A stretch of 64,000 nt of DNA. Origin: an uncultured Nitrososphaerota archaeon. Lineage in GTDB: Archaea; Korarchaeota; Korarchaeia; Korarchaeales; Korarchaeaceae. The stretch spans positions 64,001-128,000 of the forward strand of contig CAZQNA010000006.1 of assembly GCA_964594835.1 (NCBI GenBank). Direction: 5' to 3'. The notes under the pieces were generated by a model. The model saw nothing but the letters and a program-made list of their open reading frames with translations. It was not told where the DNA came from and made no database searches. Shown here in pieces: positions 1 to 64,000 of the stretch (within the stretch, counting starts at the first letter, position 1; each line of letters starts with the position of its first letter). Both the position numbers and the translations under genes were made by a program.

Positions 1-833
1 AGGCGGGGGCGGACATCAGCATCCAGAGCACCCACAAGCAGGGCGGATCGCTCCAGCAGACCGGCATGATACATTGGAGGGACGAGCGGGTCGACTACGA
101 CGTCATGTGGGAGGCCTACAGGGGCTACGTCACCACGAGCCCCTCTTACCACCTGATGGCCTCGCTGGACGCAGCCAGGGCCCACATGGTGGAGAGGGGG
201 AGGGAGGAGATCGACAGGCTGATACGCCTCTCCGAGAGGTTCAGGGGCATGCTGAGGGAGCGGCTGCCGAGGCTGGGCGTCCTCGACTCCGGCTACCTCG
301 AGAGGTGGGCGGAGCACGTCGGAGGGGTCGACCTGACCAAGACCCTCCTCTCCCTCACCTCCTACCGGGTGACGGGGTTCTGGCTGGACGAGGAGCTGCA
401 GAGGAGGTACAGGGTCGTCCCCGAGACCGCCAACTACAACTCGCTCCTGTTCATAGCCACGTTCCAGCTGCCCGAGGACGCCGTGGAGGCGACAGTGGAC
501 GCCCTCGAGAGCCTGCTCACCGGGGCCGAGGCCCCCGGCGGGAAGAGGCTCCTGACCCCGCCCCTCAGGGACAGGCCCCCGAAGATAGAGCCCTACCTCC
601 TGAGGAGGATGCCGAAGAAGCTGATCACCCAGAGGATACCGCTCGACCTGGCAGTCGGCATGATCTCGGCGGAGACCGTGGTGACCTACCCGCCCGGCGT
701 GCCCATACTCATCAAGGGACACAGGATCGAGAGGGAGGCGGTCGAGTACCTGAAGGCGGCGAGGGACGCTGGCGGGCTGCTGATAGCCAGGGACCCCACC
801 CTCAGGGAGGTGGAGGTCCTCAAGTTCACCTGA
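1..833 (+). CDS. PLP-dependent Orn/Lys/Arg decarboxylase family protein, 5'-truncated by the window edge
   Basis: Frame is open from the window start: ADISIQSTHKQGGSLQQTGMIH (PLP-lysine STHK), TTSPSY and C-terminal YPPGVP..G..I motifs. Confidence 0.9.
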   Translation, partial: AGADISIQSTHKQGGSLQQTGMIHWRDERVDYDVMWEAYRGYVTTSPSYHLMASLDAARAHMVERGREEIDRLIRLSERFRGMLRERLPRLGVLDSGYLERWAEHVGGVDLTKTLLSLTSYRVTGFWLDEELQRRYRVVPETANYNSLLFIATFQLPEDAVEATVDALESLLTGAEAPGGKRLLTPPLRDRPPKIEPYLLRRMPKKLITQRIPLDLAVGMISAETVVTYPPGVPILIKGHRIEREAVEYLKAARDAGGLLIARDPTLREVEVLKFT

Positions 834-856
834 TTCCAGCCGGCCCGGGCAGAGGG

Positions 857-2630
857 TCACAGGCTCGGGCGCCAGCGGAGCCTCAGCAGGAGCGCGTTGG
901 CCACCGCTATGATGGAGCTGGCCGACATCACCAGGGCAGAGATCTCCGGCGGTATCAGCACCCCGTACCGGCCGTAGAGGGCTCCTGCCGCCAGTGGAAT
1001 TGCCACGGCGTTGTAGCCGGTGGCCCAGAACAGGTTCTGGACCATCTTGGAGTAGGCCGCCTGGGAGAGCTCGAAGAGCCTGACCACGTCCAGCGGGTCG
1101 CTCCTCACCAGCACCACGTCCGCGGACTCCATGGCGACGTTCGTGCCCGCCTCTATGGCCACGCCCACGTCGGCCCTGGCCAGCGCGGGGGCGTCGTTTA
1201 TGCTGTCGCCCACCATCACGACGACCTCCCCGGCCTCCTGGAGCCTTGTCATTGCTCTCTCCTTGTCCTCCGGCATTACCTCCGCCACGAACCTCTCTAT
1301 GCCCAGCTCCTGGGCTATGGCCGAGGCAGTGGCCTCGTTGTCGCCCGCCGCCTCCACTATCGCCCCGGCCATCGGGTGCTCCGAGCTGGCCTCCACGGAG
1401 GCCGCGAGGGCCAGGAGTTTCGTCCTCCCCCACCCCGCGAGCGGGCCTGACGGACACAACCCTCGGCCTGCCCTCGGTCAGGGTCCCGGTCTTGTCGAAC
1501 ACAACCGTGGTGGCCGTCCTGAGCCGCTCGAAGACCCCGGCGTCCTTCACGAGGATGCCCATCCTGGCCGCCAGGCCGGTCGCGAGCGTGGTCACGACGG
1601 GCATCGCCAGGCCAAGGGCGTGGGGACACGTGATCACCATGACTGAGATCGCCAGGGACAGGGCGAACACTCCCCCCGTCCCTCGCGCGAGCGCCTAGTA
1701 CGAGTAGGTCGCCAGCGCCGCGACCACCGCTATCATCGTGAGGTAGTGGGCCGCCCTGTCCGCGAGCCTCTGGAGGCTGGGCTTGCTCTCCTCGGCCTCC
1801 CTCACGAGCCTCACGATCTGGGCGAACGCCGTGTCCTCCCCGACCCTGACCGCCCTCACCTTCACGGCCCCGTGGGCGTTTATCGTCCCGGCGGCCACCT
1901 CCTCGCCCGGGCCCTTCCTCACGGGCTTGGACTCGCCAGTGAGCATGCTCTCGTCCGCGCAGGTCTCGCCCTCGACGACGACGCCGTCCACGGGGAAGGA
2001 CTCTCCCGGCCTGACCAGCACCGTGTCCCCGACCCTGACCTCCTCCGCAGGAACCTCCAGGATCTCCCCGTCCCTGATCACCCTGGCTGTGACGGGCGCC
2101 ATCTCCATCAGGGCGTCCAGGGCCGTCCTGGTGCGCCTGAACGCCTTCATCTCCATCCAGTGCCCGAACAGCAGGAAGACCGTGAGCGTGGTGACGGCCT
2201 CGAAGAAGTCGTCGCCCCCGAAGATGAACGTGGCCCCGACGCTGTAGATGTACCCGGAGAGGAGGGCCAGGCTCACGAGGACGTTCATCCCCAGCAGGCC
2301 CCTCTTCAGCGTGGAGTAGCCCCCCTTGAAGAAGGGCCTGCCGCCGTAGAAGACCACCACAGTCGACAGCGCGAAGATCAGGTAATCCAGCCCCGGGATC
2401 TCGGGAAGCCTCAGCCCCAGGAACTGTGCGAACCTGGAGTAGAGGAAGACGGGAGTGGTCAGCGCCAGGGACGCGAGGAACCTGTTCCTCATGTCTCGCT
2501 CCATGGCTTCGTGGTCGTGTCCCGCGTGTGCCCCCCGTGCTCCGGTCGCTTTCCCCCCTCCACGCACGTCGTGGCTGTGTTCCACAGCGCCGGCGGCCCC
2601 ACCCGCTGAGCTACCCTCCGTGGACATCAT
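857..2630 (-). pseudogene. copB: Disrupted CopB-type (P1B-3) copper-transporting P-type ATPase
   Basis: His-rich N-terminus, TGES, CPHALGLA, DKTGTLT, SEHP, GDN, GDSINDAPAL and YN motifs are present. They are broken by an in-frame TAG (1695-1697), a +1 frameshift (about 1418-1420) and an internal deletion of most of the N-domain (about 1345-1350). Confidence 0.9.
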
Positions 2631-2640
2631 GTCACGAGTC

Positions 2641-2670
2641 AATACATCGAATATAAACATATATTTATGG
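2641..2670 (-). promoter_or_regulatory. AT-rich TATA-like promoter region of copB
   Basis: ataaatatatgtttatattcg on the minus strand, about 20-35 nt upstream of the ATG. Confidence 0.5.
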
Positions 2671-2744
2671 TGGATCGGGATTAGAGGGGCGACAGGGTCC
2701 CTCTGGTAACTCACAGGTCCTGTGCGGGGGCGCGGATCTGAGCC

Positions 2745-2760
2745 AAAGTATTTAAATACA
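2745..2760 (+). promoter_or_regulatory. BRE/TATA promoter (aaagtatttaaata), divergent from copB
   Basis: Purine run followed by TTTAAATA in an AT-rich island. Confidence 0.55.
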
Positions 2761-2999
2761 ATATATCTTCAATAGATTTAGCTGATTGAGATGACGCGAG
2801 ATGTTTCGGGAGTCGGCGTTAGGGCGACTCACCCGGGTGAAGGGATTGGGGCCGAGGGACCGGGCAAGTTCCACGGGTACTCCACGATCGACTGTGAGCT
2901 CAACCGGGAGATGGGCGGGATTCCGGACGAGAGGACCGCCGCCGGAGGACTCCGGCACGGCTTAAGGCGAGGCGGACTCACTCGGAGAGGTGAGAGCTG

Positions 3000-3158
3000 A
3001 TGTGCCCGTGCTGGAGCTGGGGATTTGGTGGGGGATGGATGTGGGGACCGGGCCTGTTCCTGTGGTGGCTGCCGGTCCTCCTTATAGGGCTCGGCGTCCT
3101 GGGGATCCTCCTCCTTCTCCTGGGGCGTACCCGCCGAGAATGGGGAGAAGTGTCTTAA
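3000..3158 (+). CDS. Small 52-aa membrane protein (MCPCWSWGFGGGWMWGPGLFLWWLPVLLIG...), below the ORF-track cutoff
   Basis: Translated by hand. GAGGTGA SD upstream, Gly/Trp/Met-rich N-terminus, one hydrophobic helix, stop TAA at 3156-3158. Confidence 0.6.
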   Translation: MCPCWSWGFGGGWMWGPGLFLWWLPVLLIGLGVLGILLLLLGRTRREWGEVS

Positions 3159-3182
3159 ATTGACAGTGAGAGAGCGCGCGAG

Positions 3183-3701
3183 ATGACGGAGGGTTTCAGG
3201 CCCAGGGGGCTCGTTAGGACCCTGATCCTCCTCTCGCTCTACAAGGGCAAGAGGCACGGCTACGGCATAATGGAGGATGTGGAGAAGATAACCGGGAAGA
3301 GGCCGAGCGCGGGCGAGGTGTACCCGTTCCTCAGGAGGCTCGAGAGGGAGGGCTACGTCAGGGTGGAGGAGGACAGGGCCAGCAGGAGGAAGGTCTACGA
3401 GCTCACCGAGGCTGGCCGCCTCCTCGTCGAGGACACGGTCGAGAGGATGTCCGGGATAATAGAGGCCATCGTGGAGGCCAAGATCACGGTCTGCGCCAAC
3501 TGCGGGGTGAAGATATACGAGGGGGGCGTGGAGGTGGAGGTGGACGGCCGCAGACTGAGGTTCTGCTGCGAGCACTGCGCCGCGAATTACCTTGCGAAGA
3601 GGGGAATCGTGGAGGCAGTCATGCATCCCCTGACCGACGTGAGCGAAGATCGAGCCTCGGGCGGGTCCGATGAGGACCTTGAGACGCCGCGGGATCGCTA
3701 G
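3183..3701 (+). CDS. PadR-family regulator with a C-terminal TRASH/YHS-like metal-binding domain
   Basis: HGYGI...PSAGEVYPFLRRLE...RKVYELT winged HTH, followed by CANC...FCCEHC. Confidence 0.85.
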   Translation: MTEGFRPRGLVRTLILLSLYKGKRHGYGIMEDVEKITGKRPSAGEVYPFLRRLEREGYVRVEEDRASRRKVYELTEAGRLLVEDTVERMSGIIEAIVEAKITVCANCGVKIYEGGVEVEVDGRRLRFCCEHCAANYLAKRGIVEAVMHPLTDVSEDRASGGSDEDLETPRDR

Positions 3702-3853
3702 GACAGCATTTAGGGAGATCCGTCCCTGGGCTACCCCGCCGCATCGGGGGCCAAGTCTTCCCTAGCCCCTTGGGGGATCGGGGGCTGGTCGCCCGGGACC
3801 GCGGGGCCTGGGCAACTAACTTTTTCTCCCAGCGCCGAAGAGAGGGAGGAGAG

Positions 3854-5071
3854 ATGCCCTCGGATGTGAAGAGGCTCCTGGAGGCCCACGGGCGGCCGGA
3901 GAGGGAGGTGTACCTCGACTACGAGAACTCCGGGCGGGTCCCCCCGGAGGTCGTGGAGGCCATGCTCCCCTACTTCAACGAGGTGGGCTACGGCCACCCG
4001 TCCATAACCAACAGGCCGGGGTGGGAGGCCTTCGAACTCGTCCAGGAGACCGCCGAGACGGTTGCACGGACCCTGGGCGTGGATCCCGAGGACGTCCACT
4101 TCACACACAGCGGGACGGAGGCCAACAACCTCGCGATAATCGGCGCCGCGAGGGCCAACCGCTCCAGGGGGAGGAAGATAGTGGTCTCGGCCGTCGAGCA
4201 CCTCAGCGTGATACTGCCCGCGGAGTCGCTCGAGGACGCGGGGTTCACGGTGATCAGGGCCCCGGTGGACGGGGAGGGCTTCGTCGACCAGGACGTTCTG
4301 GCCGAGCTGGTGGACAGGGAGACCGTCTTGGTGTCGGTCCAGGCGGTCAACCACGAGATCGGCACCATTCAGAGGGTGAGGGGGCTCTCGGAGGTCGTGA
4401 GGGACAAGAACGCCGACGTCATATTTCACACGGACGCGTGCGACGCCTACGGCAGGATCAGGATCGACGCGGACGCCATGGGGGTCGACATGATCACCCT
4501 CAGCTCCCACAAGGTCCTGGGACCCAAGGGCGTCGGCGTGCTTTACGTGGCCGACGGCTTGAGGGTCGAGCCCGTGCTGAGGGGCGCCCTCAGCTCGGAG
4601 CCCCTCTGGCCGGGCGTGGAGAACGTCCCCGCCCTTGCGGGCTTCAAGAGGGCCGTGGAGCTCGCATTTGAGGACTTCGACGGCTCGAACGAGAGGGTCC
4701 GGTCCCTCAGGGATCGACTGATGGACTCCCTGCTCTCAGGGGTGCCGGAGGCCCTCCTGAACGGCCCTAGGGGCGAGGAGAGGGTGTCAGACAACCTCAA
4801 CCTCAGTTTCCTCCACGTGGAGGGGGAGGCCCTCACCGTGGAACTCAGCATGAGGGGGGTCTACGTCTCCAGCGGGAGCGCCTGCACGAGCCGGGTGCTC
4901 GAGCCCAGCCACGTCATGCTCGCCATAGGCAGGAGGTACGAGGAGGCCCACGGCAGCATCCTCTTCAGGCTCACGAGGTACCACACCCCTGAGGACGTGG
5001 ACTACGTTGCGAGACAGGTGCCAGAGGCCGTGGAGAGACTCCGTCGCATGAGCCCGCTGGGCAAGGGGTAA
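3854..5071 (+). CDS. iscS: Group I cysteine desulfurase
   Basis: SGTEANN, EH, HTDA, SSHK (PLP lysine) and SSGSAC catalytic motif. ATG at 3854 follows GGAGG. Confidence 0.92.
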   Translation: MPSDVKRLLEAHGRPEREVYLDYENSGRVPPEVVEAMLPYFNEVGYGHPSITNRPGWEAFELVQETAETVARTLGVDPEDVHFTHSGTEANNLAIIGAARANRSRGRKIVVSAVEHLSVILPAESLEDAGFTVIRAPVDGEGFVDQDVLAELVDRETVLVSVQAVNHEIGTIQRVRGLSEVVRDKNADVIFHTDACDAYGRIRIDADAMGVDMITLSSHKVLGPKGVGVLYVADGLRVEPVLRGALSSEPLWPGVENVPALAGFKRAVELAFEDFDGSNERVRSLRDRLMDSLLSGVPEALLNGPRGEERVSDNLNLSFLHVEGEALTVELSMRGVYVSSGSACTSRVLEPSHVMLAIGRRYEEAHGSILFRLTRYHTPEDVDYVARQVPEAVERLRRMSPLGKG

Positions 5072-5110
5072 ATACTCCCCTAGATGACCATGGTTGTAGG
5101 AGGGCCCGGC

Positions 5111-5617
5111 ATGAGCACCAGGGTTCCGCTTCCGTACACGCCGAAGGTGCTGGAGCTGTTCAGGAACCCCAAGAACCTGGGCAGGATGGAGAATCCGGAC
5201 GCCTCGGCGCAGGCCGGAAGCCCGGCGTGCGGCGACGTCATCAGCCTCTACCTGAGGATAGCGGAGAGGGACGGGGTGGAGGTCATAGAGGACGCCAAGT
5301 TCGAGAGCTACGGGTGCGCGGCCAATATAGCCGCGGCCAGCATGCTGACGGAGATGATCAAGGGAAAGTCCGTCAGGCGGGCCTGGGAGCTGGGGTGGCG
5401 CGAGGTGGCCGAGGCCCTGGGCGGCCTGCCCCCGGTGAAGAGGCACTGCAGCGTCCTCGCGGTGGGCGCCCTCAGGAGGGCCATCAGGGCCTACTACGAG
5501 AAGAGGGGGAGGAGGCCAGAGTGGCTCCCAGAGGGGCTCACGGCTGCCGAGAAGCAGGCCCTTGAGGAGGAGGAGTTCATAGAGCGGGTGTTCGGTGGTA
5601 GGCTTGAGGGGGCCTGA
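5111..5617 (+). CDS. iscU: IscU/NifU N-terminal Fe-S scaffold protein
   Basis: Y..KVLELFRNPKN, CGD, GCA and LPPVKRHC motifs; lies directly after iscS. Confidence 0.92.
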   Translation: MSTRVPLPYTPKVLELFRNPKNLGRMENPDASAQAGSPACGDVISLYLRIAERDGVEVIEDAKFESYGCAANIAAASMLTEMIKGKSVRRAWELGWREVAEALGGLPPVKRHCSVLAVGALRRAIRAYYEKRGRRPEWLPEGLTAAEKQALEEEEFIERVFGGRLEGA

Positions 5618-5633
5618 GGCCGGAGGGACCCCG

Positions 5634-5882
5634 GTGGGCGACTACCGCGTCGTCGCCGAGCTCGACATCTCTGGCAGATCGAGGAAGTGCGTGGAGTCTC
5701 CCCTCGTGGCGCTCACCCGGGCCATGTCGGGTCTGCGGCCCGGCGAGGCCATAGTGGTGAGGTTCGATCCTGGGAGGACCCCCGCCAGGGCCATCGAGCT
5801 GATGGCGACCAAGAGGGGGCTGGGGTTCTCCCCACTCGGCGGGGGAGAGACGCGCTCCTGCCTGATCTACTCCCCGGGCTGA
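5634..5882 (+). CDS. TusA/SirA-like small sulfur-carrier protein (divergent)
   Basis: ELDISG..KCVESPLV...LRPGEAIVVRFD matches the SirA pattern; context is iscSU. Confidence 0.6.
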   Translation: MGDYRVVAELDISGRSRKCVESPLVALTRAMSGLRPGEAIVVRFDPGRTPARAIELMATKRGLGFSPLGGGETRSCLIYSPG

Positions 5883-5964
5883 GGACCCGAGGGGACGAGG
5901 GGCCCCCGAGAGGAAACCATATTATATGGGCCGAGGCGACCGCTCCTTCGGTGCTGGGGAATTG

Positions 5965-6330
5965 ATGGGGTTCGTGCTGGAGGGGGCCGCGTGGAAGGGT
6001 ACGGCCATATTCGGCAGCATAGGGCCTACCGAGATCATACTCCTGCTCATCCTGGCCCTGATACTCCTCGGGCCGAGCAAGCTGCCTGAGCTGGCCAGGA
6101 GCCTCGGTCAGGCCATCAACGAGTTCAAGAGGGCGACCTCACAGGCCATGGAGACCGCGCCGGCGACTCCCGCCCCCGCCCAGGCCCAGGTTCAGGAGGT
6201 GGCCCCGGCCAGGCGGGAGAAGAGCGTGAGGGAGCTTGCCAGGGAGCTCGGAATCGACACCACGGGCAAGACTGACGAGGAGCTGGAGAAGGAGATAATA
6301 GCACTCGTGAAGAAGAGCTCCTCCGAGTAG
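5965..6330 (+). CDS. tatA: Twin-arginine translocase TatA/E subunit
   Basis: IGPTEIILLLILALILLGPSKLPELARSLGQAINEFKRA, plus an archaeal-type tail ARELGIDTTGKTDEEL. Confidence 0.92.
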   Translation: MGFVLEGAAWKGTAIFGSIGPTEIILLLILALILLGPSKLPELARSLGQAINEFKRATSQAMETAPATPAPAQAQVQEVAPARREKSVRELARELGIDTTGKTDEELEKEIIALVKKSSSE

Positions 6331-6411
6331 GCGCGTGGTGAGGGGGGCCCGGCGGGGGCCCCGGCCGCCTGATTTTTACCTCTCCCCGCCTGGGGAGAGG
6401 GGTGACTCAGA

Positions 6412-7644
6412 CTGCTCGACGTCGAGAGCGTGAGGGCTGACTTCCCCATCCTGACCCGGAGCGTCTCGGGTAGGGCGCTCATCTACTTCGACAACGCCGC
6501 TACGACCCAGAGGCCCCGCCAGGTGATCGAGGCCGTGGCGAGGTTCTACGAGGAGCACAACGCCAACGTCCACAGGGGACTCCACACCCTGAGCCAGGAG
6601 GCCTCTGAGCTCTACGAGGAGGCCCACGAGGTCCTGGCGAAGTTCGTGGGGGCCTCCGGCATGGAGGAGGTCGCCTTCCTGGCCGGGACCACCGACGCCC
6701 TCAACGCCGTGGCGGACGGCTGGGCGTGTAGGCACCTCGCACCGGGGGACAGGATAGTCACGACCGTGCTGGAGCACCACAGCAACATGCTCCCGTGGAG
6801 GAGGGCGGCCCAGAGGACGGGGGCAGAGATCGTCTATGTCGACGTTACCGAGCGGGGCCTCCTGCGGTGGGACCAGCTGGAGAACGCGATTGACGAGAGG
6901 ACGAGGCTCGTCGCCATAACGGGCATGTCCAACGTCACGGGCCAGATCTTGGACGTGTCCGAGGTGGCCAAGCTGGCCCACGAGGTCGACGCCGTACTGG
7001 TGGTGGACGGAGCCCAGGCCGTCCCGCACCTGCCCATGGACGTCCGCGCCATGGGGGTAGACTTCCTGGCCTTCTCGGGCCACAAGATGCTCGGCCCCAC
7101 CGGCATAGGGGTCCTGTACGGGAGGAGGGACCTTCTGGAGGAGATGGATCCCCCGAGGGTCGGCGGGGGGATGATCAGCGATGTCACCCTAGAGGGCGCG
7201 GAGTGGGCGGACCTGCCCTGGAGGCTGGAGGCTGGCACGCCCCACATCGCCGGGGCGGTGGGCCTCGCCGAGGCGGCCAGGTACCTCATGAGGCTGGGGA
7301 TGGAGGCCGTCAGGGAGCACGAGAGGAGGCTGACCGACCTCACCCTCAGGCTCCTGGGGGACAGGCTCCCGGACGAGGTGGTGGTGTACGGGCCCACGGA
7401 CGTGGAGGAGAGGGGAGGGATAGTGACGTTCAACGTCAGGGGGCTCGACCCGCACATGACCGCGTCCCTGCTGGACTCCTTCGGCATAGCCGTGAGGTCC
7501 GGGCTCCACTGCGCGCACCCCCTGCACAGGAGGATGGGGGCACCCGAGGGCACCGTGAGGGCGAGCTTCTACGTGTACAACACCGAGGAGGAGGTCAGGA
7601 CCTTCGTGGACGCCCTGAGCGAGATAGCGGAGACCGCCGGGTAG
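6412..7644 (+). CDS. sufS: Group II cysteine desulfurase (probable CTG start at 6412; GTG alternative at 6430)
   Basis: DFPIL, YFDNAATTQ, EHHSN, DGAQ, FSGHK and RSGLHCA motifs. Confidence 0.93.
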   Translation: MLDVESVRADFPILTRSVSGRALIYFDNAATTQRPRQVIEAVARFYEEHNANVHRGLHTLSQEASELYEEAHEVLAKFVGASGMEEVAFLAGTTDALNAVADGWACRHLAPGDRIVTTVLEHHSNMLPWRRAAQRTGAEIVYVDVTERGLLRWDQLENAIDERTRLVAITGMSNVTGQILDVSEVAKLAHEVDAVLVVDGAQAVPHLPMDVRAMGVDFLAFSGHKMLGPTGIGVLYGRRDLLEEMDPPRVGGGMISDVTLEGAEWADLPWRLEAGTPHIAGAVGLAEAARYLMRLGMEAVREHERRLTDLTLRLLGDRLPDEVVVYGPTDVEERGGIVTFNVRGLDPHMTASLLDSFGIAVRSGLHCAHPLHRRMGAPEGTVRASFYVYNTEEEVRTFVDALSEIAETAG

Positions 7645-7793
7645 CCGCCGCCCTGCGTTAGGCGCCCACACCGATCGCCCCGACATGCGTGAAAACTATC
7701 ACCGCGACGGTGGGTCGGAAATGGTCGCGCGGACCTGAAGAACCACATCAACCCATAAAATGGTCCGAAGGGAGAGGTGACTGAGGCGGACAG

Positions 7794-10448
7794 ATGGCCG
7801 AGGAGCAGCCGACCTCCGAGGGGCCCCAGGTCGACAGGGTCATAAAGAGGGATGGCAGGGAAGTCCCCTTCGACGTCTACAGGATTAGGCGGGCCATAAC
7901 GCGCGCGATGCGCGAGGTCAACCAGTACGACGAGAGGAAGCTCGGCCAGGTGGTCGACTACGTCGTAAGGGTCATCAACTCCACGTACAGCAGGGACACC
8001 CCTCCCCACGTGGAGGACATCCAGGACATCATAGAGTACGCGCTGGTGAAGCACGGCCTCTTCCAGGTGGCCAAGGCCTACATCCTCTACCGCAAGGAGA
8101 GGGAGAGAATCAGGAAGGAGAAGATGGCCATCCTGGGCAAGGACTACGCCGACGAGGTGGACAAGAGGCTCTCCCTGAACGCGATCAGGCTCCTCGTCTC
8201 GAGGTACCTGCTGAAGGACGAGGAGGGACGCCTGATCGAGGACCCCAAGGGCATGTTCGTCAGGGTCGCGGCCCTGGTGGTCATCCCTGACATACTCTAC
8301 GACCCGAGGGTGTACGACAGGGAGGGGGGGCAGCCAGTACACCCCCGCGAGGAGTTCGACCCGGAGGAGTGGGAGGGCAAGGTGGGCCTCGCGGGCATTG
8401 GCGGGCCCGAGTTCGCGTGGAACCGCCACCACCTGGAGAGGATGAAGGCCCTGTACGACGACCTGAACTCTCAGGGCAGGATGAGGGTCCCCTGGTCCAG
8501 GTTGTGGGACATGATCCTGGCCGGGGAGTTCGACGACCACTACTGGGACTTCCTCGAGTACTACAGGCTCATGGCCGAACTCAGGTTCCTGCCCAACTCT
8601 CCGACGCTGTTCAACGCCGGCACCAGGCTCGGCCAGCTCTCGGCCTGCTTCGTCCTTGACATGGAGGACAGCCTGGACTCCATCATGAAGGCCGCCGTGG
8701 ACGCCTCCAAGATTTTCCAGAGCGGGGGCGGGATAGGGATCAACTACTCGAAGCTCAGGCCCGAGGGCGACGTGGTGCGCTCGACCAACGGCAGGGCCAG
8801 CGGCCCCGTCTCCTTCATGAGGATAATCGACGTGATCACCGACGTCGTGAAGCAGGGCGGCCGCAGGAGAGGCGCCAACATGGGGATCCTGGAGGTCTGG
8901 CACCCCGACATATGGAAGTTCATCGAGTGCAAGAGCAAGCCCGGCCAGTACGAGAACTTCAACATCTCCGTCATGATCACCGGAGACTTCTGGGAGTCCT
9001 ACGAGAGGGATGAGCCATACCCCCTGATCAACCCCAGGGACGGGGAGGTCTGGGGAACCGCCAACCCCAGGGAGCTCTTCAGGAAGGTAGCCGAGCTGGC
9101 CTGGAAGACGGGCGACCCGGGGGTCCTGTTCGCCGACAACATAAATAGAAGAAATGTACTGAAATCAGTCTTAGGTGAAATAAAATCTACTAATCCCTGC
9201 GGCGAGGAGCCGTTATATCCATACGAGTCCTGCAACCTGGGCAGCATCAACCTCTACGCCTACGTGCGGGTCGACGAGGAGACGGGGGCCGTAGAGTTCG
9301 ACTGGGAGGCCTACGCCAGGGACATCAGGCTGGCCCTCCGCTTCCTGGACAACGTGATCGACGTGAACAAGTTCCCGCTCCCCGAGATAGAGAGGCAGAC
9401 AAAGCTCACCAGGAAGGTCGGGCTGGGGCTGATGGGCCTGGCCGACGTGCTCTTCGCCCTGGGCGTCCCTTACCACAGCGAGGAGGGCTTCGAGTTCATG
9501 CGCGTCGTGGCCGAGCACCTGACCTACCACGCCCTCTGGGAGTCCACCAGGCTGGCCGCCGAGAGGGGAACGTTCCCGCTCTACGAGCGGTCCGGATACG
9601 CTAGGGGCGAGCTCCCCGTCGAGGGCTACTACCACCCCGAGTGGTGGACGCTCGACTGGTCCAGGCTGGCCGAGGAGATATCGAGAAAGGGCGTGAGGAA
9701 CGCGGAGGTCACGACCATAGCTCCAACCGGCTCGATCTCCATGATAGCCGACGTCTCCTCTGGGATAGAGCCTCAGTTCGCCCTCGTCTACGAGAAGAGG
9801 GTCAGCGTTGGCCAGTTCTTCTACGTGGACAGGGAGTTCGAGCGCCAGCTGAAGAGGCTCGGCCTGTACAGCGAGAGGCTGCTGAAGGAGGTCGCCGACA
9901 ACGGCGGGTCCGTCCAGGGGATAGAGGAGATCCCGGAGGAGCTGCGAAGGGTGTTCGTGGTGGCCTACGACGTCCCCTGGTGGGACCACGTCAGGGCCCA
10001 GGCGGAGATAACCAAGTGGATCTGCGCCGCCGTGAGCAAGACCATCAACATGCCCAGCTGGGTCACGGTGGACGACGTGGAGAAGGCCTACCTCTTCGCC
10101 CACGGGCTGGGCCTGAAGGGCGTGACCATCTACAGAGACGGATCCAAGGCCGCGCAGGTCCTCGTCACCCCGTCCCAGAGGACCGGAGAGTACGTCCTGG
10201 ACGTTCCGAACGAGACTCTGGACATCATGAGGTCCCTCGGCATCGAGCCGCCTCCCAGGGGCAGGGCCCAGGCCGAGCAGCAGAAGGGCCAGAGGGGCGC
10301 CTCTCCCGTGTTCAGGCCGCCGCCCCCGCGCCCACCGGCGTCCGATCACCTGGAGGTCTGTCCGGAGTGCGGGAGCAAGAGGCTGGTGCACAGGGAGGAC
10401 TGCGTCACCTGCCTAGACTGCGGGTGGTCGGCCTGCGTCGTGACCTAA
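7794..10448 (+). CDS. nrdJ: Adenosylcobalamin-dependent class II ribonucleotide reductase (ATP cone, C-terminal Zn ribbon, no intein)
   Basis: VIKRDG ATP cone, PNSPTL, SACF, TNPCGEE, CNLGSIN, IAPTG, SKTIN and CPEC...CLDCGWSAC. Confidence 0.96.
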   Translation: MAEEQPTSEGPQVDRVIKRDGREVPFDVYRIRRAITRAMREVNQYDERKLGQVVDYVVRVINSTYSRDTPPHVEDIQDIIEYALVKHGLFQVAKAYILYRKERERIRKEKMAILGKDYADEVDKRLSLNAIRLLVSRYLLKDEEGRLIEDPKGMFVRVAALVVIPDILYDPRVYDREGGQPVHPREEFDPEEWEGKVGLAGIGGPEFAWNRHHLERMKALYDDLNSQGRMRVPWSRLWDMILAGEFDDHYWDFLEYYRLMAELRFLPNSPTLFNAGTRLGQLSACFVLDMEDSLDSIMKAAVDASKIFQSGGGIGINYSKLRPEGDVVRSTNGRASGPVSFMRIIDVITDVVKQGGRRRGANMGILEVWHPDIWKFIECKSKPGQYENFNISVMITGDFWESYERDEPYPLINPRDGEVWGTANPRELFRKVAELAWKTGDPGVLFADNINRRNVLKSVLGEIKSTNPCGEEPLYPYESCNLGSINLYAYVRVDEETGAVEFDWEAYARDIRLALRFLDNVIDVNKFPLPEIERQTKLTRKVGLGLMGLADVLFALGVPYHSEEGFEFMRVVAEHLTYHALWESTRLAAERGTFPLYERSGYARGELPVEGYYHPEWWTLDWSRLAEEISRKGVRNAEVTTIAPTGSISMIADVSSGIEPQFALVYEKRVSVGQFFYVDREFERQLKRLGLYSERLLKEVADNGGSVQGIEEIPEELRRVFVVAYDVPWWDHVRAQAEITKWICAAVSKTINMPSWVTVDDVEKAYLFAHGLGLKGVTIYRDGSKAAQVLVTPSQRTGEYVLDVPNETLDIMRSLGIEPPPRGRAQAEQQKGQRGASPVFRPPPPRPPASDHLEVCPECGSKRLVHREDCVTCLDCGWSACVVT

Positions 10449-10458
10449 GCCCGGGACG

Positions 10459-11013
10459 GTGTCTGAGGTGGGAGAGCCGGTGAGGGAGTCGGGGTCGACG
10501 GGCCTGATCCACGTGTACACTGGGGACGGTAAGGGAAAGACCACGGCGGCCTTCGGGCTGGCCATGAGGGCAGTCGGCAGGGGCTGGAGGGTGCTCATCA
10601 TTCAGTTCCTGAAGGCGAGGGAGTCCGGCGAGGTCCTGGCCGCCGAGAGGCTCAGGCCCGAGCTGGAGGTGCGGAGGTTCGGGACCGAGAGGTTCATCGA
10701 CCCGAGGCACCCCCGGGAGGAGGATCTGGCCGTTCTGCGGGCGGGGATGGAGGAGGCCAGGAGGGCCCTCAGCTCCGGAGATTATCGGCTGGTCGTCCTC
10801 GACGAGATCAACGTCGCCGTTCACATGGGCCTGATACCCGAGAAGGAGGTCCTTGACGCCCTCAGGTCGAGGGCCGAGGGCGTGGAGGTCGTCCTCACCG
10901 GGAGGTACGCCCCTGAGTCTTTCATCGAGGAGGCCGACTACGTCACGGAGTTCAGGGAGATCAAGCACCCGTTCAGGAGGGGGGTTCAGGCCAGGGAAGG
11001 CGTCGAGTTCTGA
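10459..11013 (+). CDS. cobO: ATP:cob(I)alamin adenosyltransferase (CobA/CobO/BtuR family)
   Basis: YTGDGKGKTTAAFG, QFLK, LDEI, LTGR and KHPF...G.EF motifs; adjacent to the B12-dependent RNR. Confidence 0.94.
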   Translation: MSEVGEPVRESGSTGLIHVYTGDGKGKTTAAFGLAMRAVGRGWRVLIIQFLKARESGEVLAAERLRPELEVRRFGTERFIDPRHPREEDLAVLRAGMEEARRALSSGDYRLVVLDEINVAVHMGLIPEKEVLDALRSRAEGVEVVLTGRYAPESFIEEADYVTEFREIKHPFRRGVQAREGVEF

Positions 11014-11099
11014 CCGGGCGGTTGGCGGCGCCGGGCTGGATCGACAATATTTAGGGAGCAGGACCTCCTGCTCCGGGGCCCGAAACGCGCTACGACACC

Positions 11100-12422
11100 G
11101 TGATAGTCAGGTACGGAGAGCTCTGGACGAAGTCTGAGGTCACCAGGAGGAGGATGGAGTCTGCCCTCACGGCCAACATCAGGCGCGCCCTGTCCGGGCT
11201 CGACTTCAGCCTGCGCAGGTGGAGGGGGAGAATCTTCGTGGACTCCCCCAGCGCCGAGGAGGCGGCAGACCGCCTCTCCAGGGTCTTCGGGGTCGTCTCC
11301 GTGAGCCCGGCCGTCACTGTGGACAAGGACGTGGAGTCCATCGCCTCGGCGGCCCTGGAGCTGGCCAGGGCGAGGATAGCCCCAGGCCGCTCCTTCGCCG
11401 TTCGGGCCCACAGGGCCGACAAGAGGTTTCCCCTGACCTCTCCCGAGATACAGAGGAGGGTGGGAGGCAGGATAAAGTCCGAGATCGGGGCGAAGGTCGA
11501 CCTGAAGTCGCCAGAGGTCGAGATCTGGGTAGAGGTGTCGGACAGGGCGTACGTCTACGACAGGGTCGTCAGGGGCCCAGGCGGCCTGCCGTACGGGACC
11601 CAGGGCAGGGCCGTGATGCTCTTCTCCGGCGGGATCGACAGTCCGGTCGCCGCCTGGATGGTGGCAAGGCGGGGGGTGAGGCTGGACTTCCTCTTCTTCA
11701 ACCCCGGCGTCCCTGAGGCGGAGGAGCACGCCCACCGCGTCTACAGGTACCTCAAGGATCGCTGGTACGTGGAGGGCGAGTTCTACGTGTACGACGGTGG
11801 AGAGGTCGCGTGGCAGATCCTCAGCAGGGTGAGGGAGGGCCTCAGGCAGGTCGTCCTCAAGAGGGTCATGTACAGGCTGGCCCAGGAGCTGGCCCGCAGA
11901 ACAGGCGCCCTAGCCGTCGTGACGGGCGAGAGCATAGGTCAGGTCTCCTCCCAGACCCTGACCAACCTGGCGGTCATCGAGGAGGCCGTCGACGTTCCGG
12001 TGATCAGGCCGCTGGCCGGCCTGGACAAGGACGAGGCCGTGGGGTGGGCGAGGAGGATCGGGACCTACGACCTCTCCATTCAGATCAAGGAGTTCTGCTC
12101 GCTTGAGAGGCACTCGAACGCCTCGGCGACGCTCGAGGAGATCATCAGAGAGGAGGAGAAGCTCGAGTTCGATCCCTCCAGCGCGGAGTTCAGGGGATAC
12201 TCACCAGCCCCCGAGGAGAGGGCCCCGCCGCCGACCGACGTGGTCGTGATAAACCTCGAGAGGGAGGACGTGAGGCTCGACGAGCTGAGGCCGGGTCAGG
12301 CCTACGTGTTCGTATGCAGGGCTGGAGTTTCGGCGAAACTGTACGCGGACAGGGCGAGAGAGAAGGGAATAGAGGCCTACGCCCTGAGCGAGGAGGAGGC
12401 CAGGGAGCTTGGCCTACTGTGA
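11100..12422 (+). CDS. thiI: tRNA 4-thiouridine synthase (THUMP, PP-loop, short rhodanese-like tail)
   Basis: VRYGEL, GPGGLPYG, SGGIDSPVA, TGES.GQVSSQT and C-terminal VCRAG. Confidence 0.93.
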   Translation: MIVRYGELWTKSEVTRRRMESALTANIRRALSGLDFSLRRWRGRIFVDSPSAEEAADRLSRVFGVVSVSPAVTVDKDVESIASAALELARARIAPGRSFAVRAHRADKRFPLTSPEIQRRVGGRIKSEIGAKVDLKSPEVEIWVEVSDRAYVYDRVVRGPGGLPYGTQGRAVMLFSGGIDSPVAAWMVARRGVRLDFLFFNPGVPEAEEHAHRVYRYLKDRWYVEGEFYVYDGGEVAWQILSRVREGLRQVVLKRVMYRLAQELARRTGALAVVTGESIGQVSSQTLTNLAVIEEAVDVPVIRPLAGLDKDEAVGWARRIGTYDLSIQIKEFCSLERHSNASATLEEIIREEEKLEFDPSSAEFRGYSPAPEERAPPPTDVVVINLEREDVRLDELRPGQAYVFVCRAGVSAKLYADRAREKGIEAYALSEEEARELGLL

Positions 12423-12434
12423 AAAAAGCGGTCG

Positions 12435-12890
12435 CTAGGCCTGAAGGTCTCCCGCGGAGATCACTATCTCGGGGTTCAGGTCTCGCCTGCCCAGCCTCTC
12501 CAGGAACCTCTTCAGCGACTTGTCCTCCGACAGGAACTTCCCTCCAATGGCAACGGCGCAGCCGTAGCCCAGGCAGTCGAAGAGGTCCCTGTGGCCGGCC
12601 AACCTCAGCTCGGCGGCCACGAGCAGCTGTCTGGGAGTTGGCTCCGCCAGCCTCACGTCCGCTTGGGCCAGGAGGGCCTGAAGACCCTCGATCGCCTGAG
12701 CTGGGACTCCGAGGATCCCCCTTCTCTCCGCCTCCCTCAGGACCTTTGCCCAGAGCTCCGGCAGCATCAGAACGGGGTAGAAGAGTTCGTGCCTCCTCCT
12801 CAGAGCCGCGATCCTCCTCTCGTCCACGCCCCTGACCGCCACCCCGAAGAAGGGGAGGAGGTAGGTGGTGTCCAGGACGAGCCTAGCCAC
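12435..12890 (-). CDS. vapC: VapC-type PIN-domain toxin
   Basis: LDTTYLLP, E, DLFD and SED acidic residues; overlaps the antitoxin gene. Confidence 0.85.
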   Translation of the reverse strand: MARLVLDTTYLLPFFGVAVRGVDERRIAALRRRHELFYPVLMLPELWAKVLREAERRGILGVPAQAIEGLQALLAQADVRLAEPTPRQLLVAAELRLAGHRDLFDCLGYGCAVAIGGKFLSEDKSLKRFLERLGRRDLNPEIVISAGDLQA

Positions 12891-13128
12891 TCTCCATCTC
12901 CCTCGAGAGTTCCTCTGACTCGGCCTCGAACTCCTCGAAGTCCGTCTCGGCCCACTTCTCCCTCTCCACTAGGAGCCTCTGAGCTGGCCTGAGTATGATG
13001 CGATCTCCCTCGACCTTGAGGATGAGGAGGTCACCCTCGGCTATGTCCAGCTCTCTGGCGACCTCCGACGGGATGTAGAGGGCCCTCCTCTTGCCGACCC
13101 TCACCGTCACCTCTTTGTCTGACATCAT
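12883..13128 (-). CDS. AbrB/MazE-family antitoxin
   Basis: VRVGKRRALYIPSEVARELDIAEGD swapped-hairpin pattern with an acidic C-terminus. Confidence 0.88.
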   Translation of the reverse strand: MMSDKEVTVRVGKRRALYIPSEVARELDIAEGDLLILKVEGDRIILRPAQRLLVEREKWAETDFEEFEAESEELSREMESG

Positions 13129-13150
13129 ATATCAGACATCTGATGTCTGA
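13116..13150. promoter_or_regulatory. Palindromic operator of the TA operon
   Basis: Perfect TCAGACATC-T-GATGTCTGA (13132-13150) plus a third TGTCTGA half-site (13116-13122), between the TATA box and the start of the gene. Confidence 0.7.
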
Positions 13151-13337
13151 AATATTAAGGGGGCGCCTCCGGGTGGGCCGCCACGCCTCCACGGGAATCT
13201 CGAGGCCCGGCCAGAGGGAGTTTCCGTGGCAAGTGGACGACCGAAGTTACCCCCGATCTTCCAAGAGCGCGCGTGGAACTGGTCCAAATTCAGGCCCTTC
13301 CGAGAAGCTTTTTATCGCATGGTAGCCTCACCTACAA

Positions 13338-14147
13338 GTGTCACCCGAGCCAGACTGGGTCTCAGAGCTCTTTCTCAGGCGACCTGAACTCTTCTTGCGG
13401 GTGATGGAGCGAGAGGAGATGCTTCAGAGGGGGGAGAAGCTGGCCGAGGCGATCGCCGAGCTGTTGAAGGAGAGGGGGATGGGGGGAGCCAAGGTCCTCG
13501 ACGTCGGGTGCGGGATAGGGAGGGTGGCGATTCCCCTCGCCAAGCTCAGGTTCTCGGTGGTCGGCCTGGACATATCTCCCCTCTACGTGAGGAGGGCAAG
13601 GGAGAGGGCTGAGAGGGAGGGCGTCACTGAGTCGACCATCTTCCTCGAGGGGGACGCCAGGTCGATGGCGGACCTGCTTGCAGAGCACTCCCCGTTCGAC
13701 GTCGTGCTCTTTGTCTGGACCTCCGTCCTGGGTTACTACGACGAGGAGACCGACCTGGAGGTGCTGAGGCAGGCCAGAAGGCTGACGAGGGAGGGCGGGC
13801 TGCTCCTGATAGTGGACACAGCGAACCAGGACTACACGGCTTTCGCCGTGTCGTTCTGCGGGCGCTCGTTCTTCTCGGATTACGGAGACTTCGCCATGGT
13901 CGAGGTTCACGAGTACGACCCCAAGAGTTCTCGCGTCAGGACGAGGTGGACCTACTACGAGAAGCGGGGGAGAGACCTCAAGTACGTCGGTGAGTCTGGG
14001 TACGACGTCAGGGTCTACGCCCTCCACGAGCTGATCGTCCTGGCCGAGCGCGCCGGCTGGAGGTTCCAGGAGGCGTTCAGGAACCTCGGGCTGAGGACGC
14101 CGTTCAGACCGGTAGGCCCCCTGAACGTCATCTTCGAGGCGGTCTGA
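13338..14147 (+). CDS. Class I SAM-dependent methyltransferase
   Basis: VLDVGCGIGR, VVGLDIS, GDAR and FDVV motifs. Confidence 0.9.
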   Translation: MSPEPDWVSELFLRRPELFLRVMEREEMLQRGEKLAEAIAELLKERGMGGAKVLDVGCGIGRVAIPLAKLRFSVVGLDISPLYVRRARERAEREGVTESTIFLEGDARSMADLLAEHSPFDVVLFVWTSVLGYYDEETDLEVLRQARRLTREGGLLLIVDTANQDYTAFAVSFCGRSFFSDYGDFAMVEVHEYDPKSSRVRTRWTYYEKRGRDLKYVGESGYDVRVYALHELIVLAERAGWRFQEAFRNLGLRTPFRPVGPLNVIFEAV

Positions 14148-14210
14148 GCTGCGGCATGATCCAGTCTCGAATAGGTGAGGTCACGATCTCGGGGAGAGGC
14201 GAGCGTGGAC

Positions 14211-15284
14211 TCAGGGGATTATCTCAGTCGTGTTGTTGAACTCTGGGTAGTCCACCTCGCGCCGGCTGATCACGCCCGTCCGTAGGAGCCCCTCGACCTC
14301 GGGCGCGATCCTCAGGACCTCGTCTATGAGGTGCCTGGTGAGGTAGCACACCTTCCTGAATCCCTCCTCCCCCCACAGCCTCTCCCTGTAGGCGTAGAGG
14401 CACCTCCCCCCGCAGTACCTGTAGTAGGGGCACGACGTGCACGGCTCGCCTATGAGGATGGAGCCCCTGAGCTCCTCCGGGTCGCGGACGCTCCCGACCC
14501 TGCCTACGACGGCCCAACTCTCCTGCACCGCTATGGGGCAGGCGAGTATCCTCCCATCCGTGGAGATCGCGAAGGCGTCCCTCCCGGCGCCGCAGGGCAG
14601 CCTGAACCCTCCGCCGAAGAGCCTCACCTTCAGCACCCCCAGTATCGGCACCACACCGAGGATCCTGCCCCTCCGGGCCTCCTCTAGCCAGAGGTCGACG
14701 AGCCGGCTCAGGCCCTCCTTGTAGCGCTCGGCCCACCCGTCGAAGTCTTCCCACCCGTCGCTCCAGACCACGTCGAGCTGCCAGTGGACGTGGTCGAACA
14801 GACCGAGGTTGACGAGGTGCGTGACGTCTCTGTAGACGTCCCCCCGCTCCGAGAGGGCCATCCGGGCGATGAGGTCTCCTGAGAAGCCGACTCTCCTCAG
14901 CCAGTCGGCCGCAGACAGGACGGAGTCATAGACGCCCCTCCCCCTGTAGAAGTCCGTTACATCCCTCGGTCCGTCTATGGAGAGTAAAACTGCGTCGAAC
15001 CTCCTCCAGTACTCAGGATCTAGGGAGCGAACGAGGAGCCCGTTGGTCTGGATGACGAACCTCTCGGCTCTCACGTTGTCCATAACGGCCCTGATGAACT
15101 GGGGGTTTAGGAGGGGCTCCCCCCCGTAGAACGCGATGATCGCATTGGGGTCCTGCTCCACCAGCCGCCTCAGGTCCTCCAGCTCGTACTGAACCTCCCA
15201 CGGCACCAGCGCTGGGGGGAAGCTCCCCCCGCAGTACCTGCAGCTCAGGTTGCACCGACCGGTGGTGAGCACTATGTAGAGCAC
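14211..15284 (-). CDS. Radical SAM/SPASM protein (AF_0577-like archaeal family)
   Basis: CNLSCRYC, YGGEP, SIDG, CGAG...CP and C..C.....CGGRC SPASM cysteines. Confidence 0.9.
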   Translation of the reverse strand: MLYIVLTTGRCNLSCRYCGGSFPPALVPWEVQYELEDLRRLVEQDPNAIIAFYGGEPLLNPQFIRAVMDNVRAERFVIQTNGLLVRSLDPEYWRRFDAVLLSIDGPRDVTDFYRGRGVYDSVLSAADWLRRVGFSGDLIARMALSERGDVYRDVTHLVNLGLFDHVHWQLDVVWSDGWEDFDGWAERYKEGLSRLVDLWLEEARRGRILGVVPILGVLKVRLFGGGFRLPCGAGRDAFAISTDGRILACPIAVQESWAVVGRVGSVRDPEELRGSILIGEPCTSCPYYRYCGGRCLYAYRERLWGEEGFRKVCYLTRHLIDEVLRIAPEVEGLLRTGVISRREVDYPEFNNTTEIIP

Positions 15285-15345
15285 GTCGTCGTCCCCCGAG
15301 CGGCCGGCGTAAAACCCTTCCTCCCATTCTTGGATTCTCTACGGA

Positions 15346-15666
15346 TCAGATCAGCCTGATGCCCCTTCTCCTGGCCTCATCGAGCAGGGGGGCGAACGTC
15401 TCGTTGTCTGCCACCATGAGGTCGAGGGGGACCCCGGCGTCGAGGAGCCGCGTCAACTCATCCCCCAGGAGGTCGAACAGGTCTACGGCGCCCCCGCCGA
15501 GGGGAACGACTATCAGGTCTAGATCGCTTTCTCCCCTCACCGCCGATCCGTCGACGACGGACCCAAAGATGTATGCCTCCCTGACCCTGTCCCTGAGCTT
15601 CCTCCTTATGGACTCCACGACGTCTCTCACGTCCTCGAGCGAGACGAGATCCAGGCCCTCAAGCAT
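15346..15666 (-). CDS. Minimal nucleotidyltransferase (MNT) antitoxin
   Basis: FGS...G.....SDLDL motif; ATG overlaps the end of the HEPN gene. Confidence 0.88.
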   Translation of the reverse strand: MLEGLDLVSLEDVRDVVESIRRKLRDRVREAYIFGSVVDGSAVRGESDLDLIVVPLGGGAVDLFDLLGDELTRLLDAGVPLDLMVADNETFAPLLDEARRRGIRLI

Positions 15667-16078
15667 CGCTCTCACCTGCCAGTCCTTGGAGGTCTCGGTA
15701 AACCCTTTCAATCAGCTCGAGTTCTTCGGCCGATATCGTGGGGACCACTCCATAATCCCCCCTCTCCCTCAACGACTGAATCTTGGCGATCGTTCTCACG
15801 AGTTCCTCGCTCAGTCCAAGCCTGTCTCTCAGAACCCAGAGCTTAGACAGGAGGCCTGCGTGCGTCTTGGGGGTGGGCTCCCCTGATTTCAGGAGGAGCG
15901 CTCTCGCCAAGTGGAGGATCGCGTAGTATCCCCTGGAGGCTGCGTCCTCTAGGAGGCCCTCGGCCTTCAGTACTTGAAATGCCTTGAAGGCCCTCTGAGC
16001 CCGCCCCAGGTGTAGTTCGTACTCCTTCAACCCGACCCATCGATCGGGATGTTCGAGAAATATAATTCGAGGTCTCAA
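15659..16078 (-). CDS. HEPN-domain protein
   Basis: A.SRGYYA...ARALL...PKTHAGL...RERGDY; paired with the MNT gene. Confidence 0.88.
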   Translation of the reverse strand: MRPRIIFLEHPDRWVGLKEYELHLGRAQRAFKAFQVLKAEGLLEDAASRGYYAILHLARALLLKSGEPTPKTHAGLLSKLWVLRDRLGLSEELVRTIAKIQSLRERGDYGVVPTISAEELELIERVYRDLQGLAGESDA

Positions 16079-16090
16079 CCATACGGGCCG

Positions 16091-17461
16091 CTAGTCCACG
16101 GGTATTCCTGCCTCCTCCCTCGCGAACTCTCTGAACGCGTCGACGTCGTTTCTCCTCGCCCTAGAGGTGGCGGACGTAACCGCCGACCTCACGGCCATGA
16201 GCCTCCTGTCGGGGGCGAGTTCTGGCCTCCTGAGGTAGAGGGCCCTCAGCTCCCCCAGCCCCCTCTCCAGGGGGCGAATGTCGGGCACGTCGCATGCGAT
16301 CTTCACGGCCTCCGGGACGCACCTCCTGCCCCACACCCTCTCAATGTCGAACAGGGCCCCATAGCCCTCCTTGTACGGGTTGATAGGCCTCCCGTAGACC
16401 TCCTCGAAGTACTCCCCCCTGGTCCGCCCGAACGGGTCGTCGTCCGGCGCCAGGTATCGGAGGGTCTCCTCCTCAACTATCTCCTCCCCGAGAGCCGGCC
16501 TGAGTTCCTTGAGGACAGCCAGCTCAACCCATAGGGCGAAACCCTCGTCCACCACGAGCAGAGGATCCCTGGCGGCGGCCAGCCTCTCCTCGGCGGCCAC
16601 CCTCTCCACCCCTGAGATGGCCCTGGCGGCCTCGGCAGCCTCCGAGAGCGACTTGCCCGCCCTAGTGTGCGAGTAGATGAAGCCGTGACCCAGGTACTCG
16701 TGCGCCAGGTGGGCGACCAGTCTGGAGAACCTGGGGACGAGGGACCTCCTGAACTCCGGCCTCAGGCTCGCCTCCTCGGGGTCGTAGAGGAGGAACGCGC
16801 CGAGGCCCGGCTCGGCGAATGGCGTCAGCGGACCGTCCGGCGAGCCCCTGGCGGCCGCGTACTCCCCGAGCGTGAAGTGGATCGGGAAGTCCGGCGGCTC
16901 CAGCCCCAGCCTGTCCCTCGCCACGCCCACGACGACGTCGACCAGCGATCCCAGCTCCTCCGGGCTCAGGGGGGACACCGAGGCCAGGAGCGCGAGCCTC
17001 GCAACCTCGGCCTCCGGTGACCCGGGGGGCAGGGGCCTGAGCCTCACCCTGGACGTGGCGAGGAGGTCCGCCGGGGCGACCCTCGACGCCCCCTCCGTCG
17101 GCCTCTCCACCCCGCCCGAGAAGTACAGCTCGGCGACGGCCATGGCCTCCGAGAGCGTCGGCAGCCCCTCGGGCCGCCCCCTCCCCAGGACCCTGGACTT
17201 CACCCTCTCGTAGGCGTCTCTCGCCAGCTCGGAGCCCACCTGTCTGCCGAACTGCTGGTAGGCGTACTTCGCCAGCTCCTTCAGGAACTCTGCCAGGAAG
17301 TAGGCAACGGGGGCTAGGAGTATCCCCTCAGCCAGGGCGTGGGCCCTGGCCGCCTCCCCTCTCAAGACCCCCTCCTCGGCTATTATGGCCCTCCTGACCC
17401 TCGCGGGAGCCCCGGGGATCAGGGGCAGCCTCCTGACGAACTCCTCTGGATCCTCCCTCAA
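16091..17461 (-). CDS. Hypothetical protein with a gluzincin-like zinc motif
   Basis: AHEYLGHG followed downstream by DEGFA; codon usage is typical of the genome. Confidence 0.65.
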   Translation of the reverse strand: MREDPEEFVRRLPLIPGAPARVRRAIIAEEGVLRGEAARAHALAEGILLAPVAYFLAEFLKELAKYAYQQFGRQVGSELARDAYERVKSRVLGRGRPEGLPTLSEAMAVAELYFSGGVERPTEGASRVAPADLLATSRVRLRPLPPGSPEAEVARLALLASVSPLSPEELGSLVDVVVGVARDRLGLEPPDFPIHFTLGEYAAARGSPDGPLTPFAEPGLGAFLLYDPEEASLRPEFRRSLVPRFSRLVAHLAHEYLGHGFIYSHTRAGKSLSEAAEAARAISGVERVAAEERLAAARDPLLVVDEGFALWVELAVLKELRPALGEEIVEEETLRYLAPDDDPFGRTRGEYFEEVYGRPINPYKEGYGALFDIERVWGRRCVPEAVKIACDVPDIRPLERGLGELRALYLRRPELAPDRRLMAVRSAVTSATSRARRNDVDAFREFAREEAGIPVD

Positions 17462-17916
17462 GCCCCTCCCTCCACAAGGATCAGGGCCCCCTTCGAGGCC
17501 AGGGACCTGGCGGCCGCCATGACCGCCTCGGGAGGCAGGTTCAGCTCCCTGGAGGCCTCATCCAGGTCGAACCAGCCGCCGGTCCTGTGGAGGTACTCCA
17601 GGAGCCTCCGCTCGGCCTCAGTCGCGCTCACTCCAGATAGCCTCTCCACCTCCGCGGTGAGTTCCTCCACGATCTCTCGAAGCCTCTTGATCTCCTCCTC
17701 GCAGTCTCCCACCGGGGCAGGTGCATCGGCCGGGCGCCCCTCCTCCCCCGCCGCGGCCGGACCACCGGAGGCACCCCCTTCCCTCAGCCTCCGCAGCTCC
17801 GCCTCCAGCTGGGCCACCCTCTCACCCAGCTCGGCGACCTGTCCCTCCAGCTCCCTGATCCTCCTCCTGTACTTCTCGAGCAGGGCCGCGACGGCGGGGG
17901 AAAGTCGGAAGCTCAG
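17458..17916 (-). CDS. Coiled-coil plus C-terminal winged-HTH protein (probable CTG start at 17916)
   Basis: Frame extends upstream of the ORF-track GTG as LSFRLSPAVAALLEKYRRRIRELEG. C-terminus LLEYL...LDEASREL...LASKGAL. Confidence 0.7.
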   Translation of the reverse strand: MSFRLSPAVAALLEKYRRRIRELEGQVAELGERVAQLEAELRRLREGGASGGPAAAGEEGRPADAPAPVGDCEEEIKRLREIVEELTAEVERLSGVSATEAERRLLEYLHRTGGWFDLDEASRELNLPPEAVMAAARSLASKGALILVEGGA

Positions 17917-17919
17917 ATC

Positions 17920-20013
17920 TCACACCTCCTCAAGGGCTCCCTCCTCCCTCAGCGCCTCTAAAACCTTCCTGGCCAACCCCGGCGAGATCCCCAGGGCCGA
18001 GGCCAGCTCGTCGGGAGAGGCCCTTCCTCCCCTCTCCAGCATCACCTCTAGGGCCCTGACCTTCAGCCCCTCTATCTTGGATGCCCTGAGCCGGAGGGCG
18101 AGGGCTGCCGCCCCTATCACCGCGAGGGCTGCCAGCAGGACCTTCATCGCCGCGCCGACCGCCGATCCCGGTACCTCCACCGTAATCTCCTTGGAGGCCG
18201 CTGGGGACCCCTCCACCAGGAGGGTGACCGTCAGCACGTGAGTCCCCCTCTCCAATCTGAGCTCCGCTTCGAAAGGCACAGCCTCGCCCGTCAGGGTGAC
18301 GGGAATCGAGGTCAGGATCTCTCCACGTTCCGACACCCGCAGCTCGGCCTCGACGGTGAGGTCGGGGGCGGGGGGAGGGTTGAGCCTCACCTCCCCCCTC
18401 AGGGCCAGCTCCCCGGGCTGGGTGGACGAGTTGACTTCGAGGGAGGCTGAGTAGACCCAGACCCTGGCCTCGGCGACGGCGAGCGTATCGCCGTCGTACA
18501 CGAGCTCCACCGACAGCTCGTGAACGCCGGGCTCGAGTTCGAGCTGAACGTCCCTCTCGGCGTCGCCCGAGCTTATGTTCCAAGGCTCCTCCAGCAGGGC
18601 TCGACCCGCCTCGGACACCACGAGCTCGGCGGGGAGCGGCCACCTGGGGTCCGGGGCCGGGGTGAGCTCAGCCCTTACCCTCAGCCCGCCCGATCCAAGG
18701 CTGAGAACGGAGAGAGAGGCACTCTTTGGCGGATGGGGCAGGACCTCGACCTCCACGACCTGGGACGCCACCTCCTCGCCGCCCACTGTGGCCCTCAGGG
18801 TTAGGACGTGGTGCCCCGGGGCGAGGGGGGTCCCGAGGGGTATGTTGAGGGCTCCACCCGAGCCCGACACGGTCGCCTCGGCGGCCGCGACCTCAACTCC
18901 CCCCTCCAGCAGGCTGACCCTCACCGCCACCTGCTCCTGAAGGCTGGGGCTCACCGAGAGGTCCACGGTGACGTTGTCTCCGTACCTGGACACCTCGACC
19001 CCGGAGATCGAGATGGTAGGGCTCACCTTGACGAGGACGCTAACGCTCCAGGTGCCGACGGCCAGGGCCGAGGAGTCGGGGCTCCAGGCCAGCGACTCAA
19101 CCGGTTCGCCAAAGGTCTTCGACAGGACCTCCGTCCCGGTGGGCGTCACGACCAGGAGCTCCCCTCCGCGCCCACCCACGGCCAGCAGGGATCCGTCGGG
19201 GGCCCACTCCACATCCGAAACGGCCGATCCCACAGAGCCCGACCAGACCTCCTCTCCCGAGGGGGTGACTATCCTGACGACTCCGTCGCCCGATCCCGCG
19301 GCCAGCAGGTCGGTGGGCCCCCAGTCCAGGTCCTCAATGCCGGTCGAGGCCAGCCTCAGCAGGAGCACGTCCTCCTCCCTGATTACGGCCACCGTCCCGT
19401 CGGCCGACCCGGCGGCGAGGAGCCCGCCCTCGGACGCGGACAGACATGTGACCGTGGAGTCGAGCCCCGCGATCCTGCTGACGTTCTCCCCGAGCAGGAG
19501 GACCTCGTCCCCGACGGACGCGACCGACCGGTTACCCATCAGGGCCACGTGCGAGACGGTCCCGTTGAGCTCGAACCTCCTCAAGAGGCCGCCCGACGAG
19601 TTGAGGACGACCACCTCTGGACCGGCGGCCGCCGCCACGGTGTCCGGCCTAGAGGCCAGCTCCGAGACCGGCGCCGGCAGCTGAAGGGACCAGGCCCAAT
19701 CTCCGGAGCGCGTGTACGCCCTGACGAGACCGGAAGAGGTCGATGCCACTATCAGGGAGCCTACCCAGGTGACTGAGGTCACCGTGCTCCCGAGTCCCCT
19801 TGCCCAGAGCCCGGACCCGAACTCGCTGAACAGGAAGAGGGATCCCGTGCCGGTCCCGGCGGCCAGTTCCCCGCCGTCGGGGCTCCACGCCAGCGCCTCC
19901 ACCGAACCCCAGGCGCTCTTGCTCCAGGACTCCTCCAGCGTCACCGGACCCGCCGAGAGCTGAGCGGGCGCGATCAGCAGCAGCGTCAGGATCGCGGCGG
20001 CCGCCCTCCCCAT
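17920..20013 (-). CDS. Secreted WD40/beta-propeller plus Ig-like protein with C-terminal TM helix and short cytoplasmic wHTH
   Basis: Signal peptide, repeated V..LAWSPDG..LA.G units, beta-rich repeats, TM helix, then SPDELASALGISPGLARKVL. Confidence 0.8.
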   Translation of the reverse strand: MGRAAAAILTLLLIAPAQLSAGPVTLEESWSKSAWGSVEALAWSPDGGELAAGTGTGSLFLFSEFGSGLWARGLGSTVTSVTWVGSLIVASTSSGLVRAYTRSGDWAWSLQLPAPVSELASRPDTVAAAAGPEVVVLNSSGGLLRRFELNGTVSHVALMGNRSVASVGDEVLLLGENVSRIAGLDSTVTCLSASEGGLLAAGSADGTVAVIREEDVLLLRLASTGIEDLDWGPTDLLAAGSGDGVVRIVTPSGEEVWSGSVGSAVSDVEWAPDGSLLAVGGRGGELLVVTPTGTEVLSKTFGEPVESLAWSPDSSALAVGTWSVSVLVKVSPTISISGVEVSRYGDNVTVDLSVSPSLQEQVAVRVSLLEGGVEVAAAEATVSGSGGALNIPLGTPLAPGHHVLTLRATVGGEEVASQVVEVEVLPHPPKSASLSVLSLGSGGLRVRAELTPAPDPRWPLPAELVVSEAGRALLEEPWNISSGDAERDVQLELEPGVHELSVELVYDGDTLAVAEARVWVYSASLEVNSSTQPGELALRGEVRLNPPPAPDLTVEAELRVSERGEILTSIPVTLTGEAVPFEAELRLERGTHVLTVTLLVEGSPAASKEITVEVPGSAVGAAMKVLLAALAVIGAAALALRLRASKIEGLKVRALEVMLERGGRASPDELASALGISPGLARKVLEALREEGALEEV

Positions 20014-20079
20014 CGAGCAACCCGGATCTCCCTCATGTTAAGGGTTATCCGGCGCCGGCCTTCGGACCAGGGTCAGGTG

Positions 20080-20511
20080 TCAGGCGTCCGGGCTGTCCGC
20101 CTTCCTCACGTAGACTATGTCCCCCGCGACCTGATACCCGAGCTTCTTGAAGAGGTTCAGGGAGGGTTGGTTCCACCCCTCGATCAGGGCCGAGATCACC
20201 CGCGCCCCCCTCTCGTGGAGGACTCTCTCAGCCTCCCGAACGAGCGCCGAGGCGATTCCCCTCCTCCTGTAGTCCGGGTGGACCGCCAGCCGGTTTATCC
20301 ACCCCTTTCGACCGTCGAAGGTGGCTATCACAGCCCCTATCAGCCTTCCCCCGTCGTAGGCGCCGATGAAGCCCCAGGGGAACTCCTCCATCTGCCTCCT
20401 CAGGCTCTCCGGGCTGTCCCTTCCCCTCGGCTTGTGCGGCAGGCCGGCCTCCCTCCAGAGCATCAGGAGATCATCGACCTCCTCCCGCGTGATCCTCCGG
20501 AACTCGACCAC
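20080..20511 (-). CDS. GNAT acetyltransferase (YpeA-like)
   Basis: DGRKGWINRLAVHPDYRRRGIA and N.PSLNLFKKLGY motifs. Confidence 0.9.
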   Translation of the reverse strand: MVEFRRITREEVDDLLMLWREAGLPHKPRGRDSPESLRRQMEEFPWGFIGAYDGGRLIGAVIATFDGRKGWINRLAVHPDYRRRGIASALVREAERVLHERGARVISALIEGWNQPSLNLFKKLGYQVAGDIVYVRKADSPDA

Positions 20512-20721
20512 GGGTCATCCCCCTTCCTGCAAGTGGGTTAATTCTTTTCCCGCCGGCCCTGGTGGTGGCGAGAGGGTAGCCTGGTCTGTTGGGCCGACCT
20601 GGGCCTCCTTGAACGCGTTCGCCGCGTGTACTGGAGGTCGCCCCTCACCCCCTGCCCCCCTGCGTCGCGCCAGGGGTGCGTCTGTGACCGCCTATCTCCA
20701 CCGGAGTTCACATGCGTAATA

Positions 20722-20748
20722 TTAGCCCTACGGAGCTCCGTTGGCTAA
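20722..20748. promoter_or_regulatory. Imperfect palindrome upstream of the metal ATPase
   Basis: TTAGCC-ct-ACGGAGCTCCGT-t-GGCTAA. Confidence 0.45.
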
Positions 20749-20823
20749 ATTGGGCGTTATAGAAGGAGTTTTTCGCGAGTCACCGCTTATTTCCCGATCC
20801 CCACAGGCTGACTGGGAGAGGTC

Positions 20824-22680
20824 ATGAGCGATCGGGAGGGGGGCCGAGAGAGAGGTCACGATGGCTGGGAGAAGCCGATCTGGCTGGCGATATCAGCAAT
20901 GGCCTTTGGCTCGGCCGCCCTGCACTGGGCGGGGGTGGAGGGCCTCGAGACTTACACTCTGCCCCTGGTCATCGCAGTCATCGGTCTCCACACCCTGTAC
21001 GAGGTGACCTCGAGGCGGGAGCTGGAGATGGAGCACGGGGTGGCCGCCCTTATGATGCTCGTCGGTGTGATCACCCACCAACTGGGACTGCACGTTGAGG
21101 GAGAACTCGTTCTTGGCCTCTACGGAACGGCGGAGCTGCTGGAGCACTACGCCGTGGAGAGGGCGGAGTCGGGGATGAGGTTCCTGATCGAGCTGATGCC
21201 CCGCTCCGCCAAGGTCGTGAGGGAGGGGGAGGTCAGGGAGGTAGATCCCTCCGAGATCCGACCGGGGGACGCTATCCTCGTCGCGCGAGGTGAGAGGATA
21301 CCAGTCGACGGGCTGGTGGTCGAGGGCAGGGGAAGCGTGGATCAGTCCCTGGTGACGGGGGAGCCCCTCCCCGTTGAGGCCTCGGAGGGGAGCTACGTTT
21401 ACGCCGGGTCCCTGGTCGCGGACGGGTCTCTGGTCGTGAAGGCCCTGAGAGCGGGTGGAGATACCCTGCTCTCTAAAATGCTCACCCTAGTGAGCAGGTT
21501 CCGCCGGGAGAAGTCGTCGAGCGAGAGGCTCGTTCACCGCTTCTCTCGGGCGTACCTCCCAGCGATGCTCGCGCTGGCCCTCCTCTCGACGGCCTTCCTC
21601 GGGCTGGAGCGGTCGATAGTGCTCATAGCCGTGGCCTGCCCTAGCGCCTTCCTGGTGGCCGTCCTGGCGACGATGCTCACCTCTCTTGCGGCCTCGGCCA
21701 GGAGGGGAGTCCTCTTCAAGGGAACACCCCCGATGGAGCGGGCGGCCGATGTGAGGGTCGTCGCGCTGGACAAGACGGGCACCCTCACGCTCGGCAGGCC
21801 CGTGGTCAGGCGGGTTGCCAGTCTCGGGGATCTGGCCGAGGATGAGGTCCTCAGGGTCGCGGCCTCCCTGGAGCTCGCGTCGGAGCACCCCCTCGCCAGG
21901 GCCATCGTGGATGAGGCGAGGCGTCGGGGGATGAGGCTCTCGGTCCCGGGGTCGGTGAGGGAGTTCCCCGGGGCCGGAATCGAGGGCGTCGTCGACGGTC
22001 GTGCTGTGGCCGTTGGACGGCCGGGGTTCCTTAGGGGCAGGGGGATCGAGCCGCCCAGCGTCTCCTCAGGGGATATCGTGGTGCTGGTTGCGGTGGACGG
22101 CTCAGTCGCCGGCGCAATCGAGCTCGGCGACGAGGTTAACCCCGACTCGACGGAGGTGGTCAGGCGGCTCAGGTCGGATGGTCTACACGTGGTCGTGCTC
22201 ACCGGCGACAGGAGGGAGAGCGCCGAGCCGATCGTTCGGTCGCTGGGCGTGAGCGAGTTCTACGCCGACCTCACCCCCGAGGACAAGTACAGGATCATTG
22301 AGGGGCTGCGGGAGAGGTACGGCCCAGTCGCCATGGTGGGCGACGGGATAAACGACGCGCCGGCCCTGGCCAGGGCTGACGTGGGGTTCGCTGTGGGGGG
22401 CATCGACGCGGCCATCGAGGCGGGCGACGTGATCCTGGTCTCCGGGCTCAAGAGGCTGTCCTGGGCACTTCAGATCTCCAAGATCACCGTCTCCAAGACC
22501 TGGCAGAACCTCGCGATCATCCTCGCCGCCAAGCTCGCCGCCGCCCTCCTGGGGTTGGCCGAGATCATGCCCCTCTGGGCCGCCGTGGCCATAGGAGACG
22601 ACGGTGGACTCATCCTCACGTCGCTGAACGTGGTCACCGGCCTGAGGAGGGTGATGGCGACCGACGGCCCCCGCGGCTAG
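20824..22680 (+). CDS. Heavy-metal P1B-type ATPase lacking an N-terminal metal-binding domain (Zn/Cd/Co-like)
   Basis: TGEP, ACPSA, DKTGTLT, SEHP, TGD and GDGINDAPAL motifs. Confidence 0.9.
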   Translation: MSDREGGRERGHDGWEKPIWLAISAMAFGSAALHWAGVEGLETYTLPLVIAVIGLHTLYEVTSRRELEMEHGVAALMMLVGVITHQLGLHVEGELVLGLYGTAELLEHYAVERAESGMRFLIELMPRSAKVVREGEVREVDPSEIRPGDAILVARGERIPVDGLVVEGRGSVDQSLVTGEPLPVEASEGSYVYAGSLVADGSLVVKALRAGGDTLLSKMLTLVSRFRREKSSSERLVHRFSRAYLPAMLALALLSTAFLGLERSIVLIAVACPSAFLVAVLATMLTSLAASARRGVLFKGTPPMERAADVRVVALDKTGTLTLGRPVVRRVASLGDLAEDEVLRVAASLELASEHPLARAIVDEARRRGMRLSVPGSVREFPGAGIEGVVDGRAVAVGRPGFLRGRGIEPPSVSSGDIVVLVAVDGSVAGAIELGDEVNPDSTEVVRRLRSDGLHVVVLTGDRRESAEPIVRSLGVSEFYADLTPEDKYRIIEGLRERYGPVAMVGDGINDAPALARADVGFAVGGIDAAIEAGDVILVSGLKRLSWALQISKITVSKTWQNLAIILAAKLAAALLGLAEIMPLWAAVAIGDDGGLILTSLNVVTGLRRVMATDGPRG

Positions 22681-22784
22681 GGAAAGGGGGCGGACTCCCA
22701 CGGAATCGGGCGTCGGCCGTCAGGGCGAAGCGCTGGCTTCCCAGCCCGGTGCCATGCCACTCACTCGTCTGAGGGAGGTTGCGA

Positions 22785-25172
22785 CTAACTGGCCTCCAAC
22801 AATCCCTCGAGCGCCGCTGCGACCTCCTCAGGCGAAGACGCGGTGTAGTAGCTCCCCCCGGTCAGGTGGGCCATCAGCGCAGACACCGCGGAGCCCACGG
22901 CGAACGGGTCGTACCTCCTGGAGGCCATCGCCACGAATCGCCTGGCGTCGAACCGGCCGTCCTCGGAGAGGCTGAGCCTGTAGAGCTGGCCCGCCCCCTG
23001 GGGTGTTATCCTGTGGGCGGACGCCACGGGATCCGGGTTTATCACGGCGACCTTCAGCCCCTCTCTGGCCATCAGCTGGGCCGCGGCTGCGACGTCCTCG
23101 ATCGCCTGATGCCTCTGCACGTTGCTGACCGCGTGCTCCCTCCTCCCCCTCCTCCCCGTGAGGGGGTTGACCGGCAGGGGCACGTTGGGGTATCCGTCGG
23201 TCAGGACGATCACGAGGGGATCGGAGTCCGGGTCCCTCAGCCTCTCCGCCCTGGCGAGGGCAAGCGCGAGCATCAGACCTGACGCCAGGGGCGTGAGCCC
23301 GGAGACGCTGAGCCTGCCCAGGAGCCTCGCGACCTTCGCGACGTTCGTTGTCGGCGGGTGCACCACGAACGCGTCCATGTCCCTGAGGGCGACCACCCCT
23401 ATCCTGTCCCTCCTCGAGCTGAGCTCCCTGTACAGCCGGGACAGCGCCCTGGCAAACTCAATCCTGACAAGCGTCATCGAGTCGCTCAGGTCCAGGACTA
23501 TGATCGCCGTCAGGGGGACGTTCCTCTCGTACAGCTTCTCCCTGACATCCTCCGGCCTTATTCTCACCCTCGGTACCTCCTCCGCGGGCGACGAGCCGGC
23601 TGCGACCGCCGAAGCTATGCTGGCCGTCATGTGAATCGAGGCCGGCCTCCCCCTAGGGATCCTCCACCCCCTGACCCTGCCCCTCTTGACCTCCGGGTCC
23701 GTCTTGGTCCTCCCTCCCCTGGCCGACCTGCCGACCTCCTCCACCTCCAGTATGGGCAGGGCGATCCGCCCAACGGTGGGCACCACCTCAACGCTCTCCT
23801 CGGGGCCGAACCCCGTGACCACGGGACCGAGAAAGGGCCTCAGGAGCGCGCTGACCACGGCAGGCTCGGTGAGCTCGAACCTCGTTCTGGACAGCAGGTA
23901 TCGGTAGAGGGCGAGCGCCAGGGCCGACCAGATCAGCAGGATCAGCCTCTGCGTGGGGCTCGCCCCGGGAAAGAGGGAGGCGAAGGCCAGGCTCAGGGCG
24001 GCCAGGAGGGCCAGGAAGAAGGGAACCGACACCGGCACCGCCGGAAGCCTGATCCTCCTCTCCCCCCTCCCCTTACGCCCCCGCTCATCCTCTCCCCTCA
24101 GCCTGGACCCTCTCACCTTTCCCGCCCTCACCTCGGCCCTGGTTGCCTCGGAGAGCGCCTCCTCGATCTCCGCCTCGGTCGCGGGCTCCAGCGTCCCGCC
24201 GGCCCTGGTCCTGTGGGAGAGGGCAAGCTTCGCGGCGAGCCTGACGTGTTCCCAGTCTACCTCCAGTCTACCTTCTAGGGCGGCCAGGGCCCGAGAGGTC
24301 TCGTAGATCGCTATGTCTGGCCTCACTCCGTCCACCCTCAGCCTGTGGCAGAGCTCGGCTATCCCCCTGATCACCTCCTCGGGAACCCTCACCTCCGGCA
24401 GGATCTCCCTCGCCCTCCTGATCCTATCCCTGATCCTCTCCTGCTCCTCCCTGTACCTCTCGTAGAACCCGATGGGGTCGGCCCTGAACTCCGCGTTCCT
24501 CCTGATGATCTCCTCCCTCTCCTCCGGTGAGTAGTGCCCCGGGACAGTGACGGAGAGGGCCAGCCTGTCCAGGAGCTGGGGCCTCAGCTCCCCCTCCTCC
24601 GGGTTCATGGAGCCTATCAGTATGAACTCGGACGGGTGCTCGACCGAGATGCCCTCCCTCTCCACCACGTTAATCCCCGAGGCGGCGACGTCGAGCAGGT
24701 CGTCCACCAGGAAGTCTGGGAGCAGGTTGATCTCGTCCACGTAGAGGATGTTCCTGTTGGCCTCCGCCAGCACGCCGGGCCTGAACCTGATCCTCCCCTC
24801 CCTCAGGGTGGCCTCCACGTCCAGGCTTCCCACTACCCTGTCCTCGGTGGCGCTCAGGGGGAGGGTGACGATCCTCATCCTCCTCTTGCGGGTTGGGAGG
24901 GGGTTCTCCCCCCGCTCCATCCGCTCTCTGCACTCCCAGCAGAGGTTGGGCGAGCGGGGGTCGCACCCGAACCTGCAGCCCTCCACGACCTCGACCTCCG
25001 GGAGGAGGTCCTCCAGCGCGCGAACGGCCGTGCTCTTCCCGCTGCCCTTGGGACCCCTGACGAGGAGCCCCCCGATCTTCGGATTGACGACGACCGCCAG
25101 GAGGGCGAGCTTCAGCTCGTCCAGCCCGACCAGAGCGGCGAAGGGATACCTGAGCCACCCCCTCCCGGACAA
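22785..25172 (-). CDS. Chelatase-like (ChlI/ChlD) AAA+ ATPase-vWA fusion with an internal transmembrane hairpin
   Basis: YPFAALVG, GPKGSGKS, ATEDRVVGSLD, LYVDE, NPEEGELRPQLLDR; MIDAS DLSDS...TPL...TDG; two hydrophobic helices lie between the domains. Confidence 0.85.
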   Translation of the reverse strand: MSGRGWLRYPFAALVGLDELKLALLAVVVNPKIGGLLVRGPKGSGKSTAVRALEDLLPEVEVVEGCRFGCDPRSPNLCWECRERMERGENPLPTRKRRMRIVTLPLSATEDRVVGSLDVEATLREGRIRFRPGVLAEANRNILYVDEINLLPDFLVDDLLDVAASGINVVEREGISVEHPSEFILIGSMNPEEGELRPQLLDRLALSVTVPGHYSPEEREEIIRRNAEFRADPIGFYERYREEQERIRDRIRRAREILPEVRVPEEVIRGIAELCHRLRVDGVRPDIAIYETSRALAALEGRLEVDWEHVRLAAKLALSHRTRAGGTLEPATEAEIEEALSEATRAEVRAGKVRGSRLRGEDERGRKGRGERRIRLPAVPVSVPFFLALLAALSLAFASLFPGASPTQRLILLIWSALALALYRYLLSRTRFELTEPAVVSALLRPFLGPVVTGFGPEESVEVVPTVGRIALPILEVEEVGRSARGGRTKTDPEVKRGRVRGWRIPRGRPASIHMTASIASAVAAGSSPAEEVPRVRIRPEDVREKLYERNVPLTAIIVLDLSDSMTLVRIEFARALSRLYRELSSRRDRIGVVALRDMDAFVVHPPTTNVAKVARLLGRLSVSGLTPLASGLMLALALARAERLRDPDSDPLVIVLTDGYPNVPLPVNPLTGRRGRREHAVSNVQRHQAIEDVAAAAQLMAREGLKVAVINPDPVASAHRITPQGAGQLYRLSLSEDGRFDARRFVAMASRRYDPFAVGSAVSALMAHLTGGSYYTASSPEEVAAALEGLLEAS

Positions 25173-25238
25173 CGAGGGCCCCTCAGACTCAGCGGGCCGG
25201 CCCAGAATAAAACGCCGACCCTGGGCGCGGCAGGGGAA

Positions 25239-26702
25239 TCAGCTCCTGGGCGGCGGAGGAACCTCGATGGCGACGATCCTCTGGCCGTGGAACACCGGCC
25301 TTCCCGGGACCTGCGGGGCGGGAGACCCTCTGCAGACGACGAATATCTCCGCACCCTCCTCCGACTTCTCCGTCGCTCCTGCAGGAATCGCGGACAGCAG
25401 GTACTCGACCCAGTAGGGCCCGAGCCCCCTGCAGAACACCCTGACGTCCGACCCGGGCGGGACGACTTGGCCCAGGGCGACCAGGTCCGCGTAGGTGACA
25501 GGGTCTATCCTCGGGTGGACTGCGGCCACGGATCCCGGGACCTGGAGGGCGAGAGGGAGCAGGAGGACCGCGGCGAGGATCGGCCTGAGGGCGCCTCTGG
25601 CCAGCTGCCCCACGGCGACTCCAACCATCAGGGAGGAGGGAACGCAGGACACGAGGAGGAACCTCCACGCCCACTCCCTGAGCCCGAGCACGCTGGGCAT
25701 CAGCGTCAAGGCGCCGACCGCGAGGGCCGCCGAGACGGCGACCTCCCTGCCTGAGGCCCCCCAAGGATTGCCGTCCAGCTCCTTGCTTGAGAGAACCGCC
25801 AGTAGAACTCCCAAGGCAAGGTAGGCGATGAGGTACTCACTCCCAGGGATCATGAGGCCTGGAGGAGAGGGAGGCGGCTTCGGGGGAAGCGGCCCGCGGG
25901 GCGGCGCTCCGAGCGGGCCCTCACCCGCGGCGGAGCCGAGAAGATCCCTGAGGAAGGCGATTCCCTTACCCACGTCCGTGAAGAGCCACGGGAGGGACGC
26001 GGCCGCGGCCGCCGAGGCAGCCCACCCCGGCAGGACCGAGGCGGCCCACCTCAGGCCGATCCCTCCCCCACCGCGGGTCGGCCCGGGGCGGAGGGCCAGC
26101 GTCGCGAGGGGCAGGTACGCCAGCGAGAAGGCGACGGTGAGGGCGAAATCGAGGGAGTGCGTGAGGAAGGCCAGGAACGAGGACAGAGAGGACAGGAGGG
26201 CCGACCTCAACCAGTTTCCTCCGCCTGCGAGCGCCGAGTGGAGCCAGTACACGGAGAGGGCAACGAAGAGAATCCCAGAGGCGTTCTTCATTAGGTCTCC
26301 AGCCATCCTGAACATCTGGGGGGACAGGGAGAGGGACAGGGCGGCGGCGACGCCGGCGACCCTGCTGCCGGTGAGCCTCCTGACGAGCGCGTAGCTCGGG
26401 ACGGCCGAGAGCCCGCACATCACAGCCACGGTGATAGACACGCCGAGCCTGATGTCTCCGACAGCCCTGCTTGCCGCCGCGGCCAGGTAAAACAGGAGGG
26501 GAGGGTCCCCGTAGACCATCCCCGAGCCCGAGAGGATCGACCTCACCTGTATCAGGTAATAGGGCCCGTCCACTCCGGGCATGAAGTCCCACGAGAGGAG
26601 CGCGGCCAGGTGGGAGGCCGCGGCCCCGGCCGACGCGGCAATGGAGATGAGAGCATCCCTCCTGTCCAGTCCGCCCTCTCGCACACGAGCTCGAGGGGAC
26701 AC
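25239..26702 (-). CDS. Polytopic membrane protein, probable GT-C (PMT-like) glycosyltransferase
   Basis: TM1 followed by GVDGPYY...DPPL loop; about 12 hydrophobic segments. Confidence 0.6.
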   Translation of the reverse strand: MSPRARVREGGLDRRDALISIAASAGAAASHLAALLSWDFMPGVDGPYYLIQVRSILSGSGMVYGDPPLLFYLAAAASRAVGDIRLGVSITVAVMCGLSAVPSYALVRRLTGSRVAGVAAALSLSLSPQMFRMAGDLMKNASGILFVALSVYWLHSALAGGGNWLRSALLSSLSSFLAFLTHSLDFALTVAFSLAYLPLATLALRPGPTRGGGGIGLRWAASVLPGWAASAAAAASLPWLFTDVGKGIAFLRDLLGSAAGEGPLGAPPRGPLPPKPPPSPPGLMIPGSEYLIAYLALGVLLAVLSSKELDGNPWGASGREVAVSAALAVGALTLMPSVLGLREWAWRFLLVSCVPSSLMVGVAVGQLARGALRPILAAVLLLPLALQVPGSVAAVHPRIDPVTYADLVALGQVVPPGSDVRVFCRGLGPYWVEYLLSAIPAGATEKSEEGAEIFVVCRGSPAPQVPGRPVFHGQRIVAIEVPPPPRS

Positions 26703-26767
26703 CCCGTATTAACGGCCGCGAACGAAGGGTCCACCGCGGCCCCAAGCACTCCCGCCCGGAACGGGCT

Positions 26768-29700
26768 CTACCTGCCCCTCAAAGCCGCGGCCAGTAGGAG
26801 GGCAGCCGCGAGCGCCGCGGCCACGGCAGAAACGAACAGCAGGGCTGGGCGGGACGTCTCCACGTACAGCCCACCCACGGCCGGTCCGGGGGGAGGGCCG
26901 TTGTTGTTAACGCCTACGCTGGTCACGTAGGGGTCCGCCCCGCACAGCCTGCTATCCGTGTCCACGGTGGGGGGTCCGGGCGCGGTGTCGGATGTCGACA
27001 GCTCCCAATCCGCGCCGCTGGTTGTGAACACGCCGTTCGGGGTGAGGGCCAAGCTCCATGCGTCGCCGGCCCCGCCCGGGGAGTTAGGACCTGCCCAGAA
27101 TAGCGCCCCCGGCGGCGGGTCCTCTATCCCCCCGTCCGACCCGTAGGCCACGTAGTCGACGAGCAGGCCGGACGAGTCGAACAGCCAGATGTCGTCTCCA
27201 ACGTTCCGGAGCCTGGCGCGTGTGCCGACGTAGAAGTTCGCCGCCGAGGGGGCGCTCCCCACCCCGGGATCCCCCAGCCAGACAACCGCGTAGCTGCCCG
27301 CGGAGAAGACTGAGCCCGGTGGGAACGTGAACTCGAAATTCCCGGGGGACTCGCTCCCGTCCGTCAGGGTCCACCCGCTGACGTCGACGGAAGAGGAGAA
27401 GTAGATCTCTATGAACTCGTCGTTGGTCGACGCAGTCAGCCCGGCGCCGCACTCGTTGTACAGGACCTCGTTTATGACCACCTCGCCGCGGTGAGGTGAC
27501 GGAGATCCGTAGGAGACGAGGGCGTACTGGTACCTGTCGGCCCCCGACCCCGGGGGAGACTCCCACGCCCCTCCAGACTCGGAGGCTGGATCGAACTCAC
27601 CATCCCACGAGTAGACCTCCGGAGGCCTGACGAACCCGTTCAGCGTGAAGGAGTGTGGGTTGTACCGGTAGGTCCCACTCGAGTTGATCTCCACCTCCCT
27701 AACCCTCCACCAGGTGGAGATGTTCTCGTAATCGAAGTCGGGCGGTCCGTACCTCCCCGCGGAGTCCCAGGCGCCCGAGGCGTAGTCGGCCACGTCGTCC
27801 CCGTCGTCTCCTCCGCGGAAGATCTCCACGGTCAGCCCGAGGACGGCGCCCCCTCCCGAGTCCCTCACCTGGACGTACCCGAGCCAGTCCAGCGCGGCCT
27901 GTCCCAGCCCGTTTCCCGACACCGTGTTGTTCCCAACGACCCAGCTCAGGTTTGCCCACGGGTTGTCGAGCACGTAGAGGCCGAGCCCCCCGTTGTCTTG
28001 AATCACGTTCCCCGAGATCCCCATCCCCCCGAACCCGAGGCCGAGCGACAGGACGTCGTCGGCGTGATCGTCCGGGTGCGAGGATTCGCCGTAGTAGGGC
28101 TCCACCCTCACGCCGTCCAGGTCGTTGTCGTGAATCGAGTTCCCCGAGACGTTCCCCGAGGAGCCGACCCAGTAGACCCCCCACAGCTCGTTGTCCCAGA
28201 CCTCGTTGCTTGCGTTCAGAACGAAGTTGGTGGTCCCGATGAGGATGACGCCGGCTCCCCTGTTGCCGGCCACCCTGTTGCCCTGCAGCAGGGTGGAGTC
28301 CGGGCCCTGAGCGGAACTCCCGTTCACCGGGAAGGGGTAGTGGATCTTGGGGGCGGCGTCGCACGCCACCGCGATGCCGGCTCCGTTCCCCAGCGACCTG
28401 TCAGCCAGGTAATTCCCCCACCGATCGAACGCCCCGACCCAGTTGCGGGAGACGTTGTTCCAGTCTGTCCCAGTTCCGTTAACGAAGATTCCCTCGTAAG
28501 CGTGTCCTCTGACGACGTTGCGGGCCACCAGGTTTCGGCTGGCGCCCCCCGTGATTATGATGCCCAGGCTCATGTTCACCGGGTCCGCCAAGATGTAGTT
28601 GTACAGGACCTCGTTTCCATCGCTCCCCTGGCCCTCGATCGCCAGATCCTGCCAGGCGTTGTATCCCAGCGTGTTGTTGCGGACCACGTTGTCGTGGGCG
28701 CCCGCGGCGAGCGTCACACCCCCATCCCCGTTGCCCCACGCGAGCCCCGAGGCGTCCACCCCCACCATGTTGTACGCGACCACGTTCCCCTCGGTGGAGG
28801 ACCCGGCTAGCAGGATGCCCTCGGCGCTGTTGTTCAGCACGAGGTTCCCGTCCCTCGCGGAGTCGGTTCGGTCAAGCCCGATGTAGTTGGCGAACGGCCC
28901 CCTCCCGCTCGTGGAGTTGGTCACGAGCGCGATCCCCGGCGAGAAGGACCTGGGGAGCCCGCTTTGATCGTACCCGTTTAGGGAGATGTTGTTTCCAAAG
29001 ATCTCCATTCCCTCAACCGCGCCCATGAGCAGCACGCCGCCGCCAGGTGCGGTAACCCCGTTGTGGACTATCAGATTCCCGACTATCAACCCCCGCCCCA
29101 CGGTGCCCGTCCCGTTGTCGGCCAGGGCGATCCCCCACACCCCGCTCCCCGCCACAGTGCTGTTCCTCACCTCAAGGCCGTACAGATCTGCCCCGTAGAG
29201 AAAGACCCCGGACAGCCCGCACTCGAGGATTTCAGCCCTCTCTACGGCCGGCCCGGTTATCTCTCCGCCGACCATGTCGTTTCCCACCAGCACTCCGTAC
29301 GTCCCGCAGTTGTGAAGCAGAGAGTCCCTCACCGTGACGTTGCTGGAGCGGATCGCGACACAGGCGGTGTCGGCGGTGACGTTTACCCCGAAGATCGTCA
29401 GGTTCCCGAAGTCTTGGGGGGCCCACCCGTACCTGGCGGAGAAGATCCCGACGTAGGAGTCGTACACCGTGAGGTTGGCGAGGATCACCTCGTCCTTTGC
29501 GAGGGTGACCAGGATGGCCTCTCCGGTGAACCCTCTGAGCGTCAGGTTTCTCACGATCGTCTGGCCCCACCAGACCGTTATCACAAGGCCGCTGGCGACG
29601 GCTCCCTGTCCGTCTATCACGACCTCTCCTGGGGCAGTGGCGCCGTCCAGCGTGACTGCCTCGGTGATCTGCGGCAGGGGCGACGAGAGGGCTATCGTTC

Positions 29701-29920
29701 CGGATACGGAGAAGGTGATCACATCGACCCCCGGGTTGCTGTTCGCGGCCTCTATGGCCTCTCTCAGCGTGCACTCGGTGGCGTCGCATCCGCCGGTTCC
29801 CGGATCGTTGAGACTGTTGACGGAGTAGGTGGCCCCCTCGACCCTCATGGCGGGGATTGCCAACGTAGCCACGAGCGCCAGGATCGCGATGGTAGCCGCC
29901 CTCCTGCCCAGATCCACCAT
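26768..29920 (-). CDS. Large cell-surface protein: CSLREA domain, parallel beta-helix repeats, lamin-tail-like domain, C-terminal anchor
   Basis: Signal peptide, CTLREAIEAAN, many N...GI repeats, VVINEV...EFIEI, and PAVGG-TM-RGR at the C-terminus. Confidence 0.85.
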   Translation of the reverse strand: MVDLGRRAATIAILALVATLAIPAMRVEGATYSVNSLNDPGTGGCDATECTLREAIEAANSNPGVDVITFSVSGTIALSSPLPQITEAVTLDGATAPGEVVIDGQGAVASGLVITVWWGQTIVRNLTLRGFTGEAILVTLAKDEVILANLTVYDSYVGIFSARYGWAPQDFGNLTIFGVNVTADTACVAIRSSNVTVRDSLLHNCGTYGVLVGNDMVGGEITGPAVERAEILECGLSGVFLYGADLYGLEVRNSTVAGSGVWGIALADNGTGTVGRGLIVGNLIVHNGVTAPGGGVLLMGAVEGMEIFGNNISLNGYDQSGLPRSFSPGIALVTNSTSGRGPFANYIGLDRTDSARDGNLVLNNSAEGILLAGSSTEGNVVAYNMVGVDASGLAWGNGDGGVTLAAGAHDNVVRNNTLGYNAWQDLAIEGQGSDGNEVLYNYILADPVNMSLGIIITGGASRNLVARNVVRGHAYEGIFVNGTGTDWNNVSRNWVGAFDRWGNYLADRSLGNGAGIAVACDAAPKIHYPFPVNGSSAQGPDSTLLQGNRVAGNRGAGVILIGTTNFVLNASNEVWDNELWGVYWVGSSGNVSGNSIHDNDLDGVRVEPYYGESSHPDDHADDVLSLGLGFGGMGISGNVIQDNGGLGLYVLDNPWANLSWVVGNNTVSGNGLGQAALDWLGYVQVRDSGGGAVLGLTVEIFRGGDDGDDVADYASGAWDSAGRYGPPDFDYENISTWWRVREVEINSSGTYRYNPHSFTLNGFVRPPEVYSWDGEFDPASESGGAWESPPGSGADRYQYALVSYGSPSPHRGEVVINEVLYNECGAGLTASTNDEFIEIYFSSSVDVSGWTLTDGSESPGNFEFTFPPGSVFSAGSYAVVWLGDPGVGSAPSAANFYVGTRARLRNVGDDIWLFDSSGLLVDYVAYGSDGGIEDPPPGALFWAGPNSPGGAGDAWSLALTPNGVFTTSGADWELSTSDTAPGPPTVDTDSRLCGADPYVTSVGVNNNGPPPGPAVGGLYVETSRPALLFVSAVAAALAAALLLAAALRGR

Positions 29921-29968
29921 GCCCAGTCGGGCTGGGATGCCCGTCAGGTTCTCTTTAAACATCTCACG

Positions 29969-30024
29969 GCCTCACGATCAAGGATCAGATCAGATGTCGC
30001 CTCACGATCAAGGATCAGATCAGA
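29969..30024. repeat. Two exact 26-bp direct repeats with 30-bp period
   Basis: GCCTCACGATCAAGGATCAGATCAGA at 29969-29994 and 29999-30024. Confidence 0.95.
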
Positions 30025-30056
30025 CCAGACCCCGGAAAAGCGAAGCTATATCACCG

Positions 30057-31940
30057 CTAGTCGAGCTGGAGCCTCTCAGGCCTCCCCCGGCGTCGTCTTC
30101 CCTTATCCTCAAGCAATCCGGGTATATACTCGGCGAGTGACTTTCTCCTCCTCCTGGCCAAGGCCTCCTCGATCGAGCTAGAGGTCACGACCTCGTAGAC
30201 CCTGGCGACCTTCCCGGGCCTGCCCCTGAGAACCCTGCCGACCCTCTGGGCCATCTGTCTCGGAGACCCGCTCCCGCTGGCTATGATGGCCACATCGGCG
30301 TCGGGCACGTCGATCCCCTCGTCCAGCACCCTGGTCGTCACTATCACGTCCAGGTCGCACCTCCTGAAGGCGTCGAAGATCTCGGCCCTCTCCCTGGTCT
30401 TCCCCACCATCAGGGCCGATCTGATGCCCCTCTTTTCAAGCTCCCCCTGAATGGCCTCGGCCTGATCCACGTACTCGCAGAACACCAGTATCTTGCGCCC
30501 CCCCTCCGACTCCACGATGGACGCCACGACGGGGATCTTTGCCCTCGCCCTCAGGGCGTGCCTCTTCATCACGGCCAGCCTCGCGTTCTCATCCCTTACC
30601 CTGGCCAGCTGGGCCATCATGGCCCTGCGCTCGTCGGGCTCCATCCTGACCCTGACCACCCTGTGCTCCAGCCTGGCGAGCACGCCCATATTTACAAGCT
30701 CCCTGTACCCCACCTTGTAAACCACGTCTCCCGAGGAGAGGAAGATCAGGTGCTCGTTTCCGTCGCTCCTCTCCGGCGTGGCGGACAGGCCCAGGCGGTA
30801 CTTGGCTCTGCTGGCGAAGGCGACCTTCCTGAACGTGCTAGCTGGCACGTGGTGGACCTCGTCGAAGATCACGAGGCCGAAGAGGTTCCTCAGCCTGTCG
30901 ATGTGCTTGGCGACCGAGTTGTATATCCCGACCACGACGCCGGGCGACAGGTCCTTCTCCCTCCCGCTGAACTCCCCCGTAGTAACTCCCAGCTTGGACT
31001 CGATGAGTTCCCTCCACTGCGTGGCTAGCTCTGCCGTGACCACACAGACAAGCGTCCTCTGCCTCGTCCTGGCGATGGCCTCTAGCCCGACGAAGGTCTT
31101 CCCTCCCCCCGTGGGGATCACAACGGTGCCGAACCTCTCGGCCCTCTCCCACCTATCTACGGCCTCCCTCTGGAAGGGGTAGAGCTCGTAATCCCTGCTC
31201 GGAACTTCGATTGGTTGGGATGGCCACGAGACGTCCTCTTCAAACTCCAGCCCCTCGAAGCTGGCGAACCTCTTGAGGTGGTGGTACATGAATGGGGGGA
31301 CCACGTGGGCCAGCCTGCCCACCCGCCTCGCCAGCCTCATCCTCCTGGTCTCGAGACCCCGCCTGGTCTGGACGTTGACGCTCACGGTGAAGAGATCCTC
31401 CAGCCTCGAGAGCTGGTCTGGGGTGAGGCCCCCGGCCTCCAGGAGGATTCCCTCCTCGTGGTCCCGCACCGTCAACCTCCCCGGACCCCGGACCCTGGAG
31501 GCCGCCAGCCTGACGAGGTCCTCCCTCCAGTACCCGCCCACGGATCTCGCCAGCCTGAGCGCGCCGTCGATCCCCTCTGAGGACACGATCGCCGCGAGCT
31601 CGTCGGGATCGACGACGAGATAGTCCCCCTCCCTCCTGAAGGGGCGGACACGCCCATCTCCCGGGAGGAAGACGGCCAGCACCCCTCTCTCCGCCATCTC
31701 CCTCAGCCTGCCGTCCACCGACGACCTGAAGACCTCGACGACCTCCCTCACCGCGTCCTCCGGCACCCCGATCCTCCTGAGGACGTCCCACCCTCTGGAC
31801 AGCGCAAGCCCGGGATCCAAGACCCACGCCTTCTCCCCGGGGTCGAACCTGCAGATCTCCCTGATCAGCCCCAGGACCTCTTCGAACTCGTCGTCCCCAA
31901 GGCTCTTCACGAAGCTCTTCGATCCTACCCTGACCCTCAA
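30057..31940 (-). CDS. XPB/Rad25-like superfamily 2 helicase with N-terminal extension (start uncertain)
   Basis: LYPFQ, PTGGGKT, DEVH, LSATPER, DEGID and QRVGRVLR motifs. Confidence 0.88.
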   Translation of the reverse strand: MRVRVGSKSFVKSLGDDEFEEVLGLIREICRFDPGEKAWVLDPGLALSRGWDVLRRIGVPEDAVREVVEVFRSSVDGRLREMAERGVLAVFLPGDGRVRPFRREGDYLVVDPDELAAIVSSEGIDGALRLARSVGGYWREDLVRLAASRVRGPGRLTVRDHEEGILLEAGGLTPDQLSRLEDLFTVSVNVQTRRGLETRRMRLARRVGRLAHVVPPFMYHHLKRFASFEGLEFEEDVSWPSQPIEVPSRDYELYPFQREAVDRWERAERFGTVVIPTGGGKTFVGLEAIARTRQRTLVCVVTAELATQWRELIESKLGVTTGEFSGREKDLSPGVVVGIYNSVAKHIDRLRNLFGLVIFDEVHHVPASTFRKVAFASRAKYRLGLSATPERSDGNEHLIFLSSGDVVYKVGYRELVNMGVLARLEHRVVRVRMEPDERRAMMAQLARVRDENARLAVMKRHALRARAKIPVVASIVESEGGRKILVFCEYVDQAEAIQGELEKRGIRSALMVGKTRERAEIFDAFRRCDLDVIVTTRVLDEGIDVPDADVAIIASGSGSPRQMAQRVGRVLRGRPGKVARVYEVVTSSSIEEALARRRRKSLAEYIPGLLEDKGRRRRGRPERLQLD

Positions 31941-32054
31941 CCTCCGTACCGGCTGCCGCCCCAGAATAAAACTCGCGGCTCCGGGCCCGGAACTCGGCGT
32001 GTTGTTCAAAAATATTGACAGTAAAACGATAGAAAAAAATTAAATTCAGTCCGA

Positions 32055-32180
32055 ATGCCGTAGGAAGCGAGCCCCAGTTAGGGGTCTCGCTTAGTCGAGG
32101 GCCAAGAGGTGTGCCCTGGGGGTGTGGCCCTCCGGGTGACGTCCCCTCCGGGCGCGCCCGGGTGAGCGGCCCTAGGACAT
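32055..32180 (+). ncRNA. Candidate structured RNA or 5' leader
   Basis: Three adjacent hairpins (32065-32092, 32097-32132, 32133-32160) and a possible closing stem, just downstream of an A-run/TTAAAT promoter. No known family recognised. Confidence 0.35.
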
Positions 32181-32216
32181 GCTTCTTCTGGCCTGTGCGA
32201 CCGAGGTGAGGCTCCG

Positions 32217-33155
32217 TTGGGTTCACCTGATGAGCGGATCAGGAGGCTCGAGGAGTTGAGGAGGAGCGGGAAGATAAGCGAGGAGCTCTACAGGGAGCTG
32301 AGGGCCAAGTACGAGGCCGAGGCTACTGGACTGGCTCGAAGGGTCTCGGAGAGGAGGGAAAAGGGCGCCAAGGAGAGGGGAACGTCCCTGGGCAAGCTGA
32401 TCCCGGCCGTCGTCCTCGTGTTGCTCGTCGTGGGCGGGGCCATGTACGCGCTTCGGGGGAGGTCCGGCCTGGCGGGGGGAGGGCCGACTCCAACATCAAC
32501 GGGGGCGGGGGAGATCCCCCCAGAGTCGAGTCCAACGTCGCCCCCGGGCCCCGGAGGTCAGGCCGGCGGCGGAGCTGGGGCTGGGGCGGTCACGTTTGAG
32601 CAGGCCCTGGGGACGGCCGCCTCGGCGGCCCGCTCCTGGTGCCCTGACTCGTACCCGATCGAGGGCACCCTGCCCTGGATGGGCAGGGATTCAACCCTCC
32701 CCGGGTTCAGGGGGCTGGCCTCCGAGTGGGCGTTCAGGTTCTTCTGTCCCGGATCCAGAAAGACGGCCACGTTCCGGTACGTCTCGGGGTCGGTGGAGCA
32801 GGAGGAGATACTCGGTGAGCGCGAGTTCGAGTGGTCCCCCGACTTCACGCCTCAGCCGCTGAGCCCGATGGTGAGCGGCACCTCGGCCTTCGCCATCGCC
32901 TACACGTCGGGCGGTCGTCAGTTCGTCCAGGATCACCTGGGCGAGACGGTCTACGTCTTCATGGCAGTTGCCGGCTCTGACGTGGGGCGCTACTACGGTT
33001 GGAGCAACCTATACGGATGGCCCGGCGAGGTCAGCTCTGAGGAGGCGTGGGTAGTGATCTTCGCGCTCGGGGGAGGGGGCGAGGCCTACGGGGTTTGCCT
33101 GGACGCGGACACGGGTGAGGTGCTGGCTGCCGAGGGCTTCACCCCGGGAGGGTAG
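32217..33155 (+). CDS. Single-pass membrane protein: N-terminal GKISEELY helical (SHOCT-like) module, TM, Pro/Gly linker, PepSY-like extracellular domain
   Basis: GAGGTGA SD and TTG start; C-terminal AWVVIF...LDADTGEVL. Confidence 0.75.
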   Translation: MGSPDERIRRLEELRRSGKISEELYRELRAKYEAEATGLARRVSERREKGAKERGTSLGKLIPAVVLVLLVVGGAMYALRGRSGLAGGGPTPTSTGAGEIPPESSPTSPPGPGGQAGGGAGAGAVTFEQALGTAASAARSWCPDSYPIEGTLPWMGRDSTLPGFRGLASEWAFRFFCPGSRKTATFRYVSGSVEQEEILGEREFEWSPDFTPQPLSPMVSGTSAFAIAYTSGGRQFVQDHLGETVYVFMAVAGSDVGRYYGWSNLYGWPGEVSSEEAWVVIFALGGGGEAYGVCLDADTGEVLAAEGFTPGG

Positions 33156-33163
33156 GTGGTGAG

Positions 33164-34069
33164 ATGAGTTCTCCCGAGGAGAGGCTGAGGAAGCTGGAGG
33201 AGGCCCTCCTGGAGGGTAGAATAAGCGAGGAGACCTACAGGGAGCTGAGGGCCAAGTACGAGGCCGAGGCCAGGGCGGCTGGAAGACCAGCCCGCCCACC
33301 CGCCCCGGCTCGCCAGCGGGGGAGGAGCGGGAAGTGGCTAGCGGCGGCCTTGGGGGTCCTGATCCTGCTGGCGGCAGCTGGTCTTTGGTTCTGGGTCGTC
33401 CCGCATTGGCAGGGTCAGACTAGCCCTCTCCCAACCACCCCCGCCCCTCCGCCGGGCGGGGGTGGAGGTGGAGGTGGAGGTGGAGGCGGGGGCGGGCCGA
33501 GCCCCCCCATTACGACCACGACGCCGCCTGCATCGTCAGGTCGACCCCAAGAGGGCGTCCCCGCGGTGAGGCCGGGGTGGGCGACCTACAGGCTGACCCA
33601 GGCTGGGCAGGGGGCGGTCACGGTCACGTTCAGGATCTCCGGCCCGGAGCCCAAGGAGGGGAGGTCTTGCTGGAGGTACGTGACCCAGACGTGCCCCGAG
33701 GGACTATGCGACGTGATGTACAGCGAGACTGTCGTGTGGCTCGACGAGAACACCCTGGAGCCCGTGTACTGGGAGATGAACGTCTACCAGGGTGAGAACA
33801 GGGTGGTCCACCAGGAGGGCGCCGGGGGTCCCTCGGGCAAGCAGGTCTACGACCCCTCCAGGGTCCCGAGGGAGGCCACCTACCTGGGGAGGGAGTCCGT
33901 GACGGTTCCCGCCGGGACGTTCACCTGCGACAAGTTCTCCGTGTCGAAAGACGGTGTCACCACGACCATCTGGGTCAGCGACGAGGTCCCCTCGATCGGG
34001 ATAGTGAGGCTCGCCACTGAGGTGGAGGGCATCGAGTCAGAGATGGTGCTCGTGGACTACGGCCACTGA
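33164..34069 (+). CDS. Single-pass membrane protein: GRISEETY module, TM, poly-Gly linker, VPAGTF-type beta domain
   Basis: 14 consecutive Gly codons at 33455-33496; ESVTVPAGTFTCDKF motif. Confidence 0.8.
   Translation: MSSPEERLRKLEEALLEGRISEETYRELRAKYEAEARAAGRPARPPAPARQRGRSGKWLAAALGVLILLAAAGLWFWVVPHWQGQTSPLPTTPAPPPGGGGGGGGGGGGGGPSPPITTTTPPASSGRPQEGVPAVRPGWATYRLTQAGQGAVTVTFRISGPEPKEGRSCWRYVTQTCPEGLCDVMYSETVVWLDENTLEPVYWEMNVYQGENRVVHQEGAGGPSGKQVYDPSRVPREATYLGRESVTVPAGTFTCDKFSVSKDGVTTTIWVSDEVPSIGIVRLATEVEGIESEMVLVDYGH
33165..33295 (+). repeat. Left arm of a perfect 131-bp inverted repeat
   Basis: Base-by-base identical to the reverse complement of 35443-35573. Confidence 0.95.
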
Positions 34070-34139
34070 GGGTTCGCAGGGGGGCGACCCCCTGAGCAGC
34101 CGGTGTGTTAGATCACGCCATTCTGTAAAATTTATTTCC

Positions 34140-34153
34140 AAAAAAGTTATAAT
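34140..34153 (+). promoter_or_regulatory. BRE/TATA promoter (aaaaagTTATAA), probably giving a leaderless mRNA
   Basis: TATA lies about 25-30 nt upstream of the ATG at 34177. Confidence 0.65.
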
Positions 34154-34176
34154 ACACTCCTAAAACGAAACGAGCA

Positions 34177-34830
34177 ATGGAGAGAGTGGATAGAGAGGCC
34201 CAGATAAGGCGGAAGATGAAGGAGCTCAAGAGGCTCCGGAAGTCCGGGGAGATATCGGAGCCCACCTACCGCAAGATGATGGCCGAGCTGGAGGCGGAGC
34301 TCAGGGAGGCGAAAGAGGCGAAGAGAAAGAGGGGCAGGGAGGCTGCAAAGGCCGGGCGGCGGGGGGTTCAGCTCCCCTCTCTGCCGGGTCTTCCCTCCAG
34401 GGCACCCCGGAGGCGAGCGAGCTGGGTGCCACCCGTCCTCGGGGCCGTATTTGGCCTCCTCACGCTGGCGATCGCCTCGATCTACAGGCCAAGCGCGCTG
34501 GGCAGCTTCTCCGGACTCTTCATCCTGCCTGCCGCCGCGGGATTCGCCTGCGGCGTCCCCTGCTCGCTGGGCGGGGGCGGCCTTCGCGAGGCCTCCTACG
34601 CAGTCCTGGGCTCCCTGCTGGCCTACTCCCTGCTGTCGGCCGGGGCCCTGAAGACCTCGGCCGCTTGGGCCGGGGCCCTGGCCTCCACGCTCCTCACTCC
34701 AGAGGCCTCTGGCGATCCCCTCAGGCTGTCGGTCTCGGCATTCCTCTGTCTCCTCGCGCCGGCGTTCATCGGCGGGTACGCCGCCACGAAGGCCATCCCG
34801 AGGAGGGGGAGGCGATCCTCATGGGTCTGA
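34177..34830 (+). CDS. Membrane protein: N-terminal GEISEPTY module plus about 4 TM helices
   Basis: ELKRLRKSGEISEPTYRKMMAELE followed by hydrophobic segments. Confidence 0.78.
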   Translation: MERVDREAQIRRKMKELKRLRKSGEISEPTYRKMMAELEAELREAKEAKRKRGREAAKAGRRGVQLPSLPGLPSRAPRRRASWVPPVLGAVFGLLTLAIASIYRPSALGSFSGLFILPAAAGFACGVPCSLGGGGLREASYAVLGSLLAYSLLSAGALKTSAAWAGALASTLLTPEASGDPLRLSVSAFLCLLAPAFIGGYAATKAIPRRGRRSSWV

Positions 34831-35174
34831 TTGACGTCCTGATCAGGGGTGTGGTGCTGACCGACGCCCTGATTCGGAACCTGATGATGAGGGATACCCT
34901 GCCGATACACGCCTCTCTGGACTTTGGACTGGCCACGCTCGGGCTAGTGGGGCTCCTCTACCTCACCAACCTGAGGAAGAGGGCCGGCTTCTGGCTGGGG
35001 GTATTCGGACTCGGGGCCACGAGCTTCGTCTTCAGGAGCAAGATAGCAGGCGGGCTGCTCTCGCTTCTCTTCCTGAAGAGGTTCTGGAAGACCTTCCTGA
35101 TACTTGTCCTGTCCCTCCTCCTCATATATCAGGGAGTCGGGGACCTAGCCCTGATGTCCGTCGGCCTGCGCTGA
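34821..35174 (+). CDS. Small hypothetical membrane protein
   Basis: ATG at 34821 after GGAGG, overlapping the upstream stop; hydrophobic. Confidence 0.7.
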   Translation: MGLIDVLIRGVVLTDALIRNLMMRDTLPIHASLDFGLATLGLVGLLYLTNLRKRAGFWLGVFGLGATSFVFRSKIAGGLLSLLFLKRFWKTFLILVLSLLLIYQGVGDLALMSVGLR

Positions 35175-35199
35175 CCCCCTCACATTCCTCTCAGGCCGC

Positions 35200-35574
35200 T
35201 CAGGCGGACTCCAGCCTCCGTCTCTCCGCCTCCAGCTGCCTCATGTCAGAGATCAGCGACTTGAGCTCGGGATCCGTGGGCTCATACTCGCCGCTCTCTA
35301 TCAGCCTGAATACCCTCCACCCGATCTTCTGCGCGACCTTGTCCATCTTTCCCTCGATCAGCTTGATCTCGGCCTTGGCCTTGGCGCTCTCGAGGCTCTC
35401 CTTTATCTTATCCAGAACCCCTCCCTCCTCGCCCTCCTCCTTGCGGGCTGGTCTTCCAGCCGCCCTGGCCTCGGCCTCGTACTTGGCCCTCAGCTCCCTG
35501 TAGGTCTCCTCGCTTATTCTACCCTCCAGGAGGGCCTCCTCCAGCTTCCTCAGCCTCTCCTCGGGAGAACTCAA
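35200..35574 (-). CDS. Soluble coiled-coil protein whose first 44 aa are identical to those of the 33164 protein
   Basis: TTG start; MSSPEERLRKLEEALLEGRISEETYRELRAKYEAEARAAGRPAR. Confidence 0.78.
   Translation of the reverse strand: MSSPEERLRKLEEALLEGRISEETYRELRAKYEAEARAAGRPARKEEGEEGGVLDKIKESLESAKAKAEIKLIEGKMDKVAQKIGWRVFRLIESGEYEPTDPELKSLISDMRQLEAERRRLESA
35443..35573 (-). repeat. Right arm of the perfect 131-bp inverted repeat
   Basis: Reverse complement of 33165-33295. Confidence 0.95.
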
Positions 35575-35753
35575 CGCGGGAGCACCTTAGAGGTTCATCC
35601 GGCCTCTCTTTTTACCCTTTCCAACCCCATAACCGCTCTCGGTCACTACGCGTTAAATCTGTTGACGGTCCTCTCGCCATCCAGACCGCCCGAGCGCCGG
35701 CTCGGCCGCCGCAACGTTAATGGCCTGTCCGGGCCGTCCCCTTGGGCGGTACG

Positions 35754-36398
35754 ATGGGGTCGACCGAGTTCAAGTCCAAGGAGGAGGCCAAGAGGGCCCT
35801 TGACCAGCTCGACGAGGAGCTCATAGAGGGCAAGATCAGCGAGGAGGAGTACCGCAGGAGGAAGGCCGACATCGAGAGGCAGATCGAGATCATGGAGCTC
35901 GAAGACATGCTCATAGAGGGCAAGATAACCGAGGAGGAGTACAGGAGAGCCAAGGCCTCCCTGCTGGGGAAGGCCGAGCCGGTCGAGGCCGTGTCGCCCG
36001 AAGGGGTGTCGGAAGTCGCGAGGAAGATCTCTCAAATGGCGTCGAAACTCTCCGAGATCAGGGAGAAGAGGGAGAAGCTGAGGGACCTCCTCATATCCAA
36101 GGAGATATCCGAGGCCACGTTCCAGAAGCTTGACTCCGAGTACGAGGAGAAGGAGAAGTCCCTTGAGCTCAAGGTGAAGGAGCTCGAGGAGGAGTCCAGG
36201 GAGAGGCTGAAGGAGATCGAACAGAAGCTGGAGGAGATCAAGCTGATGAGGGAGGAGATGAAGGCCAGGCACCTCCTGGGGGAGATCCCGAAGTCGGAGT
36301 ACGAGTCCAAGGACGGAGAGCTGGCCTCTCAGGCCGAGAGGCTGGAGGCGGAGAGGGAGAGCATATCCTCCGCCCTGAAGGCCGTCGGTCTGGAGTGA
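35754..36398 (+). CDS. CdvA-like coiled-coil protein with two extra N-terminal GKISEEEY modules
   Basis: KLRDLLISKEISEATFQKL...RLKEIE...MKARHLLGEIPKSEY...ERESI follows the CdvA coiled-coil pattern as I recall it; no PRC barrel. Confidence 0.7.
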   Translation: MGSTEFKSKEEAKRALDQLDEELIEGKISEEEYRRRKADIERQIEIMELEDMLIEGKITEEEYRRAKASLLGKAEPVEAVSPEGVSEVARKISQMASKLSEIREKREKLRDLLISKEISEATFQKLDSEYEEKEKSLELKVKELEEESRERLKEIEQKLEEIKLMREEMKARHLLGEIPKSEYESKDGELASQAERLEAERESISSALKAVGLE

Positions 36399-36479
36399 CC
36401 GGATCATCTGCGATAGGATCTGGGGCTGAGGCGGCTTCCACGCGTGGAGGCGGGCGAGGGACGCGGTCTAGGCCGAGGG

Positions 36480-37688
36480 TCACCACCTCCTCCCGTCTCC
36501 GGTGAAGGGTCTGAAGGTTATCTTGTCCCTCTCCCTGATTATCTGCCTCAGGAGCCTTCTGGCCCTCTCCGGGGGCAGGTTGAGGAAGAGCGCTGCGAGG
36601 TGCTTGCAGAACATCTTCTTCTGGGACTGCCTCGACCAGTCGGCGCAGTCGTGGAGGATCACCCCCTGCCGGAGGTCTATCGTCACGTCGTAGCCCCTCA
36701 CCCTGGCCATCAGGATGTCCCCCCTGTCCGTCAGGACCTCCACCTGGCTGGCCGGCATCTCGATGGCCCTCTCAAGTCTCCTCTCATCTGTGATGGACCT
36801 GAGGAGCCCGAGAACCTCTTCCCTCCCCCTCGGAACCTCCTCGCGGACCTGCGGCCCGCCGATGAAGCCCTCTAGTGAGGTCGGGGCCCTCGATGCGATC
36901 TCCTCCCTCCAGGCCCTGATCCTCTTGAGGGCCTCCTCCTGCCGGGAGTCTGCCGCCCCCAGGATCTTCAGCATCAGGATGGCGTTCTCCGGGGCATACG
37001 CGTGGTAGTGGTTGTTGAAGTAGCCGTAGACCCTCTTCGCCGAGGAGGCCGCCTCCTCGACGGCCCTGGCCCAGGGCCTCAGCTCATCCTCAGAGTAGAG
37101 GTAGTTGTACGGGACCTTCTCTCCCCTCCCGTGCCACCTGAAGTAGCCCACGTCCGACGTGACCACGGCCCTGGGAGGGGCGCCTCCCCAGTCCGACACG
37201 ACGTACGCCGCGCCGGCGGACTCCATCATCCTGAGGACCCTCGGGTCGTCCCAGCTCGGGTGCCTGAACTCGAGGGCGAGGGTGGCCCACTCAGGGGCGA
37301 GCGAGAGGAGGTGCTCCAGCCTGTCCGGCTTGGCCCTGAAGCTTGGCGGGAGCTGGACGAGGATCGGGCCCAGCTTTCCGGCGGAGCGGAGGGGCTCCAG
37401 AGAGTCGAAGAAGAGCTCCAAGTCCGCCTTGATCCCCCTGTCGAGCCTGAGCCTCTTCCTGTGGGTCACGTCCCTCAGCATCTTGACCGAGAAGTCGAAG
37501 CCCTCCGGCGTGACCCTGGCCATGCCCGCCAGGGTCTCGGCATCGAGGATCTGGTAGAAGGTGGAGTTGACCTCGGTGGTGTTGAACAGCCTCGAGTAGA
37601 GCGTGAGCCTGGCCCCTCCTGACCTGGGATAGAAGGGGCCGACCCAGTCGGCGTAGTCCCACCCGGAGGTTCCTATCCTCAGGTCCAA
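36480..37688 (-). CDS. DUF72 (YecE-like TIM barrel) fused to a C-terminal SWIM zinc finger
   Basis: IGTSGW, EVNSTFY, QLPPSF, EFRH, RWHG, YFNN; HDC.DW......FCKH. Real start is probably the TTG at 37688. Confidence 0.88.
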   Translation of the reverse strand: MDLRIGTSGWDYADWVGPFYPRSGGARLTLYSRLFNTTEVNSTFYQILDAETLAGMARVTPEGFDFSVKMLRDVTHRKRLRLDRGIKADLELFFDSLEPLRSAGKLGPILVQLPPSFRAKPDRLEHLLSLAPEWATLALEFRHPSWDDPRVLRMMESAGAAYVVSDWGGAPPRAVVTSDVGYFRWHGRGEKVPYNYLYSEDELRPWARAVEEAASSAKRVYGYFNNHYHAYAPENAILMLKILGAADSRQEEALKRIRAWREEIASRAPTSLEGFIGGPQVREEVPRGREEVLGLLRSITDERRLERAIEMPASQVEVLTDRGDILMARVRGYDVTIDLRQGVILHDCADWSRQSQKKMFCKHLAALFLNLPPERARRLLRQIIRERDKITFRPFTGDGRRW

Positions 37689-37813
37689 GGACCCTGCCCG
37701 AGTGTGGGACCCGCCGGTAAAATTAACGGCTTCTCGGCCCCCGCATCGGCCGAAGGTTGGAGGCCATCGACTCATCCGGCTGGCCCGGGGGCGGGCAAGA
37801 TCGCCTTGGGGGC

Positions 37814-38089
37814 CTACCTCAAGAGATCCTCCCAGCCCATGGGCACGATCCCCCTCTCTATCGCCCGCCTGGCAGCGGCGATCGCCCACTCCGGGGGCCG
37901 CCTCTCGGCCCGCCCCACCCTCAGGCCGCAGCCGGAGCAGTACTCGGCCCCCACCATCCTCCCCAGGATGCGGTGAACGCCGAGGGAGCAGTGCCCCCTG
38001 GGCTCTCCCCCTCCGCTCGACCCCCTCGCAAAGACCTGGAACCAGCGGCAGTCCACGCCAGACCCCTCTGCCGCGGGGCTCGTCGCCAT
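37814..38089 (-). CDS. Small Cys-rich hypothetical protein
   Basis: GGAGGTG SD 6 nt before the ATG; C..F...HC...H...CSGC. Confidence 0.6.
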   Translation of the reverse strand: MATSPAAEGSGVDCRWFQVFARGSSGGGEPRGHCSLGVHRILGRMVGAEYCSGCGLRVGRAERRPPEWAIAAARRAIERGIVPMGWEDLLR

Positions 38090-38189
38090 GCGACTCACCT
38101 CCCCGGGAGGGTCCACCGACCCTGCCCCGGAGCCAATATAACCATGCCACCACCACGAACGTTTAACCGGTCTGGGGGAGGCGCTCCGG

Positions 38190-39089
38190 GTGGGGGAGCG
38201 GGGTACGGCGGGGAGGGCCGAGCCCGACGCGGCGCTCGTCAGGTCTCACTACTCCAGACCCGACGTCAGGCGGGAGATCCGGGAGTTCTGCCGCGGGAGG
38301 TGGGTGGCCGCCTGGCTGACGGACGGCAGGGTGGTCAGGTGGCTCGGGAGGAGGCCTGCCACCGCCAGCCCCAAAGACCTCGACCTCCTAATCTCTGGTC
38401 GGGCGGGGTCTCCCGTGAGGAGCATCTACGCCACCGCCGAGCGGTACGCCAGGCTTCGCCGGAGGGAGGACGTCTACGACCCGGGCAACGTCCTGGAGGT
38501 GACCCCCTTCTGGGACGTGGACAACGACCCCGGGAGTTGGAGGGCGACCGTGGAGGCAGCCAGGGCCCTGGTCGAGGCCCTGGGGACCCTGGGGGTGGTG
38601 AGGTCCGTCTACGTGGTTTGGAGCGGCAGGGGAATGCACGTGAGGGTGCACGAGGGGGCCATATCCCGGGAGGTCAGGGAGAGGGTCGGCCCGCTGGACG
38701 CGGCTTGGGCCCTCGTGGAGCGGGTCAGGCTGAGGGTGGCGGGGAGGATCGAGGAGCTCAGGTCGGAGTTCGGGGCCCACGGCCTGAGGGTCGACAACGA
38801 GGTCAAGCCCAGGGGGCTGCTCTCCGTCCCGCTCAGCCTGCACAGGAGCGTGGACGCCGTCGTCGTGTGCCTGTCCCCCGATCAGCTCGACTACTTCGAC
38901 CCGTCCTGGTCCGACCCCTCTAACTTCAGGTCCTCCGACTCGTGGAGGAGGTTCGACCCGGGGGAGGCCGACTCGGCCGTTTTAGAGGCGGTTGAGCTGC
39001 ACGGCCGATACCCGGGGCCGCGAACGCCCAGGAGAAGGAGGAGGGAGCCGCCGGTCGACGAGATGCTAAGGAGGTGGCTGGGCGGGTGA
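38190..39089 (+). CDS. Stand-alone archaeo-eukaryotic primase/polymerase (AEP) superfamily protein
   Basis: WDVD (motif I), SGRGMHV (motif II), VD...R...P.SLH (motif III). Confidence 0.75.
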   Translation: MGERGTAGRAEPDAALVRSHYSRPDVRREIREFCRGRWVAAWLTDGRVVRWLGRRPATASPKDLDLLISGRAGSPVRSIYATAERYARLRRREDVYDPGNVLEVTPFWDVDNDPGSWRATVEAARALVEALGTLGVVRSVYVVWSGRGMHVRVHEGAISREVRERVGPLDAAWALVERVRLRVAGRIEELRSEFGAHGLRVDNEVKPRGLLSVPLSLHRSVDAVVVCLSPDQLDYFDPSWSDPSNFRSSDSWRRFDPGEADSAVLEAVELHGRYPGPRTPRRRRREPPVDEMLRRWLGG

Positions 39090-39131
39090 GCGACGTCCCG
39101 CCCAGGGTGCCCGTGCGGCGGGGTGGGGGCC

Positions 39132-39497
39132 ATGCCGGACCTCAGCGAGGAGGAGAAGGCCAGGGTGGTAGAGCTCATACTCGACGGGAGGGTGGAGGAG
39201 GCCCTGAGGATCGTGTGTGAGGCCCACGGGAGGTCCCCGCCCAAGATCAGGGTGGGAAGGGTCAAGGGGCACTCCAGGTCCCTGGCCGTGTACGAGCCCA
39301 GGTCCGAGACGATCTACCTCTCCGACGGATCCCTGCTGAGGAACCCGTTCGTCATCCTGCACGAGCTGTACCACCACCTGAGAATGTTCGCGGGCAGGCA
39401 CCGGGGCACTGAGAAGCACGCGGACAGGTTTGCGCTCTCCTTCCTGTCAGCGCACAGGACCCTCGGGCACAAATCCGGAAAAAATATTGATGAGTAG
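39132..39497 (+). CDS. Small HExxH zinc metallopeptidase (IrrE/ImmA- or SprT-like)
   Basis: ILHELYHH...EKHADRFA. Confidence 0.7.
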   Translation: MPDLSEEEKARVVELILDGRVEEALRIVCEAHGRSPPKIRVGRVKGHSRSLAVYEPRSETIYLSDGSLLRNPFVILHELYHHLRMFAGRHRGTEKHADRFALSFLSAHRTLGHKSGKNIDE

Positions 39498-39561
39498 CGG
39501 GGTCCACCTCGGGAGAATCGCTTAAAACTATGGGTACCCCGGGAGATTAGAGGAGATCGAG

Positions 39562-42500
39562 CTGAGGAGGCGCGCCGCTCTCATTCTCCTCGCCCTGATG
39601 ATCGCTGTGACCTCCCGCGCGGTCGCGCAGGGAGAGTACCCTGTCGGACATCCCATCAGGCTCGTCGTCACAATCGAGAATCCCGCTGAGACCACGCAGT
39701 CCTACACGGCCGTACTCTTGGTGAACGGGTCCCCGGTCGACTCCACAAACCTGATCGTCCCCGGGGGGTCGACGAGAGAGGCGGAACTTTCCTGGACGCC
39801 CACGAGTCCCGGGACCTACGAGCTCAAGGTCGTCGTGCAGGACGAGTCGGGCGCCGAGGTCAAGGTCGAGACCTACAGGGTGGAGGTCGTTCCACCGCCC
39901 AGGCCTGACCTCTCGCTCCTGAACCTCACCCTCTCCGGACCCCTTGAACCGGGCGGGTCTGTCGAGGTCAGAGCAACCGTGGCCAATCTGGGAGACGCCG
40001 AGTCTCCCCCCACGGAGATGCTGGTTGTGGAGTTTCCGACCGACAGGGTCATCTACTCCGAGGAGGTCGGCCCGCTCCGGCCGGGCGAGGAGGCGGTGAT
40101 CTCCTTCGAGTACACCGCCCCCGCGGAGCCCGGGGACTACTCTCTCGTGGTCATTCTGGATCCCGAGAACGCCGTTGAGGAGAGCGACGAGGAGAACACG
40201 TTCGAGTTCGGGATCTCCGTACCTCCCGCCCCAGCTCCCTCTCCGACTGAGGTCCCACCAACGGAGAGCCCCACGCCCACGCCCCCGCCCTCCGAGACCG
40301 GAGCCCCCACGGAGACCCCGACGTCCTCCACGCCACCGCCCTCCTCGCCGACGCAGGCCCCCCCGACCACACCTCCAACAGAGCGGGGGCTGGAGAGGTA
40401 CGCCTACGCCGTCGGGCTCCTGACCGCGGTCGCCCTCCTCCTCTACGGTGGGATGAGGCTCGGCGGGATCAGAGACCCATGCAGGGACATGGGATCTCTC
40501 AGGACGGCCCTGGACCTCGCCAGAAAGGCGAAGTCGAGACTCCTGGACGATCTGGAAAGGGTGAGAGAGGAGGCGGAGCAGATCTCTCGACAGATATCCC
40601 AGCTTGAGAAGGAGGCTGGCTCTGCCCAGGAGAGGCTGGCGTCGATGTGGAAGGAGCGCGACCAGCTCCGGCTGGGGCGCGCCTACCGCTCGTATGCCGC
40701 GATCGTGGGAAAGGGGCGCGCGATCGTTCGGGTCCATGATAAGCTCAAGAGGCTGACCGAGCTGGAGGAAGAGATCAAGGAGCTGGAGGAGAGTCTCGCC
40801 CGGACGAGGGCGGAGATACTGGAGAAGGAATCGGCCTTGAACGAGAAGGTCCGCGAGGTGGACGCCCTCTGGTCGCTGCTGGAGGAGGCCAACCGGCGGC
40901 TGGCCGAGGTGAACGACCTCATCTACCAGTGCCTCCTGAAGAAGAGGGGTCCGTGCTACGATCTAGACCTGCTCAGATCCAGGGTTGCCGAGCTGGAGAG
41001 GGAGCTCGAGGCCCTGAAGGCGCTGGCCTCCCTCTCGGAGGCGGACGCCGAGAGGATCGACCGCTTCATCAGGCAGACTGAGGCCGAGATTGCGTCCCAG
41101 CTGAAGATGGCAGAGTTCTGGGAGTCCGAGGCCAGGAGGATGGCCGAGGGGAAGCCGAAAGTGAGGATAAGCGTGTCAGGGGGTCCAGAGTTTACCGACA
41201 TCGACTTCAGGCTGATCGAGATTGAGAGGGGCCGGCTTGTAGCTCAGTTCGCCCGAGGGGAGATTTCCGAATCGGAGTTCATTCAGGCCTACGAGTCCCT
41301 GAGCCACCCGACCGAGGAGGTCGTCCAGAGGCTGAGGAAGAAGGCCCGCGACGTCGCCTCAAAGCTGGAGGACCGAGCGAGGGAGGCGAGGGAGAGGGCA
41401 AAATCTCTGGAGACCCAGTTACCAGAACTGAAAAGGGCTAAAGAGTCCGCAGAGGCCAGGACGGAGGCCCTGCGCGGCAAGATTCGCAGCCTCTCCGAGT
41501 CCGTTGAGGAGGCCAGGAAGAGGCTAGAGAAGTGCGAGAAAAAGGTCAGAGACTGCCTCTCAAATCTCGTCACACTCAGGGAGGAGATAAGGTGGGCACT
41601 CAACTCCTACGAGCAGAGGAGGGCCAGGCTGATCGAGGAAGCCAGGCGGGAGATAGAGGCGGTGAACAGAGCGGTCGATGAGGTCCCCGAGCTGGTGGGC
41701 AGGATACAGAGGCTGGCCATCGAGATAAAGGAGAAGGTCGACAAGATAAGGCCGGTCCTCAAGCTGGAGGAGCTGAGCCCGAAGTTCCAGGAGATACTGG
41801 AGGAGGACTGGAACGCGTTCACCTACGGCAAGACGGGCGCGAGCATAGTCAAGAACGTCACGCAGCTCCTGAAGGACATCGGCGCAAAGGCCGACTCGAT
41901 CCTCCCGGATCCGTCCGACTATCTGGAGCCGGCGGTCAAGGGGGTCGCCTTCGTGTACAGGGCGGCAGGCGTGCTCCTGAGCCCCACGGATGCGGGGGCA
42001 TGGCTCTACAGGGAGATGAGGAGGTGGGCGAGGGAGCACAAGGTCCCCTCCGACGAGGAGATCGAAGAAGTGCTCGAGGCCGCCGAGAGGTTCGTGAACG
42101 CCTGGTCGAGCTGGAGGTCCGCCGCCAGGCAGGCCCTCGAATCCCTCCAAGACTACCTGACTGAGGTCAGTAACGGCCAGGACGTGTTGGAGGAGTGGAA
42201 GAGGTTCCTTGAGTGCCTCGAGAACCTCCCGGCCACCCTCCTGGATGAGAGAGAGGCGGCAAACCTCACGAGGCTCATGAAGGACTCTACGTCCGCATCC
42301 ACCCTCGGTGACTGCGAGAAGTACGCCCGCCTCCTTGGCGAGAAGCTTCGAGAGATAGGGGACAGGTCAAAGGAACTCTTCGACAGGTGTGAGGAGCCTA
42401 GCTATCGACCCAGCGGGGGGATAGAGGCGACCAGGCAGGCCCTCGTCCAGGCGGCCAAGAGGCTGGAGGAGATCTCGAGGGATCTCCAGAGGTACCTGGA

Positions 42501-42579
42501 CAGCGTTGGGAGCTTCCTACAGAGCGTGAAGGAGAGCATCCCGGGGTTCATCAGGGCCCTCTTCCGACTGCTCTCCTGA
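39562..42579 (+). CDS. Membrane protein: signal peptide, two CARDB/Ig-like domains, Pro/Thr linker, TM, about 700-aa coiled-coil tail (probable CTG start)
   Basis: PDLSL...V.N.G...DPENAVEESDEENT (CARDB); heptad-rich tail. Confidence 0.82.
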   Translation: MRRRAALILLALMIAVTSRAVAQGEYPVGHPIRLVVTIENPAETTQSYTAVLLVNGSPVDSTNLIVPGGSTREAELSWTPTSPGTYELKVVVQDESGAEVKVETYRVEVVPPPRPDLSLLNLTLSGPLEPGGSVEVRATVANLGDAESPPTEMLVVEFPTDRVIYSEEVGPLRPGEEAVISFEYTAPAEPGDYSLVVILDPENAVEESDEENTFEFGISVPPAPAPSPTEVPPTESPTPTPPPSETGAPTETPTSSTPPPSSPTQAPPTTPPTERGLERYAYAVGLLTAVALLLYGGMRLGGIRDPCRDMGSLRTALDLARKAKSRLLDDLERVREEAEQISRQISQLEKEAGSAQERLASMWKERDQLRLGRAYRSYAAIVGKGRAIVRVHDKLKRLTELEEEIKELEESLARTRAEILEKESALNEKVREVDALWSLLEEANRRLAEVNDLIYQCLLKKRGPCYDLDLLRSRVAELERELEALKALASLSEADAERIDRFIRQTEAEIASQLKMAEFWESEARRMAEGKPKVRISVSGGPEFTDIDFRLIEIERGRLVAQFARGEISESEFIQAYESLSHPTEEVVQRLRKKARDVASKLEDRAREARERAKSLETQLPELKRAKESAEARTEALRGKIRSLSESVEEARKRLEKCEKKVRDCLSNLVTLREEIRWALNSYEQRRARLIEEARREIEAVNRAVDEVPELVGRIQRLAIEIKEKVDKIRPVLKLEELSPKFQEILEEDWNAFTYGKTGASIVKNVTQLLKDIGAKADSILPDPSDYLEPAVKGVAFVYRAAGVLLSPTDAGAWLYREMRRWAREHKVPSDEEIEEVLEAAERFVNAWSSWRSAARQALESLQDYLTEVSNGQDVLEEWKRFLECLENLPATLLDEREAANLTRLMKDSTSASTLGDCEKYARLLGEKLREIGDRSKELFDRCEEPSYRPSGGIEATRQALVQAAKRLEEISRDLQRYLDSVGSFLQSVKESIPGFIRALFRLLS

Positions 42580-42596
42580 GGACCGGGGGCCGGGAC

Positions 42597-43466
42597 TCAG
42601 TCCAGCTCGACCCCCACCAGGCCCCTCAGGATCACCCCGAAGGCGAAGGACAGCGCCGCGACCCCGAAGCTTATCGCGACCGCCTCGGCGAATCTCCTCC
42701 AGAAGGGCGTCTCCCTGACCACCGAGACGAAGAACGTGAAGACCAGGATCACGACAAGCGCGTCGAACAGCGCCAGGGCCAGCGCCGCCATGTAGCTGGA
42801 GAGCGCGAAGAATGGGGCCACCAGGACGAAGACCGTCGTCACGTAGGCCGCGCCGGTGTACAGGGCGGCCTTCCCCGGATTCTCGGCGCCCTCCGACTTC
42901 TGAGAGAGGTACTCAGAGGCGGCCATGGAGAGCGAGGCGGCTATTCCGGTTATCGCCCCGGCCACGGCCACCAGCTTCGTGTTCTGGAGAGTCATGCTCA
43001 GCCCCGCCACGGCGCCGGTGAGCTCCACCAGGGCGTCGTTGAGGCCTAGGACCATCGATCCTATGTACTGGAGCCTCTCCTCCCTGATCAGCCTCACAAG
43101 CTCCTGCTCGTGCCTCTCCTCGTCCTCGAGAACCGGCTTCGCCTCCGGCACGGCCTCCAGGACTCTAGAGTAGCTCTCCTGGGCCCCCTCCTCTCCGCGC
43201 TCCATCAGCTTGAGGGCGAACGTTATCCCCAGCAGGCGCGCCATCAGGAGATAGAGGAGGAGCTTGAGGCGGTTGGGGCCCACGTCGACCCCCGTGTACC
43301 TCCTCCAGAACTCGTAGTGCTCCAGCTCGTCCCGCCCGATCCTCTCCAGGATATCCCTGTTCTCACCGCGCTGGAGCTTGGCTAGCCTCAGGTAGACGTG
43401 ATGCTCGGTTATCTCGTTCCTCTGGAAGCTCAAGATGAGCCTCCTGAGGTCTCCCGGGAGGGGCAT
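42597..43466 (-). CDS. Rubrerythrin/ferritin-like domain fused to a VIT1/CCC1 transporter
   Basis: E...Y..LA, DE.EH, DEERHE di-iron motifs; VLGLNDAL, SMAASEYLS. Confidence 0.9.
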   Translation of the reverse strand: MPLPGDLRRLILSFQRNEITEHHVYLRLAKLQRGENRDILERIGRDELEHYEFWRRYTGVDVGPNRLKLLLYLLMARLLGITFALKLMERGEEGAQESYSRVLEAVPEAKPVLEDEERHEQELVRLIREERLQYIGSMVLGLNDALVELTGAVAGLSMTLQNTKLVAVAGAITGIAASLSMAASEYLSQKSEGAENPGKAALYTGAAYVTTVFVLVAPFFALSSYMAALALALFDALVVILVFTFFVSVVRETPFWRRFAEAVAISFGVAALSFAFGVILRGLVGVELD

Positions 43467-43555
43467 CTCCCTCCCCCGCCCGGGGACCGGTAAAAGGCGT
43501 CGGGATTTCCCACTCAACATTTAATTCCCACAAGGGGTATTATGAATGATACGGG

Positions 43556-43801
43556 ATGGAGGTGGTGGCGACCGTCGACGATAGGGGGAGGGTGACGCTG
43601 CCCAAGGAGTTCAGAGAGGCCCTCGGCATCCGGAGGAGGGTCAAGATCAGGAAGGAGGGTGAGAGGATAGTGATAGAGCCGGCCGACCCCGTGTCAAGGA
43701 GGTTCTACGGCGCCTTCAGGGCCGAGGTCCCGGAGGACCTGGACGGGATCGTGGTGGAGGCGGTGGCGGCGTGGTGGAGGAGAGGTCGTACGTCGACGTG
43801 A
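43556..43801 (+). CDS. AbrB/MazE-family antitoxin
   Basis: VDDRGRVTLPKEFREALGI. Confidence 0.88.
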   Translation: MEVVATVDDRGRVTLPKEFREALGIRRRVKIRKEGERIVIEPADPVSRRFYGAFRAEVPEDLDGIVVEAVAAWWRRGRTST

Positions 43802-44181
43802 ACGTGTTCGTCTACTGGCTCACCGCGGACCCGAGGTTCGGGGAGAGGGCCCTCAGGTGGATCGAGAGGGTGGAGGAGGATCCGAGGTCGTACGCGACGT
43901 CGGCCCTGACCCTCTGGGAGGTCCCAGTCATCCTGGCCGGCATCCTGGGCTCGACGCTGCGGGATCCCGACCTGGCGACCCGGGCGGTCAGGGCCGTGGT
44001 GGAGACGGGGGTGACGGTGGTGGAGCTGAGGAGGGAGGACTACCTGAGGGCCCTGGAGTTCGTCCTCCGGGGGGCCGACCTAGAGGACGCGATACACCTA
44101 GCCTCGGCCCTCCGGGCCGGCTGCACCAGGGTGGTTTCCAACGACAGGGACTTCGAGAGGTTCATCCGGAGGGTCTTCTAG
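43771..44181 (+). CDS. vapC: VapC-type PIN toxin
   Basis: YVDVNVFVY, E, DAIHLASA and SNDRDF motifs. Confidence 0.88.
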   Translation: MVEERSYVDVNVFVYWLTADPRFGERALRWIERVEEDPRSYATSALTLWEVPVILAGILGSTLRDPDLATRAVRAVVETGVTVVELRREDYLRALEFVLRGADLEDAIHLASALRAGCTRVVSNDRDFERFIRRVF

Positions 44182-44229
44182 ATCCGGGGATTGAGGTCCG
44201 CTTTTTACGGGCGGGGGGCCGATCGCGCG

Positions 44230-45150
44230 ATGGCGCGGGTGGAGCTGGCATCCCTCCGGCACGTGGGGGGAATAGTCGAGGTGCACCGCTCCGACATCGA
44301 GTCGCCCAGGCAGTGGACCGAGGGGGGCTGGAGGGAGGCCTCCCCCGGGGAACTGGATCCCTGCCAGTGGACTCTGAACGGCGGACCGTGGATGAGCGTT
44401 GAGACCTGCGCGATACACGTCAACAACCTCCTCCTGGCGGGTCAGACCCCGCTGGTGGCCCTGGAGGGGGACCGAGTCGTGGGTGAGGCCGAGGTGATCC
44501 TGGGGGAAGAGGGTGGGAGGAGGGGCCTCGTGGCTCACCTCAGCGTGATAGAGGTGCACAGGGACTTCAGGGGGAGGGGGGTGGGCAGGTCCCTCGTCGA
44601 GTCAGCCCTGGCGGTCGCCAGGGACCGCGGCGTTGAGGCGGTGACGGTCGTCCCGGAGGAGGACGCGAAGGGTTTCTACCGGGCCACGGGCTTCTGCCCG
44701 GCAGAGCGGTGGGCGGAGATCACAGCATCCCCCGGAGACCTCCCGGAGGTCGCGATGGAGGCCGAGCTGTTCTCGCCGTCCCTGGAAGATTTCGAGGGGA
44801 TGGAGCTCGTGGTCGGGAGGTACCAGAGCGGCCTGAACATCGCCCTCAACGTCCTGGAGGAGTTCGCCGGGTGCGACGCGCTCGGGGCCGGACGATCCTG
44901 GAGGGGCGTCGCGGAGGGGGTGGAGTTCATCGCCCACGTCTGGGACGCCCCCTTCCTCGGGGAGCCCGTGGCGTACGTCTGGACCGCAGCGTCCCCCGGG
45001 AGGCCCCTCGAGCTGGAGTCCAGGGTGGCCCTCTCAGCCGTCCTCACCCTGGCAGGCCGTCGAGTCCGGACCCTCATCCCCGAGGGGCTGGCCGGTGAGC
45101 TCGGGCTTTCCGGACGCGGGGCAGTCGAGTTCTGGGCTCGGGGGGTGTAG
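44230..45150 (+). CDS. GNAT acetyltransferase with a C-terminal extension
   Basis: VHRDFRGRGVGRSL and AKGFYRATGF motifs. Confidence 0.8.
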   Translation: MARVELASLRHVGGIVEVHRSDIESPRQWTEGGWREASPGELDPCQWTLNGGPWMSVETCAIHVNNLLLAGQTPLVALEGDRVVGEAEVILGEEGGRRGLVAHLSVIEVHRDFRGRGVGRSLVESALAVARDRGVEAVTVVPEEDAKGFYRATGFCPAERWAEITASPGDLPEVAMEAELFSPSLEDFEGMELVVGRYQSGLNIALNVLEEFAGCDALGAGRSWRGVAEGVEFIAHVWDAPFLGEPVAYVWTAASPGRPLELESRVALSAVLTLAGRRVRTLIPEGLAGELGLSGRGAVEFWARGV

Positions 45151-45152
45151 GC

Positions 45153-45896
45153 TTGACCGGAAGGGCCAGGACCAGTGTCTTCGTCGGGACCTCCGGGTGG
45201 TTCTACGACTGGAACCCGGACGGGCTGGAGTGGTACGTCAGCTCCTCGGGGCTCAACGCCGTCGAGCTGAACGCCAGCTTCTACCGCTTCCCCAGGCCCT
45301 CGACGGTGCGCAGGTGGGCCGGCGTCGGGGAGGGGATCAGGTGGGCGGTGAAGGTCCACAGGGGGATCACCCACACTAGGAGGCTGTCCAGATCGGCCCT
45401 GGGACTCTGGGAGAGGTTCGAGGACCTCTTCTCTCCGCTAGACGGGCTGATCGACTTCTACCTGTTTCAGATGCCGCCGAGCTTCTCCCGAACCCCCGAG
45501 AGCGAGCGGAGGGTCGGGGAGTTCGCCGCGGAGTCGGGGCTTCGGGAGAGGATGGCGGTCGAGTTCAGGCACCCGAGCTGGTTCTCAGAGGGTGTGGAGG
45601 AGTGGGCCCGGGATCTGGGAATAACGCTGGTCTCCGTCGACGCCCCCGAACTTCCGAGGACCGTGTTCAACACCTCACAACGCGTCTACCTCAGGATGCA
45701 CGGCAGGACCTGGTGGTACGCCCACCGCTACACGCTCGAAGAGCTGACTGAGGTGGCCCGCTCGCTGCTGGCCCTGGATGCTGAGGCCGTCTACGTGTTC
45801 TTCAACAACGACCACGACATGCTGGACAACGGGCGGACGATGCTGGCCCTCCTGGGCGGTGAGGTCAGGGGTCAGCGCACCCTCGACCTGGATTGA
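45153..45896 (+). CDS. DUF72 family protein
   Basis: VGTSGW, VELNASFY, QMPPSF, EFRH, RMHG and FFNN motifs. Confidence 0.9.
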   Translation: MTGRARTSVFVGTSGWFYDWNPDGLEWYVSSSGLNAVELNASFYRFPRPSTVRRWAGVGEGIRWAVKVHRGITHTRRLSRSALGLWERFEDLFSPLDGLIDFYLFQMPPSFSRTPESERRVGEFAAESGLRERMAVEFRHPSWFSEGVEEWARDLGITLVSVDAPELPRTVFNTSQRVYLRMHGRTWWYAHRYTLEELTEVARSLLALDAEAVYVFFNNDHDMLDNGRTMLALLGGEVRGQRTLDLD

Positions 45897-46034
45897 AGTG
45901 AGAGCATCACCTCCTCACGGGGTCTGGTCGGATAGGAGTTCTCAGAAAGCTGGCAGGTCCGACCCGGCCCTCTTGCCGGTCGCGGGCAGTCAATCGTTTA
46001 AAATTGAGCCGAATATGTGGGCGGGATCGGGCAC

Positions 46035-46649
46035 ATGGTAGACCCCTGGGCACTCCTGCTCCTAGGCGTGCTGAGCCTGCTGGGCTTGATCCTCTACCTA
46101 GCGATACACTACAGCGTGCGGCCCGGCGCGAAGCGGGGGGGTATAGAGGACCCCCTGAGGCGGGCCTTCCTCAGGTACTCCGTCCTGGCCTCCCTCCTCC
46201 TCGTCCTGGGACACGCGTGGGTGGGAGTGGAGGAGATGTTTCGGAGCCTGATAAGGCCTGTTAAGCTGGAGCCCGTGTACGTGACGAACTTGGGGGAGCT
46301 GGAGCCTGGATCGGCGGTCTCCTTCGTGATGCCTGTCGACCCCGACATGCTCCCTGCCGATCACCCCTGCATCCTCATCAGGCTCACGCCGGAGGAGGCC
46401 CAGAGGACCGGGAGGGAGCTGATCGCGTACAGCGCCAGGTGCACCCACCTGGGGTGCATAGTGGAGTATATGGAGAGGGACGGCATGGAGATCTACTGCC
46501 CCTGTCACGCGGGAATATTCGATCCCCTCACGGGGAACCCCATATCGGGGCCCCCGAAGAAGCCGCTCCCGGAGGTTCAGCTGAGGGTGGAGGAGGACGG
46601 CTCGATCTACGCCGTGGGGTGGGTGGGTCAAGGTGAGCAGGGCGAGTGA
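46035..46649 (+). CDS. Rieske [2Fe-2S] protein with two N-terminal hydrophobic helices
   Basis: CTHLGC and CPCHAG boxes, GPP..PL; RRAFL twin-arginine-like motif before the second helix. Confidence 0.92.
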   Translation: MVDPWALLLLGVLSLLGLILYLAIHYSVRPGAKRGGIEDPLRRAFLRYSVLASLLLVLGHAWVGVEEMFRSLIRPVKLEPVYVTNLGELEPGSAVSFVMPVDPDMLPADHPCILIRLTPEEAQRTGRELIAYSARCTHLGCIVEYMERDGMEIYCPCHAGIFDPLTGNPISGPPKKPLPEVQLRVEEDGSIYAVGWVGQGEQGE

Positions 46650-48054
46650 GGGTCCCTCCCTGAGGGAGAGGTGGACGCTCAAGTGGTGGGCCAGGGTGCA
46701 CGGGGGCTGCAAGATCCCCCTGCACGCCCTGAGCCCGCTCAACGGCCTTGGTGGACTGGCGTTCCTTATGCTGATCATAGAGGCGGTCACCGGCATCATC
46801 CTCGGGATGTACTACGAGCCGAGGTTCAACGAGGCCAACCTCGCGTACGAGAGCGTCGTGGCCATAACGGAGAACCTCAAGTACGGGTGGCTCCTCAGGG
46901 GGATACACTACCACGCGGCCAACCTGATGATAGTGCTCAGCCTGCTCCACTTCCTCAAGACCTACATAGCTGGCAACTACAGGGAGCCCAAGGGCCTCTG
47001 CCACGTGGTCGGCATACTGACCGGCCTACTGGCGATCCTGGCCTCCATCACGGGCTACTCCATGAGGGCCGACCACATCGGGGCCGAGGCCATCTTAATC
47101 GGGCAGACGCTGGTGAAGTACATGCCGCTGGGCGGCCTGCTGTTCAGGATCGTGTACGGGGTCGGCACCCTCGACGACGCCCTCGTCCGGTACAACGCCT
47201 ACCACTACGCCCTCGGGGCCCTCCTGATAGGCCTCGTCCTCCTCCACGTTTGGTTCAGCCACAGGCACCACGTCGCCCCTCCGATGGACGACAAGCCCTC
47301 CATCCCTGTCGTGCCCGTCTTCCCGAACTTCCTCCTCTCGGTCCTTTCGGGGGTTTTCATGGTCCTGGGCGGGCTGGTGCTGCTCAGTGTGGCCTTCCCA
47401 CCACACCTGGGCGTGAAGTACGTGCCTGGAGAGCCCGTCCCGCCTGGGTTGCCCGAGTGGTACATGGTGGGCGACTACACCCTCATCAAGAGCGGGATCA
47501 ACCCGGTGATAGCTGGAATGGTCGTCCCCCTTCTGGCCGTGACCCCGATAGCCCTCATGCCCTGGATAGACAGCTCGGGGCCGAGGCACCCGAGGCACAG
47601 GAGGTTCGCGATGATCTACCTCGCCGTGTTCATGACGGAATTCACCCTGATGACGGTCTGGGGCTACCTCACTCCTGGGCGGCAGGTGCTCCTCTCCCAG
47701 CAGCTCCCGGCGGCCCTCGCCGTGGCCGTGCTCGCGGCCATTCCCGCGCACTACGCGACCAGGCCGCGGGTGGTTAGGTTCGGCGCGCCGGAGGCGAGGA
47801 GGGTGGAGCGCGGCTCGATCCTACCCTGGCGGAGGATAGCCTCCCTCATCCTGGGGAGGCCTGTTGGGGTCGTCTCCATCCTCCTGGGGTGCCAGGTCGC
47901 GATGGCCCTCCTCGGCTGGTACTGGAACTACCTCGGGCTGCAGAGGCTCTATGCAGTCTCCCTGGGCGCGTCCATCTTCGTGCTGGGCGCCATCCTGCTG
48001 GTGGCCAAGTCGGCGCTCTTCGACCTGAAGCTCCTTAGGCTCTCTGGGCGCTGA
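46633..48054 (+). CDS. Cytochrome b (unsplit) of a Rieske/cytochrome b complex
   Basis: Two His pairs, each with 13 residues between the His, PEWY Qo motif, and extra C-terminal TM helices. Confidence 0.92.
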   Translation: MSRASEGPSLRERWTLKWWARVHGGCKIPLHALSPLNGLGGLAFLMLIIEAVTGIILGMYYEPRFNEANLAYESVVAITENLKYGWLLRGIHYHAANLMIVLSLLHFLKTYIAGNYREPKGLCHVVGILTGLLAILASITGYSMRADHIGAEAILIGQTLVKYMPLGGLLFRIVYGVGTLDDALVRYNAYHYALGALLIGLVLLHVWFSHRHHVAPPMDDKPSIPVVPVFPNFLLSVLSGVFMVLGGLVLLSVAFPPHLGVKYVPGEPVPPGLPEWYMVGDYTLIKSGINPVIAGMVVPLLAVTPIALMPWIDSSGPRHPRHRRFAMIYLAVFMTEFTLMTVWGYLTPGRQVLLSQQLPAALAVAVLAAIPAHYATRPRVVRFGAPEARRVERGSILPWRRIASLILGRPVGVVSILLGCQVAMALLGWYWNYLGLQRLYAVSLGASIFVLGAILLVAKSALFDLKLLRLSGR

Positions 48055-48069
48055 GCGACTCGAGGCTCC

Positions 48070-48804
48070 TCAGATCTTCCCGGTCAGCCTAGCCTTGAGG
48101 GTCATCCTCTTGAGCTCCGCTATCAGGCTGCCCGGCCTGATGTGCTTAGGACACACCTCGGCGCATGCGTAGACCTGGTGGCACCTCCAGACTCCGGAGG
48201 CCTCGCTGTCAGCCACCAGGAGCCTCAGCGGCTTCACGTCATCCCTCTCCCTCGAGTCCACCGTGAACCTGTAGAGCTGGGTCAGCGCGGCGGGTCCCAA
48301 GAAGAGCGGATCCGTTGAGGCGACGGGGCACGCCGACACGCAGGCCCCGCACCATATACAGTCCGAGGGGGACTTGTACCTCTCGAACTCCTTGGGGGAG
48401 ACCCTGGGCTCCCTCACCTCCTCCCTAGGGTAGAGGTAGGGCATCACGGCCTCCATCTGCCTGAGGAATGGCTCTATGTCCACGACGAGGTCCTTGAGCA
48501 CCCTGAAGTGGGCGAGGGGCTCAACCTTCACCCTCCTGCCGAGGTCGGCGATCTGGGTCTCGCAGGCCAGCCTCTGCACCCCGTTGATCATCATGGCGCA
48601 GGAGCCGCAGATCTTGGCCCTGCAGCTGTACCTGAACGAGAGGGTCGGGTCCAGCTCCTGAAGTATGTAGAGGAGCCCGTCCAGGACGGTCATGCCCTTT
48701 CGGTAGGGCACCTCGTACTCCACGTAGTATGGAGCCTTGTCCCTCTTCGGGTCGAACCTGTAGACGGTGAACCTGACGGTCTCGCCCTCCTCGATCTGGG
48801 CCAT
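48070..48804 (-). CDS. sdhB: Succinate dehydrogenase/fumarate reductase Fe-S subunit
   Basis: SCR..ICGSC...LAC, CIWCGAC...CP and CHQ...C...CP motifs. Confidence 0.94.
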   Translation of the reverse strand: MAQIEEGETVRFTVYRFDPKRDKAPYYVEYEVPYRKGMTVLDGLLYILQELDPTLSFRYSCRAKICGSCAMMINGVQRLACETQIADLGRRVKVEPLAHFRVLKDLVVDIEPFLRQMEAVMPYLYPREEVREPRVSPKEFERYKSPSDCIWCGACVSACPVASTDPLFLGPAALTQLYRFTVDSRERDDVKPLRLLVADSEASGVWRCHQVYACAEVCPKHIRPGSLIAELKRMTLKARLTGKI

Positions 48805-48821
48805 CCCAGCCTCACCCCCGC

Positions 48822-50522
48822 TCAGTACTTCCTCTCGGTGGGCTGCCACTTCGTGATCACCACCGGCTTGTAATCGAACTCGGGCCCCTCTGGTGTGTAG
48901 AAGGCCAGGGTGTGCTTCAGCCAGTTCTCGTCATCTCTCTTGGGATAGTCCCGCCTGTAGTGCCCGCCCCTGCTCTCCGTGCGCCTGAGGGCGCCCTCGG
49001 CGATGGCCAGGGCAACGTCGAGCATCCCCTCTATGATGAGGGCGTCCAGGAGGCCCTGGCTGAACGGCCCTGGGGAGGCCGGGACGCCCGCCCTCTCTTG
49101 ATACTCCTTCCTCAGTCTCCTAATCGTCTCGACCCCCTTTCTGAGTCCCTCCTCCTCCCTGAAGATCCCCACGTAGTCCCACATGGCCTGCTGCATGTCC
49201 CTCCTTATCCTGTACGGGTTGGAGTGTCCCTCCTCCTTCCCCCTCTCCACCAGGGTCTTGATCCTCCCCTCTACCTCCTCCAGGGCCCTCTCGACTGCCT
49301 CCCTCCCGTCGAACTCCCTGTGCTTGACGTCCTCCGAGGCCGAGGCCCCCGCCCTCGCCCCGAAGACGACGCACTCCAGGAGGGAGTTTCCGCCGAGCCT
49401 GTTGGCCCCGTGGACGCTGACGCAGGCGCACTCCCCCGCCGCGTAAAGGCCCTTGACTCTGGCCCTCCCGTGCTTGTCGGTCTCTATCCCGCCCATAGTG
49501 TAGTGCTGGCCCGGCTGCACGGGGATGGGCTCCTCCCTGGCGTCAACCCCTGCGAACTTGAGGGCCAGCTCCCATATCTGCGGGAGCCTCTCCATTATCA
49601 GGTCGGCCCCTAAGTGGGAGATGACAAGGTGGACATACTCGTTCTCGAACCCCCTCCCCTCCAGCACCTCGGTCCATATGGCCCTGGCCACTATGTCCCT
49701 GGGGGCCAGCTCCATCTTCTCCGGGGCGTACCTCTCCATGAACCTCTCGCCCTCGGCGTTGAGCAGGATCCCGCCCTCTCCTCTGGCCGCCTCGCTGATG
49801 AGGATGTTCGTCCCGTAGAGCGTCGTCGGGTGGAACTGGATGAACTCCATGTCCTCCAGCGGGGCGCCGACCCAGTAGGCCAGGGCCATCCCGAAGCCGG
49901 TGCTCTGGTGGCTGTTGGTGGTCCTGGCGTAGATCCTGCCAGCCCCGCCGGTGGCCATGATCACGGCCTTGGCCTCGTAGGTCTCCAGCTCCCCGGTCTG
50001 AAGGTTCATGGCGACCAGGCCCCTCACGCCCTCCTCGTCCCGGGCGAGGCGGAGCACGGCCCTCTCGTTGTAGAACGTGACCCCCAGCCTGAGGGCCTGC
50101 TGGAAGACGGTGTGCATCACCGCGTGCCCCGTCTTGTCGGCGGCGTAGCAGGTCCTGGGGAACCCTGCCCCGCCGAAGGGCCTCTGCGCTATCCTTCCGT
50201 CCTCGAACCTGCTGAAGGGGACCCCCCACCTGTCAAGCTCGAGGACCCTCTCTATTGCGTCCTGGCAGTACTCCAGGACGGCGTCCTGGTCGGCCAGGTA
50301 GTCGGCGCCCTTGATCGTGTCGAAGGCGTGCCTCTCCACGCTGTCGCTGGGGTCCGCGTTGCCGAAGGCTGCGTTTATCCCACCCTGGGCCGCCACCGAG
50401 TGCGACCTCATCGGGTAGAGCACGCTCACAACGGCCACGTCCGCGCCCCTCAGCTTGGCCTCGACGGCGGCCCTGAGGCCGGCGAGTCCACCCCCAACGA
50501 CTATCACGTCGTGCCTCTCCAA
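48822..50522 (-). CDS. sdhA: Succinate dehydrogenase/fumarate reductase flavoprotein
   Basis: GGGLAG, RSHSVAAQGG, QFHPT, HYTMGG, HGANRLGGNSL and ESRGGH motifs. Confidence 0.95.
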   Translation of the reverse strand: MERHDVIVVGGGLAGLRAAVEAKLRGADVAVVSVLYPMRSHSVAAQGGINAAFGNADPSDSVERHAFDTIKGADYLADQDAVLEYCQDAIERVLELDRWGVPFSRFEDGRIAQRPFGGAGFPRTCYAADKTGHAVMHTVFQQALRLGVTFYNERAVLRLARDEEGVRGLVAMNLQTGELETYEAKAVIMATGGAGRIYARTTNSHQSTGFGMALAYWVGAPLEDMEFIQFHPTTLYGTNILISEAARGEGGILLNAEGERFMERYAPEKMELAPRDIVARAIWTEVLEGRGFENEYVHLVISHLGADLIMERLPQIWELALKFAGVDAREEPIPVQPGQHYTMGGIETDKHGRARVKGLYAAGECACVSVHGANRLGGNSLLECVVFGARAGASASEDVKHREFDGREAVERALEEVEGRIKTLVERGKEEGHSNPYRIRRDMQQAMWDYVGIFREEEGLRKGVETIRRLRKEYQERAGVPASPGPFSQGLLDALIIEGMLDVALAIAEGALRRTESRGGHYRRDYPKRDDENWLKHTLAFYTPEGPEFDYKPVVITKWQPTERKY

Positions 50523-50543
50523 GGGCGATCCCCCTCAGCCGGT

Positions 50544-50933
50544 TCAGAGCCCGACGGCGTAGGCCCAGTACACCATGAAGATCACGGTGGCCGCGAGCAC
50601 GGCCAGGAAGAGCTTGTCCTCCCTCTCCGCCGCCCAGCCGAAGGCCTCGATCAGGATCACCCTGATCCCGTTGAAGGCGTGGTAGGCGCCAGTGAACAGG
50701 ATCAGGTCGTCGGTAAGGAGGGTTCCTCCGGGGAAGGTGTAGCCGAAGTGGTTTGCGAGGACGTGCACGACCGCACCGAACACCATCAGGGCTCCGGTCA
50801 CCCTCTGGAGGAGCCAGGCCCACATTCCCAGGCCCCTCCTCCTCACGTGGGTGACCCAGTGGACCACGTTCCTGAAGTCCGCGCCGGGGTTTCTGACCTC
50901 CCGGGGGACAGGGGCCGACTCCTCATCCGGCAT
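50544..50933 (-). CDS. sdhC: Succinate dehydrogenase cytochrome b anchor subunit
   Basis: GMWAWLLQRVTG and YHAFNGIRVIL motifs; 3 TM helices. Confidence 0.85.
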   Translation of the reverse strand: MPDEESAPVPREVRNPGADFRNVVHWVTHVRRRGLGMWAWLLQRVTGALMVFGAVVHVLANHFGYTFPGGTLLTDDLILFTGAYHAFNGIRVILIEAFGWAAEREDKLFLAVLAATVIFMVYWAYAVGL

Positions 50934-51066
50934 GTTGGCTCGTGGGGGGCGACCCCCCCGTCTGTTAAAAGATTGTCTTTACCCGAAAGGGGAAGCGCCT
51001 GGGGGTCGGCGTGGCCGCCGAGGGCTCAGTCAGTGACCCTTCGACCGACACGCACTTCGAGGTGAT

Positions 51067-51633
51067 CTAGTGCAGGAGCTTCAGCCTCTTTGCCGCCTCG
51101 ATCACGAGCCCGGCCGCGGACTCCAGGTCCTCCGTGGGCAGGACGGGCACCTGGTCCCCCCAGCCCGTCCTGAGGTAGCCCTCACTCGACTCCGAGCAGA
51201 CCGCCGCCACCACCGGCTCCGTCAGCCGACGGAGCCACGACTCCGCCTCTCGGGCGCCGTGGGCGACCACGACCTTCAGCACGTCCCTCCTCCCCGCGGC
51301 GAGCCTGTCAAATCCGCACAGGACCGCGGCGTCGGGCGGAACCGCCTGTCCGGCCCCCAGCATGGAGAGGAGGTCCTCCAGCTCCTTGGGTGTTCCCACG
51401 AGGGTTATCCGAGATCTCCTCCTCCCCACGAGCCCCACGACTCCGGCCCCGGAGTCCTCGAGGAGGCCGGGCTCCGTGTCCGGCCTCTCCCTGACGGCCG
51501 AGTCCGAAGGGGCCCTAACGGCCGCGGCGACCCTGTACCCCCTCGTCGCCAGCGCCCGGACCACGGCGGCCGCCACCCTGGAGCGACCAGCGCCCCTGGG
51601 ACCGGACACCAGGACCACGAGCAAGGCGCCCAC
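51067..51633 (-). CDS. MobB-like P-loop protein (degenerate)
   Basis: VSGPRGAGRS...L..RGYRVA and overall MobB-like layout; the 5' part of the ORF-track call overlaps the next gene. Confidence 0.55.
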   Translation of the reverse strand: MGALLVVLVSGPRGAGRSRVAAAVVRALATRGYRVAAAVRAPSDSAVRERPDTEPGLLEDSGAGVVGLVGRRRSRITLVGTPKELEDLLSMLGAGQAVPPDAAVLCGFDRLAAGRRDVLKVVVAHGAREAESWLRRLTEPVVAAVCSESSEGYLRTGWGDQVPVLPTEDLESAAGLVIEAAKRLKLLH

Positions 51634-51635
51634 CC

Positions 51636-51956
51636 TCAGGCCCCGCTGAAGATCCTCATCCTCCTCTGAATCGTCATCTTGATGCGAAGGAGCCAGCTCT
51701 GGGCCTCCTCCCTCGCCTGGGGGGACACCTCCCCGGACCCCAGGATTGAGGCTATGGCCCCGACGGACTCCCTGAGGCCGAACCTCTCGAGGGGCTCGGC
51801 CAGGGTGTCCGCGGCCTGAACGGCCTCCTCGAACCTCCCCGAGTCGAGGAGGTCGATCAGCCTCAGCAGCTGGGCCAGGTACCTCTCCTCGGCGTAGCTG
51901 CAGGCCACGGCCAGCCTCTTCAGGTAGAACTGGAGGCTCTCCACCCCGTCTCCCAA
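51636..51956 (-). CDS. Hypothetical helical protein
   Basis: Typical codon usage; fills the operon gap. Confidence 0.65.
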   Translation of the reverse strand: MGDGVESLQFYLKRLAVACSYAEERYLAQLLRLIDLLDSGRFEEAVQAADTLAEPLERFGLRESVGAIASILGSGEVSPQAREEAQSWLLRIKMTIQRRMRIFSGA

Positions 51957-51990
51957 CGTCGGGGTTCACCCCGCGGGATCTGATTAACCT

Positions 51991-52440
51991 TCACCGCTCG
52001 GGGCCCAGCTCGAACTCCCCCTCCTCGCACACCCTCCCGGTGAAGAAGAGCTCGGCTATCTCTCCGGCCGACCTGGCGAACACCTCGGGCCCCTCGTCGT
52101 CGGGGAGGCCCACGGAGAGGACCGTGATCGAGCACCCCGTGTGCTCCTCCAGGTGTATAGAGAAGACCAGCTCCCCGTCCATCTCCTCCCACTCCTCGTC
52201 CTCCGACAGGGACTTCCTGTAGTACCTCGCCCTCCACCTGCCGAACTCGATCGTGACGGCCGAGGCCCCGACGAACCTGGCGAGCCCCTCGACCGCCTCG
52301 AGCAGGTACCTCCTCAGCTCCTCAACGTCCATGGAAAGGAGCGACCAGGGGTCCCCCTTGGCCCTCCCGACAAGCTCCTCCCACCTGCGCTCGATTGCCT
52401 CCAGGTCAACCTCGGCGTCGGCCAATTTCCCTCTCTCCAC
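51991..52440 (-). CDS. Hypothetical acidic protein
   Basis: Typical codon usage; follows the PadR gene. Confidence 0.65.
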   Translation of the reverse strand: MERGKLADAEVDLEAIERRWEELVGRAKGDPWSLLSMDVEELRRYLLEAVEGLARFVGASAVTIEFGRWRARYYRKSLSEDEEWEEMDGELVFSIHLEEHTGCSITVLSVGLPDDEGPEVFARSAGEIAELFFTGRVCEEGEFELGPER

Positions 52441-52990
52441 CCACAGAATCCTGGGTACTAAAACTCTGCCGCTCGGTGGACGCCGTCGCCTCTCTGATCT
52501 CTCGGGCCGCCGTCCTGAGGACCTCGACGACCCTCTCCCTCACCTGGGGGTCGGAGAGGCGGACCTCTACCTCGAAGAGCGCCGCCCTCACCTCCCTGAG
52601 CGCGTCCACGATCTCGCCCGGGATGCTGGGCTCCAGCAGTGCCCTGGCCGCGTCCACGAACCTCTCGTAGTCCCTCCTCAGGAGGGACTTCGCCTCCTCC
52701 AGCCTCTCTGCCAGCTCCCCCCCCTTGGGCGTCAGGTAGTAAACCTTCCTCCTCCCCTCCTCCCTCCGGGCCACGACCCCCCGGGACTCTAGGTCCCTGA
52801 GGAGCGGGTAGATGGTCCCGGGAGAGGGCCTCCAGTGACCAGTCCTTCGCTCTATCTCCCTGATCATGTCGTAGCCCGTCAGCTCCCCCTTCTCCCTCAG
52901 CATCCTGATGATAGCCATCCTGAGCACTCCCCTCCCGCCGACGGGGATGGGGTGCCTCCCAGCCCCGCGGTCCCTATCTTCCTCTGACAC
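52406..52990 (-). CDS. PadR-family transcriptional regulator
   Basis: GYDMIREI...WRPSPGTIYPLL...RKVYYLT. Confidence 0.9.
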   Translation of the reverse strand: MSEEDRDRGAGRHPIPVGGRGVLRMAIIRMLREKGELTGYDMIREIERRTGHWRPSPGTIYPLLRDLESRGVVARREEGRRKVYYLTPKGGELAERLEEAKSLLRRDYERFVDAARALLEPSIPGEIVDALREVRAALFEVEVRLSDPQVRERVVEVLRTAAREIREATASTERQSFSTQDSVGGEREIGRRRG

Positions 52991-53076
52991 CAGAGCGCCG
53001 GCTCACCCATAGGGTATTAACGTATCCGAGCGTGCCAGAGTGGACGCTTATAGCTCTGGTTCCCCACGACGGCCCG

Positions 53077-53571
53077 ATGGGGCCCGGATACGATCTCGTG
53101 ATCCTCGACCTCGACCTCACCGTCTGGGACCACAGGGACGCCTCCTCCCTGAGCCCTCCCTACAGGAGGATCTCGGAGGACGCTGCAGAGGATTCGGAGG
53201 GCGTGAGGGTCCGCCTCAGGCCGGGGGTGAGGTCCTTCCTTGAGAGGTGCGAGAGAGAGGGGGTCCTGGTCTCCGTGGCCAGCTGGAACAGGCCCGAGAA
53301 GGTGTTCCCCCTTCTGGAGGCGCTGGGGCTGGACCGCCACCTCTGGAACCCCGTGGTAGAGTTCCACCCCGACAAGGTGGCCATGGTGAGGAAGATCCTC
53401 GGCCGCCTCGGGCCTGGGTGGGATGGGAGGGCCCTCTTCGTCGACGACAAGGAGGAGCACGTCAGGGCAGTGGCCGAGGCGTTCGATAGGGTCGACGCCG
53501 TCCGGTTCGGGGTGGACGTCATGTCTTTCCGGGAGCTGGAGGAGCTGGTGTTCGGCCGGCGGGAGGTGTGA
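53077..53571 (+). CDS. Magnesium-dependent phosphatase-1 (HAD superfamily)
   Basis: DLDLTVWD, ASWN, HPDK and FVDD motifs. Confidence 0.88.
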   Translation: MGPGYDLVILDLDLTVWDHRDASSLSPPYRRISEDAAEDSEGVRVRLRPGVRSFLERCEREGVLVSVASWNRPEKVFPLLEALGLDRHLWNPVVEFHPDKVAMVRKILGRLGPGWDGRALFVDDKEEHVRAVAEAFDRVDAVRFGVDVMSFRELEELVFGRREV

Positions 53572-53574
53572 GGC

Positions 53575-54492
53575 CTGGAGTACGCGGAGCTCGGCCGGAC
53601 GGGCATAAGGGTGTCCAGAGTTGGGCTGGGGACCTGGCAGATCGGGACCTCCTACTGGGGGTGGGGGGCCGAGTTCGACAGGGAGAAGGCGATTCGGGTG
53701 ATAAGGACCGCCCTTGAGCTCGGCGTGAACCTCATCGACACGGCCGAACTCTACGGGTGGGGCACCTCCGAGAGGGTGGTGGGTGAGGCCGTCAGGGACG
53801 TGAGGGACGAGGTGGTCATAGCCACGAAGGTATCCCCGTGGCACCCGACACCCCGCGGGGTGAGGAGGGCGCTGGAGGGGAGCCTGAGGAGGCTCGGCGT
53901 GGACTACGTGGACCTCTACCAGATCCACTGGCCCAACCCCCTGGTCCCCCTGGGCCGGACCATGAGGGCGCTGGAGCGGCTACTGGAGGAGGGGAGGATC
54001 AGGGCGATAGGCGTGAGCAACTTCTCCCTCAGGAGGCTTGAGGAGGCCAGGAGTCACCTCAGCAGGCACGACGTGGCCTCCAACCAGGTCGAGTACAACC
54101 TGCTGAAGAGGGACGTGGAGGGGGACCTCCTGCCCTACTGCGAGAGGGAGAAGATCACGCTGATGGCCTACAGTCCGCTGGCGCAGGGCCTGCTGACGGG
54201 GAAGTACGGCCCCGGAAGGATGCCCCCGGGGCTCCAGAGGAGGATCACGGTGCTCCTGAGGTACGGCGGGTCGGGGAGGTTGTCCAGGGTTCTGGGGGCG
54301 CTGAGGGAGGTCGCCGATGCCAGAGGCGTCACGCCGTCTCAGGTCGCCCTGAACTGGGTGCTCAGGAGTCCCGCCGTGGTTGCCATACCGGGGGCGAAGA
54401 GGGAGGAGCACGTGAGGCAGAACGCCCGGGCTGTGGGCTGGTCTCTGAGCCCGGGGGAGTTCGAGGTCATCGAGAGGGCCCTCCGGGGCTGA
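53575..54492 (+). CDS. Aldo/keto reductase (probable CTG start)
   Basis: (M)EYAELGRTGIRVSRVGLGTW, DTAELYG, ATK, DLYQIHWP, GVSNF and AYSPL motifs. Confidence 0.93.
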   Translation: MEYAELGRTGIRVSRVGLGTWQIGTSYWGWGAEFDREKAIRVIRTALELGVNLIDTAELYGWGTSERVVGEAVRDVRDEVVIATKVSPWHPTPRGVRRALEGSLRRLGVDYVDLYQIHWPNPLVPLGRTMRALERLLEEGRIRAIGVSNFSLRRLEEARSHLSRHDVASNQVEYNLLKRDVEGDLLPYCEREKITLMAYSPLAQGLLTGKYGPGRMPPGLQRRITVLLRYGGSGRLSRVLGALREVADARGVTPSQVALNWVLRSPAVVAIPGAKREEHVRQNARAVGWSLSPGEFEVIERALRG

Positions 54493-54507
54493 GGTCGCCG
54501 TTGGCCC

Positions 54508-56313
54508 TCACGGCCTCCTGAGGACGATCAGGCTCTCCGTGGGGATGGCGCCCCTCTCGCTGGACTTGGCGAGGTGCACGTCGAACCTGAGCTCGGGCTC
54601 AAGTCCGGCGAGGTCCGCAAGCTCCTCCATCCAGTCCGCGATCGGGAGCCTCCTCACCTCGCCCCTCACCCTCATCACCTGCTCCGCCCCGATCACCCAC
54701 GTGACCCGGCCCCCTGGCCTGACCACCCTCGCCAACCCCTCGAGGACCGTCGATATCCCCGAGAAGTACCTCAGGAGCGCTGCGGCTAGCTTCGGCCTGG
54801 CGGGCCTGAGCCAGGCGAGGAACTCCCTGACGCCCTCAGGCAGGCCGTCAAGCGCGGACTCGCTCCACTCCCTCGAGCTGGAGCCGCGGACGGAGCCCAG
54901 GGTCTCCCTGTCCACGGACAGGTGGTCGCCGGTGAGCCCCAGGACGTAGAGGGAGTAGAGCTGATCCCCCACGTAGTCTATGGCGGTGAGGTAGGGCGGG
55001 CTGGTGACTACACCGTCGAAGGGTCCCCTCAGATCGGGGGGCAGCCTCTCTAGGACCTCTCCGAGCCTCGTCGAGTCACCCCTGATCACCTCGGCGTCCG
55101 CCGGATTCAGGGGCTTGACCTCCTCCCTGTAGAGCTGGAGGAACCTGAGGGCGAAGCCCATCCTCCTGAGGTGGTCCAGGTAGGTGGAGACCACCTTCTC
55201 GGGGGGCTGCTTGGTGAGCATGCTCCTCATCCAGTAGGCCAGGGGGACCTTGAGGAGGTCGGAGAGGTCTCGGTCCTCCACCCCCCGGCATATCTCCAGC
55301 ACCCTGGCGACCACCCCCAGGGAGTCCCTCCTGACCCGGGACGCCAGCCTCTCGGGCAGCCTCGACAGCAGCTCCTCCACGTCCTCTGTCGAGGGGCGAG
55401 AGCGCAGCTCCTCCTCCACGGAGGAGATCAGCCTCGACACCTCCGAGGGGTCCATCCGGAGCGCCCTGACCTTCACCCTGCTCACCATGGCGAGGAGGGG
55501 GTTGATCTCCACCCCCACCGACCTGATCCCCATGAGGGAGGCCTCCACGTTGAGGGTCCCGCAGCCCGTGAACGGGTCAAGGACCAGGTCGCCCTCCCGC
55601 AGGCCCATGAGGTTCATGGCCGCCCTTATCATCCTCGGGAAGAACTTCCCGTGGATCCCGAAGAACCAGTGGGTCAGGTAGAGCTGCGGGGCCCTTCGGT
55701 CGTCCATGAAGTCCTCTATGGTCTTGAAGAGCCTCGCCGACTCCGCCGAGTAGGGCCTCTTCACCCCCACCTGTAGGTGCCTCAGCCCCCCGCGGAACAT
55801 CCTGTCCACGTCCGACCCGTCCCTCGCGAGCCTGCAGACGAAGTCCGAGAACTCGTAGGCCGTCTGATCAGGGACGACCCTCATGCACCTCCCGCCGTCT
55901 ACCCTGTAAAGGGTCGCCAGCGGGCTCAGCTCGACCTCGGCTCCCCCGCCGGATGGATCGAGCCCCATGTCGGCGGCGGGAGAGTCGTCGTCGCCCCTCC
56001 AGGCCAGGTAGACCTCCCTGAAGTATGAGAGCCTCTCCACACTCCTCAGGAGGCCTCGAGTGGGCTCCAGCCTCCTCGCCAGGAAGCCCTCGAGCGCCCC
56101 CGGGTAGGGGTGCCAGCAGATCCTGTCGTGGAGCCTCAGGTCATCGTCCACGAGGAACCTCAGCTCTCCCAGGAGAACGTCCACGGCGTTTCTCACGTCC
56201 TCTACCGCCGATCCGACGGCGGCCTCTGCCTCAGCCCTGGCCAGGGGAAGCTCTGAGTCGTTCTGGACGTCGTGCTTCAGCTTGAAGTAGGCAATCAGGG
56301 TCCCGCCAGCCAA
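54508..56313 (-). CDS. Amino-methyltransferase (N4-cytosine DNA MTase-like) with an N-terminal extension
   Basis: TH....HGKFFP, VLDPFTGCGT (motif I) preceding VVTSPPY (motif IV). Confidence 0.8.
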   Translation of the reverse strand: MAGGTLIAYFKLKHDVQNDSELPLARAEAEAAVGSAVEDVRNAVDVLLGELRFLVDDDLRLHDRICWHPYPGALEGFLARRLEPTRGLLRSVERLSYFREVYLAWRGDDDSPAADMGLDPSGGGAEVELSPLATLYRVDGGRCMRVVPDQTAYEFSDFVCRLARDGSDVDRMFRGGLRHLQVGVKRPYSAESARLFKTIEDFMDDRRAPQLYLTHWFFGIHGKFFPRMIRAAMNLMGLREGDLVLDPFTGCGTLNVEASLMGIRSVGVEINPLLAMVSRVKVRALRMDPSEVSRLISSVEEELRSRPSTEDVEELLSRLPERLASRVRRDSLGVVARVLEICRGVEDRDLSDLLKVPLAYWMRSMLTKQPPEKVVSTYLDHLRRMGFALRFLQLYREEVKPLNPADAEVIRGDSTRLGEVLERLPPDLRGPFDGVVTSPPYLTAIDYVGDQLYSLYVLGLTGDHLSVDRETLGSVRGSSSREWSESALDGLPEGVREFLAWLRPARPKLAAALLRYFSGISTVLEGLARVVRPGGRVTWVIGAEQVMRVRGEVRRLPIADWMEELADLAGLEPELRFDVHLAKSSERGAIPTESLIVLRRP

Positions 56314-56405
56314 GGGTACCTACCGCCCGCGGACCGGCCGGGGAGTCTGGCCGGGCGCGGGGCCATGGGCGATGGTATATTAAATTCACCGGGCGACCAC
56401 GCCCG

Positions 56406-57119
56406 ATGGAACTGCCGGCGAGCCTGAGGAGCCCCCGCGCGCTGACGGCGCTCATCTTGGCGGTGGCCGGGGCGTTTTCGGCGGGGGTGTTCCTCGCGTG
56501 GCCTCCCAAGACCTACGAGCTTGGACTCGGCGCAGTCTTCGTGGGCTGGATAATCCTCATGGTCTTCAAGGCCGCGAAGGTCGTCTCCAGGAGGCTCAAC
56601 AAGTACATAGCCAGGAAGTTCATCCACTTCACGACCGGGGGGCTCGTGGCGGCCCTCTCCCCCTTCATCTTCGAGACTCCCACCGTCCCGATAGTGGGGG
56701 CGGTCGGGATGGCCCTCATGACAATCCTCCCCCGCGTCTGGGGCCGGGACCTGGACTGGTACCAGGTCAAGGACAACTTCGGGGACACCTGGTTTTGCCT
56801 GAGCTTCGCCGCCCTCTACACCGCCCTGTGGAATGTCGACAAGTGGCTGGCGGTCGTTCCCGCACTCTTCATGGCCTACGGTGACGGGGTCACCGGGGTG
56901 GTCAGGAGCGTGATCTACAGGGACTGGGTCAAGGGGGCGTGGGGCAGCCTGGCCATGCTCCTGGTGTCGCTCCCCATAGGGGCCGCCGTCAAGGGCGTGG
57001 CTGGCGCGATCGCGGCCCTGTTTGCGACGGCGGTTGAGAAGCTCCCCTACATCGACGACAACATAACCGTGCCAGCCGTGTCGGCCGCCGTGCTCTACCT
57101 GCTCCACGCCGCCGGCTGA
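56406..57119 (+). CDS. Dolichol/phytol kinase-like CTP-dependent membrane enzyme
   Basis: RKFIH, GDG, K...GS and DDNITVP motifs. Confidence 0.85.
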   Translation: MELPASLRSPRALTALILAVAGAFSAGVFLAWPPKTYELGLGAVFVGWIILMVFKAAKVVSRRLNKYIARKFIHFTTGGLVAALSPFIFETPTVPIVGAVGMALMTILPRVWGRDLDWYQVKDNFGDTWFCLSFAALYTALWNVDKWLAVVPALFMAYGDGVTGVVRSVIYRDWVKGAWGSLAMLLVSLPIGAAVKGVAGAIAALFATAVEKLPYIDDNITVPAVSAAVLYLLHAAG

Positions 57120-57171
57120 CCCACAGCCCGCTGCCCAAGCGTCGGCGACCGCCGCCCGTTCCAGGGCCGCC

Positions 57172-57636
57172 CTACGGAATGGGGGGCAGGAGTGACTCCC
57201 TATACTCAGCGACCTTGCTGGCTATCCTCAGTACCGCCCCGAGGGCCAGGAGCAGCACCACAAAACGCAGCCTGAGGGACACCGAGACCGCCGTATCCTC
57301 GACCGTCACCGCGACGGAGGGGTTGCCGAGAGACCATATCTGCCCCGCGCTGATCACGTAGACCGCGAGCACGAGGCCCGACAGGGTCAGGGCCGTGGAG
57401 GCCAGCAGCCTCTCGAGTGTCCCCCTGCTGGCCATGGCCTCGACCGCGGCAAGGGCCGCCATCACTATCCCCAGGGCCGCCAGGGTCTTAACGAAGGTCA
57501 CCGGGTCCAACCCGACCCTCTCGACCTCTCGAATGAGCTCAGGAGGCGCCCTCCAGAGCGCCGCCACCGGGAGGGCCACCAGGCTCAGGAGGTAGAGGCC
57601 CGACATCATGAGGCCCTGAGAGACGCCCTCCCTCAC
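57172..57636 (-). CDS. Hypothetical membrane protein
   Basis: About 4 hydrophobic helices; overlaps the upstream stop. Confidence 0.65.
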   Translation of the reverse strand: MREGVSQGLMMSGLYLLSLVALPVAALWRAPPELIREVERVGLDPVTFVKTLAALGIVMAALAAVEAMASRGTLERLLASTALTLSGLVLAVYVISAGQIWSLGNPSVAVTVEDTAVSVSLRLRFVVLLLALGAVLRIASKVAEYRESLLPPIP

Positions 57637-58052
57637 TCCCCGCCACCCCCCAGCGTGCCCGATATCTCCACCCTTAGGAGCCCGCGAAAGGCCGCGACGC
57701 TGAGTCGGAGATCCAGTCGGGCGCGCTCTTCGGTGACTCCTTTGGGGATCGGCACTTCCAGGGACAGGACCCTCGACTCCCCGCGCGGGACTCCGACCGA
57801 CGCGTTCGCAGAGCTGAGGACCTGTCCGTCTCCCCTGATATCCACCGACGCCCCAACGTCCACGTCGACCAGCCCGCCGTTCTCCACCGGTATCCTGAGC
57901 TCCAGCACATCCCCCCTCTGCTCCGCCTCAACTCCGGCCTCCACCACACCCCTCAGGGTGGTCAGCGCCGCATGCAGGAAGAGGACTAGCATGATCAGCG
58001 CGGCCGCCTCGACCGCCACGGCCGCCCCCCTAAGGATCGCGCTGGTCCTCAA
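57633..58052 (-). CDS. Membrane-anchored Ig/LEA-like beta-sandwich protein
   Basis: N-terminal TM followed by alternating beta strands (IPVENGG). Confidence 0.65.
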   Translation of the reverse strand: MRTSAILRGAAVAVEAAALIMLVLFLHAALTTLRGVVEAGVEAEQRGDVLELRIPVENGGLVDVDVGASVDIRGDGQVLSSANASVGVPRGESRVLSLEVPIPKGVTEERARLDLRLSVAAFRGLLRVEISGTLGGGGE

Positions 58053-58103
58053 GACGGATCAACCACCCCGCGCCTGCTACGTATTAACCGCGTGCGCTCG
58101 ACC

Positions 58104-58598
58104 TCAAGAAGCGGGTCGTCCGCTGGGGCGAGGTTCGCGCGCGTCTGTCGATCCCTCTCGGGGATCTCCCCTGATCCTCGCCACCCCCACGGCCGAGGCT
58201 CCGGCCGGACCCCTGAGGACGAACGGGATGCCCCTTATCCTAGGCACTGGCGTCCAACCGCTCAGGCTGCACCTTATGAGCATTAGGGTCCTGCCGTTCT
58301 CCCGGAGCATCTCCACGCTCTCGGGGATCGCGTGTCCGCCCTCCGGAAGTACGATGGACCACCCGGACGGATCCTCGGCCCCCGAGTCAACCCTCCACTC
58401 GCCGATAGCGGCGGCCAGCACGTCAATCCGGGTGACCCCACCGTTGACCTCTGCGGTCGCCCCCAAGACCGCCAGAGCGGGCGGTCTCCTCCCGAACAGG
58501 GCCGGTCGGCTCATGGCCGCCATAGCCGCCGCGGCGGCCAGCGCCGCCGTCAGACTGGCCAGCTGCTGCTCGGGCACCCAGGGGAGGACCGCCCACAT
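58104..58598 (-). CDS. Hypothetical pilin-like protein (start uncertain)
   Basis: Hydrophobic N-terminus, W.I/V strand and LRGPAG matching LYGPQG/IYGPNG in its neighbours. Confidence 0.5.
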   Translation of the reverse strand: MWAVLPWVPEQQLASLTAALAAAAAMAAMSRPALFGRRPPALAVLGATAEVNGGVTRIDVLAAAIGEWRVDSGAEDPSGWSIVLPEGGHAIPESVEMLRENGRTLMLIRCSLSGWTPVPRIRGIPFVLRGPAGASAVGVARIRGDPREGSTDAREPRPSGRPAS

Positions 58599-58738
58599 CA
58601 GGCGCCACTATACCCCACGCTGTATTAAATTACTTTGATAAAGATGGCATATTTAGTTAAGAATATCGCAACATTTTCCGGACTTCATTTGTCACCGCGC
58701 TAAATCGCTTGATCGTCAAGCGCAAGGTTTGAGGGGGT

Positions 58739-59251
58739 TCACGGCCTCGGCCTGAGGGAGTAGAACACCCTCGTTCCGTTCGGCCCGTAGATCGCTATTT
58801 CGTAGCTGTCCGCCGGCGGCACGGAACTCTTCGGGCACCTGAGGCCGAACCCCCCAGACCTCCCCGACGTCTATGGCGGCGTTGTCCTCCAGCCCTGGAT
58901 CAGGCGCGTGCTGCCGCACGTAGCTTGCCCTGACGACGCAAGGCGCCCCGTTGACGAAGACCTGCCACAGGTCGGGTATCTCGGAACCCCCAGCCTCGGG
59001 GTCACCCACCCTGTTGGGCCCAAGGTTCCTGACGAAGACAACGAAGTAGGTGCTGGTCGACGCTCCCCCGCCACGCCTCCCTCCATCGCCTGGAGGTGGG
59101 CCGACGAGGCCACGCCGAACTTGGCGGTCGCCGAGCCTACGGGCCCCTTTCCAAAGCTCACCAGCGCCACGGCCACCATGACGGCGATCATGATGAGGGC
59201 GGCCTCGACGGCCACCCTGCTCAGCCCCGCCCTCTGGGCCGTCATTCCCAT
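58739..59251 (-). pseudogene. Archaeal type IV pilin-like gene with two homopolymer frameshifts
   Basis: RAG|LSRVAVE class III-like signal. Frameshifts at C5 (59065-59069) and C6 (58850-58855); the repaired product aligns to its neighbour (VRNLGP, W.V.V, IYGPNGT). Confidence 0.7.
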
Positions 59252-59763
59252 CACCCGGGGTGGTAGGCGTACACCGTGAAGGTCCCCTGTGGCCCGTAGA
59301 GCTTCACCAGGTGGCTCTCCTTCGAGGTGGCGTAGATCGAGGAGCTGTAGGATCCGTCGAACCTTGTGCATAGGTTGTCCCTCCAGGTCAGCCTGTCCAC
59401 CTCGTCGACCGAGAGAACGTCGTCTCCCCCGACATCCACCCGGCTCGGCTCCCCGCAGTAGTCGTCGACTATCAGCACCCAGGCCCCCCTGAGGCTCGCG
59501 TTCCTCAGCTCGATGGGGCCGGCGTTCCTGACAGTCAGCTCGATGCAGACTCCGGATGTGCACGGCCCCTCGGAGAAGTGGACCCCCAGAACCTCCAGGT
59601 GGGAGGGTGAGGCCGCGGAGGTGGTCCCGAAGAGGGCGCTAGAAGCGTAGGATCCCATGGGGGTGAACATCAGGAGGGCGAGGGTCGCCCCCAGCATCAG
59701 GAGTATCGCCTCGACCGCTAGCCTGGACAGGCCCGACCCTGCCCCGCGCGGAGGGAAGGGCAT
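59251..59763 (-). CDS. Archaeal type IV pilin-like protein
   Basis: SG|LSRLAVEAILLMLG hydrophobic helix, VRNAGP, cysteines and LYGPQGT. Confidence 0.7.
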   Translation of the reverse strand: MPFPPRGAGSGLSRLAVEAILLMLGATLALLMFTPMGSYASSALFGTTSAASPSHLEVLGVHFSEGPCTSGVCIELTVRNAGPIELRNASLRGAWVLIVDDYCGEPSRVDVGGDDVLSVDEVDRLTWRDNLCTRFDGSYSSSIYATSKESHLVKLYGPQGTFTVYAYHPG

Positions 59764-59851
59764 GTCTCTCAGCCTAGCAGGGAGCCCCGTCGGGACTGGG
59801 AGGCGTTTGACACTCCCACGAAACGCTTGAGATTCGAGCGGCCCAGAATAT

Positions 59852-60664
59852 TTACCCGGATGGCTCAGTTGGCGGGGCGATGAAGACGCGACGGGGCGCC
59901 GAGGGGTGAGGAGGCAGTGCCGAACTGAGCCCCCCGAAGTCCTCCTCCCCGGATCCCCAGGCAGAGGCCGCGTAGATTAGGAAAGCACCCGCCGCAGCCC
60001 CCAGGAGGCAGGGGAGCAGGGTCTCGGCCGTCGAGGCCGCGAGCAGCGGGAGGAAGGCGGACATATAGCTCAGCGTCCAGGCCCGGCTGGCCCCCTTCGG
60101 TGATCCCGAGAAGAGGAGCGCGTGGGTCCAGGAGGAGAGCGCTGAGACGACGAGCCACCCCAGGAAGTTCAGAGGGGGCACGCCGAACCACGTGATCCCG
60201 GACCCGACCTCCCACGACCAGGCCCCCAGCTCGACCATGACGGGGTCGGCCGCCAGGTCTATGGCGACCATCATCCCGGAGGCCAGGGCGACCCTCCGCC
60301 ACCCCGACGCGAGGGAGGCGGCGGACGAGTAGCAGAGGAAGAGGTAGATCCCCCAGGCCAGCACGATCGGGACCGGGACCCCCAGGACCTCGGGGCCGAA
60401 GTCGGAGTAGGAGTACCTCCCAAATGGGACCCCGTACCTTACCCCGACGGCCTCGAACGCGAGGCCCACGGCGGAGCCGATGAGGGGGAGAGCCAGGGCC
60501 TCCCTCCAGGCCTTCGATGAGAGGGCCAGTGAGGCCGCGAACGCGAGGGTCAGCGCCACGTCCGCGGCCCCTCGACTCCACGCGACGGACAGCGCCGCGT
60601 TCAGAGCGAACCCAAGGGCCATGACGAGGGCCGCCGCCCGATCTGGGTCTGCCGGGAGCCTCAC
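59852..60664 (-). CDS. CruF-like (DUF422) isoprenoid/carotenoid hydratase family membrane protein
   Basis: E..GV..G.PFG.Y.Y, GVP..I.LAW, DL..DP and GVP..NFLGW motifs. Confidence 0.85.
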   Translation of the reverse strand: MRLPADPDRAAALVMALGFALNAALSVAWSRGAADVALTLAFAASLALSSKAWREALALPLIGSAVGLAFEAVGVRYGVPFGRYSYSDFGPEVLGVPVPIVLAWGIYLFLCYSSAASLASGWRRVALASGMMVAIDLAADPVMVELGAWSWEVGSGITWFGVPPLNFLGWLVVSALSSWTHALLFSGSPKGASRAWTLSYMSAFLPLLAASTAETLLPCLLGAAAGAFLIYAASAWGSGEEDFGGLSSALPPHPSAPRRVFIAPPTEPSG

Positions 60665-60732
60665 CGGTGTCCCCGGATCAAGACGCCCAAAAAGCCGACG
60701 CCCCTAGTCTACGACATCTGTATAATTGTTGA

Positions 60733-60759
60733 TGTTACGAAAATGCTTATTTGGTAACA
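60733..60759. promoter_or_regulatory. Spaced inverted repeat TGTTAC-N15-GTAACA over the ABC operon promoter
   Basis: The arms extend to a 9/10 match (TGTTACGAAA / TTTGGTAACA) in AT-rich intergenic DNA. Confidence 0.6.
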
Positions 60760-60783
60760 ATAGTTCGCGGCCTCCGAGCCGGA

Positions 60784-62382
60784 ATGAGTCGCCTCGGACT
60801 GGCTGTCTCGGCGCTTGTGCTCGCGTCTCTGGCGGTCCTGGCGGTCTACCGGTTTGCGGGGGCGGGGGTGTGGGGAGAGAGGGGAGAGGAGAAGATGGTC
60901 ATCGCCTGGGGGGACTGGGGTCAGCCGAACCCCTTCTCCTTCTACCCCCGGGGGCCCGGATACGTCGTGACCAGCCTGATCTTCGACACGCTGGTGTGGA
61001 AGGACGAGGGCGGCCTGACGCCCTGGCTGGCCGAGAGCTGGTCGGTCTCGCCTAACGGCACCGTGTACACGTTCAGGCTGAGGGAGGGCGTGAGCTGGCA
61101 CGACGGGGAGCCTCTCACGGCCCGGGACGCGGCCTTCACGTTCAACTACCTGAGGGGGAAGGGGTGGAGGTGGAAGAACGTCGACCCCTCCCTCATCGTC
61201 GGGGCGGAGGCCGTGGACGGCAGGACCCTCGTGATAAGGCTCTCCCGACCGTATCCCCTCTTCCTCGAGACGTACGCCTCCACCGTGTTCATCATACCCG
61301 AGCACGTGTGGTCCAGGGTAGACAACCCGCTCACCTACCTCGAGCCCGACTCCTTCGTGGGCAGCGGGCCCTACGTGCTTGAGGAGTACGAGCCGGGCGT
61401 CGGGTACAGGCTGAGGGCCAACGAGCACTACTTCGCCGGGAGGCTGGCGTACGATGAGCTTGAGCTCAGGGCCATAGCCGACCCGAACACCGTCGCGGCG
61501 GCGATCAGGCAGGGCCAGGTCCACTCGGCAAGCTTCTGGGGCGGCCAGGTCAGGCTCGTCAGGCAGCTCCGGGAGTCCGTGCCGGGCCTGAGGGTGCTCG
61601 AGGGGGACACGTACTGGGTGCTCTACCTGGACTTCAACCACGCCTCCTGGCCGACCAACGCCACCGAGTTCAGGAGGGCGATCGCGCACGCGCTCAACCT
61701 GACGGAGGTGGTCGAGAGGTCCGTCGGCCTGGAGGCCGCCGTGGCGGGGAATCCGGGCTACCTGCCGCCGTACAGCCCGTGGTACAACCCCGACGTCCCG
61801 AGGTACGGCTACGATCCCGAGGCGGCCCTGAGGGAGCTGGCCGACCTGGGGATAGAGGACGTGGACGGGGACGGGCGGCTCGAACTCCCCCACGGCGGGG
61901 ACCTGAGGCTGAGGCTCGTGACCGTCGGCCAGTTCGTCCAGGAGGCCAGGCTCGTGGCTGAGCAGCTCGAGCGGATCGGCGTCTCGGTTGAGGTCCAGGC
62001 CCTCTCGGACTTCTCCCAGCTCGACCAGGTCTCGAGGTCGGGCGACTACGACCTGATGATATCGGGCCACGGGGCCACCGGGAACGACCCCCTCGGGTTC
62101 ACGTGGTACTTCTCGAGGTGGGGCGCCGCCCCCTGGGTGAACGAGACATACGAGGCCGCCCTGAAAGAACTCGTCTCCTCCCGGTCCAGGGAGGAGCTCG
62201 CGCGGGCGGTGGAGAGGCTCCAGGTGATCGTGGCCCAGAACCTCCCCCAGATACCGCTCTACTACCCGAAGACCTACGTTGTCTCCAGGCCCGAGGTGGG
62301 GGTGGAGTGGTTCTTCACCCACATGGGCATCGACGGGGGGATACCGCTCCCGTTCAACAAGTTCGCCCTCCTCCGGGGGTGA
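60784..62382 (+). CDS. ABC transporter substrate-binding protein, family 5 (peptide/nickel)
   Basis: PWLAESW, FRLREGVSWHDGEPLTA.D and GSGPY motifs. Confidence 0.93.
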   Translation: MSRLGLAVSALVLASLAVLAVYRFAGAGVWGERGEEKMVIAWGDWGQPNPFSFYPRGPGYVVTSLIFDTLVWKDEGGLTPWLAESWSVSPNGTVYTFRLREGVSWHDGEPLTARDAAFTFNYLRGKGWRWKNVDPSLIVGAEAVDGRTLVIRLSRPYPLFLETYASTVFIIPEHVWSRVDNPLTYLEPDSFVGSGPYVLEEYEPGVGYRLRANEHYFAGRLAYDELELRAIADPNTVAAAIRQGQVHSASFWGGQVRLVRQLRESVPGLRVLEGDTYWVLYLDFNHASWPTNATEFRRAIAHALNLTEVVERSVGLEAAVAGNPGYLPPYSPWYNPDVPRYGYDPEAALRELADLGIEDVDGDGRLELPHGGDLRLRLVTVGQFVQEARLVAEQLERIGVSVEVQALSDFSQLDQVSRSGDYDLMISGHGATGNDPLGFTWYFSRWGAAPWVNETYEAALKELVSSRSREELARAVERLQVIVAQNLPQIPLYYPKTYVVSRPEVGVEWFFTHMGIDGGIPLPFNKFALLRG

Positions 62383-62390
62383 CCGGCCCG

Positions 62391-62861
62391 ATGGGGAGGG
62401 GACGTGACCCCGCGCACGTCATCGAGCTCAGGCCGATCGGGTACGTCAGGAGGCCCGGCCCACAGCCGAGGGTCAGGAGGTGGACGAAGGAGGACGTGTT
62501 CGAGCACGACGAGGAACTCAGGAGTCAGGAGGTCACGGTGGAGGTGCTCCCGGAGTACGGCGACGCCCTTGAGGGGATCGAGGGGGAGGAGTTCGTCTGG
62601 CTGATATGGTACGCCCACCTCTCCGGGAGGCCCGGGTCGCTGAGGATCCACCCCTACGGAGACCCCAGCCAGCCAGTCCGAGGGATATTCGCCACCAGGA
62701 GCCCGGTAAGGCCCAACAACGTCATGCTATCCCTGGTCAGGCTTGTCGACAGGAGGGGAAACTCTCTGGTGGTCAGGGGGACTGAGGCCTACGACGGGAC
62801 CCCCGTGCTGGATCTGAAGCCGTTCTCCCCGGGACTCGACTCCCCCGAGAGCGTTCCCTGA
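62391..62861 (+). CDS. tsaA: TsaA/TrmO-family SAM-binding beta-barrel methyltransferase
   Basis: LRPIGYV, GIFATRSPVRPN and DGTPVLDLKP motifs. Confidence 0.88.
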   Translation: MGRGRDPAHVIELRPIGYVRRPGPQPRVRRWTKEDVFEHDEELRSQEVTVEVLPEYGDALEGIEGEEFVWLIWYAHLSGRPGSLRIHPYGDPSQPVRGIFATRSPVRPNNVMLSLVRLVDRRGNSLVVRGTEAYDGTPVLDLKPFSPGLDSPESVP

Positions 62862-62873
62862 GGGGAGCTTGAA

Positions 62874-63794
62874 ATGCACAAGGTCATACTCGAGTCCGCG
62901 GCGATCTTGGCCCTGCTCTCCCTGGTCGTCGCCACCGCCGCCTTCGTTCTGGTGAGCCTCGCCCCCGGGGACCCCCTCTCGACGATGGGGGGAGACGAGC
63001 CCCTCCCGCCCGACCAGGTGGAGAGGCTCAGGGCCCTGTACGGGCTCGACAGGCCCCTGTGGAGGAGGTACCTCGACTTCCTTCTCTCGGCCCCGACCCT
63101 GGACTACGGCGTCTCCGTGAGGTTTGGCCTCCCGGTGGTGGAGGTGCTCGGGGGGCCGGCCCTGACTACCCTCGCCCTGGTCTCCCTCTCCGTGGCCGTC
63201 TCGGCCGCCTCGGCGTGGGTGCTGTGGAGGCTCGGCGTCGAGGCGAGGGGGGCGATCGGCAGGGTTGTGGAGGGCCTCGCCTTCGCCCCCTCCTACGCGT
63301 ACGCGGCCGGGGCAGCGGTGCTCGCATACTGGAAGCTCGGCGTGGTCTCCACGATGCCGGAGCTCACCCCCGGCAAGCTGGCCCTGGTCCTAGTCGTCGC
63401 CTCGCTCTCGGCCACTCCCAGGCTCTACCTCGTCTTCAGGAGGACCGTGGAGGAGGAGGTCCGCGGCAGAGAACACCTGGTTACCTCCCTCAGGGCCCAA
63501 GGCCTCCCCGAGAGCGTCGTCAGGGGGAGGCTCGCGGCCATCTCCGCGCCGAGCCTCGTGACCCAGGTGGCGTCGCAGTTCGCCCTGACCCTGCAGGCCA
63601 TGGTCTTCGTTGAGCCTGTGCTCGGGCTCCCAGGGCTGGGGTTCATGCTCATGGAGGCCATCCGCTCCAGCGACGTTCCCCTCCTCGTTGGGGCGTTCAC
63701 CGCGGTCGGCCTCGCGTCGGTAACTTCCAACGCCGCGGGTCACCTCGCTGCCGGCCTGCTGGACCCGAGGCTCAGGGGGGAGTGGCATGGCTAG
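62874..63794 (+). CDS. ABC transporter permease (DppB/NikB-like)
   Basis: APGDP, YGLDRPL..RY, RAQGL, E....LPGLG and LDPR motifs. Confidence 0.9.
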   Translation: MHKVILESAAILALLSLVVATAAFVLVSLAPGDPLSTMGGDEPLPPDQVERLRALYGLDRPLWRRYLDFLLSAPTLDYGVSVRFGLPVVEVLGGPALTTLALVSLSVAVSAASAWVLWRLGVEARGAIGRVVEGLAFAPSYAYAAGAAVLAYWKLGVVSTMPELTPGKLALVLVVASLSATPRLYLVFRRTVEEEVRGREHLVTSLRAQGLPESVVRGRLAAISAPSLVTQVASQFALTLQAMVFVEPVLGLPGLGFMLMEAIRSSDVPLLVGAFTAVGLASVTSNAAGHLAAGLLDPRLRGEWHG

Positions 63795-64000
63795 CCCGTC
63801 GCCCCCCGCGCCAGGCCGCCTGAGAGGCTCTCGGCCGGCTGCCGAGAGGGCGGTGCTAGGCCTCAGCCTGCTCCTCGCGCTGGCCGCCTCGTGCTGGGCC
63901 GTCTCGTCCGCGTGGAGCCCTCCCCCCGGGCCCAGGCTCGGCGGCCCGTCCCGGCTCCACCCGCTCGGCACCGACCCGGCCGGGTACGATGCGCTCTGGC
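63787..64000 (+). CDS. ABC transporter permease (DppC/NikC-like), 3'-truncated by the window edge
   Basis: ATG at 63787, TM helix, then PS..HPLGTD..G.D motif. Confidence 0.85.
   Translation, partial: MASPSPPAPGRLRGSRPAAERAVLGLSLLLALAASCWAVSSAWSPPPGPRLGGPSRLHPLGTDPAGYDALW

What the first reader, a model, noticed from the sequence alone, without database searches (positions are those of the whole stretch)
33165..35573. Perfect 131-bp inverted repeat forming the 5' ends of two convergent genes: a possible invertible expression switch
Seen in sequence: 33165-33295 is identical to the reverse complement of 35443-35573, including synonymous positions. Identity starts at the second base of the start codon (ATG versus TTG) and ends after codon 44. 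Recombination between the arms would invert 33296-35442 and leave both ORFs intact. It would swap which product (TM surface protein or soluble coiled coil) sits behind the ATG/operon context and which behind the TTG/divergent promoter. The two internal genes carry their own promoter (34140) and would survive inversion. Inference: phase variation by inversion, or very recent gene conversion. No site-specific recombinase is in the window.
Basis: partly seen in the sequence, partly recalled or inferred. Interest (0 to 1): 0.85.

Follow-up and report, generated by a model that had tools for sequence, protein, structure and literature searches.

The report
Mirrored identical starts of two genes
Two neighbouring genes of an uncultured vent archaeon face each other and begin with the same 131 letters, most likely because one gene's start was recently copied onto the other; nothing yet shows that the piece between them flips as a switch.

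Summary
Arms 33165-33295 and 35443-35573 are a 131-nt, 100% inverted repeat. They encode codons 1-44 of convergent genes A (33164-34069, +) and D (35574-35200, -). The repeat is not an assembly artefact. In two independent samples the k=31 contigs show the same four junctions, and the arm has about twice the depth of its flanks.

The arm encodes a helical N-terminal module found 11 times in this genome. D orthologues in other strains and in another genus carry this same module behind the same TTG start. Distant A-type proteins have their own diverged version of it. A and D use identical codons at 43 of 43 shared positions. Old paralogues match at about 0.6, and a D orthologue at 29 of 36. The genome holds two more perfect tracts inside diverged paralogues.

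Best reading: a recent non-reciprocal copy (gene conversion) from D onto A. No recombinase gene lies on the contig. No other family genome has such a pair (1 of 36). Inversion would leave both proteins intact and both with start signals. Whether the segment actually flips could not be tested, because only contigs were available, not raw reads.

The parts
33165..33295 (+). Left arm: bases 2-132 of gene A (codons 1-44). It encodes a helix-turn-helix-shaped N-terminal module plus the start of a linker.
   Evidence: the D model shows helices 4-16 and 22-39 and a low-confidence linker at residues 40-50
35443..35573 (-). Right arm: bases 2-132 of gene D, the exact reverse complement of the left arm.
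33164..34069 (+). Gene A, 301 aa: N-terminal module, one transmembrane helix, a Pro/Thr/Gly-rich linker with a run of 14 glycines, and a DUF3108-type ectodomain. ATG start 8 nt after the stop of gene U, preceded by GGTGGTGAG.
   Evidence: PF11306 scores 34.5 bits against a cut-off of 26; same architecture in P0033, P0032 and P0066
35200..35574 (-). Gene D, 124 aa: the same N-terminal module, then an all-helical soluble part of unknown fold. TTG start preceded by AAGGTG.
   Evidence: model mean pLDDT 81.7; 0 PDB fold matches at E<=0.001; orthologues P0002, P0003, P0005 and G009
33296..35442 (.). The 2147-nt segment between the arms (A body, genes B and C, D body). It would invert if the arms recombine. 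Inversion was not observed.
   Evidence: a single 2207-nt contig in X3
34177..34830 (+). Gene B, 217 aa: a diverged copy of the N-terminal module followed by several membrane helices.
   Evidence: SHOCT 19.0 bits, below the cut-off of 27; orthologue in G009 at 41% identity
34821..35174 (+). Gene C, 117-aa small membrane protein that overlaps the end of B.
   Evidence: 80% identical in G009; no Pfam match
32217..33155 (+). Gene U, 312 aa: a paralogous N-terminal module (88/132 nt identical to the arm, with a 50-nt stretch at 96%), a transmembrane helix and an ectodomain. TTG start. Gene A follows in operon-like spacing.
   Evidence: (D2)
34120..34170 (+). AT-rich promoter-like box upstream of B.
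   Evidence: composition only; no archaeal promoter model was available
35604..35618 (-). AT-rich box (GGGTAAAAAGAGAGG on the minus strand) 30-44 nt upstream of D's TTG. Candidate own promoter of D.
   Evidence: inference from position
32002..32060 (.). AT-rich region between the helicase gene and U. Candidate divergent promoters.
32010..35693 (.). Accessory block U-A-B-C-D, about 3.7 kb. It is absent between the helicase gene and gene E in same-genus genomes G004 and G003.

Best explanation
The repeat is the footprint of a recent non-reciprocal copy by homologous recombination (ectopic gene conversion). The first 44 codons of gene D overwrote the homologous N-terminal module of gene A. A lies 2.1 kb away in the opposite orientation, inside a lineage-specific 3.7-kb block of genes that all start with this module.

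Shown: the repeat is real. It is exactly the module-plus-linker coding segment. D's orthologues carry this module, and distant A-type proteins carry a diverged one. Identity extends to all synonymous sites.

Inferred: the direction (D to A), the mechanism, and the recency.

As a by-product, the two arms are now a substrate for recombination that could flip the 2147-nt segment. That flip would only exchange which body sits behind the U-operon/ATG context and which behind D's own promoter/TTG context. I do not think it is a dedicated switch.
For: (1) A and D use the identical codon at 43/43 shared positions. Six older paralogues in the same genome match at 7/17 to 15/22, gene U at 19/26, and a D orthologue from another strain (L028) at 29/36.
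(2) The module belongs to D by descent. Residues 5-30 are invariant in 5 of 5 D sequences, including one from another genus at 65% overall identity. L028 has the same TTG start and the same upstream AAGGTG context.
(3) A's architecture is old and has its own module. P0033, P0032 and P0066 (36%, 32% and 29% identical over the full length) have a diverged module, a transmembrane helix and the same type of ectodomain. Homology between A and D would therefore begin at the start codon, which explains the 5' edge.
(4) The 3' edge (codon 44) lies in the predicted disordered linker of D, residues 40-50.
(5) The same genome has two more tracts of this kind. Tandem transporter paralogues on C1 are 50-77% identical over their first ~780 aligned nt and then 100% identical for 526 nt. 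Helicase paralogues on C10 and C1 are 50-68% identical around a 151-nt perfect tract.
(6) U carries a 50-nt patch that is 96% identical to the arm within a module that is 88/132 identical overall.
(7) No recombinase gene lies on the 146-kb contig.
(8) Only G000 has two copies at 97% identity or more among the 36 family genomes searched, of which 16 have the module.
(9) The assembler, which seems to have used k=55 (contig ends overlap by 55 nt), resolved one orientation through a 131-nt repeat. This fits one dominant orientation in that sample.
Against: Orientation polymorphism was not tested, so recurrent flipping is not excluded.

The perfect tract fills the whole homologous segment up to both edges. 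It includes 9 linker codons that are not conserved in other paralogues. A single conversion event usually ends inside the homology. In the Salmonella tuf model, conversion is said to abort at the ends of homology (PMC5485169, passages read).

A contig of run X5, 91% identical, covers the end of U and the first 14 nt of the arm. So a diverged relative may already have the U-arm junction. In that case the arms are older and are kept identical by repeated exchange.

Nine of the 9 A homologues in family genomes lack the module. A de novo fusion is therefore possible instead of overwriting.

The genome does encode a 211-aa resolvase/invertase-type serine recombinase and 4 tyrosine recombinases on other contigs.

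By the bacterial criteria of Milman et al. (PMC9881135, passages read), repeat length and CDS distance are met, and asymmetry is met if counted per operon.
Confidence: 0.62

Rival explanations
1. Recombination-driven flip-flop with a regulatory role. The arms recombine often, through the cell's general recombination machinery. This inverts 33296-35442 and so exchanges which body (membrane ectodomain protein A or soluble helical protein D) is co-expressed with U from the ATG context, and which is expressed from D's own TTG context. The repeated exchange also keeps the arms identical.
For: The geometry works: both ORFs stay intact after inversion. The internal genes B and C have their own AT-rich box. 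The arms are identical up to both edges of the homology. There is a hint that a 91% relative already has the U-arm junction (X5). Repeat length (131, threshold 44) and CDS distance (1130, threshold 2588) meet the thresholds for gene-altering inversions in bacteria (PMC9881135). Invertons have been reported in a few archaea (PMC10028968, passages read).
Against: Neither state silences a gene. Both contexts have a Shine-Dalgarno-like motif and a start codon, so the pay-off is only a change in dosage. The arms lie at the far ends of the two genes: orientation matching is 0.35-0.49 against a threshold of 0.58. The arrangement is not conserved (1 of 36 family genomes). The D body follows TTG in 3 of 3 assemblies where the start can be read. 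One orientation was assembled through a repeat longer than the apparent k.
Confidence: 0.2
2. Site-specific inverton. A dedicated tyrosine or serine recombinase encoded elsewhere in the genome recognises sites inside the arms and inverts the segment as programmed phase variation.
For: The genome encodes one small resolvase/invertase-type serine recombinase (C3:128640-129074, 211 aa) and 4 tyrosine recombinases.
Against: None of them is on the window's contig. No arm-like sequence lies near them: the only other arm matches are module paralogues. A 131-nt perfect repeat that coincides with a protein module is far longer than a recombinase site needs. There is no conservation in relatives.
Confidence: 0.06
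3. De novo gene fusion. An inverted duplication of D's first 131 nt landed in front of a module-less A gene and created a new fusion protein. No earlier homology was involved.
For: Nine of the 9 A homologues in family genomes begin directly with the membrane helix. The arm includes linker codons that other paralogues do not share.
Against: The copy would have to start by chance exactly at base 2 of a start codon, in frame, next to a ready ribosome-binding motif. Module-bearing A-type proteins exist elsewhere.
Confidence: 0.08
4. Assembly artefact. The repeat, or the A fusion, results from a collapsed or chimeric metagenome assembly.
For: The genome is a 24-contig draft that seems to have been assembled at k=55, shorter than the repeat. 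The full-length A protein is not in the protein collection.
Against: All four junctions and the doubled arm depth are seen in k=31 contigs of two independent samples.
Confidence: 0.03

Closest known systems
Gene conversion between the inversely oriented tufA/tufB genes of Salmonella enterica (PMC5485169; summary and passages read)
   Same: Two homologous coding segments in inverse orientation on one chromosome are kept or made identical by non-reciprocal, recombination-dependent transfer in contiguous tracts.
   Different: Here only a 131-nt N-terminal module is shared, between two otherwise unrelated genes 2.1 kb apart, in an uncultured archaeon. The tuf genes are 1185 nt long, homologous over their full length and 762 kb apart. 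The mechanism is inferred here, not measured.
Gene-altering programmed inversions in bacteria, such as hsdS invertons (Milman et al. 2023, PMC9881135; abstract and passages read)
   Same: Inverted repeats inside two oppositely oriented coding sequences. Inversion would exchange the downstream parts behind a constant upstream part. Repeat length and CDS distance pass that paper's thresholds.
   Different: There is no adjacent recombinase and no truncated silent partner. The arms are at the far ends of the genes rather than close together, and no intra-species variation was seen. That study did not scan archaea, by its own statement.
RecA-dependent inversion among sapA S-layer gene homologues of Campylobacter fetus (recalled; my library search for it found no paper)
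   Same: As I recall it, conserved 5' coding regions of paralogous surface-protein genes in opposite orientation serve as recombination substrates without a dedicated invertase.
   Different: There, a single promoter is moved between cassettes, so only one is expressed. Here, both genes keep expression signals in both states.
Earlier notes of this scan on other archaeal genomes (e1-5460734, e1-976397)
   Same: Perfect inverted repeats of 123-161 bp shared by two paralogous genes of uncultured archaea, read by follow-up agents as gene-conversion tracts or an inversion scar rather than switches.
   Different: They concern other genes (TIR, serine kinase) and other genomes. They are unchecked AI notes and are not independent evidence.

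Membership tests
Gene-altering programmed inversion (criteria of PMC9881135) | Inverted repeat of 44 bp or more inside two oppositely oriented coding sequences | tested here: met
   131 nt, 100%
Gene-altering programmed inversion (criteria of PMC9881135) | Short distance between the two coding sequences (2588 bp or less) | tested here: met
   1130 nt between the stop codons of A and D
Gene-altering programmed inversion (criteria of PMC9881135) | Gene orientation that brings the repeats close together (orientation matching 0.58 or more) | tested here: not met
   0.35 per CDS, 0.49 per operon
Gene-altering programmed inversion (criteria of PMC9881135) | Asymmetry: one partner lacks the part upstream of the repeat (0.87 or more) | tested here: inconclusive
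   0 per CDS and 0.999 per operon. D nevertheless has its own TTG, a GGTG motif and an AT-rich box.
Gene-altering programmed inversion (criteria of PMC9881135) | Both orientations seen within the species or in reads | not testable with these tools
Site-specific inverton | Recombinase gene next to the invertible segment | tested here: not met
   PF00589 matches on C7 (3) and C3 (1), PF00239 on C3 (1), PF01548 none. None on C6.
Ectopic gene-conversion tract | Sharp-edged block of full identity, synonymous sites included, between sequences whose relatives are diverged | tested here: met
   43/43 identical codons against about 0.6 in paralogues and 29/36 in an orthologue
Ectopic gene-conversion tract | The converted segment was already homologous in both genes | tested here: inconclusive
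   Distant A-type proteins P0033, P0032 and P0066 have their own module, but 9 of 9 family-level A homologues lack it.
Ectopic gene-conversion tract | The donor can be identified by descent | tested here: met
   The D module is invariant at residues 5-30 in 5 of 5 D sequences. L028 has the same start context.
SHOCT domain (PF09851), for the shared N-terminal module | Score at or above Pfam's gathering cut-off (27 bits) | tested here: not met
   The arm peptide gives no SHOCT match at E<=10. B scores 19.0 bits and E 22.7 bits. I call it SHOCT-like by resemblance only.
DUF3108 (PF11306), for the ectodomain of A | Score at or above Pfam's gathering cut-off (26 bits) | tested here: met
   34.5 bits, residues 228-276

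The most novel reading that the evidence does not exclude
The arms are an old inverted repeat that is actively kept identical, and the 2.1-kb segment flips by general homologous recombination without any dedicated invertase. This would make it a coding-sequence inverton in an uncultured hydrothermal-vent archaeon (a same-family genome's record is titled Nitrososphaerota). It would exchange which of two proteins with the same N-terminal assembly module is made together with the membrane protein U.
Probability: 0.2. Interest if true: 0.6.

Novelty: new member of a known kind. Interest (0 to 1): 0.3.

Why it matters
If the main reading holds, this is a clean natural example of module-level gene conversion between otherwise unrelated genes in an uncultured archaeon. 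Together with two further tracts in the same genome, it suggests that ectopic conversion is frequent in this lineage. That matters for reading paralogue histories and for assembling such genomes. It also warns that a perfect inverted repeat inside genes is not enough to call a switch. If the segment does flip, it would be one of very few inversion systems known in archaea, and one that works without an invertase. That claim needs reads that were not available here.

Tried and rejected
Read-level test of orientation: the look-up of sequencing runs listed 9 runs, 4 of them holding 94% or more of the sampled words. All are held only as k=31 contigs. Laying X1, X3, X5 and X6 showed contigs that stop 30 nt inside the arms and none that bridges an arm. 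So neither one orientation nor two could be shown.

The scan of metagenome contigs with A gave 1 locus (L028), which turned out to be D-C-B of another strain. The scan of genome contigs with D gave 2 loci: the G009 contig and an N-terminal match only. The viral-contig scan with C gave 0 relatives.

The first protein search with A residues 45-301 was swamped by the glycine/proline-rich linker (8000 candidates, 1 hit). A repeat with residues 128-301 found only the Logan fragment P0004 and two weak hits. Proteins under 165 aa were not searched, so a truncated A on the JGI or ENA contigs may have been missed. Those contigs (7736, 6944 and 16194 nt) could not be fetched.

Other searches that found nothing useful:
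- Rfam: 4 matches, all far below their gathering scores.
- The sigma-70 promoter scan found 0 sites and does not apply to archaea.
- ESM Atlas for D: no usable hit.
- Foldseek of the D model against the PDB: 0 matches at E<=0.001.
- Pfam on the arm peptide, D, U and C at E<=10: only sub-threshold hits.
- GC content of the block (0.60-0.70) does not differ from the genome's 0.649.
- No tRNA gene at the block or at the loci of G009 and G004.
- Literature search for the C. fetus sap system: 0 papers. Search on gene conversion in archaea: nothing relevant among the 10 listed.
- Earlier findings by place and by sequence: none.

Supplementary files of the inverton papers, including the table of archaeal invertons of PMC10028968, were not seen.
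Full report
THE OBSERVATION

The repeat finder reports arms 33165-33295 and 35443-35573: 131 nt, 100% complementary, 2147 nt apart. Gene A starts with ATG at 33164. Gene D starts with TTG at 35574 on the minus strand. Identity begins at the second base of both start codons and ends after codon 44. The bases just outside the arms differ at both ends. Reverse-complementing 33296-35442 in silico gives a 124-aa ORF on the left and a 301-aa ORF on the right. From residue 2 on, these equal D and A. In the whole 1.82-Mb, 24-contig genome there are only these two perfect copies. Among repeats of at least 95% identity this is the fifth longest overall and the longest inverted one.

IS IT AN ARTEFACT?

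Contig ends of the assembly overlap by exactly 55 nt. The assembler therefore probably used k=55, and the orientation of the spacer rests on read pairs. Four public runs hold 94-97% of the sampled words of the locus. X1, X2 and X4 come from one sample that may be the source. X3 is an independent hydrothermal-vent metagenome. All are stored as k=31 contigs.

Laid on 32000-36800, these contigs stop 30 nt inside the arms, as expected for a repeat:
- X1: 32461-33194, 33266-34947, 35106-35472, and one from 35544 onward.
- X3: 32853-33194, one contig 33266-35472 (the spacer plus 30 nt of each arm), and one from 35544 onward.

Arm contigs have about double depth: 33.6 against 16.5-19.6 in X3, and 15.9-17.9 against 6.8-9.9 in X1. 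So the repeat, the junction of the arm with the A body and the junction with the D body are real in two samples. The same data cannot tell the orientation of the spacer, and no raw reads were offered.

THE GENES

U (32217-33155), A (33164-34069), B (34177-34830) and C (34821-35174) lie on the plus strand and D (35574-35200) on the minus strand.

- A has the shared N-terminus, one membrane helix, a Pro/Thr/Gly-rich linker with 14 glycines in a row, and a DUF3108 domain (34.5 bits against a cut-off of 26).
- D is soluble. An AlphaFold model from 5 sequences (mean pLDDT 81.7) shows helices 4-16 and 22-39, a low-confidence linker at residues 40-50, then three more helices. It has no PDB fold match at E<=0.001.

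The arm thus encodes one small helical module plus the first part of a linker. I call the module SHOCT-like only by resemblance. B and E give SHOCT hits below Pfam's cut-off (19.0 and 22.7 bits against 27), and the arm peptide gives none.

The module is a common N-terminal tag in this lineage. There are 11 matches in this genome. It occurs in 16 of 36 family genomes, with up to 13 copies in G009, in front of open frames of very different lengths. A genome of the same family (G009) is titled 'uncultured Nitrososphaerota archaeon' in its record.

THE SURROUNDINGS

In same-genus genomes G004 and G003 the helicase gene (30057-32009 here) and gene E (35754-36398 here) are direct neighbours, about 130 nt apart in G004. 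DUF72 and the next gene follow, as in the window. G001 and G002 were not examined for this.

The block U-A-B-C-D (about 32010-35693) is therefore an accessory insertion in this species, or a loss in the others. Its GC content matches the genome's.

D's body was found in 2 of 36 family genomes, G000 and G009. G009, a different genus, has B, C, D (minus strand) and a U-like gene, but no A and no inverted repeat.

WHOSE N-TERMINUS IS IT?

D sequences from other strains (P0002, P0003, P0005 = L028) and from G009 all carry this module. Residues 5-30 are invariant in 5 of 5 sequences, although G009's D is only 65% identical overall. L028 shows the same TTG start and the same upstream AAGGTG context as D in the window. 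So the arm is D's by descent.

A's relatives fall into two groups:
- Nine of 9 homologues in family genomes (29.7-33.1% identical in the tblastn re-alignment; first found) begin directly with the membrane helix.
- A search of 1.84 billion representatives found full-length relatives P0033, P0032 and P0066 (36%, 32%, 29% identical). These have their own diverged module in front of the helix and the same type of ectodomain.

A's architecture is therefore old. It is plausible that A had a homologous module of its own, which D's sequence overwrote. That explains why identity starts at the start codon: homology starts there.

HOW RECENT?

Among positions with the same residue, identical codons are used at the following rates:

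| Comparison with the arm | Identical codons |
|---|---|
| A against D | 43/43 |
| D orthologue of L028 | 29/36 |
| Gene U | 19/26 |
| Six older paralogues | 7/17 to 15/22 |

The identity is thus not due to codon bias or to selection on the protein. The copy is younger than the split between this strain and the L028 strain, unless the arms are being kept identical by repeated exchange.

IS CONVERSION PLAUSIBLE HERE?

The same genome has two further perfect tracts:
- Two tandem transporter paralogues on C1 are 50-77% identical over their first ~780 aligned nt, then 100% identical for 526 nt up to the stop.
- Two helicase paralogues on C10 and C1 are 50-68% identical around a 151-nt perfect tract.

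Gene U has a 50-nt patch 96% identical to the arm, inside a module that is 88/132 identical overall.

EVIDENCE BEARING ON A SWITCH

Against a programmed switch:
- No Phage_integrase, Resolvase or IS110/Piv match lies on the 146-kb contig. The genome has 4 tyrosine recombinases (three on C7, one on C3) and one 211-aa resolvase/invertase-type serine recombinase on C3.
- No other family genome has two near-identical copies of the module (1 of 36).
- Both contexts have translation signals: GGTGGTGAG-ATG for A and AAGGTG-N8-TTG for D. D also has an AT-rich box 30-44 nt upstream. Inversion would silence nothing.
- The D body follows TTG in 3 of 3 assemblies where the start can be read: the window, L028/P0005 and P0002. 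It is unknown whether those strains have a second arm.
- By the thresholds that Milman et al. derived for bacteria (PMC9881135, passages read), orientation matching is not met (0.35-0.49 against 0.58).

For a switch, or at least for recurrent exchange:
- By the same thresholds, repeat length and CDS distance are met. Asymmetry is 0 per gene but 0.999 per operon.
- The tract fills the homology to both edges and includes 9 linker codons that paralogues do not share. This is not the usual outcome of one conversion event (PMC5485169, passages read).
- A 91%-identical contig in X5 covers the end of U and the first 14 nt of the arm. This hints that a diverged relative may already have the junction.

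VERDICT

The best explanation is a recent gene-conversion-type copy of D's N-terminal module onto A (0.62). The arms may recombine and flip the segment. A regulatory flip-flop (0.20) or an enzyme-driven inverton (0.06) is not excluded but has no positive evidence. This is a known kind of event in a new place, of modest interest. Two earlier notes of this scan on other archaeal genomes reached similar readings. They are unchecked and I did not test them.

Noticed in passing
G000:C1:33084-35680 (outside the window): Two tandem transporter-like paralogues are 50-77% identical over their first ~780 aligned nt, then 100% identical for 526 nt to the stop codon. This looks like a textbook conversion tract.
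   Followed up: partly
G000:C10:40935-41085 and G000:C1:130688-130838: A 151-nt perfect tract inside two helicase paralogues that are otherwise 50-68% identical.
   Followed up: partly
G000:C8:28800-45050 and 51880-55200: Hundreds of near-identical repeats of 36-46 nt at regular spacing, in two blocks of opposite orientation. A 123-nt, 98.4% inverted repeat (45027-45149 / 51773-51895) lies at their inner ends. They look like two large CRISPR arrays with mirrored leaders. No CRISPR tool was run.
   Followed up: no
window 33454-33500: A GGN repeat encodes 14 consecutive glycines in the linker of A. The laid contigs are cut there (33450-33501), so the length of this run may vary or be hard to assemble.
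   Followed up: no
L023 (G009 contig) 4407-4559 and 8352-8503: The PIN-B-C-D-U block of G009 is bracketed by direct repeats of about 150 nt at 73-79% identity. It is followed by a 101-aa fragment that resembles the N-terminus of the arginyl-tRNA-synthetase-like gene at 1329-3224, which suggests a segmental duplication or an old insertion. The gene order is a circular permutation of the order in the window.
   Followed up: partly
window 32060-32216: About 160 nt of GC-rich sequence lie between the AT-rich box at 32002-32060 and the TTG start of U: a long leader or an unannotated small RNA. No Rfam match.
   Followed up: partly
window 34073-34175: One low-depth contig of run X5 skips these 101 nt, which hold the AT-rich box upstream of B. 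Only 26 nt lie on the shorter side, so it may be spurious.
   Followed up: no
window 35754-36398: Gene E has two copies of the module and a CdvA-like coiled coil (25.6 bits, below the cut-off of 30). It sits next to the helicase gene in G003 and G004. Its AACGTTAATGG box upstream is conserved in G004.
   Followed up: partly
G000:C3:128640-129074 and C3:135450-135938: A 211-aa serine recombinase with a catalytic domain and a C-terminal helix-turn-helix lies 6 kb from a tyrosine recombinase. This may be an integrated element.
   Followed up: partly
P0002 (protein of a JGI contig of 7736 nt): A D variant 99% identical in its body has R9K and a 5-residue shorter stretch inside the arm region. The N-terminal module thus changes faster than the rest of D, or that assembly is disturbed there.
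   Followed up: no
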